Below are positions 1-60,938 of a stretch of 60,938 nt of DNA, in pieces. Positions within the stretch are counted from its first letter, which is position 1. Each line of letters begins with the position of its first letter. The notes beneath the pieces are model-generated. The model saw only the letters and a list, made by a program, of their open reading frames with translations, was not told the origin of the DNA and made no database searches. Position numbers and translations under genes: made by a program. The DNA lies in IMG/VR virus record IMGVR_UViG_3300020362_000267, positions 1 to 60,938 of that record. The stretch is one strand, 5' to 3'. Source of the stretch: a virus. Lineage: Duplodnaviria; Caudoviricetes.

Positions 1-9
1 TTCAGCAGG
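1..9 (+). repeat. 9-nt terminal direct repeat TTCAGCAGG (other copy 60930-60938), probably an assembly circularisation overlap
   Basis: Identical first and last 9 nt, lying inside a coding frame. Confidence 0.85.
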
Positions 10-918
10 CATCATTGCCATTGCGGCAACTTCATCCTGATTGGTTAGGCCCACAGGAATAGTTTGTGCTAAAGGTCCAATTTCCCTGCTTGGGTCTATT
101 GACCCCATTGCAGGTCTGCTTGCAACCGGGGCTTGAGCTGGTTGCTGGTTACCAGAGGCTAAACCTTGCAACCGTTCAATCATGCTTGATCCTTTATTGG
201 CAATAGACTCAATTGTGTCACCTAAATTCAAGCCACCTATTAGTTGTTCAGCAAGGCTTTGGTTCTCTCGTGCCCTCATTTCATCAGTGACTTTACTTGA
301 AAGATAAGGATCTTCTGTGCCTATTCCACTTAAAAAAGACCCTGCGAAAGGAACAGATCCAATACCTGCTCTGACTAATTGCTCACCCGGACCCATTTCA
401 CGAGTGACCATTTCGACAGGACCTTGGTATGTGCCTCTACCCGCGCGGTCAATGCCTCCACTTCTAATTCTGCCATCAGCAGTAATGTCAGGATTTCTAT
501 AAAGATCATACTGTCTTTGTCTAAATCGAGCTGCACTAGTGCCCGGTCTTCTATTATGAAGACGATCTAGGTCACGAAACTGCTGGCTGTAATCTACGCC
601 TTTGCCGCCCAGTGACCGACTAAACTTATCTAAAAATGCTGCAAAACCTGATGGTCTTCTTCCAAAGGGATTTCTATCGGTAATACCGTAAGTTTTTTCA
701 AACTGAGCTTTTGTCAAGCCAGCTCCTGGACGAGCAATAAATCTGTTGTTATCGTCGCCGTCGCCCCCGCCGCCACCATAAACTTGGTCAGAAGTATATC
801 CCAATTGAGATGCAGCAGTGCCTCTACCCGGTCCGCCCGTAGAAACGTAAGTACTTTCCCCTGTTGCGGGGTTTACACCACCGACATCAAACGGATCGTA
901 TTCGTCTTGCATTGCCAT
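1..918 (-). CDS. 5' part of an origin-spanning putative internal virion protein (joins 60929-60327; about 506 aa if the overlap is counted once); missed by the ORF track
   Basis: ATG at 918 lies 1 nt after the lysozyme stop. I checked the frame by hand and it is open to position 1 (MAMQDEYDPFDVGG...AMAMMPAE). It continues in frame as GMPAESDSRLS at the right end. Confidence 0.85.
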   Translation of the reverse strand, partial: MAMQDEYDPFDVGGVNPATGESTYVSTGGPGRGTAASQLGYTSDQVYGGGGGDGDDNNRFIARPGAGLTKAQFEKTYGITDRNPFGRRPSGFAAFLDKFSRSLGGKGVDYSQQFRDLDRLHNRRPGTSAARFRQRQYDLYRNPDITADGRIRSGGIDRAGRGTYQGPVEMVTREMGPGEQLVRAGIGSVPFAGSFLSGIGTEDPYLSSKVTDEMRARENQSLAEQLIGGLNLGDTIESIANKGSSMIERLQGLASGNQQPAQAPVASRPAMGSIDPSREIGPLAQTIPVGLTNQDEVAAMAMMPAE

Positions 919-919
919 C

Positions 920-1438
920 TTATGCTTCCCTCATTTCAAGCGCAGCTTCTAGGGTTTCTTCGTTGCGACGCAGCCAACCTTTACCAAAGGTATCAAAGGT
1001 TTTTAAAGAGCGATAGTAGTCCGCACGATTTTTTGCCAGTGCATTTAGAAGAATAACAGTGTCTGTGTCCTTAATACGAGCCATTGTCTTTGGTCCGATA
1101 ACACCGTCCTCTTTGGCCCCAACCAAGGACTGTAACACACGGGCGGGGCGTCCTGGTCCGCTGTTCACGGCCCAATCAAAAGTGGCTAGGTCTAACCCTG
1201 TGTCAAGCTCATCCGCCATGACACGGTCCCAATAATTCTTTTTATAGATTTCCTGCACATGCTCTTCAGGAATGTTTTTCAGTTCATCTACATCTTCTAA
1301 AGGACGACCCAAAAACTCTGCATAAGTTTTGTGTGTTATGCCCTTGTTGGTTGCGCCACCGGGATCTTCAGGATGATCGACAAATCCTCCTTCGTGGTGA
1401 AGTATCAAGCTTAAACTGTAAAAGAAGTTTGCTTCCAT
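920..1438 (-). CDS. Glycoside hydrolase family 108 lysozyme with peptidoglycan-binding region (endolysin)
   Basis: HEGGFVDHPEDPGGATNKGIT catalytic motif, FDWAVNSG, DGVIGPKT and a C-terminal FGKGWLRR. Confidence 0.92.
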   Translation of the reverse strand: MEANFFYSLSLILHHEGGFVDHPEDPGGATNKGITHKTYAEFLGRPLEDVDELKNIPEEHVQEIYKKNYWDRVMADELDTGLDLATFDWAVNSGPGRPARVLQSLVGAKEDGVIGPKTMARIKDTDTVILLNALAKNRADYYRSLKTFDTFGKGWLRRNEETLEAALEMREA

Positions 1439-4400
1439 TAGGCTCGCCTTGCAGCTAACAAGCTTGTTATTCCATCACCAGGAAAAGCTGCAGCCATTTG
1501 AGTTCTTAGATTAGGATTAGCAGGTGCCTGCGCCAGAATACCCGTTGAAGGGGTTCGAACAGGCATCGGCGCAGGCGTAGGCACCCTGGGAGGAGGGGGT
1601 GCCATGCTTACAGGTCCAAGCGGTTGCCCGGAAGTTGCGGGCGTGTCATCTATTCTTGGACGCATGATTTTTGCGGCGTCACCCCTAAGGGGGTCAGGTC
1701 TGTCAAAATATTCCTGTGTCTCTGCAGGTATATCAGATTCAGGTAATGTTAAACCTGCCCCTATTAAATAAGTTCGAGCAATGCCTGCTAACCTTTGCGC
1801 TTCTTCCTGTTTTTTTGCTTTTGTCAAAAGCAATGTCATAAAGTCTTTATCTAAAACAGCTTTTTCAAGCATTTTTATCTGCATGTTTGCAGGCACGTCC
1901 CCAAAAAGCTTTTGAGCCATTCTTGCACCAATGCCTGCTTCAACGAGACCCTGTGGTCTCAAACCGGGCATTTTTTGTGCTGCGGTAGAAACAACAGAAG
2001 AACCTAAAATTCTGACTAAGCCAGACATAAGAAAATTCATTTCCTCTGCTAACTTCCCAGCAGCTTTTCCGCCAGCATCTGCAACTTGTACATTTTTACC
2101 TGCTTCAAAAATATACCGCAGACGATCCATTTCTGCTCTTGTAAACACGCCCTCGTCCACAAGCATATCAGAAAATGGAATACGATCCGCTAGACTTTTT
2201 GCATCCTTTGCAGAACGAACAGCGGCTAAATTTTGACCTGCACTAATTGGGGCACTGCCTTTTAAAGGTTTGAAAAGAGTTTCAAGCATGACGCTAAAGT
2301 TTTTATCATCACCGCCTCTAGCAAAGATTGTCGAAATGATAGAACTTTTTAATCCTTCCATTGCATCTAATTTTGCTCTTTCAAACTGATTTGCAGAACG
2401 AGCAGCTCCGCTTGGTGTTAACCTTGTTACCCCTTTTAAATTTTCAGGATCTCCCGCGACTACTGATTGAGTAGAAGGAAATACATCAAGATCGCCCATG
2501 TACTTAGCGTCTTTAATCTGACTTACTAACTGGCGAAGCTGTTCTCTTGGGTTTTCAGCGTCCAAAAGTTTTGATATTGCAAGCTCTGGGTTTTCTCCAC
2601 GCAACAAAGTGCCTAAAGCCGTTTGTTGTTTTACAACTTCGGAAACTAAGTTTTGATTTGCCTGAGTCTCTGCAAGTTTTCTTGCGACTTCAAAACTTTG
2701 CCCATCTTGTAATTCAGCTCGAAGATTTGGGAATAACCGCAGTAATTCTTGATTATCAGGTGACTCTAAAAACTCTGCAGCCCGTCTTGGGTCAATGCTT
2801 AAAAACCCATCCTCGTCTGCGACCATGACTTTTCGTGCTATTAAACGTGCAGCGTTTTCAGAAGCAGAAAAAAGACTATCCGCAGGAACAGGCTCAAAGC
2901 TTCTAGTTATGTCAGGAACAACAGAGGTTGGTGCAATTACCTCCTGTGGGGCGTCTAAATTGCCAGGTCGAGGCACCCGCAATTCTTCTGCAACATTTAA
3001 ATCATCCAACATTCTTTGCACAACAGTGCCAGAATTGATTATTTCTTTAAGCTTTACAGTAGCAGGCCCAACTCCCCCACGCAAAATCTCATCAAACAGT
3101 AGGTCTGCATGATATGCACCACCTCCTGCGGTATCCGTTACAAGCGGGGAGCCGCCAAATGTTCTTATAATTGCTTTTTGTCTACCGCTTGAAAAAGCTT
3201 TAGCTGCGGCATACGCTTGCGCGGCTGCATTCGATGGGTCAATTGCTTCAATCGCTTCATCCATTTGCTGGTCAATTGCGCCAATTAATTCTCCAAGTCC
3301 TGCGGCTAGTTCATTATTAGGCACCCCACCTTGAGACGGGTCTCCTGCCGCAGCAGCCGCAGCAGCTCGTCGAACCGTGCTACGCATCTTTTTTAAATCG
3401 TTGAAGGTGTAATCAATTTCTGGTTTTTGAAAAAATGCAGACTCTGGGTCTAACTTTTCAAGTTGAAGCTCAATTTTAACTGTTTTTTCAAGGTCAGCTA
3501 TCTGCCTTTTTGAAGCGGCAATTGCAGCTTTTGCATTGGTAACTGCTTCTGTAGGAGCAAAAGCACCCCCTGCAGCTTCTCTCAACTCTGCGTCGGACAT
3601 TCTCATGACCTCAGAAAGTTGGCCTTTTCTTGCTTCAATCAAAAGCAACATGTTTTCAGCTTGTGACTTGGTGTCATCATAAATGAAGTCAGGCGCAAAA
3701 CCTTGCCCCTTACCTATACCAGACAAATTATCTAAAGCGTCATCCCCAGGACGAGGTGCATTCAAAAAGCGTTGCCTGTTAACTTCAGGTATTACGTTTT
3801 GACCCGCTCTATTTTTTCCAAAAGCAAGTTCAACTATGGTATCATAGGTGCCTCTAACATCTTCAGGCAATGCATCTAAGGCTGCTCGTGCCTTTATAAG
3901 CTCCTCTGATTCACCTAATCCAAAATTTATACCATATTCGCTTTGTAGTTTGCCAAGCTCAGCTCTTACATTCGACGGCATTTCTGTGCCAGGAGACAAA
4001 TATTTTTGGCGTATAAAAGGTAAAGCATTTGCAATGAAATCAACATTGTCTACAGGGATGCCCGCCCCATCAATTTGTTGATAAAGGACCTGTTCCTGCC
4101 GTCTAGCGTTATTATTTACTTGTTCTAATAATGTAAACAATCTACGGCTGACTACCGCGCTGTTTTCTGCGCCCCTTTGTAGTCTATCAACTGGGCCTGC
4201 TGCCCGTTCTTGAGCTCGTATTAACTGCAACTCATATTTCATTGCCTGAAATTCGCTGGCGATGGTGGCTGCTGTTTTTAAATCTTCTTGTGAACCAGAA
4301 GCCCGCAAACCTTGAACAAGGCGAGCAACAAAATCTTCTCCCTCTGCAACTCGCTTATCAATTTCATCTGGGAAAGAAGAATCAGGGTCCAACTTAGCAG

Positions 4401-5697
4401 TAGCTGCAGATACATCTCTTTGCAGCCTTCCTAAAATAGGAGAACCTGTTACGGCAGCGGGGGTTAAATCTTGTGGATAAAGGCTTTCATCACCAAAGAT
4501 ATCATCTGCAATTTGTCTTAACATTGCAGGGTTTTCTTCAAGGGCGGTTAAAATTTCTTCTACAGTTTCACCATTACTGCGTTCTTCAATAATCCTTTTT
4601 AGTCGTGTGCCTACATTTGTTAGCTGGGCGTCTTCACCCATTCCTGTTGAAACACGTCGTAAAATGGTGGGTGCAAAACGCAATATCAAAGAACTTGGAG
4701 TAAAAGCTCCTATAAAACCGCCCCCTATCTCACCAATAACTTGCGAACTTTTATCCCCAGGGTCAACACTTTCAGCGATCATACCACCTGTGGTCGCGCC
4801 TATACCCATAGCTGTTTCAGAACCGAAAAACTGAAACTTTTGCATAGGCCCTAGCTCGCCCCTCGCGGCTGCACCAGCTTTTTCTAAACCCTTTTCAAGG
4901 GTCCGTGAAGCGCGGAAAGGTATTCGCGCTGTAGCGGCAAGATTACCTTTTGCTTGCAACAAAGCATCATTAACCAACATGCCTGAGAAAGTGTTGTAAG
5001 CTTTTTTCGGTAGTAAATAAGGAGATGAATATATTGCGCTTGCATTGAAACCAGCAATATCGCCGCCAACTTTATAAATCCTTTCTTCAGGACGAACAGG
5101 TCGGCCTTCGAATATACCCGCGCTTTGCCCCTCCCGCGCTATTCTCTCTGCTACAGTATCGCCAAGGACCAGCCCGCCAACAAAACCCGCTAAAGCAGCG
5201 GGTTTTTTCAAACGACCTGGAGCTACTTCAGAAGCAACTTTTGCGCCCGCTACGGCAGGAGCAAGAGTAGCAGCACCTTTAGTAGCACCCTCTAAAAAAA
5301 ATTGTGTAAAGCGAGACAAAGTGCCTTGCATTGGGGCTACATTAGAATATCTATATAAAAATTCTGTAGGGCTTATATCCCCTGCCAAAACTCCCTTATC
5401 GTACTTTTCTGTAGCTGCTTCTGCGCGGGCGTTTATTTCTGCTGGGTCTGTAATACCGTCTTCATTTGCTTTATCCATAGCAATGAATTTAACAAGTGCG
5501 CGGGCTATTTCTTCCGTTCCATACTGATTTCCGCCTGTAGGCGGTTCCATTTGAGCTAACGCATCAAAATTAATGTCATAAAGCTTGTCTGCTTTTGTAA
5601 CATTTACATTTTCGGCAAAGTCCATACCGTATGGCCCCTCAATACGAGGTCCATAGGTATCTAAAACAGATTGATCTACTTGACCGATATCTACCAT
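1438..5697 (-). CDS. Large internal virion/ejection protein (1419 aa)
   Basis: Very long, Ala/Gly-rich and helical, at the distal end of the structural operon, as for podovirus ejection proteins. Confidence 0.6.
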   Translation of the reverse strand: MVDIGQVDQSVLDTYGPRIEGPYGMDFAENVNVTKADKLYDINFDALAQMEPPTGGNQYGTEEIARALVKFIAMDKANEDGITDPAEINARAEAATEKYDKGVLAGDISPTEFLYRYSNVAPMQGTLSRFTQFFLEGATKGAATLAPAVAGAKVASEVAPGRLKKPAALAGFVGGLVLGDTVAERIAREGQSAGIFEGRPVRPEERIYKVGGDIAGFNASAIYSSPYLLPKKAYNTFSGMLVNDALLQAKGNLAATARIPFRASRTLEKGLEKAGAAARGELGPMQKFQFFGSETAMGIGATTGGMIAESVDPGDKSSQVIGEIGGGFIGAFTPSSLILRFAPTILRRVSTGMGEDAQLTNVGTRLKRIIEERSNGETVEEILTALEENPAMLRQIADDIFGDESLYPQDLTPAAVTGSPILGRLQRDVSAATAKLDPDSSFPDEIDKRVAEGEDFVARLVQGLRASGSQEDLKTAATIASEFQAMKYELQLIRAQERAAGPVDRLQRGAENSAVVSRRLFTLLEQVNNNARRQEQVLYQQIDGAGIPVDNVDFIANALPFIRQKYLSPGTEMPSNVRAELGKLQSEYGINFGLGESEELIKARAALDALPEDVRGTYDTIVELAFGKNRAGQNVIPEVNRQRFLNAPRPGDDALDNLSGIGKGQGFAPDFIYDDTKSQAENMLLLIEARKGQLSEVMRMSDAELREAAGGAFAPTEAVTNAKAAIAASKRQIADLEKTVKIELQLEKLDPESAFFQKPEIDYTFNDLKKMRSTVRRAAAAAAAGDPSQGGVPNNELAAGLGELIGAIDQQMDEAIEAIDPSNAAAQAYAAAKAFSSGRQKAIIRTFGGSPLVTDTAGGGAYHADLLFDEILRGGVGPATVKLKEIINSGTVVQRMLDDLNVAEELRVPRPGNLDAPQEVIAPTSVVPDITRSFEPVPADSLFSASENAARLIARKVMVADEDGFLSIDPRRAAEFLESPDNQELLRLFPNLRAELQDGQSFEVARKLAETQANQNLVSEVVKQQTALGTLLRGENPELAISKLLDAENPREQLRQLVSQIKDAKYMGDLDVFPSTQSVVAGDPENLKGVTRLTPSGAARSANQFERAKLDAMEGLKSSIISTIFARGGDDKNFSVMLETLFKPLKGSAPISAGQNLAAVRSAKDAKSLADRIPFSDMLVDEGVFTRAEMDRLRYIFEAGKNVQVADAGGKAAGKLAEEMNFLMSGLVRILGSSVVSTAAQKMPGLRPQGLVEAGIGARMAQKLFGDVPANMQIKMLEKAVLDKDFMTLLLTKAKKQEEAQRLAGIARTYLIGAGLTLPESDIPAETQEYFDRPDPLRGDAAKIMRPRIDDTPATSGQPLGPVSMAPPPPRVPTPAPMPVRTPSTGILAQAPANPNLRTQMAAAFPGDGITSLLAARRA

Positions 5698-8028
5698 TTA
5701 ATTTGTTCCGGTTGTTGTGCTAAAGATAGAATCATAGACATTGTCCGATCCCCTTGTGGGTTCGCCTGTACCAGTTTTACCCATCAACAAGTTTCCAAGA
5801 GTTCTATAAGCCTCTTCTAAGTAATTCATTTCAACGATTTGAGATCTTAACTTTGCCCTCACCTTGGTGTTGCCACTAGTGGGCTCTATTGCGGCTAATT
5901 CTTTCTGCGCGAGTTGACTTTTTAAATTCCATTGATTTGCTGTTCTATATGCTGTGTCAGCGACTTGGCCTGGGGATGCAGTTATACTGTCCACTTTGGG
6001 TAGTGTATCTGTGAAAGCATCAACTTGAGCCTGTGTCTGTCTTCCGGGCAACGCTAAATAAGCTTGTTGAGAATAATTATTTAAAGCGTTTACAGTCGCT
6101 TTAACTTTATATGCATCTTCAAAAATTGCCTTAGATCTTAAGCCTAAAACATTTTGAAGTGGTATAGCAAACGCATCAAAGCTTCTTTTAAGAACGCCTT
6201 TTACTCCAAGATTTGCATCAGAAAAGTCTGTAATTCCGTCTACAATTTCCAGCAATTCTACATCTATAGCTTTGGTCTCTCCAGTTAACAGGCCATAATC
6301 AGGGAATTGTGGGTCGAAGGTCCGTATTTGCTCAATTGCCTGCAATGCAATACGAGGCACCACAGGATTTTCAGAAACAAAATATCCGCCTTCTTGCCCA
6401 GGAGCTGCAAGATTAAATCCTGGCTTAGACATGATAGTGGACATAAGTTGGTCAAATCTGTTCAGTGTTTCTGAATCTTTTGCTCCTTTAACAATCTCTT
6501 CTGCAACACCTGTGAGATCACGGCGAGCAACAGAAACTGTAAGCTTTTCAGCTTTTGTTTCTGTTCTTTTTGGTTCAAATAATCCGGTGCCCTTTTCAAC
6601 ATCCTGTAGTATTTCGGATTCAGTTCGGAGCACATTTTTATTGTCTGCAGTGCTAAATACTTCTTTTAATTTGTTTGAAGTATCAGGTTTCTTTGGCCCA
6701 TATCTTTCTGGCTCTTTGTTATAATCTGCCTCTGAAACCAATTCATTTTGTCCGGTTTCGTTGTCAAAATAAACTGATGGCTTTGTCGGTTTATCTGGCT
6801 TTGGAACTAAATTCCCGCCACTCTTCTCAATTTCAGAGTCTGTGGCAAATTCCATTTCCTTTGTTGTTTTATTAAAGACTGCTTTCTTTGCCTTACTGTC
6901 TTCACTTAAATTATAAAGCTCAGGTTTGGCATTATAATCTGCTTGGGGTATGCGGACTTTAACCCCATCAGATTTGCGGAAAGCATCAACATATTCAGTT
7001 GCTGCGAGATTATAATCACCGGGCTTAGCATTGTATTCAGATAAAGGTATTCTTACTTTTACCCCTGGGTTGTCCTTTTTAAATACATCAATAGTTTTAG
7101 GGGCGGATAAATCATATAAATCTTGACTTGCGTTATAATCAGCGCGAGGAATACTTACTTTGACCCCATCAGACTTTCTAAACGCCTCAACATATTTTAT
7201 TTCGGGTTTACCTGTCTGTAAGACTGTTCCATCACCCTTAATATATGTTTTTTTCGGGTCCATTTCCGTAATTTTTTGGGCCGCTGTATACTGATCGCCT
7301 GCCATGTCCAGAGCAGCGGCTTTAGCAGCAGCTTCACGCTTGTTTTTTAACTCTCTTACTGAAGCACCAGAGGTAGCCAGTAGCGGACCAATGGGCATCA
7401 AAGCCTCTGCAATGGGAACACCTTGTGCTATCTGCAATCCTGCAGGTGCTAAGCCGCCTAACAGAAGGTTAGCCAACGCCTGTTTCCTGTCTGCCTCTTC
7501 ATCCCCACCGTAAATCTGACGAGCTAACTCTAAGTTTTTATTATAAAAATCCATCATGCTAGATGGAGAGGATGAGCCAGTTTTTTTGCCGCCGCCTGCC
7601 ATGCCCTGCTGTATTGCGTTCATCAAAGGCTGCGTTATTGTCCGGGCTTGACCCCCGTTACTAAACTTTTGCACAATGCCTTGTGTCATCTCCTTGGTCA
7701 CAGGAGTGTTCATAGCCCGTTGCGCGACCTGACCAATGCCTTGGTCAACAGGGGCCTGTGCCTCACGCATCTGCATTACAGGCTGTACTAGCGTAACTAC
7801 AGATTCAGGTGTCCTGTTGGCATCCTTCATGCCCACAATGCCGCCAAGCTCCTGCCTGCGCTCCTTCATGGTGCGCTCGTCACCGCGCATCGCGTTCATC
7901 AATTCTACAGGGTCCTTTGCTGCAGCAATGCCGCCCATTGCGTCAGACATGACTTTTTCGCCAGCCTTTTTCATCAGCACTTCTGTGGGCCGTGAACCGC
8001 GAAACATGTTTCTGTCATAAACAGACAT
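5698..8028 (-). CDS. Putative internal virion/ejection protein with internal tandem repeats
   Basis: Position among ejection genes, repeated ~32-aa units (VEAFRKSDGVKVSIPRADYNA) and a KFSNGG motif. Confidence 0.55.
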   Translation of the reverse strand: MSVYDRNMFRGSRPTEVLMKKAGEKVMSDAMGGIAAAKDPVELMNAMRGDERTMKERRQELGGIVGMKDANRTPESVVTLVQPVMQMREAQAPVDQGIGQVAQRAMNTPVTKEMTQGIVQKFSNGGQARTITQPLMNAIQQGMAGGGKKTGSSSPSSMMDFYNKNLELARQIYGGDEEADRKQALANLLLGGLAPAGLQIAQGVPIAEALMPIGPLLATSGASVRELKNKREAAAKAAALDMAGDQYTAAQKITEMDPKKTYIKGDGTVLQTGKPEIKYVEAFRKSDGVKVSIPRADYNASQDLYDLSAPKTIDVFKKDNPGVKVRIPLSEYNAKPGDYNLAATEYVDAFRKSDGVKVRIPQADYNAKPELYNLSEDSKAKKAVFNKTTKEMEFATDSEIEKSGGNLVPKPDKPTKPSVYFDNETGQNELVSEADYNKEPERYGPKKPDTSNKLKEVFSTADNKNVLRTESEILQDVEKGTGLFEPKRTETKAEKLTVSVARRDLTGVAEEIVKGAKDSETLNRFDQLMSTIMSKPGFNLAAPGQEGGYFVSENPVVPRIALQAIEQIRTFDPQFPDYGLLTGETKAIDVELLEIVDGITDFSDANLGVKGVLKRSFDAFAIPLQNVLGLRSKAIFEDAYKVKATVNALNNYSQQAYLALPGRQTQAQVDAFTDTLPKVDSITASPGQVADTAYRTANQWNLKSQLAQKELAAIEPTSGNTKVRAKLRSQIVEMNYLEEAYRTLGNLLMGKTGTGEPTRGSDNVYDSIFSTTTGTN

Positions 8029-8852
8029 TATCCAAATAACCCTAACTGTTGAGCACCTGACGCGGCAGACAATCCTGCAATGCCGTAACCAAACAATTCT
8101 TGCATTGGGCTGGGCGCATTAGGAGCAGTGCCCTCTGTAAAGGTCATCGCGCTACTTGGCGCACCTTGATAGATGTCAGATAGGAACCCAATTCGTTGGT
8201 AAGGTTCAAGCATTTGTTGTGTTTGGGTTTGACGCAAAGTATCAAGTTCAGCTTGTTTTTGTGCCTGTTCTCTTGCACCTAAATCAAATTGGAAGCCGAT
8301 GCCACTTTGGTCTGCGCCTTGTTGGACTTGTCCTAAACTTGCAATGCCAGTAGCCGCCTGACCCAAACGATTCAAAGCATCGTTATACCCTTGTGAACGC
8401 AACCTCGCCCCTAAGTCTCCCGCATCTCTTGCAGCCTCTGCCGCAAGAACACCTTGTAATAATGCACCACGAGCCCCGCCATAAGCCCCTTGGCCCATTG
8501 CGGCGTCTTCAAACTGTTTTGACTGTTGTCTTGCTTGGTCAAAAATATCTTGTTGAGACCGTTCAATCACCTCCCCAATGTAAGGGTCCATAGCCGCCTG
8601 TATCGCCGCAGGGTCTGCGCCAACGGTGGCTGCAAGGTAATCTCTAGCTAAATCAAAGTCGGCTGTCGGATCGAACATAGTGTCGCCCCGCAGCAGAGCT
8701 TCTTTTTGCAACTCAGTTAGCCCAGCAATTTCGTAATCGGGTAGATCTAATTGAATATCAGCTAATTCTTTAGCTGAGTCCATCAACCCAAGTTTACGAG
8801 CCTCTATCTCTGGGGCTTCCTTTGTTATTTGCCTTATTTCTTGTGAAGACAT
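8028..8852 (-). CDS. Putative ejection/pilot protein
   Basis: Gln/Ala-rich helical protein with GAYGGARG and a Gly-rich hydrophobic C-terminus; translationally coupled to its neighbours. Confidence 0.55.
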   Translation of the reverse strand: MSSQEIRQITKEAPEIEARKLGLMDSAKELADIQLDLPDYEIAGLTELQKEALLRGDTMFDPTADFDLARDYLAATVGADPAAIQAAMDPYIGEVIERSQQDIFDQARQQSKQFEDAAMGQGAYGGARGALLQGVLAAEAARDAGDLGARLRSQGYNDALNRLGQAATGIASLGQVQQGADQSGIGFQFDLGAREQAQKQAELDTLRQTQTQQMLEPYQRIGFLSDIYQGAPSSAMTFTEGTAPNAPSPMQELFGYGIAGLSAASGAQQLGLFG

Positions 8853-10312
8853 TATGCTCTAGCCTCTAAATTACGCATTAAACCATACATATTATCTATG
8901 CCTTTATCTATACTCCCTCCGCCCGCAGCTTTTACAGCATCACGGGTCATTACAAACTCACCGTCCATCAACATAGCAGGCACGTCATCTTTTGTGCCAG
9001 AACCTTCTCCCGGCCCTATGCCCCCTGTCCGACGAGGAAAGAAATCAACTTCGCCGCCATCTTTGAAATTCATCATTGGCATGAAGGGGCGTCCTGCTGC
9101 CATAGCTCCAAGGCCCTTGAAAAGAGGCTGAGGGGCCGGGTCTCCATGTGTCGATGGCATATTTCTATCCAACTGGCCTTCCATAGGCCGACCAAACTGA
9201 TCCACTCCCTGCCCTGTTTCCATTGGCATATACTGTGGAGTTGGAAAACCAAGAGAAGCCATGTCCCCCAAAGAAAGTTGAGGGGTCTGCGAGGAAGGTA
9301 TTGCCCTATCAAGAATTGGGAGAGAAGACATACCCCCCATTATTCCGCCACCACTAGACCCAGTGGTCATATTACGCAAACCGTCCGCCATTTGCCTGCT
9401 TTGGTTAGATAAATCCATCAAACCTCCAACTACGCCTCCTTGAGCATACTTTGCGGCAAGCTTGGGAGAAATCTTTTGTTGTACTTTCTCAGGAAGTTTG
9501 GAGAACCCTTTGTATTTATTAGGAACTGAGGTAGGGCCCCCGTCTTCAAAGTTGCGAATGGAGGGTTTGAGAATATCTTCCATCGTAGATCTGTATGCGT
9601 AAGGGTCTAAATTTGCGACTTTAAATTGATCTGAGTCCACTTTTTCAAGAGGGCTCAAACCTTCGTCTTCTTCCTCGTCTTCGCTAAACAACGTCATCGC
9701 ACCTAAACCTAACGCAGCCGGGATTCCGAAACGCTGTACAAGACTTGGGGTAAGTTCTTTTTGCAACTCCGCCATAGCCTGCGTATCAGTAGCCCCTGCA
9801 GCTATTTTATCCGCATAATTTTGCGACGCCCTTATAGCGTCAGCATCAGGGGTTCTTGGCATGAAGAGACTAGTATCTTTCTCTAAAGTCGGTTTAACTA
9901 AACCTAATCCTTCATCAGATGTAGCTGCTTCAAACGCTTGCGCTCTTCCTGCTTCCGTTTGAAGCGGGTCATACTGGAAAGGCTTTTGCGTACCACCAAC
10001 TAAAGTAGAAGCACTTTCACGCAAAGGACGAGAGAATACGCCTCTTGTAGCGTCGAAGTCTGCTCTAAGATTTTCTGCAAAACTTCCCTGTTTGCCCAAG
10101 AAACCAACCTTCAGAGCACCAATGCCCCCGCCAAGAGCGGCTGACTTCAAAGCATCCTTTGCATCACCACCCTGTAACAGGGTGCCAATACCCGCGCCAA
10201 GGGCACCAGATGCAACCGTGCCTAATCCCGGTAGAAAGGCATTTATAGCTACAGGCAATACAATTGGGGCTATGTCCCCAATTACATCTTTGATTTTATC
10301 GAAAAGACCCAT
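8852..10312 (-). CDS. Putative ejection protein with a C-terminal tape-measure-like 'GxGxxDDVPAMLxDGEFV' domain
   Basis: Gly/Ala-rich hydrophobic N-terminus, three xxGG motifs, and GPGEGSGTKDDVPAMLMDGEFVMTRDAV near the C-terminus. Confidence 0.6.
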   Translation of the reverse strand: MGLFDKIKDVIGDIAPIVLPVAINAFLPGLGTVASGALGAGIGTLLQGGDAKDALKSAALGGGIGALKVGFLGKQGSFAENLRADFDATRGVFSRPLRESASTLVGGTQKPFQYDPLQTEAGRAQAFEAATSDEGLGLVKPTLEKDTSLFMPRTPDADAIRASQNYADKIAAGATDTQAMAELQKELTPSLVQRFGIPAALGLGAMTLFSEDEEEDEGLSPLEKVDSDQFKVANLDPYAYRSTMEDILKPSIRNFEDGGPTSVPNKYKGFSKLPEKVQQKISPKLAAKYAQGGVVGGLMDLSNQSRQMADGLRNMTTGSSGGGIMGGMSSLPILDRAIPSSQTPQLSLGDMASLGFPTPQYMPMETGQGVDQFGRPMEGQLDRNMPSTHGDPAPQPLFKGLGAMAAGRPFMPMMNFKDGGEVDFFPRRTGGIGPGEGSGTKDDVPAMLMDGEFVMTRDAVKAAGGGSIDKGIDNMYGLMRNLEARA

Positions 10313-10536
10313 TATGCAACCTTTATTGTGCCACCATCATTATACAGTGCCCCTGTCTCAAGTCCAGTGGCAGAAGTTGGTAAGTCAGTCAAAGTAATGG
10401 TAGAAGCTCTTATTGGCCCAGGATTACGCTCTTGCTCAATAAAGGTTTGTACTGCCCGAACTAAATCCACCAGGTAACCCTGTTCATATTCTGGGGGCGG
10501 TTCAGGTAATCTTGGAGGGGGTTGAGTACTAGCCAT
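10312..10536 (-). CDS. Small structural protein
   Basis: Coupled stop/start on both sides; C-terminal LPTSATGLETGALYNDGGTIKV resembles tail-associated motifs. Confidence 0.55.
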   Translation of the reverse strand: MASTQPPPRLPEPPPEYEQGYLVDLVRAVQTFIEQERNPGPIRASTITLTDLPTSATGLETGALYNDGGTIKVA

Positions 10537-13500
10537 TATCTCCTGCCATCTTGTTTAACATCTACCCTTGGGCTACCTAGCTTCCATTTAGACCCTAATG
10601 CATCTGATTCTACACGAAGTGCAAAGGAACGTCCACGAACTCTTACATCTAATTGATTTGTGAAAGTTTCAACAGGAACAGAGGCGGTGCGAATCGCCGT
10701 CCCTGCTGAACTTTGTTCAAAATCCGCTCCAGGATAATTACGACCTTTTATGGTAAAAGTTGCCTGCGGAGAAGACGCAGATACAGAACCTTCAAATGTT
10801 AAATCAGGTATAACCCTGTTTACAAAAGAAAATCTTTCTCCGTCAGCGATATCTATACCTGCGGACTCAATAAATGAGTTCATAGCTATGCCGTCATCGT
10901 CATAGCCAAGCTCATGATTGTAAAGATACCCATTTGCTGTAGCCAAGGGAAAGGTCCGTGTGCCGCGATCCAACCACGCTGTCCTGCTAAGTGTGCCAAA
11001 ATACCAAACTTTTTCGCTATAATTGAACGTTACATACTTGTCATTTTCAGTGGCATTTGCAGATGGATAAAACCAAATTACCTCACTAAACTCTGTGTTA
11101 ACTCCCGCCATGACTTTACTTCGTTCTTCAAGGTTGAAATTTAAAAAGACTTTGTCTCTGACAGTGCAAGGAAGGGTTTGAGTACGACCGTCATAAACAT
11201 AAAAAGTATCAATCCCCATCCAGAAAACAAAATCTTCTGTTGCTGCGGCTGCGTTGGGGCTCATAATAGTAATGTTACTTGAAATTTGTTGTAGACCGAA
11301 TACGTTTGGCTCTCCTACAAATCTCATTGACGTAAGCGCAGTGTCTGTCCAGACAAGTATTTCACGTTTTGTTTCAATAGCTTGCATGAAAGTTGACCCT
11401 GCACCTAAAGGTAGAGTTCCTGCCGTATTGTTTACAGTAGGGAAAAAATCTGTGGGCAATTCTCTTGATGAAAATCTTATTAAAAGAGGATCTTGTATAC
11501 CATTACCGTTGATGTCAGAAGCACTTGATCCTATGTCATCTGCACCAAAAGCAATGACATGACGTTGGGTGTCTGAAACTAGAACCTGTTTACATTTGGT
11601 AGGTATGCTTGTTCTCGTTCCCGGTCGCGTATTCAACGGTATCGCACGAGTATTCAAGTTATTTGTTCTGTCCCAATAGTATATTTGGTCATCTCTTGGA
11701 TTTAATATTAAATCTTCAACAAAGTTATCGTGAGACCATAATCTTATTTGATTACGGGTGGTCACCCCGCCAGATGCAGCGTCACCCCACCCTGCAAAGT
11801 CATTTATTGGGTCAGCATTACCTTTTGCTAATCGCACAACAGAACCATCAGCGTGAGTTGCGGCTACAGTCGGGCCAAAAGTATTGACGTTGGAGCTTGT
11901 TAAAGTTCCTGCGTAACCTCTTGTACATCCTGTTAAATCATTTGTGATTGCTGTAACCGTAAAAGTTACGTCATTAAGAGGGGTTGCCCCACCTAACGTG
12001 TTACCAGCTATTGTAATTGTGTCTCCAACTGCGTAACCACTCCCAGCGGTGGTTGCAGTGACTGACGTGTATGTCGTCGTCGTCGCAACAACAGTAAATT
12101 CTGCGCCCGTGCCGCTTCCACTTGTACTTGCTTGAGATTTACCTGTATACGTAGCGGCGGTTCCAGCCGATCCGCCAGAAGTTACAATATTTCCAACTGT
12201 TTGGACACCAGTGCTTGATACGCCGCCCACAAGTATTAGCTCGTTGTCTATTAAGACTACATCCCCGGCAACTATACCAGTTGTATCAGTCAGCGTAAGT
12301 GTAGTGTCAGAAGAGCTAAGAGTTCCACCCTCATTTAAAGTGGTTTGTAAAGCAGCCGAAGTAACCCCGTAATATTGCCCAGCACCCCAACCTGTACCTC
12401 CCACCGTTGTATTTAGACCTACGTTAATCTGATATTCTGCCACAGTATTATTTATAAGACTGTCGACTGTAAATGTTTTTGCTGAACCAGGAACGCCATG
12501 ACCAAAGTTTGCAAAAACAGAATAAACAATTTGATCTCCTACTCTATATCCGCTTCCTCCACTGGTCACAGAATTAAAAACGTATTCGTATAAAAATGAA
12601 TACGTGAAATTTTGTACTCCTCCTATTGACACTATGGTTGTATTAACGCCTACTGTATTTTCTGTAAAATTTGCGACGAAGCTAGTTGTTCCTGCGGGGA
12701 AGGATGTAATAACTGAACTAGAATCATTTGGGTCTATAGCCACGTCAAATGTGTGAGGTTCCACAGAAGTTATGTTCAAAACTAAATCATTTGCTGTCGT
12801 TGCTCCTCCAAGACTTGTTCCTGGAATGGTAATGGTAATTTGTGCCCCGTTTCCAGTAACAGTAGAATAACGAGTTCCGCCGTCTGTAACAGCGTCTACT
12901 GCATATCCCCCAGAACCGTCTGTTGTAATTGTAAATTTCGCTCCACTTCCATTACCACTAGAGACCGTACCCGTGACGTTTGTGAACGTAGCACTGCCTG
13001 TAGAAGTCCCAGAGGCAACACTTACTGTTTTTATGGGATTATCATTCAAAGAAGGATTCATACCATCATTTACAGGGGTAGTAGTTTGAGGTCCAATGCC
13101 ATTGCTAGCTGCTTGTGCTTGTGATGTAATTGTTAATGTTTTAACTCCGCTGGTTGCCCCGTCTAAAATATCTCCGTCAAGTGAAGTCACTGTAATGGTA
13201 AGATTATTAGCTGGTGTAGAGCCGCCAAGAGAAGCACCGGGAATGGTAATAGTGTCATTTACTGCGTAGCCAGTGCCTATGTTCGTCACAGTAACAGACG
13301 TGTAACTTGAGGAACCTGCAACTACTGTAAACTCCGCCCCTGTCCCACTACCACTTGTTGCGCTTTGTGTTTTTCCAGTGTGCGTGGCTGCACCAGCAGA
13401 GGTGCCAGCAAGAGTTGTTTGTCTTACTCCAGTAGTATTAGCTGTCGCAGTCAATGTAATCTGATAATTATCAGCATCAAGCACAGCAGTAATTTGATGT

Positions 13501-13943
13501 TCTGTATTAAGTAAAGCTGCTGTTATATTTGGGCCTAAAGATTCTGCTCCAGAAAAAGTAACAAAATCATTTTGTGCTGCACCGTGTCCAGCATTCGTTA
13601 CTTTAATGATGTTTGAATCGTCAGTGGCTGTAAAAGTCACCTGTCCTGCGGAAGTTGTGGTTCTTACTGGGGTGATATCATTAAAGATTTGTCCCTCTTC
13701 AATATAGTACTTAATATGTGACCCTAATCCTAAAAAGTCAGAGCCATCTAAGGCTATCCAGTTGTGAAGGCCACGAACAGTGCCTAAATAAGTGCTATCA
13801 CTATACTTTGACCACCCTCCCATTTTTTCAGGATAGCCAAACCGAAACCTGATTTTGTCACAATCGCGCCACCCACCTTCATTGGAATAAGAGGTGATAT
13901 CAGTGTTAATACCGGGTTGAAATTGTAATTTTGTCAACGCCAT
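10536..13943 (-). CDS. Tail nozzle/stabilisation-type protein (P22 gp10-like) with inserted beta-rich repeat domains
   Basis: N-terminus MALTKLQFQPGIN...W.DCDKIRFRFGYPEKMGGW, propeller-like C-terminal half ending DGRR, and central Thr/Gly-rich repeats. Confidence 0.6.
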   Translation of the reverse strand: MALTKLQFQPGINTDITSYSNEGGWRDCDKIRFRFGYPEKMGGWSKYSDSTYLGTVRGLHNWIALDGSDFLGLGSHIKYYIEEGQIFNDITPVRTTTSAGQVTFTATDDSNIIKVTNAGHGAAQNDFVTFSGAESLGPNITAALLNTEHQITAVLDADNYQITLTATANTTGVRQTTLAGTSAGAATHTGKTQSATSGSGTGAEFTVVAGSSSYTSVTVTNIGTGYAVNDTITIPGASLGGSTPANNLTITVTSLDGDILDGATSGVKTLTITSQAQAASNGIGPQTTTPVNDGMNPSLNDNPIKTVSVASGTSTGSATFTNVTGTVSSGNGSGAKFTITTDGSGGYAVDAVTDGGTRYSTVTGNGAQITITIPGTSLGGATTANDLVLNITSVEPHTFDVAIDPNDSSSVITSFPAGTTSFVANFTENTVGVNTTIVSIGGVQNFTYSFLYEYVFNSVTSGGSGYRVGDQIVYSVFANFGHGVPGSAKTFTVDSLINNTVAEYQINVGLNTTVGGTGWGAGQYYGVTSAALQTTLNEGGTLSSSDTTLTLTDTTGIVAGDVVLIDNELILVGGVSSTGVQTVGNIVTSGGSAGTAATYTGKSQASTSGSGTGAEFTVVATTTTYTSVTATTAGSGYAVGDTITIAGNTLGGATPLNDVTFTVTAITNDLTGCTRGYAGTLTSSNVNTFGPTVAATHADGSVVRLAKGNADPINDFAGWGDAASGGVTTRNQIRLWSHDNFVEDLILNPRDDQIYYWDRTNNLNTRAIPLNTRPGTRTSIPTKCKQVLVSDTQRHVIAFGADDIGSSASDINGNGIQDPLLIRFSSRELPTDFFPTVNNTAGTLPLGAGSTFMQAIETKREILVWTDTALTSMRFVGEPNVFGLQQISSNITIMSPNAAAATEDFVFWMGIDTFYVYDGRTQTLPCTVRDKVFLNFNLEERSKVMAGVNTEFSEVIWFYPSANATENDKYVTFNYSEKVWYFGTLSRTAWLDRGTRTFPLATANGYLYNHELGYDDDGIAMNSFIESAGIDIADGERFSFVNRVIPDLTFEGSVSASSPQATFTIKGRNYPGADFEQSSAGTAIRTASVPVETFTNQLDVRVRGRSFALRVESDALGSKWKLGSPRVDVKQDGRR

Positions 13944-13945
13944 GT

Positions 13946-14971
13946 TTATAATCCTGTCACTGTACCGTTTGAAGCACCACCTGTTAAAACACTCAGTATA
14001 CTGCCTCTAACACTATTACTTGGAGACAAACTAACAGACACCCAAAAAGATTGCGCGTAAGTCATAGTGCTGCCCAAAGTCATAGTGGTGTTGCTTTTGT
14101 TATTTGACGCAAACCAAAATTCACGATTACCATTTATTACTTTAGAACCAAATGCTAAATCTCTGGCGTCTCTTCCGTAATAATTATAAACGGTTTGCGT
14201 AACATACTCATTAGTATCGGTGGTATCTAATGCGCCAGAACTTAAAAGAGGAAAAATGGAAGATATATTAGTGGAACCTGCTCCTGTATTATTGTAGTCT
14301 AATTCGTTATATGTCCAACTTACTATAAATTGGTTGCCAGAACGAGTAAGTTTACAGAAGAAATTCCCACTATAATCTGAGTGTCGTATATCAGGCGCAG
14401 ACGCACCACCTTGTCCCCCAATAAATCCAATTTTTGCAGACCCATCACCAGAAAAAGTAGAATTAAAACCTTCGCTATTAGTTCCAGTAACAGATCCATT
14501 GTTTGTAACTGCAACAGTTTCTAAACTTAAATTATTGATTGCATACGCACCAGTACCAGTAATTGTTCCATTGTTAATGATTGTAAGTGTTCCAACCGCA
14601 CCAGACGGGTACTTGATAGCGTCAGTACCAACATCCCCTGATACTGTAACATTTGAATCAACGACAATTATTTTAGGATAGTTTACAGTATAATCATCAC
14701 CAAAAATCGTTGCTACGTTTTGATTAGTAGCATCAGAAGTGAAGGTCTGCTTAAAACCTTTTTCTTGAGAATAAAAGTCACCTAAAGAAACTGTTCCACT
14801 TGTAGGCACATTAGCAGATAAATTTACACCGTTATTGTTTGACGCTTTTGCACGAACTAATGACCCACCTCTACGATAATCCGCAAACGAAATAGCTGTG
14901 TTGCTGCCTGTGTTGTATTCGGTTCTTAGGTCAGCAAAACTTATAGCGTTTCCAGATGCTGGTAGAGCCAT
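13946..14971 (-). CDS. Tail fibre/receptor-binding protein
   Basis: N-terminal MALPASGNAISF...VPTSGTVSLGDFY adhesin-like motif; Asn/Gly/Thr-rich. Confidence 0.6.
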   Translation of the reverse strand: MALPASGNAISFADLRTEYNTGSNTAISFADYRRGGSLVRAKASNNNGVNLSANVPTSGTVSLGDFYSQEKGFKQTFTSDATNQNVATIFGDDYTVNYPKIIVVDSNVTVSGDVGTDAIKYPSGAVGTLTIINNGTITGTGAYAINNLSLETVAVTNNGSVTGTNSEGFNSTFSGDGSAKIGFIGGQGGASAPDIRHSDYSGNFFCKLTRSGNQFIVSWTYNELDYNNTGAGSTNISSIFPLLSSGALDTTDTNEYVTQTVYNYYGRDARDLAFGSKVINGNREFWFASNNKSNTTMTLGSTMTYAQSFWVSVSLSPSNSVRGSILSVLTGGASNGTVTGL

Positions 14972-15630
14972 TATGGTGATCCAAAAGCTGTAACATTGTC
15001 AGAAGCGACTACGGCTCCTGTGCTGGATAATTTAAATACTGTTGTGCTATTATATTTGAACAACAAATCATTATCCCCTGTATCCAGTACAATTTCCCAC
15101 TTACTTGTACCAAATTTTATGGACTGATTACCCATCAGAATATCGTTGCTATTTGCGTCTAAATCACCGCCAAGTTGAGGGGAGGTGTCATTTACTAAAT
15201 CTGTTGGTGCAGCCAAAACACTTGTAAAATCTGCCACTGCTGCACCAGTTCCTTTACCATCAGCGTAAATAATCGCAGATTCACCGTTGTTGACAGTTGC
15301 GTTTGCGCCACCGCCTTGTGAAAAAATAGCGTTCTGACCAGAGTTATTTTGTACAAAAAACAATTTTTGTTGGTCATTAGGGCTGATGGTAATGGTATTT
15401 GCACCGGATGGCGTACCGCCCAAAATTAACACTTTATAGTGTCCCTCAGAAAGCTGACCGTCTGTGGTGGTTAGGGTATGAGTTGTTCCCGACAATGTTA
15501 TTTCACCAACGCCGCCAGTAATACGGTCAAGAATGTCGAAATTCCGATTAACAGTCGAACCCCAAGCACCTGCCTGTTCACCAGAACCAGGTTGCTCTAT
15601 GCCAGAATTGGAAGTATAGGTACTTGCCAT
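14971..15630 (-). CDS. Tail fibre-like structural protein
   Basis: MASTYTSNSGIE...GAWGSTVNRNF N-terminus and the DTSPQLGGDLDAN fibre motif. Confidence 0.6.
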   Translation of the reverse strand: MASTYTSNSGIEQPGSGEQAGAWGSTVNRNFDILDRITGGVGEITLSGTTHTLTTTDGQLSEGHYKVLILGGTPSGANTITISPNDQQKLFFVQNNSGQNAIFSQGGGANATVNNGESAIIYADGKGTGAAVADFTSVLAAPTDLVNDTSPQLGGDLDANSNDILMGNQSIKFGTSKWEIVLDTGDNDLLFKYNSTTVFKLSSTGAVVASDNVTAFGSP

Positions 15631-16365
15631 TTATACCACCTTGTTTGTCCATGTTTCAGACGACGTTCCTGCGTTTATTTGAGTCCAGGTATCGCCAGTG
15701 TGTGTGACTTGTGTCCAGTTTTCTGATGTTGCACCCGCATCAATTTGCTCCCACAGTATATCACCATTTGCTGTTATCACAAATACACTGTTAATTTCTA
15801 TCGGCCCTTCGCCTGCGCCAGGGTAGATTATTAAAAGACCACCCAGAGATGATAAGTCAAATTGTGAGTCCATATCAACTGTAGCAAGAGTCAACAATCC
15901 TCCTAATGGGTCTATCTCAAACTCAAAATCTTGTGTGCTTATAAGATCTAACAACACATTAGATGCTGTGGTCTGTGTGAAGTTTGCATCTAACTGAGCG
16001 ACACCTACAGCTATCAGGGTTTGTGTGGTGGTCTGTGTGAAGTTTGCGTCTATTGCCGCAACTCCAGAGGCGATAAAGTTAGCAACAGTAGTTTGGTCAA
16101 ACTGAGCGTCTAGTGAAGCAGAAGTTATAGCAAAACGCACACCATCTGTGGTTTGAGTGAAGTTTGAAGAAATATCAATTTCAGCGACAAGTATCCCTGA
16201 CGCTGCTGTAAGCTTGGAGAAAAAAGCATCAACAGTCATGCTCCCAAGAAAAATGCCAGACAGGTTTGTAGACTGTGTAAAATTTGCGTCAAGCGTTTGG
16301 CTTCCAAAAAGCACAACGCCGTCCGTAGCAATACTGTTTTCAGATATTGCCTGAGAACCAAACAT
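15631..16365 (-). CDS. Structural protein with 20-aa tandem repeats
   Basis: About 8 copies of a xDANFTQTT-type unit spaced 20 aa apart. Confidence 0.55.
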   Translation of the reverse strand: MFGSQAISENSIATDGVVLFGSQTLDANFTQSTNLSGIFLGSMTVDAFFSKLTAASGILVAEIDISSNFTQTTDGVRFAITSASLDAQFDQTTVANFIASGVAAIDANFTQTTTQTLIAVGVAQLDANFTQTTASNVLLDLISTQDFEFEIDPLGGLLTLATVDMDSQFDLSSLGGLLIIYPGAGEGPIEINSVFVITANGDILWEQIDAGATSENWTQVTHTGDTWTQINAGTSSETWTNKVV

Positions 16366-16916
16366 TATCCAGCTATTTCCATGACTGTAATTGACGACAC
16401 ACCTCTTGACCCATAGTCGGCATCAGCGTCATTCTTTGTCCTATTTAAATAAAATGTTCCGTTATAAGTAGAACCTAAAGTGCCTTGCATCTTGTAAGTC
16501 GTAGCTGATGTTGTCGCAGGAGAATCTAAAAACATTCCACTAAGTTCTCCCATTTCAAAATTATATGGATCTGCCTGTGATCGGAGCACACTAGTTGACC
16601 CAAACCTATTTCCAGAACTATCCCCCACCGAAATTGCAGTACTACCCCTTACTAGTCGAATATGTGCTGTTGCAGTAGTACTTTGCGAAATATTACAAGA
16701 AAATATAACAAGTATTTTATTGCTTGATGAAGTTGGTGTAATGCTTACAGACATACCGCTTATGTCAACAAAAGTGTTTGTATTTGATGAAGTAAAGCTA
16801 GCTACGTCAGTTTTAGTCGTACTAACTACCTGAAGAACAGAACCAGCAGGCTGTTTAGAAGACGGAACTGTAGTGCTTGTGCCTAACAGATTAGCAAGAT
16901 TACGGGCATTACTCAT
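16365..16916 (-). CDS. Tail fibre tip-like beta-sandwich protein (paralog family A)
   Basis: VLQVVS...ITPTSSSNKIL...DSPATTSATTYK...SSITVMEIAG, shared with 17813-18358 and 21819-22313. Confidence 0.6.
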   Translation of the reverse strand: MSNARNLANLLGTSTTVPSSKQPAGSVLQVVSTTKTDVASFTSSNTNTFVDISGMSVSITPTSSSNKILVIFSCNISQSTTATAHIRLVRGSTAISVGDSSGNRFGSTSVLRSQADPYNFEMGELSGMFLDSPATTSATTYKMQGTLGSTYNGTFYLNRTKNDADADYGSRGVSSITVMEIAG

Positions 16917-16919
16917 AGC

Positions 16920-17318
16920 TTACTCCGGCTTATCAGGCCACACCACATCGTCAAGTGATGAGAATGTTTTAGTTATATCTCGCAGTGCTTGACGATAGGC
17001 TGTGCGTTCTGCGGACATAGTAAGGTCAGACGATGCCCACCAATCTGTTTCAGCGATACGGCGATTACGCTCTTCGCGCAATAGCTTTAATGGTTCAGCA
17101 TTATTTAAGTTCGTTAGCTCTCTGTCTACTAAAGCCCAAGTAATACCGTTATCTTGCCAAACTTTAGGGTCAGTTTCTAAAATTGCTGACCCGCTTTCGT
17201 CAACACCAATTACAAGGCGAAAGCATTTATCAAAAGATTGTGCGCTCGTAGGCTCACCGTACAGTACGAACTGGCAGTTTGGGTCTAATGCTAAAATTGC
17301 TTCTGATACTGATGCCAT
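16920..17318 (-). CDS. Tail fibre assembly chaperone
   Basis: LREERNRRIAETDWW...YRQALRDIT...WPDKPE motif. Confidence 0.8.
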   Translation of the reverse strand: MASVSEAILALDPNCQFVLYGEPTSAQSFDKCFRLVIGVDESGSAILETDPKVWQDNGITWALVDRELTNLNNAEPLKLLREERNRRIAETDWWASSDLTMSAERTAYRQALRDITKTFSSLDDVVWPDKPE

Positions 17319-17321
17319 AAT

Positions 17322-17816
17322 TTACCCTATAAACGTATATGTTGCCCAGTTATAGGGAACATCTGTAGTTTGATAATAACTAATATTATTGTTTTGCTGT
17401 AAATATAGTTTATCATTTGCAGAACATTTTATGGTCATACTACCTTGAACTGACCTATTTTGAGTATAAACCCTACCAAGAGCAGTTGCAGAGCCGCCCG
17501 TCTCTCTATAAAAAAGCCAAGCCTGCACTTGATCAACACTTTGCGATAAGGTTGAAAGTTCTACTCTATAAAGTCCAGCTACTGGACAAGTAAATTTATA
17601 TGTAGAGGTGTCATAATGATTACCGTCATTAACAAAAGCGTAAGAAAAATCAACTATCGTATTAGCTGTTTTTGCTACATAACTATCAGTTCCAGGGAAA
17701 CCCACAAAAGCAAAAGGAATAACAGGTCTTGAAACCCTACCACTGCTGTCAATCGTTAGTGCAGTGTTTGAGTTTGTTGGGTCTTGGATTTCAGTGACTT
17801 TTAATATGCTAGTCAT
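17322..17816 (-). CDS. C1q-like domain tail protein (paralog family B)
   Basis: NDGNHYDTSTYKFTCPVAGLY motif typical of C1q-like domains. Confidence 0.65.
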   Translation of the reverse strand: MTSILKVTEIQDPTNSNTALTIDSSGRVSRPVIPFAFVGFPGTDSYVAKTANTIVDFSYAFVNDGNHYDTSTYKFTCPVAGLYRVELSTLSQSVDQVQAWLFYRETGGSATALGRVYTQNRSVQGSMTIKCSANDKLYLQQNNNISYYQTTDVPYNWATYTFIG

Positions 17817-18358
17817 CCGCCAATCTCCATAACAGTAAGTGTTGATACACCATTAGCATCATAGCCGCCTGAATAATCTAAATTTCTATGGCTTCTATTA
17901 ATATAAGCTACTTGAGAACCAGAATCTGACCTTTTAGCAAATTGAACTTTATAAGTAACAGCAGATGTAGTATTAGGTGAATCAAGATGTTGCGCTGGAA
18001 GATGCAAAATTATATAAGCACTCCCGCCAACAACACTAGATGCATAACTAAAATGAGACGTACTTCTATTGCTACCTGTGTCGTCAGGGGTTAGTAAAGC
18101 TACTCCATTTCTTACCAATCTAAGATAAACAAAATATTGGTCAGTACCTACAGCAATATTACAAGATACATAAAATTTAGAACTAGATGATTTTGGTGTC
18201 ATAGTTATGCTTAAATCTGTAACATCTGTAAATGAACTACTGGTTGAAGATTGAGTACCACTAAACTTTACAGACTGAACATTGATAACATGACCCGGAA
18301 TCTCTACCCCGTTGTTTGTGGTCTTCTCATTTATTGTATCTACGAATAATGTTGACAT
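17813..18358 (-). CDS. Tail fibre tip-like protein (paralog family A)
   Basis: TPKSSSSKF...DSPNTTSAVTYKVQ...YINR...STLTVMEIGG. Confidence 0.6.
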   Translation of the reverse strand: MSTLFVDTINEKTTNNGVEIPGHVINVQSVKFSGTQSSTSSSFTDVTDLSITMTPKSSSSKFYVSCNIAVGTDQYFVYLRLVRNGVALLTPDDTGSNRSTSHFSYASSVVGGSAYIILHLPAQHLDSPNTTSAVTYKVQFAKRSDSGSQVAYINRSHRNLDYSGGYDANGVSTLTVMEIGG

Positions 18359-18366
18359 TGTTTTCT

Positions 18367-18897
18367 CTAAGTTGCGTGAACAAGATGCCCCCAGAAATAT
18401 GACTTTCTAGTGGTGGGGTCGTGAATAGTTGCGCCTTCATCAGATTGCATATATGCCTCAACATAATCGCTAGAACCGTTTAGCTGAATCATTCCAGTAG
18501 GAAGTGGATATTCGCCATTAGAAAAAGTATCTGAACCAGCTTGAATTTGTAATGGTAAAGCTATTCCATCATTTGTGCCGCCGTTTTTTGATATGTTAAA
18601 AGCAACAAAAGCTACAGTGCTAGGAAATTGAACTCTTATTGTACCACCAAATAAATACCAACCAGCAACTTGTGGCGTATATCTATGATTTGTAGTGTCC
18701 CAATAACTTCCAGTATCTAATGTAACTGTTTCCCAAGTTATTTTTGCAAAAGCACTTGCTGTATAACTTTGGTCTGTGTCGGTAGCTTCAACTTGAAAGG
18801 CTACAGCTTTAGGTATAACAAGACCACTGCTATTAATTGTTATAGCACTTGTGCCTGACGCATTTTTTATCTGGTCTACATTTAATATAGAAGCCAT
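18367..18897 (-). CDS. C1q-like domain tail protein (paralog family B)
   Basis: DTGSYWDTTNHRYTPQVAGWYLF and LNGSSDYVE. Confidence 0.65.
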   Translation of the reverse strand: MASILNVDQIKNASGTSAITINSSGLVIPKAVAFQVEATDTDQSYTASAFAKITWETVTLDTGSYWDTTNHRYTPQVAGWYLFGGTIRVQFPSTVAFVAFNISKNGGTNDGIALPLQIQAGSDTFSNGEYPLPTGMIQLNGSSDYVEAYMQSDEGATIHDPTTRKSYFWGHLVHAT

Positions 18898-18904
18898 CTG
18901 TGCC

Positions 18905-19633
18905 TCACAGTATTGTCAGATTACCATTAACGGTAATTGTAGTTGATGAACTTATGGTCAGCGGACCAATCGCTAATGCGTTTTTGGTTGATGCTATTGT
19001 AGTATTTTCACTCACACTTTGTCCATTGGTGCGAAATACAGCGGTGTCAACCGTGGTGTTAGTTGTTTGAAATTGTGTGGCTGTAATCTCACCCGCAAAT
19101 GTACCACCACTAGACTTGCTAACTGTATCAGTAACTGTAAAAGCACGGAAGGCGCGGATGACCAACTCATCGTTAACAGTCGCACCAGATGCTAGTGTAA
19201 TTGTATCTCCGTTACTGGCGGTAAAGTCTGAACTGTCAAGATGTACACCGTTTAGATATACGTCTACATCGTTACCAGAAAAAGCCAGTATCGCACCGTT
19301 AGCATCTGCGCCTGTAAACGCGGTTTGATTTGCTGTTGCTGTGTACTTAAACAACTGCATTGCAAAGCTGGTGGGCTGGTCTACGGCACGACCAAAAAAG
19401 CGCACGGTAATTACATCGCCATTAGCTGGTGCGGCAGAGAAGGTTAATGTTGTTCCTTGCGCGGTATATGCTTTGCCTATTCCCGGCTCTTGCACTACGT
19501 TACCGATTGTTACAATTAATGCCTCGCCACTAACAACGCTTTGCGCTAACGTAAACGCTGTGTCATTTCCGTTGCCAGTAAACCTTTGAAAGGTTATATC
19601 GCCTACATTTGGATCAATGCCTATATATGCCAT
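18905..19633 (-). CDS. Tail fibre base/adaptor protein (paralog family C)
   Basis: MAYIG...FTGNGNDTAFTL...NVVQEPGIGKAYTAQGTTLTF, near-identical to the N-terminus of 20905-21819. Confidence 0.6.
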   Translation of the reverse strand: MAYIGIDPNVGDITFQRFTGNGNDTAFTLAQSVVSGEALIVTIGNVVQEPGIGKAYTAQGTTLTFSAAPANGDVITVRFFGRAVDQPTSFAMQLFKYTATANQTAFTGADANGAILAFSGNDVDVYLNGVHLDSSDFTASNGDTITLASGATVNDELVIRAFRAFTVTDTVSKSSGGTFAGEITATQFQTTNTTVDTAVFRTNGQSVSENTTIASTKNALAIGPLTISSSTTITVNGNLTIL

Positions 19634-19806
19634 TAATCAGCGTCCTGTATTGTATTGCCATCTTCTTTTGCCCACTCAAGAATGTATGAATAATCTGTGT
19701 TATCTGGGTCAAGAGGCACGAAAATCTTTTCACCCTTGCTATTTGTTACAACGACGCAAACATTTTCACCTTCATTTGCACCATATTTCGCTGATTGAAT
19801 ATCCAT
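19633..19806 (-). CDS. 57-aa tail-associated protein (possible fibre assembly factor); missed by the ORF track
   Basis: MDIQSAKY...FVPLDPDNTDYSYILEWAKEDGNTIQDAD. It fills the gap exactly, with coupled stop/start on both sides. Confidence 0.7.
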   Translation of the reverse strand: MDIQSAKYGANEGENVCVVVTNSKGEKIFVPLDPDNTDYSYILEWAKEDGNTIQDAD

Positions 19807-20895
19807 TTATAACTCCGCTTGAGCTGTCCAGTTGCAACCATATGGGTTACCGCCGATTGTTGGAGCGGTAGTGAGAAAAAATCTTAACTTTGATGATGAT
19901 GCACTGACAGAAGAAACTGCATACTCAGTTGTCACTGAGCCATTCACTAAATCATTAACGTATGCCCCAGAATTAGCGGGGGCGGCTTGAGGGTTGTAAG
20001 CCTGACAGGTAGGAGTCGCTCTCATTGTTTTTTCTAAATAGACTATAGCCCCTGCGTAACTGATACTATCACTAGGGGGCATCTCTGAAGTTCTTACACC
20101 CGCGATATCATTCGCTGGTGCAGTGTCATAGGCAAAAGACTTTTGAAAATATCTTTTGCATCTACGCAACTCATCTTCAAATGACCTGTGTTCAAAATCA
20201 GTAGCTACGTCTCCAATTTCAAGCTGAAGTCCTGTAATTTCAAAAGTTCTAGATGTACTATCAAAAAAAGATGTATCACTTGAGTTTGCTCTAGTGTCTT
20301 GGGCTACAGCTGCCCATCCACTGTTTTGTGTACCAGAATTGTAAGTAGACCCAGAGTGAAGCCAAATAAGAAGTATTAAACTAAGCGCACTGTCATTATC
20401 ATAAGTGCCTGTCGTATCTCCTGCATAAGTTAAAGATATACGATTCCATGAAGTCGTTACATTAAATCTTTGGCTAAATGTTCTGTTGTTATCATAATCA
20501 TACAACTCCGCAGTATAAGTTGCCGCCGCATTTCCCTTAACATAAAAAGAAAGCGTTAATGTTTCTGCGTCAGATGTGCCCTTTTTTAAATGCTGTAAAT
20601 CTCGCCCCTCCCATCTATGTTGAAGAAGAAAGTATTCACCAGCCGCGATACTGGTATCAGCAGTTGTACATTCTAGTTTCAATGATTTTGTGAAGCCAGC
20701 CAAATCTGTAACAGTGTTTTGAGATGCCGTGTATCGCCCTGCACTATCACTTGCAGTAAATGTTCTATCTACAACGAATACAGCGGCTGTATCTGTGCCT
20801 AGCCCTGTGCCAGAACGTGCTCTTTGAGCAATCTGCATTGCGCCGTTCATCGCAAGATTTCTAATACCTGTTGAGAGTATTTTAGATAATGGCAC
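19807..20895 (-). CDS. Tail fibre protein with carbohydrate-binding-like domain
   Basis: RNLAMNGAMQIAQR...ITGLQLEIGDVATDFEHRSFEDELRRCKRYFQK motif seen in marine phage fibres. Confidence 0.7.
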   Translation of the reverse strand: MPLSKILSTGIRNLAMNGAMQIAQRARSGTGLGTDTAAVFVVDRTFTASDSAGRYTASQNTVTDLAGFTKSLKLECTTADTSIAAGEYFLLQHRWEGRDLQHLKKGTSDAETLTLSFYVKGNAAATYTAELYDYDNNRTFSQRFNVTTSWNRISLTYAGDTTGTYDNDSALSLILLIWLHSGSTYNSGTQNSGWAAVAQDTRANSSDTSFFDSTSRTFEITGLQLEIGDVATDFEHRSFEDELRRCKRYFQKSFAYDTAPANDIAGVRTSEMPPSDSISYAGAIVYLEKTMRATPTCQAYNPQAAPANSGAYVNDLVNGSVTTEYAVSSVSASSSKLRFFLTTAPTIGGNPYGCNWTAQAEL

Positions 20896-20904
20896 TTCAA
20901 ACTC

Positions 20905-21819
20905 CTATTCCCAAAACGCTCTAGCTTTTCCAGCGTCAAAATTTCCTGTGGCGGTAACAATATCAAACCCATCTATAGCCGCAGTAGTAGTTATCGTTCC
21001 CGCATAAAGAAAAGCATATTCACTAAAATATTGATTAAATTGATTACCATGAAACTTATAAACATAATCATCCACTCTATAAAAAGTGAACATATAATCA
21101 AATGAATTGTTTGCGCTATTAAAACCGACAGTTTCAATATAATTAATACCAGAACCATTATTTTCGAGGTCTGCTGTACTTGCATTTGTCCAACGGGATT
21201 CTGTGTATTTGTAAACAGATGTTGTAACCGCAGAACCCCCAACAGTGACTCTAATTCTTACAAAGCCATTTGTTGTATCTGGGCTAAGACCATCAGTAAT
21301 AAGAGTAATTTTATTTGCCCAATCAGGAATACCCGACAATACTAAAGAACCTGAAGCTGGGGCTGAAACAGTAGCAGTGTTGTTTTGGTGAATACGAGTG
21401 CGGCCACTGCTGTCAATAGTCAGCGCATCTGTTGTGCCGCCCTTCAAAGTAATGTTTTGCATATCAAGGCTATTGGCTAACTTGGCTTCTGTCACACTGT
21501 CATCACTTAACTTTGCAGTTGTAATAGAAAGGTCTGGTGCTTCTAGCCGTGTTGTTACTTCTGCCTGACCGCGATAGATAACGTACACGTTGCCTGTGCC
21601 GAATGGCGGGGCTTCATCAAACGTCAGGGTGGTTCCTGTGGCTGTGTATGACTTACCCACCCCAGGCTCCTGCTGCACGTTGTCAACAAATACCTCAAGC
21701 TCTTCACCAGTGTTCACGGCGCGATTAAGTGTGAACGCAGTCGCCGAACCTGTGCCATTGAAGGACTGACTCGTTGTCTTCGTTAACTGCTTATTTGGTT
21801 GTGCGCCTATGTATGCCAT
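20905..21819 (-). CDS. Tail fibre protein (family C N-terminus, distinct C-terminal head)
   Basis: MAYIG N-terminal module plus SITTAKL/SVTEAKL shaft repeats. Confidence 0.6.
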   Translation of the reverse strand: MAYIGAQPNKQLTKTTSQSFNGTGSATAFTLNRAVNTGEELEVFVDNVQQEPGVGKSYTATGTTLTFDEAPPFGTGNVYVIYRGQAEVTTRLEAPDLSITTAKLSDDSVTEAKLANSLDMQNITLKGGTTDALTIDSSGRTRIHQNNTATVSAPASGSLVLSGIPDWANKITLITDGLSPDTTNGFVRIRVTVGGSAVTTSVYKYTESRWTNASTADLENNGSGINYIETVGFNSANNSFDYMFTFYRVDDYVYKFHGNQFNQYFSEYAFLYAGTITTTAAIDGFDIVTATGNFDAGKARAFWE

Positions 21820-22313
21820 TAGCCAGCTATTTCCATTACATAAAAAGTTGATGAAGCGCGAGAATAATTATTAGAACCTCGCCTATTTATGTACCATGTT
21901 GTGCTACCTGCTGTGACCACACGCCATTGCAACTTATAAACTAATGCGCTGGTAGAATTAGGGCTATCAATAAACAAATGGCTTCTTGGGGCGTAAAAAG
22001 CAGTATTGGCATAGTAATGTTGATTAAATACATTAATAGTGTCTGCGCCAGACCCTTGTCCAACCTCCGTACTATCTCTTAAAAGCTTCATAAGGCATCC
22101 AACATTGGCATTAGTGCTACCCATCATACCTATTGAATACTGAATTAATATTTTACTACTTGTTGCTCTTGGGGTAATTGTTGCAGTTGCAAACGGAATA
22201 TCAGCAAAGGTTGCGGTATCCGTGCTTACAACATCAGTTGATACACTTGATACCACTTGCAAAACAGGACCAGCAGATAATTGATTTGCACCTATCGTAC
22301 TTAATGCCATCAA
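21819..22313 (-). CDS. Tail fibre tip-like protein (paralog family A)
   Basis: VLQVVS...ITPRATSSKIL...DSPNSTSALVYK...STFYVMEIAG. Confidence 0.6.
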   Translation of the reverse strand: MMALSTIGANQLSAGPVLQVVSSVSTDVVSTDTATFADIPFATATITPRATSSKILIQYSIGMMGSTNANVGCLMKLLRDSTEVGQGSGADTINVFNQHYYANTAFYAPRSHLFIDSPNSTSALVYKLQWRVVTAGSTTWYINRRGSNNYSRASSTFYVMEIAG

Positions 22314-22639
22314 GTAATCTCCAGCACAGACAGTGTAACATCCGCCGCTGACGCTTGGCTTGCTGTTATCCTCAAGATATCGGAAGCATTCATCACAATC
22401 TTCTGATCACCACCAACTGCTACCAGTGACGAGCCAACAGGAACAATAGCTGACTTCACAATATGCACATTGTCGCCATCGTTATTGATTAGCTGTACGT
22501 TTACCGTGATAGAAACAGTTAGGATGTTGGCAATATTCAAGCCAATAATTGTTGTTTCAGTAGCGGACGGGCAGGTGTAGACATCTGCGTTTCCAGTTCC
22601 TACCGCCGTATCTGTGAAAGTCTTAAACGCATTTGCCAT
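22310..22639 (-). CDS. Small beta-rich structural protein
   Basis: MANAFK...VYTCPSATETTIIG...LSVLEIT; in the tail operon. Confidence 0.55.
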   Translation of the reverse strand: MANAFKTFTDTAVGTGNADVYTCPSATETTIIGLNIANILTVSITVNVQLINNDGDNVHIVKSAIVPVGSSLVAVGGDQKIVMNASDILRITASQASAADVTLSVLEIT

Positions 22640-22643
22640 GTCA

Positions 22644-23024
22644 CTATCCTAACGCTATTGCGAATGCCAACGCATTCGGGTCTTGCTCTGTAAAATTCTG
22701 CGCTACATTACTCGCATTGTTAAAAATCATCTTCTCTGCTGGCAACGTACAGAAGATGGTGCGAGTGCCTGATGACCAACTAACAGCGTTATCAGAATTA
22801 CTGGACTGCAAAATTGTAGTACGGGCCAAGGTTGTACCAGATGCAGTGTAGGTGCCGATACCTATCTCAAAGTCAGTTCCGTCTGTACAGCAATAGTATG
22901 TAGTATTTGAATTACCTATTTGACTGAAAGCTTCAAAACCACCTACTGCACCAGCAAGCGTATAAGTGCCTGTGCCAGTGGTAGTTGTGGTTTCTTTAAT
23001 ACGATCTTTCAGAACAAGAGCCAT
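22644..23024 (-). CDS. Tail structural protein
   Basis: MALVLKDRIKETTTTTGTGT N-terminus and ALAFAIALG C-terminus. Confidence 0.55.
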   Translation of the reverse strand: MALVLKDRIKETTTTTGTGTYTLAGAVGGFEAFSQIGNSNTTYYCCTDGTDFEIGIGTYTASGTTLARTTILQSSNSDNAVSWSSGTRTIFCTLPAEKMIFNNASNVAQNFTEQDPNALAFAIALG

Positions 23025-23464
23025 TACTTTAATTCAATAGTTAAGTTGTTTGAGTTAATACGGAAAACATCACCTGTGGCGATTGTTTTTGAAGCATCTA
23101 ACGCACCAATAAACAATATATTCCCACTAGTAGCTGCATCTGCAATAAATGCATGTGTCACAGTATTGCTCGTTCCAGTCGATGCCGGGAACTCAAAGTT
23201 GTTGGTGTTTTTTATTGTCTGTTGATCTGTGCTTGAACTTGCTAAAGTCCAATTTGCCGCAGTAATTTGAACTCTTGCATAGCTGCCGAAATTAGCTTCA
23301 GTTAAAGAGCCAGCTTCTGCGTCAGAAACAGCCGTTGCAAGACCAACATAAATGCTATCACCTGGTGAGGCAAAGGTTACGCCACCAATAGCTGCGTTGT
23401 TTTTAAAAATAAAATTGAGCAGTCGATGCTCAAGATACGTGGTTGCTGCGTTACTTGTTGCCAT
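23024..23464 (-). CDS. Tail fibre/collar-associated protein
   Basis: YVGLATA...SYARVQI...FPA...ADAATSGNILF.GAL..SKTI..GD.F motif. Confidence 0.6.
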   Translation of the reverse strand: MATSNAATTYLEHRLLNFIFKNNAAIGGVTFASPGDSIYVGLATAVSDAEAGSLTEANFGSYARVQITAANWTLASSSTDQQTIKNTNNFEFPASTGTSNTVTHAFIADAATSGNILFIGALDASKTIATGDVFRINSNNLTIELK

Positions 23465-23473
23465 TTGTTACTC

Positions 23474-24121
23474 CTAAGTCCTTGGCTGATCTGGTAAACC
23501 TCTACGATATGCGTCTGAATTTTCTCTAGCCTCTGCTAAATCTTTAAGTCGCATTAACTCTTGCCCAAATCTTTGTTCATAAAGTTGCATCATATCCTGT
23601 TCGCCCTTCATGTAAGTATACGCTTCGACAAGTGAACCGTAAAGCAAGGCGTTGGGGGCGTTCTCCCCCAACCAAGATGTTGCAGAATCTGCTCCTGCAG
23701 TTATACTTGCTGGGCGATAGTAGTAATGCAATTCAACAGTGTAATTACTATCAGGTGTTGGCCCTACAATAAAATTGTCTATGTCATAAATGCCATAGTA
23801 TTTTGGGGTGCCATTCACGCCTTTATCTAAATTATATTGTTGGACAAAATTTACATCTTTGAACAGTAGGAAGTCTTGGCTTCCAGCGGTTGTTATTTGC
23901 AAAGAAAACGGAGCAAGATAGTCATTTGGGCAACTTAAAAAAGGGTCGCCATTTGATAGCGCAGAAGTTGCATTTTTTCTAAACAACTCAAGATCAACAA
24001 GTGTAAAGATACGATCTTCTGCGCCACGAACAAAAAGAGGCAAATTTGTGACAAAAGATGTTTCACTATTATCTGTAAAATCTTGTATTGCCTGTTTAAG
24101 TTGTGCGTATGTAAATGACAT
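23474..24121 (-). CDS. Head-tail adaptor/tail tubular-like protein
   Basis: GTPKYY, GPTPDSNYTVELHY and LLYGSLVEAY..MK motifs. Confidence 0.6.
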   Translation of the reverse strand: MSFTYAQLKQAIQDFTDNSETSFVTNLPLFVRGAEDRIFTLVDLELFRKNATSALSNGDPFLSCPNDYLAPFSLQITTAGSQDFLLFKDVNFVQQYNLDKGVNGTPKYYGIYDIDNFIVGPTPDSNYTVELHYYYRPASITAGADSATSWLGENAPNALLYGSLVEAYTYMKGEQDMMQLYEQRFGQELMRLKDLAEARENSDAYRRGLPDQPRT

Positions 24122-24133
24122 GTTACCTGCTCA

Positions 24134-24784
24134 CTATACTATTGTTATGTTTCCAACCATGCTGCCGTGAACAGTGCACTGATACACCAATGAAGTATCA
24201 CTGGGCTCGTGTGGCACAATAAATTGAGTTAATCCGGTAGTGCTGTTGTAATTATCCGTAACTCCTGTCGTAAAAGCAGAACCTCCCGCAGAAGTTCGTA
24301 TTTGCAAAGGGTGGCTACCGACGTAAGAAGTATTGTCAATTAAATAAGTATGACCTTTGTAAAAGGTAAAGTTAGGATTGTTACCAGCAGTAGCACCTGG
24401 ACCAGAAAAGGTGTAAGCAGAGCCTGTGGCTGCTGTTGTTGTGTATGTGGTTGTTGGGCCGCTAACTTCATCATTTAGTCGTATCCAATTGCCCCCATGA
24501 GCAAAATACAAACCACCCGTTGCGTGAACATGAGCAACCGCACCATGATAGGTTGATGCACTTGGTAAATCAGTCAAAGCACCGTAGTAAAAAACTATTT
24601 TATTAGCCCCAGCACTTACGTCTAACAAGCCCGCAGTATTTATAATGTCTGTCAGTGTAGTCCCATTGCCCAGAGCATTGTAAATTTCAGTAAAATTATC
24701 ATTAATTTTATCTGCACCCGCACGAAGGGTATCACCAGTGCCGTCATTTGCAGCAGAGCCAATTCCTACAGTTTGTTTTGCCAT
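24134..24784 (-). CDS. Virion structural protein (T4 gp9/10-like N-terminus; cupredoxin-like C-terminus)
   Basis: IGSAANDGTGDTLRAGADKINDNFTEIY at the start and LVYQCTVHGSMVGNI at the end. Confidence 0.6.
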   Translation of the reverse strand: MAKQTVGIGSAANDGTGDTLRAGADKINDNFTEIYNALGNGTTLTDIINTAGLLDVSAGANKIVFYYGALTDLPSASTYHGAVAHVHATGGLYFAHGGNWIRLNDEVSGPTTTYTTTAATGSAYTFSGPGATAGNNPNFTFYKGHTYLIDNTSYVGSHPLQIRTSAGGSAFTTGVTDNYNSTTGLTQFIVPHEPSDTSLVYQCTVHGSMVGNITIV

Positions 24785-25360
24785 TTAACCCTCGTCAAAA
24801 GTCCTCGTTGTTGAGTCAAGTTTTACATTGGTGTTATCAAAAGTAGACCCAGGAGAAGGAGCAACGCTTGTGCCCGTGTCAACTGTTGAAAATTCACCTC
24901 CGCCTCGTATGCCCCCAACTGTAGCCGACTCTCCAGAAATTGTGATTGTGTAAGTATTTTCATCAATAACGGTGATGTTGTATCCTGAAGACAACTCAAG
25001 TGTTGCTTTTGTAAAGCCATCAAAACCATTTACTTTTCTGAATCTTACTGAATCAGAAGTGCTTCTCCCATGAGACGGCTCTGTCACAGTAATTACCGAA
25101 GACCCAGATGAACCACTTTGAAAACAATTTGGCCTAAGTAATTGAATTACCGAAGGTTCTGTGCGGTCAACTTTTGCTAACCTCAACCCCTGAGGGTCCG
25201 CTGCATGTCTGCGAGGATTAAGCTGAGGATGTTTTGGTTCAAATTCGTCAGGTCCTACGGCTGCTCCTGTCCATTCAATTTTCATCGACGAATATGGGTA
25301 TCTAAATCCAGACCTATCTGAAATAAAATAAGCTTTTTTCCCCGTTGCAAAAGAAGGCAT
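24785..25360 (-). CDS. Virion structural protein
   Basis: ISDRSGFRYPY...EFEPKHPQL N-terminus followed by a beta-rich domain. Confidence 0.5.
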   Translation of the reverse strand: MPSFATGKKAYFISDRSGFRYPYSSMKIEWTGAAVGPDEFEPKHPQLNPRRHAADPQGLRLAKVDRTEPSVIQLLRPNCFQSGSSGSSVITVTEPSHGRSTSDSVRFRKVNGFDGFTKATLELSSGYNITVIDENTYTITISGESATVGGIRGGGEFSTVDTGTSVAPSPGSTFDNTNVKLDSTTRTFDEG

Positions 25361-26028
25361 TAGTTTACCCTCAAGTATTGATAATTAGGGGAGATGTTGA
25401 AGGAAGAGCGATCACGGTCTTCTGCCCTAGCTCTTTCAAATTCTTCATCATAAATTGCTTTAAGAAGTTGTATTCTATCAGGTGCACGTTTTATTGCGAC
25501 GTAATAAGCAAGACCTGCGGCTAAACAAGGGTAAAATCGAAAGGGCAAATCGAGGGTATTATCTAATTGATCTGCATCATCCATCCGAACAAGAGCGTCA
25601 TAAATAATTGTGTCCGTTGCATTTTCAGGAGCATTGTACAAAAAAATCTTCGGCGTCACTTGTCTGTCTAAGAAAAATTGACTTGGCCTGCCTTGTTGGG
25701 TTTTATCTGGCAAGACAAGGTAATCTTGCCTGCTTATGCGGTTCAATACAGTATCTGACCCGGTTCTACGACATACTGCAGATAAAACATCTATTACATC
25801 CGCAGCTAAATCATATGAGGCAGTGCCTTGAGTAAGCGTCAAAGACCGTTGTTTGATGGTCCATTGGTTCAAACCACGATTTGCCCAATCTGCTAGAAGC
25901 AGATTGAGCGATCGCTTTGCGGTGCGAGCATCGTATCCCGTCTTAAATTCGAGCCCACACCGCTCAAAAGCTTCTTCGATATAATCATCGACTTGAAGCT
26001 CAAAGTTTTTTGAACCAGATGTCGTCAT
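25360..26028 (-). CDS. Head-to-tail adaptor/DNA stabilisation protein (P22 gp4-like position)
   Basis: IEEAFERCG...TAKRSLNLLLADWANRGLNQW...CLAAGLAYY; first gene of the tail block. Confidence 0.6.
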   Translation of the reverse strand: MTTSGSKNFELQVDDYIEEAFERCGLEFKTGYDARTAKRSLNLLLADWANRGLNQWTIKQRSLTLTQGTASYDLAADVIDVLSAVCRRTGSDTVLNRISRQDYLVLPDKTQQGRPSQFFLDRQVTPKIFLYNAPENATDTIIYDALVRMDDADQLDNTLDLPFRFYPCLAAGLAYYVAIKRAPDRIQLLKAIYDEEFERARAEDRDRSSFNISPNYQYLRVN

Positions 26029-26189
26029 TACTTTTTAACTCTGCCGCCCTTACGCATCATCTTTTTTGCCTTGCCGCCACCACGCATCATTGCTGGTTTA
26101 GCCTTTGCCATGCCCCCACCTCTCATAAAAGCAGGCTTCTTTTTCGCTTTTGCTGCGCCACCACGCATCATTTTCTTAGCTTTTTTCAC
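26028..26189 (-). CDS. 53-aa K/M/G/A-rich protamine-like peptide built from MxxGG repeats; missed by the ORF track
   Basis: GTG start 8 nt after AGGAG. MKKAKKMMRGGAAKAKKKPAFMRGGGMAKAKPAMMRGGGKAKKMMRKGGRVKK. Its stop overlaps the next ATG. Confidence 0.75.
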   Translation of the reverse strand: MKKAKKMMRGGAAKAKKKPAFMRGGGMAKAKPAMMRGGGKAKKMMRKGGRVKK

Positions 26190-26736
26190 TTTTCAGTCTC
26201 CTGTAAAAGTCTTGACGTTGCTTGTACAAAAAATCTGCATCATAATATTGCTGAGCAATTTTATAATACCCCTTTACTCTAAGGGCGTCAGAGGCTTCCT
26301 GCAACTTTGAAAGTCTCTGCAAGAACACCATACCATATGGTGTTTCAACAGTCGATTCAAACTCATTATCCAACAATTCATTGCCTTCATCCTCTGGATG
26401 AAAACCCATTAAAAACATATCTTTGTTGATGAACATACCTTGAGATATGGCGTGATTAATCTTATCAAGATATTCGTCCATTTCATCAAGAGGAAGGGGA
26501 CAAAAATCAATCAGAATGACAACGTCTTTACTATCATCCCAAGTAGAAATCAGTGTATAAAGTGTCTGCCAATCTTGGTCATATTTGAAAGAAAAACCTA
26601 CTTTATCTGTGGCCCAAGCTTTTTTTGCATAGGGGCAAGCAGGCATGTTGTTATAATACTCATTCGGAATTTCTAACGCATGAGCGGACCAATTTCTCAT
26701 TTCAACTTTGATAGCTTCTTCGGTTGCAAAATCCAT
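26176..26736 (-). CDS. Hypothetical protein, DUF1415-like (CPYA...FHP motifs)
   Basis: MPACPYAKKAW and LMGFHPED motifs; acidic. Confidence 0.5.
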   Translation of the reverse strand: MDFATEEAIKVEMRNWSAHALEIPNEYYNNMPACPYAKKAWATDKVGFSFKYDQDWQTLYTLISTWDDSKDVVILIDFCPLPLDEMDEYLDKINHAISQGMFINKDMFLMGFHPEDEGNELLDNEFESTVETPYGMVFLQRLSKLQEASDALRVKGYYKIAQQYYDADFLYKQRQDFYRRLKSEKS

Positions 26737-26743
26737 TAGAACC

Positions 26744-27112
26744 TCAAAATTGCACTACAGACCCACTTGTTCTTTTTCTTCTGCCATTCATCACTGCGCC
26801 GCATCCCCTAGCAACAGCCGTGCCAGCCACCTTTTTACCCCGAAAAGGACGCTTGACGGGGCCTCCATCTGCGAGCTTTGTAACTTTTGCTCGTTTTGTA
26901 TTAGATACCACTGTCTTGCCTTTTGCTCCCGCTCTCTTTTTCTTTCTTGCTGTAGACGCTCTTTCAGTTTTTGAGAGGCTTCTAGCTTTTGAAGCTGGTA
27001 GGCAGCGGTCTGGGTTTTTCTTGTCTTTGGATGTCCCACATTTACCCTTAATGCTTCCATCAGTACCAATCCGAACCCAATTTTGATTTAACCATTTCTT
27101 TAACTCTCCCAT
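26744..27112 (-). CDS. Small basic Cys-containing protein
   Basis: LKKWLNQNWVRIG...CG...RCLP..KA; K/R-rich; carries LADGG. Confidence 0.7.
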   Translation of the reverse strand: MGELKKWLNQNWVRIGTDGSIKGKCGTSKDKKNPDRCLPASKARSLSKTERASTARKKKRAGAKGKTVVSNTKRAKVTKLADGGPVKRPFRGKKVAGTAVARGCGAVMNGRRKRTSGSVVQF

Positions 27113-27399
27113 TATCTGCCCCTTCGTTTACCGCCTTTTGATTTTTTGGCATAATTAGGGTCTTTACAATACTTTGATGCAGCCAGGTTTGCATATGCGC
27201 TTGGATATGTATCAAAAGTGCGCTTTGCCCAAGCTTTGCCCTCTGGGCATATTTTACTACCTTTTGATTTTTTTGAAGCTGCACCTCCTTTTCGGAAGTA
27301 AGTTAAACCTTTTGGCGTAGGATTGCCTTTCATTTTTTTACGACCTTTCATCGGGGGCTTGGATATTTGGTTTGCGAGTTGTCCACGCGATATCGTCAT
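27112..27399 (-). CDS. Small basic protein
   Basis: KICPEGKAWAKRTFDTYPSAYANLAASKYCK; carries FRKGG. Confidence 0.7.
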   Translation of the reverse strand: MTISRGQLANQISKPPMKGRKKMKGNPTPKGLTYFRKGGAASKKSKGSKICPEGKAWAKRTFDTYPSAYANLAASKYCKDPNYAKKSKGGKRRGR

Positions 27400-27574
27400 T
27401 TACCCTCTCCTGCAGATAAAAATCCCACAATTCAGCTAAAAGCTTATGATTTTGATCAACTTTGACTGAAATCACTGCGGTTTCTGTCTTTAATTCAACG
27501 ACAGAAAAAGCAATCCAACCTATAAAAGCCAAACTTGCTCCACTAATCAATGTGCTTATGTTCAACATTTCCAT
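27338..27574 (-). CDS. Small membrane-anchored protein
   Basis: N-terminal hydrophobic helix followed by a coiled segment. Confidence 0.5.
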   Translation of the reverse strand: MEMLNISTLISGASLAFIGWIAFSVVELKTETAVISVKVDQNHKLLAELWDFYLQERVNDDIAWTTRKPNIQAPDERS

Positions 27575-27849
27575 CTCCGACGAGCTTGACGTAAGCGACT
27601 GTTTGGATTTTTTGCAGCTTTGGGAAACTTTTTCATTTGTCCTGCGCTACGAGCACAGAAGGATTTGCGACGTTTTGCGTCTTTCGAGCCCTTTTTTACT
27701 TTTCCTGTAACGGCAGTCTTTAATTTGGATCCAGGATTAGCTCTTCTGTACGCAGCCACACCTGCCTTGGTCATTCCCGCCCCAGCTTTTGTGGGACGGA
27801 AATTTTTCTTATTACGAGCAGGCATTTTATCTTTTTTACGCTCTGCCAT
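27562..27849 (-). CDS. Small highly basic protein
   Basis: YRRANPGSKLKTAV...RRKSFCARSAGQMK...SRLRQARRRWKC. Confidence 0.7.
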   Translation of the reverse strand: MAERKKDKMPARNKKNFRPTKAGAGMTKAGVAAYRRANPGSKLKTAVTGKVKKGSKDAKRRKSFCARSAGQMKKFPKAAKNPNSRLRQARRRWKC

Positions 27850-27859
27850 TACATTCTCG

Positions 27860-28132
27860 TCAGTTGAAGAATATTGTAGCTGCAGTGATATTTGTAAGAG
27901 TGCTTACAAATATATCACTTACACGAATACCCTCCGCAGGTATGTTAACAGAATGAGTCGTCGACGCACTAAAATCCAAATCTAAAACAGTTGAACCGCC
28001 ACTTGCATCAGTAATAGTAAGACGCGGAGTTCCAGATCCGGTTTTTAACTGTATCTGACGAATACGAGCGGGACCAACAGCCAAAGATCCTGTGCCTGTT
28101 ATTCGCTTTGACCTTACATCAGAATCAGCCAT
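27860..28132 (-). CDS. Small capsid-associated beta protein
   Basis: Follows the capsid genes; strong GGAGG Shine-Dalgarno. Confidence 0.55.
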   Translation of the reverse strand: MADSDVRSKRITGTGSLAVGPARIRQIQLKTGSGTPRLTITDASGGSTVLDLDFSASTTHSVNIPAEGIRVSDIFVSTLTNITAATIFFN

Positions 28133-28144
28133 GTCCGCCTCCTA

Positions 28145-28618
28145 TTAAGATGTTGAAGCGTCAGAGGAAATTCCGAAGAACCTTAGAGCAACAACGCCAC
28201 CTGCGCCTGCTGTTCCTGAAATAACCAGTTCTACCTCATCTGCAGTTGTGTCTGCTGCAGTGGTAGTTCCACCGGACATGCCTAAAACACCGTTACAAGG
28301 GAAAAATCCTTTGAAACCTGTGGAATTAATCGCAACAGAAATCCCATCAACATATCCATCTGTGTCAGTATCTGTTCCAATATCAACCAAGTTCACATTA
28401 TTAGCTGCAGCACTTGTGACTGTAATAGCAACGCCCATAGGAATAAAGTTGGCTGGAATACCAATTGAAGATTCTTTATGAGCAGTGCCTGAAGCTGCAA
28501 TTGTGATAGAAGTACTATATGTTGAAAGTGTTATGGTATTTGTTGGATTATCTTTTCCTCCAACAAGACTTGCAAATCCGTTTTCTGAGCGGACGGGACC
28601 GGAAAAAGTAGAAGCCAA
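28145..28618 (-). CDS. Putative capsid decoration/head fibre protein (TTG start)
   Basis: STFSGPVRS N-terminus, immediately downstream of the major capsid gene; AGGAG Shine-Dalgarno. Confidence 0.55.
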   Translation of the reverse strand: MASTFSGPVRSENGFASLVGGKDNPTNTITLSTYSTSITIAASGTAHKESSIGIPANFIPMGVAITVTSAAANNVNLVDIGTDTDTDGYVDGISVAINSTGFKGFFPCNGVLGMSGGTTTAADTTADEVELVISGTAGAGGVVALRFFGISSDASTS

Positions 28619-28685
28619 TTTGATCTCCTGTCGTGGCTAGTGTCAGCCGCCCCATGCGGCTGTCAGGGATACCTAATTATACAAT

Positions 28686-28713
28686 AAAAAAGGGCGACAT
28701 GGAAGCCGCCCTT
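28686..28713 (-). terminator. Rho-independent terminator after the major capsid gene
   Basis: AAGGGCGGC-TTCCAT-GTCGCCCTT stem running into a T tract on the minus strand. Confidence 0.8.
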
Positions 28714-28736
28714 GTGTGTTTCAAAAAGAAACTGTT

Positions 28737-29642
28737 TTACGCCCCTGGTGTTGCAAAGACACAACGCCAATCAGAAACACCAAAGCTGTAACGCTCACGA
28801 GCTTTAAAACGTGTGTTCCCTGTATCAAAATCGCCTTCAAGAGCAGTCTTGATTGGTGAACGATTAAACATTTTAAATCCGTTAGGTGCATCTGTTTTAA
28901 TGAAGAATGCGTCTGTATCTGTCAGGAAGTGGTTAACCACTGCCCCTTCAGGCAACATACCCATGTTCTTCATTGCGTTTGCATCATTGTCGGCTGTACC
29001 TGGACGCAGATTTGAGTTGAGCACACGTTCTGCAATAAACTGTAGTTCTTTTGGAATAATCAGTTTAGTGCCGCGTACAGCAACTTTCAGCCCACGTTCA
29101 TCTGTAAAGCCTGCAATATCAATCAACATCTGCTCAAGAGAAGTCTCGTTGAGGTCAGCGGCTGTTGCCAAAATGTTTGATTGATTGCCTGACAATGATG
29201 GGTGTGCGTTAGAACAAAGAGCTGCACCGTCACCAATTGGTGAGCCTGTGCTAAATGCGTTGTTCAAGATCGACGCAGCTTTAATTTGCTTTGTCTGAGC
29301 CATTGAACGAGCAAGAGCTTTTGTATAACGAGATGCAAGGCGGTCATACAGATTATCCTCAATAGCCTCTTCAGTAATTGAAAAAGCAAGAGCAATAGTC
29401 TCATGTGTATAACGTGCTGTGTAAGTTTCCTGTGCATCATCAAATGTGACGGCAGTGCCCTCACCTTTGACAGGTGCTGTGGAAAACCCACCAAGCATCA
29501 CTTCCTCTTCAAACGCCCGATCAGAGGTTTCTTCTTCAAAAATCTCTGCATGTTCGTTTTCATAGCGGTTGTATTCCAGACCGAACAGTGCGTTCAAACC
29601 TGGCTCTAGCTCTTTAGCTAGTTGTGCGCGAGAAATAGCCAT
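28737..29642 (-). CDS. Major capsid protein
   Basis: MAISRAQLAKELEPGLNALFGLEY...FKARERYSFGVSDWR; follows the scaffold and is followed by a terminator. Confidence 0.88.
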   Translation of the reverse strand: MAISRAQLAKELEPGLNALFGLEYNRYENEHAEIFEEETSDRAFEEEVMLGGFSTAPVKGEGTAVTFDDAQETYTARYTHETIALAFSITEEAIEDNLYDRLASRYTKALARSMAQTKQIKAASILNNAFSTGSPIGDGAALCSNAHPSLSGNQSNILATAADLNETSLEQMLIDIAGFTDERGLKVAVRGTKLIIPKELQFIAERVLNSNLRPGTADNDANAMKNMGMLPEGAVVNHFLTDTDAFFIKTDAPNGFKMFNRSPIKTALEGDFDTGNTRFKARERYSFGVSDWRCVFATPGA

Positions 29643-29656
29643 TATCTATGTCCCCC

Positions 29657-30304
29657 TTATATGCCAGTGCTTGCCGCTGTAGTCTGAGAATCAGAGCTAG
29701 AGCATGGAGCATTATGGTGGAAGTTAAAGCGAACAATGTAGTTCACTCCTGCCGCATCAAAATCAAGATTTGCGTCATCACCTGTAAGGCCGACAACACG
29801 CATGATTAAGGTAGCGGTTGTTGCAACTGTTGAAATGTCCATTTCAGCAGTAGAACGACCAGTTGCAGTTGAACCAGAAGTTCCATTTGCCAAAGAGACA
29901 TTCGCAAAAATGTTTGATAGAGCAGTTGCACGATCAGTTGAACTGCCGTCTGCGGCGATCATAAACAACTGATTAGGGTTGTCTGCTACAAAAGCTTTCA
30001 CAGGAAAGTTTGTATCGACGCTTACATTATTGGACCCAGGCCAATAGTTTTTGAAAACAGTCTTCTTAGAAGTGCTGTCAACATATTCAACGCCCATCAA
30101 GACCCCAAGGGCCGGTACTGTACCACCGTTTGCCGCACCAACAATGTCAATAACCCCCGCAGCCAGTGGGATCACTGGCGAGTTTTGGAAGATTGCATTG
30201 GTGTTGTTCGATGCGATCTCATATTGAGTCACACCAGTAGTGTTTGCACCTGCACCTGTTAAGCCAATTGGACGCAGACCAAAAGCAGTATCTTGGTTTG
30301 CCAT
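29657..30304 (-). CDS. Minor capsid/cement protein (likely start MANQD at 30304)
   Basis: MANQDTAFGLRP; directly upstream of the major capsid gene; GGAG Shine-Dalgarno. Confidence 0.6.
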   Translation of the reverse strand: MANQDTAFGLRPIGLTGAGANTTGVTQYEIASNNTNAIFQNSPVIPLAAGVIDIVGAANGGTVPALGVLMGVEYVDSTSKKTVFKNYWPGSNNVSVDTNFPVKAFVADNPNQLFMIAADGSSTDRATALSNIFANVSLANGTSGSTATGRSTAEMDISTVATTATLIMRVVGLTGDDANLDFDAAGVNYIVRFNFHHNAPCSSSDSQTTAASTGI

Positions 30305-30323
30305 TTTTTTCTCCAATCAGGTC

Positions 30324-30812
30324 CTAATTTTTAGGACCGCCAAAGGTTACACGCGACTGACGATCGGCATTGCCGATCCTCATCGTAGAGTGAGAATTTT
30401 CTCTCATCATATCGTGGTCCACGGCATCCATCTGGTCTTTAGTCCTACCATCAAAGTAGGCTTTCCTTTCGGCTACCGTTTCTAACGGAATACGAGCGAG
30501 AACTAATCCGCCAACTCCAAACACACCAGCATATTTACCTGATTCAACGACGGGTGCCTCGAAATCTGGGTACTCATCTTGGCGGACCAGTTCGTATCCT
30601 TCGCGCAGACGAGCAGAAATGTTTTTCGTATCGTCAAATCCACGAACTTCGGCCCTAACCCAACGATGTTTGTATCCATCGGGCGCAGGTGGTGCGTCTA
30701 GCATAGACGGGGGAGCCCAAGGCTTACGCCGTGTCTCTTTCTCCCTTGTCTGACTAGCACGAGAGCTACGATCAACGCCTACGTTCTTTGTAACTTGAAT
30801 TTCAGCCATCAC
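30324..30812 (-). CDS. Head morphogenesis-region protein
   Basis: WAPPSMLDAPPAPDGYKHRWVR; between scaffold and capsid genes. Confidence 0.55.
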   Translation of the reverse strand: MMAEIQVTKNVGVDRSSRASQTREKETRRKPWAPPSMLDAPPAPDGYKHRWVRAEVRGFDDTKNISARLREGYELVRQDEYPDFEAPVVESGKYAGVFGVGGLVLARIPLETVAERKAYFDGRTKDQMDAVDHDMMRENSHSTMRIGNADRQSRVTFGGPKN

Positions 30813-31717
30813 TAGCTCCTTCCTAGTAATTCAACTTGCCTTGCATAATCCTCAAGAGAAACTCCTAATTTTTTTGCAATAGCAACTTGAGATGGGGTCA
30901 AACTGACCTTCTTGAGTCCAGATTTGTTAGCAGTCCTAGATGCAGAAGCAACCGTCTGAACGGGTCGATTACTCTGTGACTGATTTGTGTCAAACTTATG
31001 CGGAAACTCCGTTTTAATTCGTTTGTCTAATTCATTATAATACTCATCTGAGCTGGGGTCAAACCCTTCCTGCTCGACAAGCTGTCTATGAATACCAAAA
31101 GCCGCATATGTCATGGTATTGTCTGAACCAAACCATTCATTTCTGTTTGCCCATTCTTCTGCTTTTGGATCAGCAGGTCGGGGTGCGGCTTGCTGTTGCT
31201 GAGCAGGCTGCTCTTGAACGGGCTGCTCTTGGCGGCGTTTTTGCACTGCTTGAGCGTTTTCTGCCTTATCGGCAGAAACAGCAAGTTTTGCTAACTTTTC
31301 TTGCGCTTCTACTGCAGCAGCACTGTCTCCTACAGACAATGCTTGGCTCAAGTCATTTTTAACCTGCGCGATTTCTGCCTCAACTCTACTAGAAAATTCT
31401 CTAACAAACCCTTGGTCTAGATTTTGCAATCTAGCTTTTGTTTCTTCTAATTCTTTTTTCACGCCTTGAGCATACTGAAGTGCATCTTGTTCACGACGTT
31501 CAGCTTCTCTGCGAAGTTTTGTCAGACGATCAATGCGTTTTTTAGAATCTGATACGGGCTTCTCTTGTGGTTCTTCTGCAGCCGCTTGTTCTACAACCTC
31601 AACAGCATCGTCTGAAGTTGAAGCATCTACCTCTACTTCAACGGCCTCTTCTCTTGGCTCAACTGCTAAAGCTTCTTCTGATTGTTTGTTTTCTTGATTT
31701 TCCATGATGCTCCTCAA
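30812..31717 (-). CDS. Capsid scaffolding protein
   Basis: Acidic coiled coil with C-terminal LTPSQVAIAKKLGVSLEDYA, upstream of the capsid genes. Confidence 0.7.
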   Translation of the reverse strand: MRSIMENQENKQSEEALAVEPREEAVEVEVDASTSDDAVEVVEQAAAEEPQEKPVSDSKKRIDRLTKLRREAERREQDALQYAQGVKKELEETKARLQNLDQGFVREFSSRVEAEIAQVKNDLSQALSVGDSAAAVEAQEKLAKLAVSADKAENAQAVQKRRQEQPVQEQPAQQQQAAPRPADPKAEEWANRNEWFGSDNTMTYAAFGIHRQLVEQEGFDPSSDEYYNELDKRIKTEFPHKFDTNQSQSNRPVQTVASASRTANKSGLKKVSLTPSQVAIAKKLGVSLEDYARQVELLGRS

Positions 31718-32148
31718 ACGTGTAAAATGTCTTCAGGGTCAGATATCTTAGCGAGAATTTCATCATCATTAAGTATCCGAACCTCGCCACCTTCAATCTT
31801 AAAGCGAGAACCCGCATACCTTGCGAAAATAACCCAATCTCCTTTGTTGCACCAAGTGCCCAAAGGAAACTTGTCTTTATCTTCGTAAGCAAGAGGTCCT
31901 ACTTTAAGGACATAACCCACCTGAGTGGATATTTCTTGATTTGCTAATATCTGGTCTGGAAGCAAAACGCCTCCTTCCGTTTTACCTTTACCCTTGTAAG
32001 GGAGAACCAGTATACGCCAGCCTGTAGGATCTGGCATTCTATCTAATAGCGATTTATCAATTTTAGAAGGGTCGAGCACACGTTCTGAGGGATGTACCCA
32101 GGGGGAAGACGGTTTGTCTTCATTTGTAGCTTTGACTGCATCAGTCAT
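31714..32148 (-). CDS. groES: GroES-like co-chaperonin
   Basis: PTGWRILV...KTEGGVLLP...VLKVGPLAY...GDWVIFARYAG...ILNDDEILA. Confidence 0.88.
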   Translation of the reverse strand: MTDAVKATNEDKPSSPWVHPSERVLDPSKIDKSLLDRMPDPTGWRILVLPYKGKGKTEGGVLLPDQILANQEISTQVGYVLKVGPLAYEDKDKFPLGTWCNKGDWVIFARYAGSRFKIEGGEVRILNDDEILAKISDPEDILHV

Positions 32149-32338
32149 CTATTAGCTCCTGTTTCTCTAGCAGGCTCTTGAGTTCCTGTTCAACATATTG
32201 CAGGCCATCAATGTTTCCCATTAACTGCCTGTAGTGCTCCATATCTTTCACTTCATTATTAACCAAAACATCCACAATGTTTTCTTTGCGGTCTCTAACA
32301 AGTTTCAATATGAATTGTGCGAGAGTTATCTCATCCAT
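32141..32338 (-). CDS. Hypothetical protein
   Basis: Helical 65-aa ORF overlapping the groES start. Confidence 0.6.
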   Translation of the reverse strand: MDEITLAQFILKLVRDRKENIVDVLVNNEVKDMEHYRQLMGNIDGLQYVEQELKSLLEKQELIDD

Positions 32339-32350
32339 ATGAGATATTTA

Positions 32351-32731
32351 CTATTTTTTCCTAAACTTGTCTACTCCTTTGATGCCTAAAGCTGCGGATA
32401 TTGTAAGAAAAACTAGATACGTATACCACTCTGGTAATTCATTAAGACGATCAAAACCATTTTTCACAATTTGTTCCATGCCTGGAATGAAGACTAGTAT
32501 CAATGGAATGAGTATAATCACCGTGACTATCTCATCCTTGATGGACGATTTTGTAGACTCAGCCATTATCAACTCCCACTTCGAATCGTGGGTAGCTGCA
32601 GTTTTCATTATTTCAGCTTTTGCCTCCGCTTCAGTTTGTGCAAGAGTTGCTTTCGCCTTTTGCTTGGATACTTGCCCCTCAACAAATGAGCCTGCCAATG
32701 ATGCAATAGGACCAATAAGAGCTTGAAACAT
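32351..32731 (-). CDS. Putative holin-like membrane protein
   Basis: Two hydrophobic segments (IVTVIILIPLILVFIP; YLVFLTISAALGI) and a basic C-terminus. Confidence 0.55.
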   Translation of the reverse strand: MFQALIGPIASLAGSFVEGQVSKQKAKATLAQTEAEAKAEIMKTAATHDSKWELIMAESTKSSIKDEIVTVIILIPLILVFIPGMEQIVKNGFDRLNELPEWYTYLVFLTISAALGIKGVDKFRKK

Positions 32732-32734
32732 GGT

Positions 32735-32944
32735 TTACTCCTCAAGAAAATCTAAAATCTCTCCGTTTAACATCATAACTTTGAGTTCTTTACATGACCA
32801 CTTTTGGTCAAAATTGTTGGTGTGACCTACATTACGTTTAATCTTTCGGCGCACAGAAAGGCACTCCCCAAGTGACTTGTACGGGGTATATTCTACTTTC
32901 TCCCCGCCCATAACCAGCAATAAAACAAAAGTTAACTCAACCAT
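32735..32944 (-). CDS. Small protein with hydrophobic N-terminus
   Basis: Signal-like N-terminus and two Cys. Confidence 0.5.
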   Translation of the reverse strand: MVELTFVLLLVMGGEKVEYTPYKSLGECLSVRRKIKRNVGHTNNFDQKWSCKELKVMMLNGEILDFLEE

Positions 32945-33332
32945 TGTTTCGCATCTTTTCTATATTTTCTTCTATTGTTGTTATTCTTTTTTCGTAAAAC
33001 TCTAATGTCAACTTTTGTTGTTGGTCATAAGGAGCTTTACCGTCCTCTATTTGAGATTGAAGTTTTTCAAATTCCAAAGCTAGGTGCTCAATTAACATAA
33101 ACTGTTCGCTATCTGCCGGGAGCGAACCCATTTCTCCTCTGGGCCATTTTATTCTAAACTCTGTGTTATGTTCAACATCAGATTCCATCATTGTAATGTT
33201 GGTTTCAATCTGATTAAGCCGCTCTATAATTCCAAAATATGCCCAAGTAGCAAGAGACGCTGCTGCAACCATAGATATGATGTTGCGTAACGGTAGTGCT
33301 ACCTCAGTATTTTCATTTAACTTAGCTGGCAT
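32937..33332 (-). CDS. Membrane-anchored coiled-coil protein (possibly lysis/spanin-like)
   Basis: One N-terminal transmembrane helix followed by heptad-rich sequence. Confidence 0.5.
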   Translation of the reverse strand: MPAKLNENTEVALPLRNIISMVAAASLATWAYFGIIERLNQIETNITMMESDVEHNTEFRIKWPRGEMGSLPADSEQFMLIEHLALEFEKLQSQIEDGKAPYDQQQKLTLEFYEKRITTIEENIEKMRNNG

Positions 33333-33539
33333 TTACTTCTCTGAGTTGAGCCATACCGCCAGACTGCCTGTCATGGCCCCCGTGACCACTGATATGAGCG
33401 AAGCCTGTTGAGTTGTAAGATCTGGCTGTGAAAGTGCCCACTCTATGCATCTTATGTACACCCCTGTCATGCACAACATCATAAATCGAGGTAGTATTTT
33501 AAGTTCCAAAAGCTTTCTTGCTACGTCTTCTGCGCTCAT
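33333..33539 (-). CDS. Small two-TM membrane protein
   Basis: Two hydrophobic helices in 68 aa. Confidence 0.55.
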   Translation of the reverse strand: MSAEDVARKLLELKILPRFMMLCMTGVYIRCIEWALSQPDLTTQQASLISVVTGAMTGSLAVWLNSEK

Positions 33540-33985
33540 TAGTCAAACATCCCTTTAAGCCAAGCTACCCAAGCAACAAGCCCTGCCACCATTGAAGCGA
33601 CTAAAAGACCTGCTGCACCTAAACCAATCGCTTCCGCAAGTTCAGCCCTTCTGCGTCTTGCCAGCTCTTCTCGCACCCTGCGTTCTTTTCTAGCATCTGC
33701 CTGAAATTTCTGCCAATCTTGCCAAAGCCCTGGTCTTCCTGTGTAAATCATTATCTGCTTTAATTGTAATTCTTTTTGGCGAATACTTTCTAGAGCCATA
33801 AACTCTTCAAGGTCAGATGAGCGAACCCCTGACTTCTTTTTCTTATTACCTTTTCGCTGCAGCTCCTCTTTGGCTATGACAAAATCTGAAATAGCTTTTC
33901 CTGCTTTGGCAATATCCCCAGTGTTCTGGACAGCCTTCTTGATAATTGTAAAAGCCGCATTTGCAGCCGCCAGTTCCGCTAAAAT
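33539..33985 (-). CDS. Membrane-anchored protein, probably 148 aa from an ATT start (the track reports only the last 86 aa)
   Basis: The frame is open 62 codons upstream of the ATG at 33799, to GAGG-CGAAA-ATT TTA GCG GAA. C-terminal transmembrane helix. Confidence 0.65.
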   Translation of the reverse strand: MLAELAAANAAFTIIKKAVQNTGDIAKAGKAISDFVIAKEELQRKGNKKKKSGVRSSDLEEFMALESIRQKELQLKQIMIYTGRPGLWQDWQKFQADARKERRVREELARRRRAELAEAIGLGAAGLLVASMVAGLVAWVAWLKGMFD

Positions 33986-33999
33986 TTTCGCCTCTTATT

Positions 34000-34194
34000 T
34001 TACTTGCAGCTATGATAGCTGCCGCCCTTAATTGCTGCGCCCATGCCGCGAACTTTTGAGATACTCATAGCTGTCGGTACAGACACCTCTTTTGCCTCGC
34101 CGTATGGCACACGACCTTGCCCATCAATCTCTGCAAAAGGTTTAGCCTTTGGTGCCTCTGTTGGGATGTTTGTTACAATCTTTACTACACTCAT
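34000..34194 (-). CDS. Small virion-associated protein
   Basis: Overlaps the portal stop; C-terminal RGMGAAIKGG. Confidence 0.6.
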   Translation of the reverse strand: MSVVKIVTNIPTEAPKAKPFAEIDGQGRVPYGEAKEVSVPTAMSISKVRGMGAAIKGGSYHSCK

Positions 34195-36590
34195 TGTACG
34201 CTCCTATCTTTCATGCGTTCTCTTTCTAAAGCAGCCTGTATTCTAGCGGCTGTCTGCTCTTCTTGACTTCTAATGCGCTCATCAAACTGACGAGATTTAT
34301 CCATCATTTGAGCCTGTTTAAGGTTGAGCTCACGCTCTTCCCGTTCTTTGTCATTCTGCTCTGCCAACGCGTCAAGCTGCAATTCCTGTTGCTTCAATGC
34401 TACGACAGGGTCTGGTTGAGCACTACCCGAAAGCTGGCGACCCATGTCCTGTACAGCTTTCATCCCCTCAGCCATGTACACTGCAGCCAAAGCATCAATC
34501 TCCATCTTGACTTCAGGAGGTATTTGCTGTTGTCCTTCCATGCCAGACTCACGCATAGCTCTTTCAACTGCATCTATCTGTACATGTTGGAAAACGTGCT
34601 TTTGTAAGTTCATGGCAACCATTGGATTAGCCCCCACAAGCGGTGACCCGCTCATGACAAGGTGAGCCATAATGTGCGCCTCGTGGTTTTGCCCAGGAAA
34701 CGCCTGCATCTTCTTACCGTCAAGTGCTTCTTGGTTTTCTTGTGCAGGGTCTTTCGGCACGGGCTGTTGAGCCTCTTCATTCATCAAATATTTGTCAATA
34801 TCCCGTACACCCAACGCTTCGTACATGTCCCGATAGACCTCATACATGTTGTGTATCTGTGGGGCCTGTGACGCAAGCTGCATTTTGGTTTGAGCTAGAG
34901 CAATCCTCTGGGCTTGAGAGAAAACATTTGGATTGGACACAGGTATGACGTCAATCCGATCGTCAAAATCCTGCGCCTTTACTGCAGAGTCTACCCCTTC
35001 GATTGAATATGGGTAAACAGGCGGCAAACTTTCTGCCATAACCCTTGAAAGCAGCTTAAATTCTAACTTCATCGCGTAATGTAAGCGTTTATGAACTGCG
35101 CTCATCACACGAGAGCCCTGTTCCATCATGGCGATTGTAGTTCCCACAGCAGCCTGTTGGTTGCCATCTCCTACCTTAAGGTCTGTTATGGTCGCGAATC
35201 GCCTGCCTGCGTCAACTACAAAGCCTAAAAGGTTAAATAATGTGCCGTCAGGGCCTTTGAACGGCAAAGGCATTAAACTATCACGAATTGCACCCCCAGG
35301 AGCGTCTACGTCCCTAAATTCACCCGGCTGCAGAGGCTCATCATCGTCTCTAATCCGTAGGCCACGAGCTTTGAAGCCTGCTGGAAGGTTGGAAAGCGTC
35401 CCTGCATCTATCAATTGCCGTAAAGCTGCAGTCGCTGTCCTTGAAAGACCGCCAATAGTGTGAATAAGCCCCAATCCATAAAAACCGAAGCCAGGAAGGA
35501 ACTTATAATGCACAAAATACTGGATTTTCTCCATGTTTGGGTCATTTTCGCGGTAGTTTCTGCGAATGGACAGCACCTGACCGTTGTCTTGAGAGATAGT
35601 TACGATGTATGGCAGCTTAATTCCTGTCGGTTCACCGTCCTGACCCTTGTCTTCGTACCCTTCGAGGTCCAAATCGACATGACATTCAAGCAATGTGCAG
35701 TCATAATCCACGGATGACGGCTCAAGACCAGTAATTCTATCAATTTCTGACTCTAAATCGTCGTCCACGGCCTGTTGTGGCAGCACAGGTATGTCCCTGT
35801 AAAAGCCTCCAATCTGCTTTTTACGCAATTCGTTCAAGCTCATACGCACGACATGCGTGATATTGGGACAAGTTTCTAAATCAGCGGTTTCATAAGGCAC
35901 CACCAGATGCTCTGCAGCTACAAATTTGCTTACTGCCCTGTCGATGCCCTCGTCATAGTAGACTTTCTTGAACGTACTACCCGCTAAAGGTAAGTAGAAC
36001 AGCATCTGGTCAAACTCAGGGGTGTACTCCTCCATCACATTCGTGATGTAAAAGTTCATAAAATCCTTTACACGCTGGGCTTGGTCAGACTTTGCTGCGT
36101 CTGCTGACCCGACAATAGCAGTACGCACTGGTCCGCCCGCTGGCAGCAGCTCATTGAACGCTTGAGCTTGGAATTGCACTGCCGCTTCAGCCAACAATGG
36201 ATGCGTGACGCCTGACGCACCTCTGAAAGGCTCCGATCTTTCTGAATAATTGAATCCCAATAATTCCAAACCGTTTGCATAAGCATCTTCCCAATCCTGT
36301 CTGCTTGCTTTGTTAGCGTCAAAGTCTGATGTAAGCTCACTTGCAAGAGAACCCAAGACCCTATCGTCTAAATCCTCTGCTAAATTGGCATAAAAACCAC
36401 TGTCAGGCATGTCTGTAGACGGTTCAAAGTCTACAATAGCCCCGCCATCCTCCGATATTTGTATGTCAAACTCACTTTCAACAGGCATTTGAAGACTGCC
36501 AGGGGCTTCAATCTCCACCTCTGCCATCAATTCTTCTTGCTCTATCTGTGGATTTTGATTCTCTACCAGAGAAATAGGGGGTCTAACCAT
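34191..36590 (-). CDS. Portal protein (P22-like, with C-terminal helical extension)
   Basis: HPLLAEAAVQFQAQA, FYLPLAGSTFKKVY, FLPGFGFYGLG and LRQLIDAGTLSNLP; size and position fit. Confidence 0.85.
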   Translation of the reverse strand: MVRPPISLVENQNPQIEQEELMAEVEIEAPGSLQMPVESEFDIQISEDGGAIVDFEPSTDMPDSGFYANLAEDLDDRVLGSLASELTSDFDANKASRQDWEDAYANGLELLGFNYSERSEPFRGASGVTHPLLAEAAVQFQAQAFNELLPAGGPVRTAIVGSADAAKSDQAQRVKDFMNFYITNVMEEYTPEFDQMLFYLPLAGSTFKKVYYDEGIDRAVSKFVAAEHLVVPYETADLETCPNITHVVRMSLNELRKKQIGGFYRDIPVLPQQAVDDDLESEIDRITGLEPSSVDYDCTLLECHVDLDLEGYEDKGQDGEPTGIKLPYIVTISQDNGQVLSIRRNYRENDPNMEKIQYFVHYKFLPGFGFYGLGLIHTIGGLSRTATAALRQLIDAGTLSNLPAGFKARGLRIRDDDEPLQPGEFRDVDAPGGAIRDSLMPLPFKGPDGTLFNLLGFVVDAGRRFATITDLKVGDGNQQAAVGTTIAMMEQGSRVMSAVHKRLHYAMKLEFKLLSRVMAESLPPVYPYSIEGVDSAVKAQDFDDRIDVIPVSNPNVFSQAQRIALAQTKMQLASQAPQIHNMYEVYRDMYEALGVRDIDKYLMNEEAQQPVPKDPAQENQEALDGKKMQAFPGQNHEAHIMAHLVMSGSPLVGANPMVAMNLQKHVFQHVQIDAVERAMRESGMEGQQQIPPEVKMEIDALAAVYMAEGMKAVQDMGRQLSGSAQPDPVVALKQQELQLDALAEQNDKEREERELNLKQAQMMDKSRQFDERIRSQEEQTAARIQAALERERMKDRSVQ

Positions 36591-36876
36591 TTACAACCTC
36601 ACAATCGCAACGCGGGCTCATACCCTTTATAAAGACAGGTGTTCCCTCGCCCATATATGCGCCTGTCACATTAAAATCCATGAACTCTATCGCTTCTGTT
36701 AAAGACATACCGTCCCGTGTCCGCAATATATCCACACATTTATCCCAATCGTAAGCAATCATCACAGGAAGTCCACACCTCTCAGCAGATCCAATGATTG
36801 CCTCATCAAACCCTTCTGCTTTTAACATGATGACTTCTTCGTCAAACTCTTCCTCTATCATATCATATCCCTCCAT
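36583..36876 (-). CDS. Hypothetical acidic protein
   Basis: GFDEAIIG...EAIEFMDFNVTGAYMGEGTPVFI. Confidence 0.6.
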   Translation of the reverse strand: MEGYDMIEEEFDEEVIMLKAEGFDEAIIGSAERCGLPVMIAYDWDKCVDILRTRDGMSLTEAIEFMDFNVTGAYMGEGTPVFIKGMSPRCDCEVVNG

Positions 36877-39800
36877 TATTGCATATGTTTGATAAATTGT
36901 GCGATACCAGCCTTTACAGGACCACCTTTTGCCATTCCCATTTGAGGCCCCGAATATTTAAATATGTTAGTAAAAACATCTTCAATATCCATTTCGCCTT
37001 GTTTCAACTTCTTTATATTTTTGCTTAATTCCCTGTCAGAGAGCTTTTTTAAGTGTCGCAGATTTAAAAGTTCTTGAGACGGCCCTGCGGCTGGGTTCGC
37101 CTTTGGAGGGGTATTCCTCCCTCTCAAAACATCTAAAGCAAGCAAAGGATGGTCCTCTGCAGTTGCAGGAGGGGAAAACATGTCAGAATCTTCATATAGA
37201 TCAAATAATTTTCCTTGTCTTTCAGGGTTTCCCTGTAAACTAAAATATACATTACTTGAACGATTTGGGTCCGCACCTTCTTTTTGAGAACGGCCCGCAG
37301 CATGAAGAAGAGCGGCATACCCCTCTATTCCAAATTCTTCAATTAGTTCCTCTGGAGATGCATTATCAAGTAATAAATTAGCTTGGAAGTTACTCTCGAC
37401 GGCCTCTGCAAACTCATTAGCACGAGATTCTACTTCTCCCCCCTGACGCATAAAAGGTATAAACTTGGCTATCCCTGCTTTTACATGACCGCCTTTTGCA
37501 AACTCCTGTGGCTGGTCCGTGGGCCGTGTTTCGGTCAACGCAGCCCCTGTGCCAATGCCCACGGTCCCCGCAAAACCGTATTTCTTTAGAATCTCTAAAG
37601 TGGCTGCATCAAAAACAACATAATTAAAATCGTCTGCTTCGGGGTCTAACCTATCGTACCGCGTACCACGAGTTGAATACTTGGTTCCTTTAATGCCGTT
37701 ATTGTTTAATAAAACAGAAATACGCGGGTCATCTAAACTCGAACCACCATAGAATTTGGCAATGGACAACAGAACGCCCTGACCGTCAGCCCGCCCCCGC
37801 TCGACCTCCTTAATCAACTTCTCATCGCCAATCTTACGAGCGATTGCTAAAACCTTTTCACGAACAGCAGGGTGCTGGTCCTCCATTGGGCGATAAAAAT
37901 CAATCATTTCGGTGCGCGGGTTGATGTCCATAGCTACTTGCATAAGCGTACCGTCAGAAGGTCCAAGACCTATAACCTCAAAACCATCTCGTTCCACACC
38001 CGTCTTCTCATCAACGTGAACTGCGTTTTTCAAACGTAAAGTTTTACCGTCATCAAAAGCATAATCTGTAAAGCCCTTAGCCAAATTCGTATTTGCATTG
38101 TCTGCGCCAATGCCATAAACCAATTCATCAAGCAAATCTCCTAACTCTTCGTTGTCTTCAACAAAAAGCTTGGGTCTGCCTGTCTCAGGGTCCGTTACAC
38201 GTTCTAAATTAAACCGACCAACAGTCATGTTCAAATCGTCTTCTTCAGCAAAAGGGTCTAACTCTTTACGAAAACCTACATTCCGTTTGTATGTTTCGCC
38301 CACCTGACGGAGATCCGAAAGATAAATACCATGACCAAACATGTTTGCTCCTTCACCTGTCTTTACATAGTGAAGATCAAACTTATCAAAGTCAGTTCCC
38401 GCCCCGTGCCAAGTCTCAACTTTACGGCGGCGGGCAGCTTCATTAATTTTGGGAACCATGCCCTGAATGCCGCCTTTACCTGTCGGGTACTGAACCCCCA
38501 TAGGGCCGACTTCTTTGATAACGTCCTTCATGTCAAAGCCGCCTGGGGCAAATACTCCTATAGGAGCGGTTTCAGCTCTCACTCTGAGCTCAAATAATCG
38601 GTCCTCTATTCTCTCTAATGCAGCAGGAGAAGTAGCCTTTCGTTGCGATCTTTCCAATTCACGAATTTCCGCAAACAACTTCTCCCTTTCCTCAGAGCTT
38701 CGAGCAACCTTTTCCCCCATTATTCTAAAATAATTATCGTATGAGTTTTCAGTAATGCCCAAAGCTTTCATAACTTTTTGTTGTTTTTGTATCGCGCCTT
38801 GATATCTATTAGCCATTATTTCTTTAGCGCGAGCCAAAACTTCTTCACGCATAGCGAGATTATTAGGATCTAATTTAGCCCCTTGGTCCATAGGACCTGG
38901 ATAAACCATCGCACGAGACCGCATGTTTATGGGCATATTATTTTTGGAAAGAATATCATCACGAGCCATGTTTAAAGCTTGATAAATTCTACCATTTTCG
39001 CTTTGGGGGTTTGCCTGCGATAAGTTGCCAATATTGTAGGTTCCTTGGTCAAGGCCCGTTCTTATGTTCCGGTCAACCTCATCTAGGCGTTTTACAAACT
39101 CATCAGAAATTTTTTGATAATCAGTCAGAGTAAAACCCATGCCCCCTTGAGGTAAGCCTTCAACATCTTGCAATAAATGCTGTAACTCATGAATCATGAT
39201 GCTTCTAAATTGATCTGGGTCACTCGAATTAAGCTGATCTGCTCTTATTGTAATGCGTTTATCATACGAATTAAAATGACCTAGTTCGCCATTTGGGGTC
39301 GTTTCAGAAATACGAAGTTCATATTGATTTATAAAATCCCCATATGCCTGCATAATAGGGTGGTCAGATGGCAAATGCTCTGACAAAGGACTGTCAAAGA
39401 ATTTTCCAAAGCCAGGCTCTGTTGGAAGGCCCATGTTATTGTCTAAATAAGTAATGACATTCCCGCCCTCTAAAGATCCATAATCGAAAAAGTCGTACAT
39501 GTCATGGACAATGCTGTCCATTGGGGCATCCGTCCCAAAATTAATATCGGAAAGATCTGCTTCAAATTCAGTGTAAAAAGTTACGGTTGGTTTTCCGTCT
39601 GCGTCATATATAATAGAGGGCCCTGTTCCAAAGCCTGTTTGCTTTTTTGTCTCTCTGAAAATGTCATCCGCTAAAGAGTAAACATTTTCTTTGTTTGCAA
39701 AATCAGCTTCTTTTGCCTTGTACAGCTTTTCAGCTAATTCTCTTGATTTTGTGATTTCAGGAAAAGCTCTAGCCGCCTCTTCGCCGCCCATCATTTCTGT

Positions 39801-40295
39801 CCTTGACGTGTCAGGCAAATCCTGATCCGGGGACCGTGGTACGGGAACTATCTGTCCTTCAGGTGTGACCGCGACAGGAGTATTTTTGTTTTTCATGTAT
39901 TTTATGAAGCTTGCAATGCCGTCACTTAAAAGATCCGCTCCTTTAGCGGTGGCTATCTCCCCCAAACCTATAGCACCCCCCACGAGACGTGCATCATCCC
40001 GCATTTTTTGGCGTAACTCTGTGGGGGCTTTGCCAAAAGTTTTCTCCCCCAAAACCTCAGAGCCCGCTATTTTATCTAGACCCTGCATTTGTTGAAGCAT
40101 TAAAATATTTGGTGTGACGGGAGGTAAAGAAGTAGCACCTTCGCCTACTAATCCTGCAATATCAGCAAAACTGCCCACAAGGTCGGGCCCCATTCCTTGC
40201 AAAAGACCTTTGAAAGTCTCTATGCCCTCACCTGTACGGTCGTACCCTTCCGGGTATCTTCGGGACGGCACTAAAGAAAATTTTGATTCAGCCAT
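36876..40295 (-). CDS. Large polyvalent protein: HExxH metallopeptidase-like domain plus ADP-ribosyltransferase-like (ART-PolyVal type) domain
   Basis: HELQHLLQDVEGLPQGG with a downstream GEKVAR. WHG...FDKFD...TGEGANMFGHGIYLS through GIKGTKY...NYVVFD. Confidence 0.7.
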   Translation of the reverse strand: MAESKFSLVPSRRYPEGYDRTGEGIETFKGLLQGMGPDLVGSFADIAGLVGEGATSLPPVTPNILMLQQMQGLDKIAGSEVLGEKTFGKAPTELRQKMRDDARLVGGAIGLGEIATAKGADLLSDGIASFIKYMKNKNTPVAVTPEGQIVPVPRSPDQDLPDTSRTEMMGGEEAARAFPEITKSRELAEKLYKAKEADFANKENVYSLADDIFRETKKQTGFGTGPSIIYDADGKPTVTFYTEFEADLSDINFGTDAPMDSIVHDMYDFFDYGSLEGGNVITYLDNNMGLPTEPGFGKFFDSPLSEHLPSDHPIMQAYGDFINQYELRISETTPNGELGHFNSYDKRITIRADQLNSSDPDQFRSIMIHELQHLLQDVEGLPQGGMGFTLTDYQKISDEFVKRLDEVDRNIRTGLDQGTYNIGNLSQANPQSENGRIYQALNMARDDILSKNNMPINMRSRAMVYPGPMDQGAKLDPNNLAMREEVLARAKEIMANRYQGAIQKQQKVMKALGITENSYDNYFRIMGEKVARSSEEREKLFAEIRELERSQRKATSPAALERIEDRLFELRVRAETAPIGVFAPGGFDMKDVIKEVGPMGVQYPTGKGGIQGMVPKINEAARRRKVETWHGAGTDFDKFDLHYVKTGEGANMFGHGIYLSDLRQVGETYKRNVGFRKELDPFAEEDDLNMTVGRFNLERVTDPETGRPKLFVEDNEELGDLLDELVYGIGADNANTNLAKGFTDYAFDDGKTLRLKNAVHVDEKTGVERDGFEVIGLGPSDGTLMQVAMDINPRTEMIDFYRPMEDQHPAVREKVLAIARKIGDEKLIKEVERGRADGQGVLLSIAKFYGGSSLDDPRISVLLNNNGIKGTKYSTRGTRYDRLDPEADDFNYVVFDAATLEILKKYGFAGTVGIGTGAALTETRPTDQPQEFAKGGHVKAGIAKFIPFMRQGGEVESRANEFAEAVESNFQANLLLDNASPEELIEEFGIEGYAALLHAAGRSQKEGADPNRSSNVYFSLQGNPERQGKLFDLYEDSDMFSPPATAEDHPLLALDVLRGRNTPPKANPAAGPSQELLNLRHLKKLSDRELSKNIKKLKQGEMDIEDVFTNIFKYSGPQMGMAKGGPVKAGIAQFIKHMQ

Positions 40296-41745
40296 AATAT
40301 GCGCGGACCTGAGTATGCTTATCTTCGTCTATGTCCCAATCGTCCGTGGGCAGCGATACAAAGTTACCTTGCCGATAACGCATTAACGCTTGGGTCATGC
40401 TGTCAACAAGGTCATCATACTCCCCATTTGGAAACGCTGCAACTTCTTCAATAAGCTCATCGGCAAAGGTTTCATCAGGGGCATACACCATACCTGCTTC
40501 AAACAAAGGCGAAACCGCATGTACTCTTGAAACCTTGTCATTACCTCGTGACGGAGAAAAATTCACTACAGGAATGCCGATATTGCGTAATTCATGTGTC
40601 AAAGGCATACCAGAGGCTTTTGCCTCGATTATTACTGTTTCAGGCTCCCAGAAGTTGTATTGATCCCAAGCTATCTGTTTTAACTCAGGAAAATCCCACC
40701 GCCCCTTCTTACTGTCCAGCAAAATCAACCCTCTGGGGCCCCCAGCCTCTTCTGGTCGGAATACACCCCAAGTCGTTATTGCAGAATAATCCGCCGTCTC
40801 CTTCTTTGAAAACGCAGTATCATAGCTCTGTATTACATACTCAAGATTGGGCACATCTTCGTTTTCCCATCGTTGCCACCACTCTCGTGGTATGATGGCG
40901 TTTTCTTCGCCCGTGGGCCGTTGTTGGTACTGAGCATTCCATTTCGAGGGCGGGATGGACGCTTTTACCTTTTCTAAATCATCTTTTGACCAAAACTCAG
41001 GCCATGTCGGGTCCCCGTCATCTAACAAAGCAGGCAGCTCAACTATCTCCCACTGGTCCGCTTTAGGGTCTTTATTCATCTGTCGTATGAGTTGCCCGGT
41101 CAAATCCTTCTGAGACCACCGTGTCATAACCAGAATGATAGACCCACCCGGCTGTAGTCTCTGTCGGGGGCCCCCAGTGTACCAATCCCAGGCATCATCA
41201 AAACCGTTATTGGACATTGCAGTCTGTTCAGAGTGCGGGTCGTCAATGATAACAAGGTCACCCCCTCGACCAGCGAGATTAGACCCCACGCCAACAGCAT
41301 AATACGTGCCTCCCCTGGCGGTATCCCAACGACCAGAGGCTTTACTGTCGGCGGAAAGCTTGGCTTCAGGAAATATTTCTGTGTAATCTTCCCTGTCCAA
41401 AAGGTTTTTAACCTTACGACCAAAGCCAACTGCAAGCTCCGTGGTGTGCGTCGCCTGTATTATTTTCATATTCGGATTGCGACCTATAAACCATGCAGGC
41501 AAAAAGTTCGAAGCAAACTCAGACTTCGTATGTCGCGGGGCCATGTTGATAATAAGTCTCTTGAGGGACCCGTCGGCTACCCTTTGAAACTTCTCTGCAA
41601 TGATTTTGTGATGTTCACCTGCTATGAACTCAGGCCACATGGCACGAACAAATGTTAGAAAGTCATTGCGACAAGAATCTATTCGGTCTAGTTGAGCTAA
41701 TCTTAACTGAAGTTTGACTGCTCTATCTCTTGCGTCTTCACTCAT
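40288..41745 (-). CDS. terL: Terminase large subunit
   Basis: RLIINMAPRHTKSE (Walker A-type), LVIIDDPH (Walker B), QSYDTA and DDLVDSMTQAL nuclease motifs. Confidence 0.95.
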   Translation of the reverse strand: MSEDARDRAVKLQLRLAQLDRIDSCRNDFLTFVRAMWPEFIAGEHHKIIAEKFQRVADGSLKRLIINMAPRHTKSEFASNFLPAWFIGRNPNMKIIQATHTTELAVGFGRKVKNLLDREDYTEIFPEAKLSADSKASGRWDTARGGTYYAVGVGSNLAGRGGDLVIIDDPHSEQTAMSNNGFDDAWDWYTGGPRQRLQPGGSIILVMTRWSQKDLTGQLIRQMNKDPKADQWEIVELPALLDDGDPTWPEFWSKDDLEKVKASIPPSKWNAQYQQRPTGEENAIIPREWWQRWENEDVPNLEYVIQSYDTAFSKKETADYSAITTWGVFRPEEAGGPRGLILLDSKKGRWDFPELKQIAWDQYNFWEPETVIIEAKASGMPLTHELRNIGIPVVNFSPSRGNDKVSRVHAVSPLFEAGMVYAPDETFADELIEEVAAFPNGEYDDLVDSMTQALMRYRQGNFVSLPTDDWDIDEDKHTQVRAYYG

Positions 41746-41951
41746 GCCTTTTCTTTCATCTCAACTTCTTCTTTTAATATACATTTTCTTTCAAAAAAGA
41801 TAACGGGAGAAAAGTTCTGTTCAACATTTGATGTCATCTCTTCTAATCGTTGCTCACACCGCTTTAGGGACGTGTAGGGGCCCCACAAATCTCGTATATT
41901 GAAGCACTGTGGGTCTTGTCCTATACACAAAACAATTAAAACGGTAAACAT
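41742..41951 (-). CDS. Small hypothetical protein, first gene of the late operon
   Basis: AAGGAGG Shine-Dalgarno, hydrophobic N-terminus, ATGA overlap with terL. Confidence 0.6.
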   Translation of the reverse strand: MFTVLIVLCIGQDPQCFNIRDLWGPYTSLKRCEQRLEEMTSNVEQNFSPVIFFERKCILKEEVEMKEKA

Positions 41952-42343
41952 CCTAGCCTCCTTTACGGGGTTTCATAGTTATTATATGCGATATTTTATA
42001 TAATGATATCATTTTTTTACCTATTGTTTGTGAAAAACTTGGACTTTGTCGTCGCCGACGCCGCCACCCGCCGTTTTTCGCGTCATTTTTTTGACGGTCA
42101 TTGATTTTATTGAGAAAAATTAAGTCTAGACGGGCCCCGCAACGTTTGCGCTGCGCGACGGTTTTTTGTGCGCGGGCCGTGATTAAGGGCAGCTGGCCCA
42201 CGTTATAACGCTACCAAATACCGAATCACGAGCCACGGATCACGGCTTGTAAGTTTTAAAGCGGGCCAGCCGGTCGAGCTGGGCAAGTTTTATCTGAATA
42301 TACCGGACAAGTGATCCATGCCCTTATAACTTTGAATCTCAGC

Positions 42344-42676
42344 CTGATCAGCGTGTAAACATACGACGATCGATCACGAGCTGGACGAGAATCGAATTAT
42401 TATAGGTTGTATAAACATAAAACCCGTTAAAAACGGGCATTTTGAGTCCGGTGATTGTTTTAATTGAATAAATGAATGACCAAGCGAGCTGGCCAGACTC
42501 ACGTTTAACGCGAATAAGTGTAACTGGCGGGAAAAATCGACGCGCTGCACCTCGAATCTTTTGTGCAGCTCGATCGGATTCAGGGCAAAAACCCGTAAAA
42601 ACTGGCTAAAAACTGCGATTTTCAGGCTGATCAGCGTGTAAACATACGACGATCACCAACGAGCTCAACGAGAATC
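42344..42676 (+). repeat. Direct repeat: 28-bp exact core CTGATCAGCGTGTAAACATACGACGATC (42344-42371, 42627-42654) with a degenerate extension
   Basis: Both copies continue with ACGAGCT..ACGAGAATCG; the region is non-coding. Confidence 0.85.
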
Positions 42677-42708
42677 GCGCAAAATTGGGCCTATTTTTAA
42701 CAAAACAT

Positions 42709-42735
42709 AAAAAAAAGCCCGCCGTATAGGCGGGC
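42709..42735 (-). terminator. Rho-independent terminator after the 254-aa gene
   Basis: GCCCGCC-TATAC-GGCGGGC followed by a T run on the minus strand. Confidence 0.8.
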
Positions 42736-42756
42736 CGGAGTCGTTGATTGTGAGGC

Positions 42757-43521
42757 TTATTTGGGCTTTTTATATTGGCTCGCTTCAACTGAGCTCGCGT
42801 TTGACCTGCCTTGAGATCTTCCCATGTCCCCAGCTATATGATGGCGAATTACGGCTCGCGGGCTGAGCTGGCCCATAAACTGATCGAGCTGCTCCGAATC
42901 GCTAAGCTGCTGATCCGATTCTTTAGTCGCTTCCCATTGCCTGCGTACATTGTGATAAGCAGCATAACATCCGCCCGACTCGTCGAGCTGTCCTGCAGCT
43001 CGCTTGCCAGCTCCATGACCAGAAAAGATCACGGGATAATTACGATCGCCACGTGCACATAACGGTTTACCGTCCCCGCAATCAAGACAACTGAAATTGT
43101 CCAGATATTCGGCTGGACATCTGACAAGAGTCGTCCCGTTAAAATCCCCTGATCTATACGACTTAGATTCGCGCCAAAATGATTCATCAACAATAGACAC
43201 GGCGGGCTGGCCCCGTTTGATCCACCGCACGGCCTGCTGAAAAGAATCAGCAGAAAAGTTAATCACTGTCTTAGCTGGGCTCAGCAGCTCTTTATACCAT
43301 TTTGGATGAAAGTGAGAGTAAGTCATAGATTCACCCGCGCGAGGCTTAGCATTTAACACTGAGGCCATGTAAACCAGATCAGGCATATCTGACCCGCAGC
43401 CGCTAGGATTCAAGCTGCAGCTCTTTGGGCAAGTGTCAAAAACAGACTGATCGCCCGCCCTATATGTCACCGCGCAGCCCTTAGTTTTTTTAGCTTTGCT
43501 TATTTCGACTGTCTTTAACAT
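42757..43521 (-). CDS. Cys-rich GP88/DUF7227-like putative Fe-S protein with rearranged motif order
   Basis: TCPKSC, TYSH, INFSAD, CPAE...CLDC...LC, GHG, CYA and RHHIAGD motifs. Confidence 0.55.
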   Translation of the reverse strand: MLKTVEISKAKKTKGCAVTYRAGDQSVFDTCPKSCSLNPSGCGSDMPDLVYMASVLNAKPRAGESMTYSHFHPKWYKELLSPAKTVINFSADSFQQAVRWIKRGQPAVSIVDESFWRESKSYRSGDFNGTTLVRCPAEYLDNFSCLDCGDGKPLCARGDRNYPVIFSGHGAGKRAAGQLDESGGCYAAYHNVRRQWEATKESDQQLSDSEQLDQFMGQLSPRAVIRHHIAGDMGRSQGRSNASSVEASQYKKPK

Positions 43522-43748
43522 TGCTCAATTCTCCGCCCATACTGGTCGAGCTGCGTGTAAACATTGCCCTGAATCAATTCCACAATATCTGCAGTTTCAT
43601 ATTGATCGGGCTTGTCGTAAACATCGAGCTGCCAAAATTTCCCCGCGTATTCCATCACGACTCCAGTTTCATCACCGTGAATTGGATGTTCATAAAACTT
43701 GCGGCCTGATACTTTAAAAAGCGGTTTAAAGTCTGTTATTTTGTGCAT
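43515..43748 (-). CDS. Small early hypothetical protein
   Basis: Has its own promoter and GGAG Shine-Dalgarno; FYEHPIHGDE motif. Confidence 0.65.
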   Translation of the reverse strand: MHKITDFKPLFKVSGRKFYEHPIHGDETGVVMEYAGKFWQLDVYDKPDQYETADIVELIQGNVYTQLDQYGRRIEQC

Positions 43749-43787
43749 TTTTGAATCTCCATTAATTGCACTGTTTCAATTGATATA

Positions 43788-43816
43788 AGATTAAGCCCAT
43801 ATATGACCCATGTCAA
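43788..43816 (-). promoter_or_regulatory. Sigma70-type early promoter
   Basis: TTGACA-17 nt-TAATCT. Confidence 0.75.
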
Positions 43817-43821
43817 AAAAT

Positions 43822-43851
43822 AAAAAAGCCCGCCAATATAAGCGGGCTTTT
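43822..43851 (-). terminator. Rho-independent terminator after the DUF932 gene
   Basis: AAAAGCCCGC-loop-GCGGGCTTTT with a T tract. Confidence 0.8.
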
Positions 43852-43873
43852 CTGAATGTTTAGGCTGCTGCTG

Positions 43874-45022
43874 TTAAGCTGCTAAGCTGGCCCGACTCAC
43901 GCTGGCCCAGTTGGCGGGGCTCATATTCAAAACATCACCGCCTAGCCGTTGCCAATCGTCGACATGATCAGCTTCTGCATTATTCGCGCAAGCTGTCACA
44001 GCGTTCATAAGGGTTGCACGGCTTATAGGCTGGCCCTGCTCATAGCCTGACTGTCCGATCGTATTTAAAAGCCCGTCAAAAATCGTGCTAGTTTGCTTTT
44101 TTGGAATCGCAAGCACCTTGCCAAGCTGCTCTACCGCGCCCTGCGTGTAAGTCCCTTCTATCACGTCACCTGCAGCAGCTTTCATCTGCTCAAGCACAGC
44201 GTCAAAAGATTCGCGGCTGGCATAGTTGCGGGTGATGTCCCGCAGCTTCAGACCCAATGCTGCATTATCTGCATTTTTTGCTTCATCAGATAGAATGCTC
44301 CATGTGTCATCATCACCACGAGCTGACGTAATGTGCGAGCTGCGCGACCTGTTTTGTGTTTGCATCCCGTTCAAGCAGGCCAGTGTCCAGTTAATCTGAA
44401 AAACTTGAATAGAGCCCTGACCGACTTCAGAATTGCTGATGCCGATTCCCAGTGCCATGATGTCACCGACATTCGCACCTTCGCCCAAAATGGTTTCAGA
44501 TTTGAATCTGGCGTAAAGCCTTTTTTCTGTAATGTCTGCATTTTGGATTTTCCACTGAGCTTCTGATTCCATCAGCTCAGGCAAAACAGTTTCAATGAGG
44601 TGCACATTGTCAAAAGTCTTAAACTTGTCAGAAACAAAAGCCCGGGCAATTCCGAAGCGTTCATCATTCATATGCGTTCTGATCATGCGGGTGACGGGCT
44701 CGTTTTGCCATATGGCGTTGACCAATCCGTCCCACTGCTCAGGATAGCTGCCCTGCAGCCGCCTTGCAGTCCGCACGTCTATTCCAGCACGGGTTGCTAT
44801 CTGGTCAAAAGCAACATCATTTACCTGTAAATGACGGGTTGGTTCACCGCCCTGCCCCTCAAGAATTATGCCAGATATGTTTTTATCTTCTGCATATTCT
44901 GAAGTCTTATAAAAAGCCTGATCGGTTGGTACTAAAAAGTCCTGAGACCTAGCCGCCTGATCCTGCACTTTCCGCATAAGAGCCTGTAATGTGAAGCCTT
45001 CATTTTCAATAGTATGTGTCAT
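43874..45022 (-). CDS. DUF932-like protein
   Basis: RAFVSDKFKTFDN and GIGISNSEVGQGSIQV...LACLNGM motifs. Confidence 0.7.
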   Translation of the reverse strand: MTHTIENEGFTLQALMRKVQDQAARSQDFLVPTDQAFYKTSEYAEDKNISGIILEGQGGEPTRHLQVNDVAFDQIATRAGIDVRTARRLQGSYPEQWDGLVNAIWQNEPVTRMIRTHMNDERFGIARAFVSDKFKTFDNVHLIETVLPELMESEAQWKIQNADITEKRLYARFKSETILGEGANVGDIMALGIGISNSEVGQGSIQVFQINWTLACLNGMQTQNRSRSSHITSARGDDDTWSILSDEAKNADNAALGLKLRDITRNYASRESFDAVLEQMKAAAGDVIEGTYTQGAVEQLGKVLAIPKKQTSTIFDGLLNTIGQSGYEQGQPISRATLMNAVTACANNAEADHVDDWQRLGGDVLNMSPANWASVSRASLAA

Positions 45023-45057
45023 GTGTAAATCTCCATTATGACAGTTGAACTGTAATG

Positions 45058-45086
45058 GTTATAAGCTTTGTCTTATATAGTGTCAA
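45058..45086 (-). promoter_or_regulatory. Sigma70-type early promoter
   Basis: TTGACA-17 nt-TATAAC. Confidence 0.8.
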
Positions 45087-45095
45087 TTGAATTTT

Positions 45096-45128
45096 TAAAA
45101 AAAACCCCTGCCAGAATATGGCAGGGGC
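45096..45128 (-). terminator. Rho-independent terminator
   Basis: CCCCTGCCA-loop-TGGCAGGGG followed by a long T run on the minus strand. Confidence 0.8.
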
Positions 45129-45225
45129 AAAAATCATTTTTTCTTTTTCCATTCATACCGACTTTTTACTTTTTCGATGTCGGAGCTGCCATAGAGCAGC
45201 CAATAATAAAGCTTGGCAAAAATTA

Positions 45226-45714
45226 TCATTCAGCAGCCTCCAGCTCGACCTTTTCATTGTATTCTTCATCGTAATGCTGGCGGGCTTCCTTTGTCACGAT
45301 AAAGCCCTCGCGATTCACATAATGATCGGGATTAGTAAACGTCCACATAACGCCTTCCTCAGTGTCTGTGATGATGACTGACCAAATATGTTTTAAAGCA
45401 CTCATTCTCCATTCGGTTGTCATGTCTGAGATAAACACGTTTTGCATGTCTGCTATTTTGGCAAAAGCTGCACCAAGTGATAGGAAATAGTCCCCGTGAG
45501 AATCCCTTATTTCCTCATAAGGAAATTCTGTAGCTTCAATGACGTTACTTTCAATTGTGAAGTCGTGCCCGTCATCAGTCCGTTTCCATTCAAATTCATC
45601 AGGATTGTAATTTGCCTTTTCAAAAGCCTCTTCTTCACTTTCGGCAATTACAATGGTCTCATATCCAACATCTTTTGTTGCTGATACTAAAAAACTTTTC
45701 ATGTCAGTGCCCAC
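45226..45714 (-). CDS. Early hypothetical acidic protein
   Basis: IAESEEEAFEKA motif common in small phage early proteins; exact start uncertain. Confidence 0.6.
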   Translation of the reverse strand: MGTDMKSFLVSATKDVGYETIVIAESEEEAFEKANYNPDEFEWKRTDDGHDFTIESNVIEATEFPYEEIRDSHGDYFLSLGAAFAKIADMQNVFISDMTTEWRMSALKHIWSVIITDTEEGVMWTFTNPDHYVNREGFIVTKEARQHYDEEYNEKVELEAAE

Positions 45715-45980
45715 CTTTCCCGCAGCTCAGAAATTGCCCTCAACACTTTTCTCATTCGTTCGATTTTATCAAATTCTGCATCATCACTTATGTGCGGAAG
45801 CGAATCGTCTAGAGTGTTATAAATTTTTGTTGGGGATAAGATCCCAATTCCAGAATATTCCCCTTCACCAGTTACATTTTTATCATAAACTTGAAAAATC
45901 TGTTCCAAGTCTTTTATAGCTTTCAGAACATTACAGAGCCTCATTTCATCTGAAGCAACTAAAACTGTTTTATTCATCAC
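45699..45980 (-). CDS. Early hypothetical protein
   Basis: AGGAGG Shine-Dalgarno; operon packing. Confidence 0.55.
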   Translation of the reverse strand: MMNKTVLVASDEMRLCNVLKAIKDLEQIFQVYDKNVTGEGEYSGIGILSPTKIYNTLDDSLPHISDDAEFDKIERMRKVLRAISELRERWALT

Positions 45981-45989
45981 GATGCCTCC

Positions 45990-46286
45990 TTATCTTTTGT
46001 ACCAATACCCTTTTAACACCCCTGTTTTTTCGAGATGCTCTTCGAGCTGCGGCAGCATATCTGAACTGTGATATTTTTTAGGCAAGTCTGCCGCACGACA
46101 GCCAGTAATTTTCGCCACTTTTGTGCGATACTTACGCAGCAGGTGGTAGTGATTTATGACTGCCTCCTCATTGCCCCAGAAATCCACACTGTTCAACGCA
46201 ATCCAAATCATGCAGATTTCAGCATCCTTTTCATTTTGGGGGTCAAAAGCTTTAAGATCTTTCGCCATTTTCTTTCTCCTCTTCAT
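45990..46286 (-). CDS. Early hypothetical protein
   Basis: Operon packing; real start may be the internal MAKD after GGAG. Confidence 0.55.
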   Translation of the reverse strand: MKRRKKMAKDLKAFDPQNEKDAEICMIWIALNSVDFWGNEEAVINHYHLLRKYRTKVAKITGCRAADLPKKYHSSDMLPQLEEHLEKTGVLKGYWYKR

Positions 46287-46452
46287 ATTCTTCTTTTTTC
46301 ATCACATCGACTTCGACTTCACATTTGTGACACCAAAATTCTATTTCATCAGGCAACCAATACTTTTGTCTGTTGTGGAAAGTTTGATTGCTATGCCACT
46401 CATCACTGCCACAACTGGCACAAACATGAGGTGTTTTTTCAAAGCTAAACAT
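46252..46452 (-). CDS. Small zinc-ribbon-like protein
   Basis: CASCG...WCHKC. Confidence 0.55.
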   Translation of the reverse strand: MFSFEKTPHVCASCGSDEWHSNQTFHNRQKYWLPDEIEFWCHKCEVEVDVMKKEEYEEEKENGERS

Positions 46453-46654
46453 TTTGGGTCTCCAAATACCATTCTTTATATTTTTTGTAGGCCAACAGCT
46501 TGTAGGCGTACAAGTCTGCGAACTCCCAATCTGCTATGGGGTCAAAATCATCAAAGAGTGTTTCTATTTCACTCTCCAGCATGACCATCAATGCGTTAGC
46601 CTCTGAGGCCGTTAAGTGGATCAGGGGTTTATTAATTTTCTGTGTTGTTTTCAT
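46445..46654 (-). CDS. Early hypothetical protein
   Basis: GGAGG Shine-Dalgarno; ATGA overlap. Confidence 0.55.
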   Translation of the reverse strand: MKTTQKINKPLIHLTASEANALMVMLESEIETLFDDFDPIADWEFADLYAYKLLAYKKYKEWYLETQNV

Positions 46655-46917
46655 AGTAAACCTCCAGACATATAAGTCATAAAATCATCTTGCTTTGTGA
46701 TGACGCCATCTGAATATTCATAGATGCCATGCAGCTCCATGCCATCACGTTTCTTCTTACAAACGTGGATCATGTCACCATTTTTTAGACTGTCTGGAAA
46801 TACGGAAAGGGTGTGGGCTAAAGCGGGCCCGATGTCAGAAATTTTATTTGCTTTGGAATAAATAGAAAAGCCGCTGCTACGCTGCTTTGGGGTTGCATAC
46901 CAATAAGTCATGCTCAT
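46651..46917 (-). CDS. Early hypothetical protein
   Basis: AAGGAG Shine-Dalgarno downstream of a candidate promoter. Confidence 0.6.
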   Translation of the reverse strand: MSMTYWYATPKQRSSGFSIYSKANKISDIGPALAHTLSVFPDSLKNGDMIHVCKKKRDGMELHGIYEYSDGVITKQDDFMTYMSGGLL

Positions 46918-46943
46918 CTCCTTCAGTTTCTGTTGATAACTAA

Positions 46944-46971
46944 AGGATAAGTCTTATACCACAAATGTCAA
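46944..46971 (-). promoter_or_regulatory. Candidate sigma70-type promoter
   Basis: TTGACA-16 nt-TATCCT. Confidence 0.5.
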
Positions 46972-47379
46972 GTCTAAAAATTCTTGCCAGTTCACCGGAT
47001 TAGAAAATTTAAACTGGGGCTCTAACAACAATCCTCTGTCTACCAGTTCAATCGCTTGTTCCCCGTTATAGACAAAAATGTCTGCATTTTTTGTGTGCAC
47101 AAAAATGTAAGTTGGAGCATGTTTATGCTGGGTCATCCAAGACACTTGATGAGGAGATAGACGGACAGCAAAGCCTTTTGTTGTCTTCAGCTCTACAAAA
47201 TAAAATTTTCCCAGTTCAGAACAAACGACAAGATCAGGAACACCAAGAGAAGCCCAGCTCTCCAGACGGGTGAGTCGGATGTTAGGCCGACACTTCTTCT
47301 GGTGTTTCCGAAATTTCTGATAAAAGCTCGACTCCAGATTTTTCTTCTTCTGGGGTAATGTTGATAATATCATGTCCAT
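46954..47379 (-). CDS. PD-(D/E)xK nuclease, VRR-NUC/Holliday junction resolvase-like
   Basis: GVPDLVV...FVELK...RLSPHQVSW; start uncertain because it overlaps terS. Confidence 0.75.
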   Translation of the reverse strand: MDMILSTLPQKKKNLESSFYQKFRKHQKKCRPNIRLTRLESWASLGVPDLVVCSELGKFYFVELKTTKGFAVRLSPHQVSWMTQHKHAPTYIFVHTKNADIFVYNGEQAIELVDRGLLLEPQFKFSNPVNWQEFLDLTFVV

Positions 47380-47845
47380 GCTGGTCTTTTAATTCCTGCA
47401 AAGCCTTTTCAACTTCTTCACGAGACATGCTGTCAATCGACCCGTGTCTGATTTCAGATTTATTGATGTAAATATTGCCCTGAGCCTGCCCCCTGCGATA
47501 CTCAGCCTGGACGGCTGCAGAGTATGCTCCATTTTCGATAGCCAAATCGCGTATGCGCTGCATGTCACGGACATGACGAGCAAAAGTAATGCCGTACTTT
47601 TCATCCAGCTCTGCCCTATATGCTTTAATGGCGGCTACAACATTTGGATGCATGTTCGGGTTGGTGAGCTCAGAAGCTTTCACATGTGCGGACTTTTCAG
47701 GATAGCCTGCGTTGATAGCTGCCTGACGTTTTGTAATCATACCGTCGTTTGCGACAAACTCTTTCACAAACTTCTCTTGTTTGGGCGTCAAAGGAGTTTC
47801 TATGCTTTTACGAGGTCTACCTCTAGATTTTTTAACAACTTGCAT
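47282..47845 (-). CDS. terS: Terminase small subunit with an N-terminal AT-hook
   Basis: LTPKQEKFVKEF...AAINAGYPEKSAHVKASEL HTH pattern; SRGRPRK. Confidence 0.75.
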   Translation of the reverse strand: MQVVKKSRGRPRKSIETPLTPKQEKFVKEFVANDGMITKRQAAINAGYPEKSAHVKASELTNPNMHPNVVAAIKAYRAELDEKYGITFARHVRDMQRIRDLAIENGAYSAAVQAEYRRGQAQGNIYINKSEIRHGSIDSMSREEVEKALQELKDQHGHDIINITPEEEKSGVELLSEISETPEEVSA

Positions 47846-47912
47846 TGTGGCCCTTTATATAGCTTCCTACCATAAAACTAAATCAAATAAGCTATTTTGG
47901 CAACCAATAGGG

Positions 47913-48176
47913 AAAAAGTTACATGTTACATAAAAAGTTACAAAATTATTTTGGTATATATATGTTATTATTGTAGAAATTACCTGTGTAACATTTTGAT
48001 CATTTGAATCACCTAAAAAAAATGAAAAAAATATTTTTTTGTTAAATCTGTACATATATAAGTTTCACAGCAAACAACCCCTTATCCAGCAAGGGCTGCA
48101 GCGTAACTTTTTTGTGTTTGAAAAGTGTTACAAAAGTTACACCCTGCTCTGGTCATCGCAACAGAACAGGGTGTAA
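47913..48176. other. AT-rich non-coding region with GTTACA iterons and a 15-bp hairpin: candidate replication origin or packaging site
   Basis: GTTACA at 47918, 47925, 47937, 48127 and 48136; inverted copies near 47987 and 48101; stem 48137-48151/48162-48176. Confidence 0.5.
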
Positions 48177-48264
48177 TTGTCAATCAACAGCAGAATGGAG
48201 ATTCGTGCATACATAACCCTAGTCCGTGGGCCGTGCACCGTCAAGTTTTTTCTTCAGCTCGACT

Positions 48265-48337
48265 GTCAAAAAAATGACACGTCAAAAAATTGACGTCAAA
48301 TTATTGACTTGACAATGTATGGGCGTTGTGGTATACT
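48265..48337 (+). promoter_or_regulatory. Near-consensus sigma70 promoter preceded by three tandem 14-bp GTCAA-N4-(T/A)TGAC palindromes
   Basis: TTGACA (48309)-17 nt-TATACT (48332) with an extended TG. Palindromes at 48265, 48281 and 48295. Confidence 0.8.
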
Positions 48338-48414
48338 GTACAATGGAGAATTTTTTAAAATTTCTTCACGCTATTTGACATCGTAAATATCAATCAACAG
48401 CAAAGGAGATCCAT

Positions 48415-49011
48415 GTGACTTGCCTTATGATAGAGCCTGTGTCCAATATGATAGCTAACCATGCTGTCTGTAATTGGCACAGACACAATGACCCGTTGCC
48501 CGATTTACATCTGTCGTTTTGTTATGGTCTGTATGAGTATAACAGATTGGCTGGAGCGGGCATCGGCTGCAAGACCTTGTTAGGTGTTGCTATGGTAGGT
48601 AATCCTTGTGGTAGACCAACGGGCCCGGACCGCAAGCTTATCCTTGAAATTAGAAGGGTATGTTTTAAACCTGGGGTCAAGTTTCATCAGTTGCGTCGTT
48701 ACTACACAGACAAAATTTTTAAAGATGAAATGTCTAAAAGAGTTATGCCTGTATTGGTTCGCAACTTAGACGGGACGCAGCCGTTTGCTCAAGGTAACGC
48801 CATCAATGCTTACACCGTGCCAAGCTTCTTTCTTCGCGTCGCAGAGTTTTATGTAAAACAAAAATTTACAAACATCAAAAAACTGTGGACGTACATACAG
48901 GAGACAGAGGACGGCAGGTATATCAGTGAAGCTGGCTATCACATAGACCATTATGTGAAGAGCCGTGGGCCGCGACACGTCGCAAAGTTACGGTTTGCTA
49001 AAGAACTTTAA
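48415..49011 (+). CDS. XF1762/Mom-like GNAT-fold putative DNA modification protein
   Basis: WHRHN.P, LLGVAMVGNPCGR, LEIRRVC and WTYIQETEDG...AGY motif series. Confidence 0.6.
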   Translation: MTCLMIEPVSNMIANHAVCNWHRHNDPLPDLHLSFCYGLYEYNRLAGAGIGCKTLLGVAMVGNPCGRPTGPDRKLILEIRRVCFKPGVKFHQLRRYYTDKIFKDEMSKRVMPVLVRNLDGTQPFAQGNAINAYTVPSFFLRVAEFYVKQKFTNIKKLWTYIQETEDGRYISEAGYHIDHYVKSRGPRHVAKLRFAKEL

Positions 49012-49016
49012 AAAAG

Positions 49017-49052
49017 AACGACGGGCGATTTATATTTCACCCGTCGTTTTTT
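49017..49052. terminator. Probably bidirectional terminator between convergent genes
   Basis: AACGACGGG...CCCGTCGTT stem with an A run before and a T run after. Confidence 0.7.
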
Positions 49053-49083
49053 ATTTCTTAAACGCGACCAGTCAAAGCGTCGT

Positions 49084-49377
49084 TTAGTGGACCGTTTCAT
49101 CTGGTAGGTCTGCTGCTTTACGTGCAAAGCTGTCTGCGACTGCTATCATTTCGGACACGTTCTCAGGATCAGCGCAGCTTCGATAAGCACATTCGATAAT
49201 TACTGTGAGCAGCCCGACCATGACCAACGGTTCGTGTTGTGCGTCTCCTGCCTTTGTAGCTTTAGAAATTTCTTCAAGAGCATCGACACCCATGTGATAC
49301 CCGTGTTCGAAATCTTTACTGTCACTATCGACTATAAGGCGCACTAATTCGGTCATCCCTGCAGTATCCTGTTCCAA
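49084..49377 (-). CDS. Hypothetical protein
   Basis: Operon packing; start uncertain. Confidence 0.5.
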   Translation of the reverse strand: MEQDTAGMTELVRLIVDSDSKDFEHGYHMGVDALEEISKATKAGDAQHEPLVMVGLLTVIIECAYRSCADPENVSEMIAVADSFARKAADLPDETVH

Positions 49378-49559
49378 TGTTTATTTATTACAGAAACTTC
49401 TTGATGTGCTTCGCGAGTAAACCCACGGTCACGCAGCAAAGTTTGATTATGCAGGTTCACCACCTTTTGAATGGCTTCCATCGACTCATGCCATTGAGGG
49501 CGCAGGCCCTCTACATAACCCGCTTTATTGACCATATCTTTTACGGTTTCATCATCCAT
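49353..49559 (-). CDS. Hypothetical protein
   Basis: Operon packing. Confidence 0.55.
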   Translation of the reverse strand: MDDETVKDMVNKAGYVEGLRPQWHESMEAIQKVVNLHNQTLLRDRGFTREAHQEVSVINKHWNRILQG

Positions 49560-49571
49560 ATGCTTATATTC

Positions 49572-49853
49572 CTATTTTTCAGACTTTTGATCAATTAGTA
49601 TTATTTTATGCATCAAATCACCAAACAGGTCATCAAGCTTTGCAACTGCAGTCATATCCTGATATTTGATATCTTCTTTATTCAAATAACGCAGATGCAA
49701 AGTGGTCAACAAATTTCTGGTGTTTCGCAAAATGTTTAAATCAGTTTCAGTAAAAACCACACCTTGTGGGCGGTCTGACTGTTTAATTACTTCGCCCGCA
49801 ACTTTCAGCTCGACTTTACGAGGGCGACCAGCTTTCTTTTTATCTTCTGTCAT
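49572..49853 (-). CDS. Hypothetical protein with AT-hook-like AGRPRK (likely start MTEDKKK)
   Basis: AAGGAGAACAGAATG ribosome-binding site; ATGA overlap with the upstream gene. Confidence 0.55.
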   Translation of the reverse strand: MTEDKKKAGRPRKVELKVAGEVIKQSDRPQGVVFTETDLNILRNTRNLLTTLHLRYLNKEDIKYQDMTAVAKLDDLFGDLMHKIILIDQKSEK

Positions 49854-50170
49854 TCTGTTCTCCTTATCTTTTTCGATAAAATATTTCTGTGCATCTCCTG
49901 CAACTTTAAGATCCACTCGAAATCTTCAGACCAATATTTGTTGGCACTAAATATCGGGCGGAAAGCCTCACCTACATCCATCAGGTTGTCAGGAATTTCA
50001 TCCCAGTTAGTATTAGTGTCTCTTAGGTCTCCAAGCGTGATGCGCCCTTTAAGGCCCATGTAAACATTTTGCAAAGCCACAAAGGCAGCATCTTTTTCTT
50101 CTGGTTTAAGGTAAACACGACTATTTAATTTTTCAGCAATCTTTCGATTAGTTCGAATTAAATCTTTCAT
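49850..50170 (-). CDS. Hypothetical protein (likely start MKDLI)
   Basis: Same AAGGAGAACAGAATG ribosome-binding site. Confidence 0.55.
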   Translation of the reverse strand: MKDLIRTNRKIAEKLNSRVYLKPEEKDAAFVALQNVYMGLKGRITLGDLRDTNTNWDEIPDNLMDVGEAFRPIFSANKYWSEDFEWILKLQEMHRNILSKKIRRTE

Positions 50171-50180
50171 TCTGTTCTCC

Positions 50181-50234
50181 TTGACAACCATTGAATAGGT
50201 CACTAGTATATAAGAGTTATTTTATATAAGTCAA
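50181..50234. promoter_or_regulatory. Overlapping divergent sigma70-type promoters
   Basis: Plus strand TTGACA-17-TAGTAT; minus strand TTGACT-16-TATATA; lies between divergent genes. Confidence 0.6.
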
Positions 50235-50246
50235 GAGGAGTTTTAT

Positions 50247-50462
50247 ATGAACGCCGCAGACATGAGCGTAGAAGAATTTGAAAAGCATCTGGCGGACATG
50301 CGCGACAGGCTTTTCTATTATAAAAATTATAGTAAAGAGACGGGCTCGAAGCGTGATGACCCAAAAAGTAAACGCACCTATCTGACCCAGAAGCGCGGGC
50401 AGGGGTTAGCGAGCGGTTCGCTAAAGCGTCGTAAGCCTATGCGTCATCAGCGTCCATACTAG
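50247..50462 (+). CDS. Small basic hypothetical protein
   Basis: GAGGAG Shine-Dalgarno. Confidence 0.6.
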   Translation: MNAADMSVEEFEKHLADMRDRLFYYKNYSKETGSKRDDPKSKRTYLTQKRGQGLASGSLKRRKPMRHQRPY

Positions 50463-50569
50463 TGCGGTTAATATGTAGATATGTTTGTGTCGATGACCCT
50501 GTACCGGAAGGCTGGACGTTACACAAACTATATGGTCATCATGGTGCAAATGGATATGGAGTAATTACA

Positions 50570-51151
50570 ATGCCTGACAACAGAGAGAAGGATGATTTCT
50601 ATCCAACGCCTCCTGAAGCTACAAAAGCCATGATGTCCCGTTGTCCGTGGTTGAAGTTCCCTGAAGAGGGGAACGAGTATGCCATATGGGAGCCAGCGTG
50701 TGGCGAAGGTCATATGTCAGAAGTTTTTAAAGAAGCAGGGCTGAGCACATACAGCACGGATCTCGTGGACCGTGGGTATGGTGACGCACACGGTGTAGAT
50801 TTTTTAATGGAGCAGAAGAGCTTTGCTCCGTGGATAATTACAAACCCTCCATATAAGCTTGCCAATGAGTTTGTGAAACATGCTTACAAACTCCAGGTTG
50901 AGAATAAGCAGGGCGAGGGGTTTATATTTTTGTTGCGACTAGCATTTCTAGAGGGACAAGCACGGTATAAAGAAATTTTTAAAGATATGCCGCCCAGTAA
51001 AGTGCTAGTGCATACAAAGAGGCTGACCTTGATTCGGGGCGACCACGAAGAATCGTGGTACGGTTCGGGAAAGACAGCTATGGCGTGGTTTGTCTGGGAG
51101 ATAGACCCGTTTACAAAAGAAGGGGCTGCGCCCCGCATTCAATGGTTATAA
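50570..51151 (+). CDS. DNA amino (N6-adenine type) methyltransferase
   Basis: DFYPTPP, IWEPACGEG (SAM binding) and ITNPPY (catalytic). Start placed at MPDN after GGAG; the track extends it to 50462. Confidence 0.85.
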   Translation: MPDNREKDDFYPTPPEATKAMMSRCPWLKFPEEGNEYAIWEPACGEGHMSEVFKEAGLSTYSTDLVDRGYGDAHGVDFLMEQKSFAPWIITNPPYKLANEFVKHAYKLQVENKQGEGFIFLLRLAFLEGQARYKEIFKDMPPSKVLVHTKRLTLIRGDHEESWYGSGKTAMAWFVWEIDPFTKEGAAPRIQWL

Positions 51152-51161
51152 GGAGACCAAC

Positions 51162-51335
51162 ATGTTGCAGAAGTTTTTAAAATTGTTCTTTCCGTGCTTT
51201 GCGAAGTCGGAGAAGCTAGAGCCGTTCAAGCATCCGCAAGAGGATAAGGTTCAGGATATATTGAACAAAGAGCGGGAGAAAAAGATGAAAGCCGCACCGA
51301 AGAAGAAGCGGGGCAGGCCAAAGAAAAAGAAATAG
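51162..51335 (+). CDS. 57-aa basic protein with C-terminal AT-hook; missed by the ORF track
   Basis: AAGGAG Shine-Dalgarno; ends KAAPKKKRGRPKKKK. Confidence 0.65.
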   Translation: MLQKFLKLFFPCFAKSEKLEPFKHPQEDKVQDILNKEREKKMKAAPKKKRGRPKKKK

Positions 51336-51409
51336 GGCAGAGATATTTGGGATCGGCTTATTAAAACTTTCTCTGCCCCCATCATATACGAATTTTTTAA
51401 AAGAGCAGC

Positions 51410-51646
51410 CTAATTGGTTGCTCTTTTTTCTTGTTCTGTATAGGGGTTGTCGTCTTGCATAAGCAAAGAAGCTGTAACGCCAAGATTATATAACGCCTCT
51501 TGCATTGGATTGTCGGAAGCTTTGCCCCGTTCAGATAGAAAAACCTCGATAGGTTGGCCTGTCTTTGGATGATAACTTACAGTTACAGACAGCCCCATGC
51601 CAACTTCCTTTGTTACACAAGGTCTACGGGTAGGTAAATCCAACAT
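51410..51646 (-). CDS. Stand-alone TSCPD-like domain protein (class II RNR C-terminal-like)
   Basis: LPTRRPCVT...VTVSY...GQPIEVF...ASLLMQ pattern. Confidence 0.5.
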   Translation of the reverse strand: MLDLPTRRPCVTKEVGMGLSVTVSYHPKTGQPIEVFLSERGKASDNPMQEALYNLGVTASLLMQDDNPYTEQEKRATN

Positions 51647-51708
51647 ATTTCACTCCTCATTTGTTTGATTCTATCAGTCTATAGAGAAGGTGAAGTTGAA
51701 TCTAGATA

Positions 51709-51870
51709 TTAATCTGTCTCTTTTATCTCATACCCTTCTGCTCTGCAAAACACGTCAAACATGACGCGGAGCTGACCAGATATACTTCGGTTTTCTAATT
51801 CTGCGATTTTCTTGATGCCTTTGTATACTTTGATAGGCACTAACACTGATTTCCATTTCGACGTATCCAT
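51709..51870 (-). CDS. Ribbon-helix-helix DNA-binding protein
   Basis: KSVLVP..VY..IKKIAELENRSISGQL; start uncertain. Confidence 0.65.
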   Translation of the reverse strand: MDTSKWKSVLVPIKVYKGIKKIAELENRSISGQLRVMFDVFCRAEGYEIKETD

Positions 51871-51992
51871 AAGACCCTTCTCCATAATTCCCCGGCAAGG
51901 ACAGGGCCTCAAGTGTCTGGCTGGAGGGTTGGACCCCTGCCCTTACCTGTAAGATAATATAGGAGATTATACTAGAAATAGCAAGAGAAAAC

Positions 51993-53888
51993 CTACATAC
52001 TCTCGCCCCAGTTGTCTCCTATTTCGATATCTGTCTTCATTGGCACTTCTAATTCTATCGCATCACACATAATCTCTGCGATATTCTTTGCGACTTGCTC
52101 ATGTTCTACGCTAAAAGCGAGCTCGTCATGCACCTGCAACAAGGGCAGGCATCCCTCTTTGTACAGGTCTACCATTGCTTTCTTTGTCATATCGGCAGCC
52201 GACGCCTGTATTAAACGGTTTAAAGCTTTGTATGCCTTGGACCGTTGCAAAGGGACAGTGGGCCCATAATGTGCGCGGGCCTCATCATATTTCATGGCCT
52301 TGTGCATACCAAACTTGGTAGGCTCAAAGTCTGGAAATCTACACTTGCGGCCCAACAGGGATCGAATAGAGCCCTCTTCGTTGCCGTTCTGCACACGGTC
52401 TTGCACAACCTTCATAAGCTTTTTAACAAACGGCACTCGCTCATCATATTGCCGTGTCAGCTCTTTTGCTTCTTCGCCTGACAGGTCCAACTGGTCACCC
52501 AGCTTACCAACACCCATGCCGTACATCATCCCTAGATTTATAACTTTTGCTTGCTTGCGCGGTATGTCCGCCATGTCAGCAACCATCGTATGGAAGTCCA
52601 TGTCTGGGTTGTTCTTATAACCGTCAACAAATTCATTGACCTTGGGCATAAGCTTGCCTGTTCGCTTCTGGTACAGAGCTGCAAAGTGTACAAGAATGCG
52701 AGGCTCTTGCTGTGAGTAATCTATCGACGCCCACTTCTCCTCTTCGTTTGGTACAAAAACGGACCTAATCAAAGGTCCTAGTTTTGGATGGCGGGCGGGT
52801 ATCTGTTGAAGATTGGGGTTGTTCATAGAAATTCGTCCCGAAACGGTCCCACCATCATCAGATCTAATCTGGTTTATGTGCCCGTGCACTCTGCCGTCAC
52901 GACCTATGTGCTTCTGCAGCCCGTCGATAAACGTGCCTTTGCTTTTATTAAATTCTCTTGCCAACAGGATCTGCTTTGGCAACGGGTGTTTGTGCGTGTT
53001 TAAAAAGCTTTTGGTAAAAGACGGTGCGTCCTTTGCCGTCCTGGGGTAGTCAAGCTCTAGCTTGTCAAAAGCCTTGGCGATAGAAGCTGCGGCCCATATC
53101 TCCACGTCAAAGCCTACGAGCTTGTGCAACTCCTCTCGCGCTTTCTTCTCTTCTGACAGCATGAACTGGGTTGCCCGCTCCATCGCATCTTGGTCCACCC
53201 GTATGCCCTGCATGGTCATATCAACAAGACAGGGCAATAGGTCCCGTTCAAGCTCGTGAACCGTGGTCAGTTCTTCGCGTTCTATCTGAACTTTAAAAAA
53301 TTTCCACAGCTCCAGTGTAAGCACCGCATCCTGCTCTGCGTATTCACCTACAAAGTTGGCAGGCATACGCCACATTTCGCCCTTGGGGTCAAAGCCAAAC
53401 TCTTTCGCAGCCTCGACCAAGGCACGTTCTGATTTGGTTTTGTTGATATGGTCATACGCAACAGCGTTCAGACTGTAGCTGAAACGGTTTTCATCCAGCA
53501 GCGCAGCCACGACCATTGTATCTATGATGTTGCCATTAACTTCAAAGCCGCTTGCTTTTAGCCAGCCAAGGTCATATTGAGCGTTATGCATGACCTTATC
53601 GGCAGGGCAGGCGAGCACCTTTTTCATATAGTTTCCCACGATTCGCTCGTCCAAGTTGCCCCCACCTTCATGCTTTATAGGCAGGTAGCCCTGCCAGCCG
53701 TCTACAGCGAGGGCAAAGCCGACAATATAACCGTCCTTGCGGGGCCAACCGGGGCCCAGCGTTTTGATGTTTGGGTCACATGTTTCGAGGTCAATCGCTA
53801 TTTCTTTTGCGTCTGTCAGGTCTGGCAGCTCAAAAGGCGGAGCCCACTCAAAACTTTTTAACGGAGACATAAACTCAACTTCATTCAT
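51993..53888 (-). CDS. polA: Family A DNA polymerase with 3'-5' exonuclease
   Basis: IDLET, HNAQYD, YAEQD, DYSQQEPR, RKQAKVINLGMMYG and QVHDEL. Confidence 0.95.
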   Translation of the reverse strand: MNEVEFMSPLKSFEWAPPFELPDLTDAKEIAIDLETCDPNIKTLGPGWPRKDGYIVGFALAVDGWQGYLPIKHEGGGNLDERIVGNYMKKVLACPADKVMHNAQYDLGWLKASGFEVNGNIIDTMVVAALLDENRFSYSLNAVAYDHINKTKSERALVEAAKEFGFDPKGEMWRMPANFVGEYAEQDAVLTLELWKFFKVQIEREELTTVHELERDLLPCLVDMTMQGIRVDQDAMERATQFMLSEEKKAREELHKLVGFDVEIWAAASIAKAFDKLELDYPRTAKDAPSFTKSFLNTHKHPLPKQILLAREFNKSKGTFIDGLQKHIGRDGRVHGHINQIRSDDGGTVSGRISMNNPNLQQIPARHPKLGPLIRSVFVPNEEEKWASIDYSQQEPRILVHFAALYQKRTGKLMPKVNEFVDGYKNNPDMDFHTMVADMADIPRKQAKVINLGMMYGMGVGKLGDQLDLSGEEAKELTRQYDERVPFVKKLMKVVQDRVQNGNEEGSIRSLLGRKCRFPDFEPTKFGMHKAMKYDEARAHYGPTVPLQRSKAYKALNRLIQASAADMTKKAMVDLYKEGCLPLLQVHDELAFSVEHEQVAKNIAEIMCDAIELEVPMKTDIEIGDNWGESM

Positions 53889-54105
53889 TGGTCTCTCCTA
53901 TCTCATACTGTAAACGTGTTAAATAAAACTGTGCTTTGGCAAGGTCCTCAGCAGGGTTGCCCTTGTGCTCGTACCGCCATATGTATTTGATTATCGCGCC
54001 CTGCAGGTAGTATTTGTAGCCCGGACCTAGAGCCGCTTTGATTGCATCAAGGCATTCTACCTTGCCAAGCGTGTAATGCTTGGGGCTGTTAACCATGTCG
54101 CTCAT
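53881..54105 (-). CDS. DUF3310 family protein (T7 gp1.7 nucleotide kinase-like)
   Basis: DMVNSPKHY...ECLDAI...KYIWR...EDLAKAQFYL. Confidence 0.8.
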   Translation of the reverse strand: MSDMVNSPKHYTLGKVECLDAIKAALGPGYKYYLQGAIIKYIWRYEHKGNPAEDLAKAQFYLTRLQYEIGETNE

Positions 54106-55634
54106 ATTTGGTAGCTCCTTATGCCGTCCATAGGCGAAACGATAAACAGGTTTTGCTTTGACCGTGTCACGCCTACATAAAATAAACGGTGTAGATCATC
54201 TAACATTCGGCGACCTTCGCGTGTGTCTGAAGATATAGATTGGTCAGATGCATTTGATATGTCTGTGTACAGAACAACATTGGTAGCCTCGCCGCCTTTT
54301 GTGCCGTGTATAGTAGAGACCTTGATCCGTGGTGCGCGGTTTAAGTCCTCTCCTCTACGAAGCAGAGCAGCGATATAGGTTTTGTTGTCTTCGGATATCT
54401 TGTCCATAGCCACGTCCCACGTCATGTCTTTAGTTGCAAGCAGCCCCATGTTTTCCTGCAAGCTGTCCAGCGTGAACATATCGTCAGCCTGTGTGTTAGG
54501 TAAATTTTTAAAACCTCGCTTTATGCGGGTGATAGATTTCATAAAGTAGTACAGGTCTTTCACCGCATTGGCAGTGACTTCTTCGCCTTTGACGAGGGAC
54601 TTCCAAGTATCCAAGGCAATAGCTAACTTCAAACTAATGCTTCTGTAGCCCCTGTTCTCGAAGTAAAAACCGTGTTGTTTCAACGATTCGCACACCTCGT
54701 TGAGCATATAGTTGCACTGAGCCATAATCATCCAATCGCCTTTTTTAAATTTTTCTATGTCAGGCTCAAATATGTGATGGACAGTGCCATCCTCTGGCTT
54801 TGGGTTATAATGCTTTGGGCGACGGACAGTGATACGACTGGCAATCCGCTGCGCTACCTTATGCACTGTGCGGGGCACACGATAGGATTGCGAAAGAACT
54901 TCTGACCCCTCTTCTACATTTAAAAAATGCTCAACGTCAGCCCCAGCCCATCTATAAATTGCTTGGTCATCATCGCCTGCGGCATACATACGTCTGGATT
55001 TTTCGTTAAGAACGTGGGCTATCTCCCACTGCAAAGGTGATAAATCCTGCGCTTCATCAAGAAATGTAACGTCAAAGCGTGGGCAGACCCGTGATCCGTT
55101 TTCAGAGAACCATTCTAATATGTCGGTGTAGTCATACAGGCGGTTTGCTTTCTTGTACTTGCGGTAACACTCATCTATGTATTTTACTGTCGTGAGCGGT
55201 TCCTCGATGCCACTATGCCTATATGTCTCGTCAATTACCTCTTTCTTGAGCCGTGAGAGCTGTATGAGCTGCATAATGGGGTTGTCCCTAGCTGCAGCAC
55301 CTATGTCGTCCTCCTCGCTCACTGACGAGGCTTTAAGGTTGAATCCAATCGTATTGCCTAGCTCAACTAGATGTTCTGATGCCAGAAGCTGGTCTCGTTT
55401 TATGTCTGACAGGTTGTAACAGAAGCTGTGCAGGGTACGAAAAAAGTACAAATCGTGCTCAGAATCTAGATTAAACCGTGACGCTGCACGTTCTCTGGCC
55501 TCCCGCGCTGCCTTACGAGTGAAAGCAAGGAAGGCTATTTGCCCTGGAGGCGTTCCGTTTTCTATGGATTTTTCAACCATATCAAGGAGCGTAGTTGTTT
55601 TGCCCGTACCTGGCGGGCCATATATCACAAACAT
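54102..55634 (-). CDS. UvrD/Rep-type superfamily 1 helicase
   Basis: GPPGTGKT, LDEAQD, GDDDQAIY, STIHGTKGGE and YVGVTRSK. Confidence 0.92.
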   Translation of the reverse strand: MFVIYGPPGTGKTTTLLDMVEKSIENGTPPGQIAFLAFTRKAAREARERAASRFNLDSEHDLYFFRTLHSFCYNLSDIKRDQLLASEHLVELGNTIGFNLKASSVSEEDDIGAAARDNPIMQLIQLSRLKKEVIDETYRHSGIEEPLTTVKYIDECYRKYKKANRLYDYTDILEWFSENGSRVCPRFDVTFLDEAQDLSPLQWEIAHVLNEKSRRMYAAGDDDQAIYRWAGADVEHFLNVEEGSEVLSQSYRVPRTVHKVAQRIASRITVRRPKHYNPKPEDGTVHHIFEPDIEKFKKGDWMIMAQCNYMLNEVCESLKQHGFYFENRGYRSISLKLAIALDTWKSLVKGEEVTANAVKDLYYFMKSITRIKRGFKNLPNTQADDMFTLDSLQENMGLLATKDMTWDVAMDKISEDNKTYIAALLRRGEDLNRAPRIKVSTIHGTKGGEATNVVLYTDISNASDQSISSDTREGRRMLDDLHRLFYVGVTRSKQNLFIVSPMDGIRSYQI

Positions 55635-57175
55635 CAGAAAGGTATATCCTGTTCATCCACCTCAAATTCTGGGGACTTCACTGTGGTGTTAGAGATTTCG
55701 TAGGCAGGGATGGCCCACACACGGACGACACGTCCGCTAATTCTTAGTATTGTAGATTCACCGCCGATGTCCCGCAACCTCTGTGAGATTTGGTGTGTCT
55801 TGAATTCAAAGAACCGCTGTCTTTTTAAAAAGTTCTCTAAGTCACGCAGCCGAAAGAAGGTCTGTTTTTTCTCTTCATCAGTCCACGGGCGACGCAGAAG
55901 GATCTCCTCTTTGTCCGCAGCGGTCTGCATGTTGCGGCAGAAGTCTTCCAAGTAATCATAGAACGCACCGTCAATGGACGAATCTTCTGACGCTTCCATG
56001 ACCCCACCTTCGGTCTCTGTCATGTCCCGCAGCAATGCTGCAACACGGTTCTCCCAGATGTTCTTACTGACAGTAGGTGGCATGACGTTAAGCTGTTCGA
56101 TACAGCTCTTCTGAAACGCAGCTTGGCTCTGCAGGCCCTCTGTAGATAACTCCAGTGGCTCGCCATTTACGTCCATGAACCAGATGGGCGGCTTTGAATT
56201 GTATTTGCGTAAGTTTGCAACAGAGGCAGATTGCCCGACGTTGCCTACACCATACTTCCGGGTCAGGCACTTGTCCTTGTCACAGAACTCATTGATAGGG
56301 GCGTCTGAGCATTTGTACTGGTAGTCCTTACGGTTGAGCTGCCTGACCAATATGTTGACCTCTGCCAAGGGCAGCGGTGGGTCAAAGTGCGCCATGTTAT
56401 ATTGCATCAGCTCATTCTCCCATGTATCTGGGAACGCTTTGCGTAAGTAAACACCAACATTGAAAAGACCATTGTTGCGAGTGCCCTCTGGAAAGCCTTG
56501 GTTGCATAGATGTTGCAGACAAGGTGGGCCATCTTTAATCGGTGTGCGGTCCTGTTTCTCTACGCTCAGAGCTTCTATCTGCTCTACTGTTTGGACAGCC
56601 GCTTCATACAAACCGAAGAACTCTTCGAGAGTGGCAGCGGAACCATCTGCCTTAAATGCATAGCGCAAACTCTCTTCATGGTTATAGTAGGGAAGGTTAA
56701 GAAAGTTTCCGACATCTCCCCTATCGAGTTGTAGTTTAATCTGCTTTGGAAAAATTTCGCTTCCAGCATAACCCAATGCTGCTGAAATAGAGGTAAGCGT
56801 ATCTTGTAGAATTTTTGCACTAATCCAATCTTTAGAAAAAAGAAAAACATGTGCACCCCCTGATTTAGAACGACACACAACCAAAGGCAGCTTCATCTCT
56901 ACAATCTTGTCCAACAGCTCTTTGTGGTTGAAGCCAGTGTACTGGTCTATGTCGATACAGCCCCATTTGCAGTTGTTGTCAGCATTGATGGGAATGATAC
57001 CAATTGCTGGGCCCTTGCCAGACAAATGACCTTCCCATGTTTGTGCAGTCCTGGGAGAACGCAAAACACTGGCTTGACCTGACTGCTTGCCATTGACCTG
57101 CTGTTTCTGGATCTCGTAGGTGCCATACGCCTCTTCGAGCCCAGAGAATATTTTTGAGAATTTATCTGCGGACAT
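55634..57175 (-). CDS. Archaeo-eukaryotic-type primase/primase-polymerase with PriCT-like domain
   Basis: WGCIDID, RSKSGGAHVFLF, NLPY and EGTRNNGLF. Confidence 0.8.
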   Translation of the reverse strand: MSADKFSKIFSGLEEAYGTYEIQKQQVNGKQSGQASVLRSPRTAQTWEGHLSGKGPAIGIIPINADNNCKWGCIDIDQYTGFNHKELLDKIVEMKLPLVVCRSKSGGAHVFLFSKDWISAKILQDTLTSISAALGYAGSEIFPKQIKLQLDRGDVGNFLNLPYYNHEESLRYAFKADGSAATLEEFFGLYEAAVQTVEQIEALSVEKQDRTPIKDGPPCLQHLCNQGFPEGTRNNGLFNVGVYLRKAFPDTWENELMQYNMAHFDPPLPLAEVNILVRQLNRKDYQYKCSDAPINEFCDKDKCLTRKYGVGNVGQSASVANLRKYNSKPPIWFMDVNGEPLELSTEGLQSQAAFQKSCIEQLNVMPPTVSKNIWENRVAALLRDMTETEGGVMEASEDSSIDGAFYDYLEDFCRNMQTAADKEEILLRRPWTDEEKKQTFFRLRDLENFLKRQRFFEFKTHQISQRLRDIGGESTILRISGRVVRVWAIPAYEISNTTVKSPEFEVDEQDIPF

Positions 57176-57195
57176 ATCACCCCCCAAACAAAAGT

Positions 57196-57224
57196 CCTCT
57201 GGTCAGCACACTACTGACCAGAGG
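57196..57224 (-). terminator. Hairpin/attenuating terminator between the SSB-like gene and primase
   Basis: CCTCTGGTCAG/CTGACCAGAGG 11-bp stem followed by ACTTTTGTTT on the minus strand. Confidence 0.6.
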
Positions 57225-57237
57225 TGATGTTATTTGT

Positions 57238-58062
57238 TTAGAATGGTAGATCGCCGTCTGAGTCGTCAGCAGTCTCTCCACGAGATTCTCCAGTATCTTC
57301 AGCAGGTACAGGATCATGCTCATGTTTGACTGTAACTTCACCCTTTTCAATAGAGGCGTTAAACTCTTTCGCCGCTTTATACTGGTGCTTTTCAGATATT
57401 GGGCCATCGAGGCTCATTTCCCAACCGTGCCAACTTCCTTTGCTGTTTTCTTCGCTCACAGTCTTCAAAAGATAAATGTGGCTAAACATCGGCGGCGTGA
57501 AGGGTCCGTTTTCCCCATTCATCTCACGCGACATAATCATGCTCATCCACTTACGAGACTTTTTGAGTTGTGTAGATTTCATTGCAATCAACGCATTGGT
57601 CATGCCGCCCTCTGGGTTTATAACTTTGACATACCACTGAGCTGTCTGCTCAACATAATCACCTGACCCGTCATCGACATATTCTTTATTGTCATTTGGG
57701 TCTCTATTTGTTTTAGGCAAATTTGGGTCATTAGGCTCGTGTATCATTACTGGTGCCGCGATACCCGTGCCTCGTGGTTGCCACCGTATGAACTTACGCT
57801 GATAAGCGCACGGTATAACCTTAATGCCGTCTTTGCCTTTATAGACTTCACCTGTAACAGTATTAACGATATCGCCTTTGCGTACATCGTCACGCTCATC
57901 AAGAATACCGTCCAAGCCAGATACAATTTTCAAGAAAGGCAAAGCCATATCTTCATTAGATACATTCTGGATACCTGCGCTTGCGTCTGCCTCAAACATA
58001 GAAGTGTCGAACTCCGCTACCGCAGTTGCCTGCTCCTTTTTTACAACTTGCTTTTCAGTCAT
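57238..58062 (-). CDS. Putative single-stranded DNA-binding protein (start MTEKQ)
   Basis: Replication module position, acidic tail ending DDSDGDLPF, GGAGG Shine-Dalgarno. The track's extension to 58320 lies within the upstream gene. Confidence 0.65.
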   Translation of the reverse strand: MTEKQVVKKEQATAVAEFDTSMFEADASAGIQNVSNEDMALPFLKIVSGLDGILDERDDVRKGDIVNTVTGEVYKGKDGIKVIPCAYQRKFIRWQPRGTGIAAPVMIHEPNDPNLPKTNRDPNDNKEYVDDGSGDYVEQTAQWYVKVINPEGGMTNALIAMKSTQLKKSRKWMSMIMSREMNGENGPFTPPMFSHIYLLKTVSEENSKGSWHGWEMSLDGPISEKHQYKAAKEFNASIEKGEVTVKHEHDPVPAEDTGESRGETADDSDGDLPF

Positions 58063-58640
58063 TTTTTTGCCTCCTTGATTAATGCCCGTTGACCGATATG
58101 TGCCCCAAATAACTCCATAGGGAAAGGCTCGCCTTTTTCTGTTTGGTCTTTTACCCAAGCTCTCAGTGTTGATGAGTGGACGCTTTCTGCCTGTTCTGGC
58201 GATAAGCCCTGTTCTGAGACCTTTGACAGAAATTCTGCTGCTTTTTGGTCTTCCCCCATGCCGAAGTTTACTGACACGATATTTTTTACCATGTCCCCAT
58301 GTCCATTCTGCCGCAACCATTCAAATGCCTCCTCTCTTTTGTCCACTGGTATTGATGCTCCATACGTTTTTTTGATTTCAACTTCAGAACCATCTTGCAG
58401 CTTAAAAGAAGATACACCCATTTCCATAAGCATTTGTGGCAGCTCATGGTCAGACATTTTATACAAATCTTTCTTCGCCTCTCTAACCTTTTCTTCAAGA
58501 TTCTTGACGAGATTTTGTTGGTCTGTAATTTGTTGGGCTAATTTTGCGACACCTTTCAGATTGCTATCATCAAACGTGCCAAGCGGTGATTTGGAAGGGG
58601 ACTTTGTATCCTCTTCCATCAGAGACGTTAAGTCACTCAT
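58059..58640 (-). CDS. Replication-module protein (coiled coil plus AFEWLR...VHSSTLRAWVK domain)
   Basis: AGGAG Shine-Dalgarno; overlaps the SSB start. Confidence 0.65.
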   Translation of the reverse strand: MSDLTSLMEEDTKSPSKSPLGTFDDSNLKGVAKLAQQITDQQNLVKNLEEKVREAKKDLYKMSDHELPQMLMEMGVSSFKLQDGSEVEIKKTYGASIPVDKREEAFEWLRQNGHGDMVKNIVSVNFGMGEDQKAAEFLSKVSEQGLSPEQAESVHSSTLRAWVKDQTEKGEPFPMELFGAHIGQRALIKEAKK

Positions 58641-58678
58641 TTCTTTCTCCTGTCGTCGTTGAGTGTTTATTTAAACAC

Positions 58679-58718
58679 TTGATATATCCTATATAGCCGT
58701 ATATATTTATATAGTCAA
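58679..58718. promoter_or_regulatory. Overlapping divergent promoters for the replication operon and SNF2 gene
   Basis: Plus strand TTGATA-17-TATATT; minus strand TTGACT-17-TATATA. Confidence 0.55.
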
Positions 58719-58728
58719 GGAGATAAAT

Positions 58729-60183
58729 ATGCAAAAATATAAGTTCAAAACCAAACCGTATGAGCATCAGAAAACGGTTTTGGAAGATTCGTGGTCCGCG
58801 AGCAATTATGCTTTGTTCATGGAAATGGGTACAGGCAAATCGAAGATTGCAATAGACACCATTGGAGCTTTGTTTGAGGACGGTAAGATCGACACAGCGT
58901 TCATTGTTGCTCCAAAAGGCGTATTTCACAACTGGTCACAAAAAGAAATTGTAGCGCATTTGCCAGACCACATACAGCGCAAGGTTCTTAGTTGGCAACC
59001 TAACATTACAAAAACTTTTAGAAGTCAGTTTGAAGAGTTTTGTAAGGATACTGATGAGCTGCGTATATTTGTTATGAACGTAGAAGCGTTTAGCACGAGT
59101 AAAGGAGCTACGACGGCTGAATGGTTTGGGAAGAATTTCGGTGAAAAGGGTATGATGGTTGTTGATGAGTCTACAACAATAAAAAACCGAAAAGCTGCCC
59201 GGACTAAAGCTGTTGTGAAGACGGGGGAGTTATTCGCATATAGGCGTCTCCTGACAGGCTCCCCCGTCACCAAATCACCTATGGACCTTTACTCTCAGTG
59301 TGAGTTTTTGGGCCAAAGCATGTTGGGTTTTCCAAGTTATTTCGCGTTCCAGGGTAGATATGCGGTTCTGCAAAGACGCACAATGGGGCATAGATCTTTC
59401 CAACAAATCGTTGGCTTTCAAAGATTAGAAGAGCTCAATGCCAAGCTCGATGTATTCAGCAGGCGTATTCTGAAAAAAGAATGTTTGGACCTGCCCGAAA
59501 AGATATATGTCAGACGAGAGGTGGACCTTACAGACGAGCAGAAAAAACTGTATACACAGATGTCAAAGCTTGCACTTGCTCAATTGCGGGACGGCAGTCT
59601 GGTCAGCACTAACAATGTTTTGACACAAATTATGCGCTTACAGCAGATTTGCTGTGGGTTTATTAAAAATGATGATGACTTGATTAGTGAAGTAAAATCC
59701 AATCGACTTCACGAGCTTGTGAATATCTGTGAAGAAACCACAGGAAAAGTCATTATATGGGCGACTTTTGTTCACGATATTGAAAAAATTTGTGACATGC
59801 TCACAAAAGAATTTGGCATAGAAAGTTTTGGTGCGTTTTACGGGGCAACCGCGCAGGAGCAAAGGCAAGAGATTGTAGATCAGTTTCAAGACCCCAATTC
59901 AAACATGCGCTTCTTCGTAGGCAACAGCCGCACGGGTGGGTTTGGTTTGACCCTGACAGAGGCCAGCACCGTGGTGTATTACAGCAATAATTATGACCTC
60001 GAAATACGGCTGCAGTCAGAAGATAGAGCGCATCGCATTGGTCAAAAGAATAACGTGACTTACGTGGACCTCGTCAGCCCTAAAACAATTGACGACAAGA
60101 TATTGACGGCTTTGCAAAATAAACAGAACATTGCAAATATGGTACTGGGGGAGGAGTTGAAGGAATGGTTCAATACAGAGTAG
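58729..60183 (+). CDS. SNF2-family (SF2) helicase
   Basis: MEMGTGKS, VVDEST, LTGSP, GFGLTLT and QSEDRAHRIGQ. Confidence 0.92.
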   Translation: MQKYKFKTKPYEHQKTVLEDSWSASNYALFMEMGTGKSKIAIDTIGALFEDGKIDTAFIVAPKGVFHNWSQKEIVAHLPDHIQRKVLSWQPNITKTFRSQFEEFCKDTDELRIFVMNVEAFSTSKGATTAEWFGKNFGEKGMMVVDESTTIKNRKAARTKAVVKTGELFAYRRLLTGSPVTKSPMDLYSQCEFLGQSMLGFPSYFAFQGRYAVLQRRTMGHRSFQQIVGFQRLEELNAKLDVFSRRILKKECLDLPEKIYVRREVDLTDEQKKLYTQMSKLALAQLRDGSLVSTNNVLTQIMRLQQICCGFIKNDDDLISEVKSNRLHELVNICEETTGKVIIWATFVHDIEKICDMLTKEFGIESFGAFYGATAQEQRQEIVDQFQDPNSNMRFFVGNSRTGGFGLTLTEASTVVYYSNNYDLEIRLQSEDRAHRIGQKNNVTYVDLVSPKTIDDKILTALQNKQNIANMVLGEELKEWFNTE

Positions 60184-60356
60184 AAGATGGGCCTATTAAG
60201 AAAGCTTTGGACACGGGCCGTTGTCCGCGTTGCTTGTGCCAGATGCAGCCCGTAGATGTTCATGGGCATCAACAATGCGCTGTGTGCAAATTTTATATTG
60301 TTGAATGTTGTGACGGCGAAACGTGTTCAACTAGTAATGCGGTTCAAGAAGCTTAA
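60165..60356 (+). CDS. Small zinc-ribbon protein
   Basis: CPRC...VHGH.QC..C...ECCDGE. Confidence 0.55.
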   Translation: MVQYRVEDGPIKKALDTGRCPRCLCQMQPVDVHGHQQCAVCKFYIVECCDGETCSTSNAVQEA

Positions 60357-60938
60357 AAATTCTCCCGCCCCCATGTCTTTACCTTGAAGTGGCCTTCTAA
60401 ACTCAATACGCGGATTGTCAGGGTCTAATGTAAATTCTAAATCGCCTCCAAAAACTTTAGTTGAGGCACGAGGACCACCACTCGTCGCCATTTCCATTAG
60501 TTCCGAAAGGGTGGGATAGTCCAAACCAGCTAATGCTGTGCTATCTCTCAAATCTCTTGTTGGGGCTTGCGACTGTTCATACGGGCCAAGCTCTGGTTCA
60601 GGTGCGAATAGCTCTAGGAAATCTTGACGGCTTAAACCAACATTAGGAGCGTTTCTTGGGAAATCTTGACGGCTTAAACCAACATTAGGAGCGTTTACTA
60701 ACTCAGGTGGTTTTGCCGCTATAGAATCTAACTCTTCTGAAGGAAATAAGCTCTGGAATGAAATTGTGTCTATCTCATCCATAGGGCGAGAAGTAACGGT
60801 GTCAATCTCAGTCACTGGTGAATCAAAACGACGACCTATAGGTGTGGGCACGTCTACTACACGAGATTCTCTCAACATTTCTGCCGTTGTGTTATCAGAA
60901 AGTCTTGAGTCGCTTTCCGCAGGCATACCTTCAGCAGG
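60327..60938 (-). CDS. 3' part of the origin-spanning protein that starts at 918
   Basis: Frame is open to the window end and matches the frame at positions 1-918. Confidence 0.8.
   Translation of the reverse strand, partial: PAEGMPAESDSRLSDNTTAEMLRESRVVDVPTPIGRRFDSPVTEIDTVTSRPMDEIDTISFQSLFPSEELDSIAAKPPELVNAPNVGLSRQDFPRNAPNVGLSRQDFLELFAPEPELGPYEQSQAPTRDLRDSTALAGLDYPTLSELMEMATSGGPRASTKVFGGDLEFTLDPDNPRIEFRRPLQGKDMGAGEFLSFLNRITS
60617..60696 (+). repeat. Tandem duplication, 38 bp identical, 42-bp period (NAPNVGLSRQDF twice)
   Basis: Identical copies at 60617-60654 and 60659-60696. Confidence 0.9.

Follow-up and report, generated by a model that had tools for sequence, protein, structure and literature searches.

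Short Repeated Words in Phage and Plasmid DNA

The Chi site is an exact, oriented word of 7–8 nt that is over-represented and tolerated inside genes, and it occurs genome-wide in the host and is not arrayed. Near packaging functions, short repeats are exemplified by the R sites of lambda cosB and by the short-repeat arrays beside the terminal repeat of T7, for which we know of no settled function. The pac site of coliphage P1 is methylation-dependent, compact (about 160 bp) and located inside the small-subunit gene. It contains, in the wording of the excerpted text, "seven hexanucleotide repeats" (PMC11260489). The omega/ParB protein of plasmid pSM19035 is described, in the excerpt of its source, as binding 7-bp heptads in direct and inverted orientation, present in several copies near promoters (PMC9499535).

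HTVC023P-type podoviruses are counted among the most abundant marine phages in the excerpted part of their report (PMC9599517). A published paper on this podovirus family mentions in its text, supplements aside, no repeats, palindromes, promoters or terminal repeats, and a full-text literature search for DUF7227 returned no paper. To our knowledge, nothing is known about the late-gene switch in HTVC023P-type podoviruses or about how they choose DNA for packaging. The window analysed here (60,938 nt) is the whole genome of one marine phage, circular and 60.9 kb in length, in which two short words, CGAGCTG/CAGCTCG and GCTGGCCC, are concentrated between the terminase genes.

Organization of the terS–terL Interval

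The words occupy 42190-46050, between terS (47282-47845) and terL (40288-41745). The sequence-only reading had called this the early region, a loose label for what is a conserved terS–terL interval. It consists of a conserved core module (VRR-NUC, DUF932-like, DUF7227), followed by a control region of about 800 bp upstream of terL; terS and the three module genes are present in all 15 clades of the family. The genes of the interval and its flanks are as follows.

47282-47845, minus strand: terS, terminase small subunit (Pfam Terminase_2, 7.3e-9; phrog_51)
46954-47379, minus: VRR-NUC-like nuclease
45990-46286, minus: p98, orphan small basic protein, homologues only in GCTGGCCC-rich clades
45699-45980, minus: p93, orphan small protein, homologues only in CAGCTCG-rich clades
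45226-45714, minus: 162-aa acidic protein without assigned family
43874-45022, minus: DUF932-like protein (phrog_1362)
43515-43748, minus: 77-aa protein (phrog_11770)
42757-43521, minus: DUF7227 Cys-rich protein (Pfam 2.3e-23; invariant Cys)
41742-41951, minus: 69-aa gene with a strong ribosome-binding site, first after the control region
40288-41745, minus: terL, terminase large subunit, zero copies of either word

The open reading frames of 82, 58 and 60 aa listed inside 41952-42756 are probably not genes. The control region and the neighbouring cassettes contain the following elements.

41952-42756, minus: non-coding control region (~800 bp) upstream of the late (terL) operon, with homologous non-coding regions in relatives
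42023-42040, minus: family-wide conserved block AAGTTTTTCACAAACAAT upstream of terL, seen in L033, L067, L065, L052 and L038
42074-42099, minus: dyad element GTCA-N7-TGAC (26 nt, 85%), present again at 48261-48286
48261-48286, plus: second copy of the dyad element, upstream of a promoter-like site at 48309-48337
42323-42394, no strand: first copy of a 72-nt direct repeat, 82% identical to the second
42606-42677, no strand: 72-nt direct repeat, copy 2 (82% identity to copy 1)
42716-42736, minus: terminator-like hairpin 3' of DUF7227
43822-43853, minus: terminator-like hairpin 3' of the DUF932-like gene
45104-45128, minus: terminator-like hairpin 3' of the 162-aa gene

The conserved block at 42023-42040 is promoter-like and lies near the words, and the dyad element is common to the control region and the promoter region of a Mom-like gene.

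Two Words Carry the AGCT Excess

The region had attracted attention through local enrichment of AGCT, put at roughly 30 sites in under 4 kb. The enrichment is genuine but the count was too low: 42 sites occur in 42190-46050 (10.9/kb), against 339 genome-wide (5.56/kb), with the expected peak in the DUF7227 gene, the "Fe-S-like" gene of that reading (13 AGCT, 17/kb). AGCT itself is not the enriched unit, as the excess comes almost entirely from CGAGCTG/CAGCTCG (13 of the 18 copies in the genome, within a region that makes up 6.3% of it) and GCTGGCCC (seven of seven); with both words removed, AGCT density is 6.73/kb in the region versus 5.12/kb elsewhere. All 13 heptamer positions reported earlier were recovered within 1 base, and the heptamer is indeed rarer in the late arm, with zero copies from 3370 to 42274.

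Genome-wide, 18 heptamers compare with 5.09±2.25 expected (none of 100 dinucleotide shuffles reached 18), and their clustering in the region has a binomial p of 1.7e-12, well outside the genome-wide expectation. Of 7860 heptamers in the region none is more enriched than CAGCTCG, which also ranked first for clustering in a scan of the whole genome. The 9-mer CAGCTCGAC has six copies (0.34±0.57 expected) and GCTGGCCC seven (1.62±1.34 expected), so that each exact short word is present in several copies, above chance, as in an operator- or iteron-type protein-binding repeat array. Among heptamer hits with at most one mismatch, the exact form accounts for 13 of 32 within 42190-46050 (9 of 23 at 42-44 kb) and 5 of 105 outside.

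The proposed check against a codon-preserving null, run as 5000 synonymous shuffles of the six credible genes in 42757-46286 (3216 nt), placed all three counts above every shuffle: 34 AGCT (17.0±3.2 expected), nine heptamers (1.56±1.08) and five GCTGGCCC (0.75±0.76). QL[DE] tripeptides are spelt CAGCTCGA in 5/5 cases in the region versus 0/11 elsewhere. The sites lie in both orientations and in coding as well as non-coding DNA, as first described, and occupy frames 0, 1 and 2. The use of all three frames and non-coding DNA, the spelling bias and the failure of any shuffle to reach the observed counts indicate a signal at the DNA level. The individual sites are listed below.

42275-42281, plus: CGAGCTG, non-coding; 9-mer CAGCTCGAC on the minus strand
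42377-42383, plus: CGAGCTG, non-coding, within a 72-nt repeat copy
42485-42491, plus: CGAGCTG, non-coding
42566-42572, minus: CGAGCTG, non-coding
42885-42891, plus: CGAGCTG, 3' part of the DUF7227 gene (QLD codons), kept in 10/10 relatives
42984-42990, plus: CGAGCTG, DUF7227 gene, inverted pair with 42996, kept in 11/11 relatives
42996-43002, minus: CGAGCTG, pairs with 42984, kept in 10/11 relatives
43547-43553, plus: CGAGCTG, 77-aa gene, 26 nt upstream of the DUF7227 start, kept in 4/12
43625-43631, plus: CGAGCTG, 77-aa gene, kept in 10/12
44319-44325, plus: CGAGCTG, DUF932-like gene, kept in 10/12
44336-44342, plus: CGAGCTG, DUF932-like gene, kept in 12/12
45241-45247, minus: CGAGCTG, 15 nt ahead of the 162-aa gene stop
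46043-46049, plus: CGAGCTG, 98-aa gene (p98)
48255-48263, plus: outlying 9-mer CAGCTCGAC, abutting the dyad element upstream of the Mom-like gene
49806-49814, plus: outlying 9-mer CAGCTCGAC
42192-42199, plus: GCTGGCCC, sole copy with CA before it, giving one of the genome's two CAGCTG
42263-42270, minus: GCTGGCCC
42867-42874, plus: GCTGGCCC, DUF7227 gene
43206-43213, plus: GCTGGCCC, DUF7227 gene
43886-43893, plus: GCTGGCCC, 12 nt ahead of the DUF932-like stop
43901-43908, plus: GCTGGCCC, near the 3' end of the DUF932-like gene
44029-44036, plus: GCTGGCCC, DUF932-like gene

Word spacings range from 12 to 900 bp, so the copies do not form a tight array; such wide spacing is unusual for operators and speaks against an operator reading.

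The orientation of the words is biased 16:4 (p=0.012), the majority placing CAGCUCG or GGGCCAGC in mRNA, and 13 of the 14 copies within genes fall in the gene's 3' half (p=0.0018). Both biases would also suit an RNA-level role. An RNA-binding protein or nuclease could read these words in minus-strand transcripts, with effects on the terminator-bounded cassettes through transcript processing, stability or read-through, and several copies do lie 12–55 nt from a stop codon, ahead of terminator-like hairpins. We regard this as decidedly unlikely, given that the orientation of GCTGGCCC relative to terL is reversed in L033 and L067, that the palindromic arrays of relatives suit readers of double-stranded DNA, and that the 3' bias is equally expected from tolerance of protein tails. 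The predicted RNA fold of 42202-42715 (minus strand) was no better than that of shuffles (z=-1.64), giving no sign of a structured RNA there, and Rfam returned zero hits in the region.

Conservation of the Words among Close Relatives

Third-codon identity was compared with 11 close relatives. It is 0.933 inside heptamers versus a null of 0.742±0.071 (p=0.0006), and 0.932 inside GCTGGCCC (p=0.0026); as judged from this comparison, both words are kept by selection, even inside genes. The non-coding copies are no better conserved than their surroundings (0.806 vs 0.818) and turn over within the clade; in another population, 42053-42385 is replaced by other sequence. Around the sites at 44336 and 42885, conservation extends past the word itself, at the latter over an invariant block of about 40 nt, and the unit under selection may thus be larger than the word or different from it.

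The fast turnover of the non-coding copies and the short degenerate repeats of 17–72 nt in the region would be expected if the words had no function of their own and were by-products of slippage or short-patch recombination at a hypervariable junction, or the relic of a GC-richer ancestor. Codon usage also differs at 40-60 kb (GC3 0.42-0.55 vs about 0.30 in the late arm), and GC-rich words are strongly over-represented in the syntenic interval of DSL-LC04. Such an origin is nevertheless unlikely. The counts are higher than the codon usage of the individual genes would give, the replication genes at 51993-58320 have equal or higher GC3 and zero heptamer copies, and within the words third positions are better conserved than background. 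The genes belong to the family core, and the palindrome CAGCTG is purged within the region too (1 vs 6.8 expected), which argues that this DNA is not a recent import.

Arrays in Other Clades and the Packaging Genes

In other clades, the same word family is found upstream of terL as tight tandem arrays of 9–11 bp. L046 carries (CAGCTCGAG)x3 twice, together with a 12-bp palindrome, CAGCTCGAGCTG; L033 has four tandem 11-bp CAGCTGGCCCG units and three more besides; CCAGCAGCTCGCC is repeated in L065, and L067 has a CAGCTGG array. Array periods in relatives are 9 and 11 bp, while the window itself has no contiguous copies. Further clades have unrelated array words at the same spot (GGTCGCG, TGGCCGTGATCC), as do HTVC027P (GCTTGRR heptads) and DSL-LC04 (CCACGGS heptads). 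The DUF932 homologue of L067 contains six CAGCTGG (1.03±1.09 expected; none of 1000 shuffles reached six), and on these counts the spill-over of array words into an adjacent gene recurs independently.

Words or arrays always lie between terS and terL, including in HTVC027P and 023Pt_psg01, where the two genes are divergent. This position beside the terminase genes, which holds in 15 clades, is that of a pac or cos site, and the words could be TerS recognition elements in the non-coding region upstream of terL, possibly resembling the repeats flanking P1 or lambda cleavage sites. The conserved set of terS, VRR-NUC, DUF932-like and DUF7227 genes resembles a DNA-maturation module; GC-rich GGGGCCC boxes adjoin the arrays in every clade, and 19 of 65 metagenome contig ends pile up 0–500 bp upstream of terL. 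We nevertheless consider a packaging signal rather unlikely. In all other clades TerS is 64–72% identical to that of the window; even where the array words are unrelated its N-termini are alike, by eye and by identity, so the words do not covary with TerS in this comparison and TerS is probably not the reader. A conserved TerS would find a more fitting partner in the family-wide block at 42023-42040. Contig ends occur at many positions, as from assembly breaks at a hypervariable spot, pac sites dispersed over 2–4 kb are not known, and the assembly is circular with a gene spanning its junction, so that no genome end is visible.

The strand bias also raises the question of Chi-like or end-protecting signals, oriented for a host RecBCD/AddAB-type enzyme entering from ends near terS. 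Heptamer near-matches switch orientation around 46 kb (19+/13- in 42-46 kb vs 2+/9- in 46-50 kb), and GCTGGCCC shares its first five bases with the E. coli Chi octamer. This alternative is very unlikely in view of the variable orientation of GCTGGCCC, which is antisense to terL in the window (6/7) and sense in L033 and L067 (12/15), and of the tandem 9–11-bp arrays, which are unlike the occurrence of Chi. The family also carries a Pam3 gp33-like protein, and a DSL-LC04 gene in the same place, matched by gene order and not by alignment, is annotated as a DNA-end-protecting protein.

CAGCTG Avoidance, Restriction and Modification

CAGCTG is depleted genome-wide, with two copies versus about 18–24 expected (18.3±4.0 in one null), and the words in the region appear to be non-palindromic versions of the CAGCTGGCCCG unit seen in relatives. 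The idea of restriction decoys found no support; the relation to restriction is the reverse, the palindrome being purged and the words being its non-palindromic neighbours, and cleavable sites packed together would be a burden to the phage instead of a decoy. The idea of modification targets likewise found no support, even though the genome codes for two enzymes that might act on AGCT-core words, a Mom-like protein (phrog_1384, 2.2e-8) and a DNA methyltransferase (phrog_799, 2.2e-57). AGCT (1.17) and TCGA (0.97) are among the few 4-bp palindromes that are not under-represented, and relatives' arrays are built from 6-bp palindromes. A modification motif, however, needs no local clustering and is expected genome-wide, as a palindromic or otherwise defined target that is avoided or protected, whereas the words in the window are local and non-palindromic. 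We therefore regard modification targets or decoys as highly improbable, also in the form in which modification possibly gates protein binding, by analogy with adenine methylation at the P1 pac site. The suggested link to the GP88-like (DUF7227) gene is borne out by position and by nothing beyond it.

A Possible Control Region for the Late Switch

Of the functions first suggested, protein-loading sites fit best, given the exact words, their synonymous conservation and the arrays in relatives. We tentatively propose, at clearly less than even chances, that the words form a clade-specific family recognized by a sequence-specific DNA-binding protein at an early/late-packaging control region. The AGCT excess would be the footprint of (T)CGAGCTG(S), whose longer form on the other strand is CAGCTCGAC, and of GCTGGCCC, both belonging to a cis-acting word family of the terS–terL control region in this podovirus family. 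The reader would be a phage-encoded, clade-specific and probably dimeric protein other than TerS. Its complex may nucleate on the non-coding stretch of ~800 bp that precedes the late operon (the 69-aa gene, terL, portal and later genes), with extra sites placed in the less constrained 3' halves of neighbouring genes, and may control the early-to-late switch at the late promoter and the small terminator-bounded cassettes that precede it.

As a lead, p93 and p98 are candidate readers: homologues of p93 occur in only 2 of 15 clades, those richest in CAGCTCG, and homologues of p98 in only 3 of 15, those richest in GCTGGCCC, an association that is post hoc and comprises two independent lineages each. 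A member of the clade that lacks both proteins (L006/L007/L017) still has seven coding word copies, and no DNA-binding fold or family was found in any local protein, p93 and p98 included.

A more elaborate and improbable version pictures a loading zone of several kilobases for a packaging or late-switch complex. Palindromic CAGCTGGCCCG, still arrayed in sister clades, would be ancestral, and PvuII-type restriction pressure would have broken it into the non-palindromic CAGCTCG and nnGCTGGCCC; these variants would then have been written into neighbouring coding sequence and read by the orphans p93 and p98, possibly gated by the phage methyltransferase, as at P1 pac. If true, host restriction would reshape a phage's own cis-regulatory code.

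The analysis locates a conserved control region upstream of terL, with lineage-specific repeat words, two of them under selection even within genes. The purging of one palindrome while its one-base neighbours accumulate bears on the interplay of restriction avoidance with cis-element evolution, and the words and the two candidate readers are directly testable in cultured relatives.

Comparison with Known Systems

Unlike Chi, the words do not keep their orientation between clades. They share with lambda and T7 the placement of short-repeat arrays by packaging genes or a genome end, with lineage-specific units. The likeness to P1 pac lies in short repeated words beside terminase genes and in a methyltransferase of the phage's own, whereas the words here extend over 2–4 kb and lie 1–5 kb from terS. 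No ribbon-helix-helix or ParA/ParB gene was found in the phage, unlike pSM19035. That plasmid requires, in the excerpted text, four or more contiguous heptads (PMC9499535), while the copies in the window stand 80–900 bp apart and mostly inside genes; the relatives of the phage, with contiguous arrays of 7-, 9- and 11-bp units, resemble the heptads described there.

The word cluster between the terminase genes

The record is a single contig of 60,938 bases, all of it in the window; it derives from marine metagenomes and the phage is tailed. The assembly is circular, as a 513-codon frame crosses the junction of the window's two ends. TerL shares ~61% identity with its counterparts in Pelagibacter phage HTVC027P and in phages 023Pt_psg01 and DSL-LC04, and known phages gave no megablast match at the DNA level. 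The stretch, whole or in part, occurs in 20 marine DNA runs from 8 studies, with no RNA runs listed, and comparison of contigs from four public runs revealed microdiversity along it. The minus strand carries nearly all genes, and the annotation of terS and terL places the word cluster between the two terminase genes.

Genes of the window referred to in the text
40288-41745, minus strand, terL, large terminase
42757-43521, Cys-rich DUF7227 protein
43874-45022, DUF932-like protein (phrog_1362; Atlas)
45699-45980, p93, and 45990-46286, p98, orphan small proteins
46954-47379, VRR-NUC-like nuclease
47282-47845, terS (Pfam Terminase_2, 7.3e-9)
48415-49011, plus strand, Mom-like gene
50462-51151, plus strand, methyltransferase gene
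51993-60183, replication genes

A sequence-only reading had described a local enrichment of AGCT, often as CGAGCTG/CAGCTCG (the heptamer), around a 'Fe-S-like' gene, which is the DUF7227 gene. This observation is confirmed and sharpened; all 13 heptamer positions it gave are present, within one base. AGCT occurs 42 times in 42190-46050 (10.9/kb) versus 339 times genome-wide (5.56/kb). The same region holds 13 of the 18 genome copies of the heptamer, with none at 3370-42274; the heptamer ranks first of 7860 heptamers for enrichment there (binomial 1.7e-12) and an unbiased genome scan placed no other heptamer above it for clustering. All seven genome copies of a second word, GCTGGCCC, lie within 42192-44036, and CAGCTCGAC, a 9-mer extension of the heptamer, was observed six times (0.34±0.57 expected), always between 42273 and 49814. 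Without these words, AGCT density is only 6.73/kb in the region versus 5.12/kb elsewhere. What clusters is therefore the words rather than AGCT itself.

The heptamer flanks contain little information, and a longer hidden repeat around it was rejected, as degenerate repeats of 20-35 nt are common to no more than three or four sites. A regular spacing of ~100 bp between sites at 42275-42996 was dropped, since it depends on the choice of one-mismatch variants and relatives do not retain it. Three of the six 9-mers lie on the minus strand to the left and three on the plus strand to the right, numbers too small for a test. GATC is under-represented genome-wide (128 versus 186 expected), yet has 25 copies in 42190-46050, where 13 of the 26 CTGATC copies are also found. 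Inside a 776-aa gene, GATTATAA and ATTATAA cluster at 6719-7133 (5/6 and 7/19 copies), which is possibly a coding repeat.

Evidence for selection at the DNA level

On the coding strand the heptamer occurs in all three frames, and it also occurs in non-coding DNA. QL[DE] tripeptides are spelt CAGCTCGA in 5/5 cases in the region versus 0/11 elsewhere. The enrichment withstood the codon-preserving null proposed as its check: across the region's six credible genes, none of 5000 synonymous shuffles reached the observed counts of AGCT (34 versus 17.0±3.2), heptamer (9 versus 1.56±1.08) or GCTGGCCC (5 versus 0.75±0.76), and including three doubtful small ORFs gave the same answer. The frames, the QL[DE] spelling and the shuffles led us to reject both a peptide repeat and codon usage as explanations of the enrichment. 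Codon usage is sharply split, GC3 being ~0.30 in the structural (late) arm (1-34000) versus 0.42-0.55 in 34000-60938 (terminase, portal and early genes). The low late-arm value accounts for part of the heptamer's reported rarity there, but replication genes of equal or higher GC3 have no copy.

The cluster is retained in eleven IMG/VR relatives whose DUF7227 proteins are 85-96% identical to that of the window; two near-complete ones carry 7/9 and 5/7 of their copies within ~1.5 kb. Among the coding sites, six persist in 10-12 of the 10-12 sequences and site 43547 in 4/12; new copies arise at other places in relatives, and the window itself lost a copy at 42852. Third codon positions show 0.933 identity inside heptamers versus 0.742±0.071 in random coding heptamers (p=0.0006) and 0.932 inside GCTGGCCC (p=0.0026), statistics weakened by the near identity of three of the eleven relatives to one another. 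Two further points count against selection on the words: non-coding copies are no more conserved than their surroundings, and two sites sit in invariant blocks much longer than the word.

Word copies favour one strand (16/20, p=0.012) and, when coding, the 3' half of the gene (13/14, p=0.0018), which could reflect either an RNA role or protein tails tolerating the words. No Rfam family was found in the region and no tRNA was found, and the RNA fold of 42202-42715 (minus strand) gave z=-1.64. In two related loci, L033 and L067, GCTGGCCC points the opposite way with respect to terL compared with the window, which favours a double-strand reader over a Chi-like or RNA reading. The sole Rfam match in the genome is a Mu-gpT-DE RNA at 28616-28668 on the minus strand (67.8 bits against a gathering score of 49).

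The control region upstream of terL

Upstream of the late operon, the stretch 41952-42756 is most likely non-coding.

Elements of the control region
41952-42756, four heptamers and two copies of GCTGGCCC
41952-42756, GGGGCCC box
41952-42756, terminator-like hairpin after DUF7227
41952-42756, block AAGTTTTTCACAAACAAT, unique in the genome, also upstream of terL in distant clades
42323-42394 and 42606-42677, 72-nt direct repeat, non-coding, copies 82% identical and 283 nt apart
42074-42099 and 48261-48286, 26-nt dyad element with GTCA-N7-TGAC core, upstream of the late operon and of the Mom-like gene, respectively

Each copy of the 72-nt repeat holds GATTC, a CAGCTCG-like word, GATCG, GTTTACA and the palindrome CTGATCAG. 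The dyad copies have identical orientation relative to transcription, and that at 48261-48286 adjoins a strong promoter-like site (48309-48337); the common element suggests one regulator for the late operon and the Mom-like gene. Terminator-like hairpins bound the cassettes before the control region (18 found versus 7.0±2.8 in shuffles). In one public run, 42053-42385 is substituted by other sequence. A weakly supported joint in one public run, 42709->43822 (side 27), runs between two alike terminators and would delete the 77-aa and DUF7227 genes.

Other repeats lie nearby. GGGCCCC/GGGGCCCC has 8 of its 10 copies at 40185-42132, in terL and just upstream; DSL-LC04 has 7 of its 8 copies clustered in the syntenic part, and in other clades the word lies beside arrays or at the terL start. 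A AAAGTTAC/GTTACA cluster occupies the divergent region upstream of terS (47915-48136), and almost all related clades have a GTTACA-type cluster at a distance of 4.7-7.6 kb upstream of terL; the window's cluster probably represents early promoters, operators or an origin. Metagenome contigs that end up to 10 kb upstream of terL (loci L016-L095) do so in the first 500 bp in 19 of 65 cases, at many different positions, reflecting either assembly breaks where the junction is hypervariable or rich in repeats, or a possible sign of genome ends.

Clade-specific arrays and CAGCTG avoidance

Six-base palindromes are scarce genome-wide (600 versus 952 under uniform expectation), with GC-rich ones peaking at 42-45 kb (20/94). 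The PvuII-type palindrome CAGCTG is almost purged: only two sites, 20307 and 42190, occur, where shuffles give 18.3±4.0 and a Markov model predicts 23.8. Several relatives purge it likewise, and one clade (the L026 group) also lacks CAGCTC and GAGCTC. Modification had been suggested as a link to the words; for the specificity of the Mom-like and methyltransferase genes, only PHROG names and a sub-threshold XF1762-family match were found.

We compared eighty loci with TerL 77-100% identical; PMC9599517 covers 80 complete genomes of the family. The genes for TerS, VRR-NUC, DUF7227 and the DUF932-like protein are present in 15/15 clades with the whole interval covered, so the module belongs to the family core and is no recent import. 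A recent foreign 'moron' insertion was rejected on this ground and because the purge of CAGCTG extends into the region. In the window's clade, DUF7227 and the DUF932-like gene stand in the reverse order to that of most clades (42757-45022, against L023-L095). Short repeats in non-coding DNA upstream of terL occur in nearly every clade, with the word differing by clade, and cultured and named relatives have such arrays too; a clade with TerL 86% identical (8 loci) has no copy of the window's heptamer. CCGTGATCC-type words also recur upstream of terL in many clades.

Array words in related loci
L046, (CAGCTCGAG)x3, twice, and palindrome CAGCTCGAGCTG
L065, CCAGCAGCTCGCC
L033, four tandem 11-bp CAGCTGGCCCG units and three more
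L067, CAGCTGG
L055, GGTCGCG
L081, TGGCCGTGATCC
HTVC027P (L014), 3993-5240, between terS and terL, 7-bp tandem arrays of GCTTGRR heptads, one array being the 3' end of gp32
DSL-LC04 (L012), 14546-14832, between terS and terL, 7-bp tandem arrays of CCACGGS heptads

CAGCTG is used in the arrays of clades without the purge (L033, L067, L063, L080, L089), and clades where CAGCTG is scarce or absent (the window, L046, L065) use CAGCTC-type words. CA precedes GCTGGCCC in 12/12 copies of L033 and L067 versus 1/7 in the window. That the array word tracks the purge in L046 and L065 is only suggestive, as the CAGCTG counts expected there are small (1.9 and 2.6). In L067 the DUF932 homologue adjacent to the array contains the array word six times (1.03±1.09 expected; 0/1000 shuffles reach six), and in L033 such spill-over is absent (1 versus 0.27).

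Candidate readers and known systems

TerS proteins of all other clades are 64-72% identical to that of the window and their N-termini are alike whatever the array word, which makes TerS a poor reader candidate. Homologues of p93 are confined to the two clades where the heptamer is most abundant, and those of p98 to the three richest in GCTGGCCC. From these distributions, noticed post hoc among clades that are not all independent, p93 and p98 fit better than TerS as candidate word readers. A clade member lacking both keeps the coding copies and has no non-coding ones, an observation from one lineage. Family searches placed neither p93 nor p98 in a known family. At E<=0.001, predicted structures of DUF7227 (pLDDT 58.8) and the DUF932-like protein (pLDDT 80.3) matched nothing in the PDB; the one partial match, to RMI1/RPA, was weak and OB-fold-like, and the Atlas offered only family names for these proteins.

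We infer that the words are most likely a clade-specific, putative protein-recognition set of the control region that precedes the late/packaging operon. Among known systems, the window's word set resembles both heptad operator or centromere arrays (PMC9499535) and packaging sites flanked by repeats (PMC11260489), without fully matching the definition of either.
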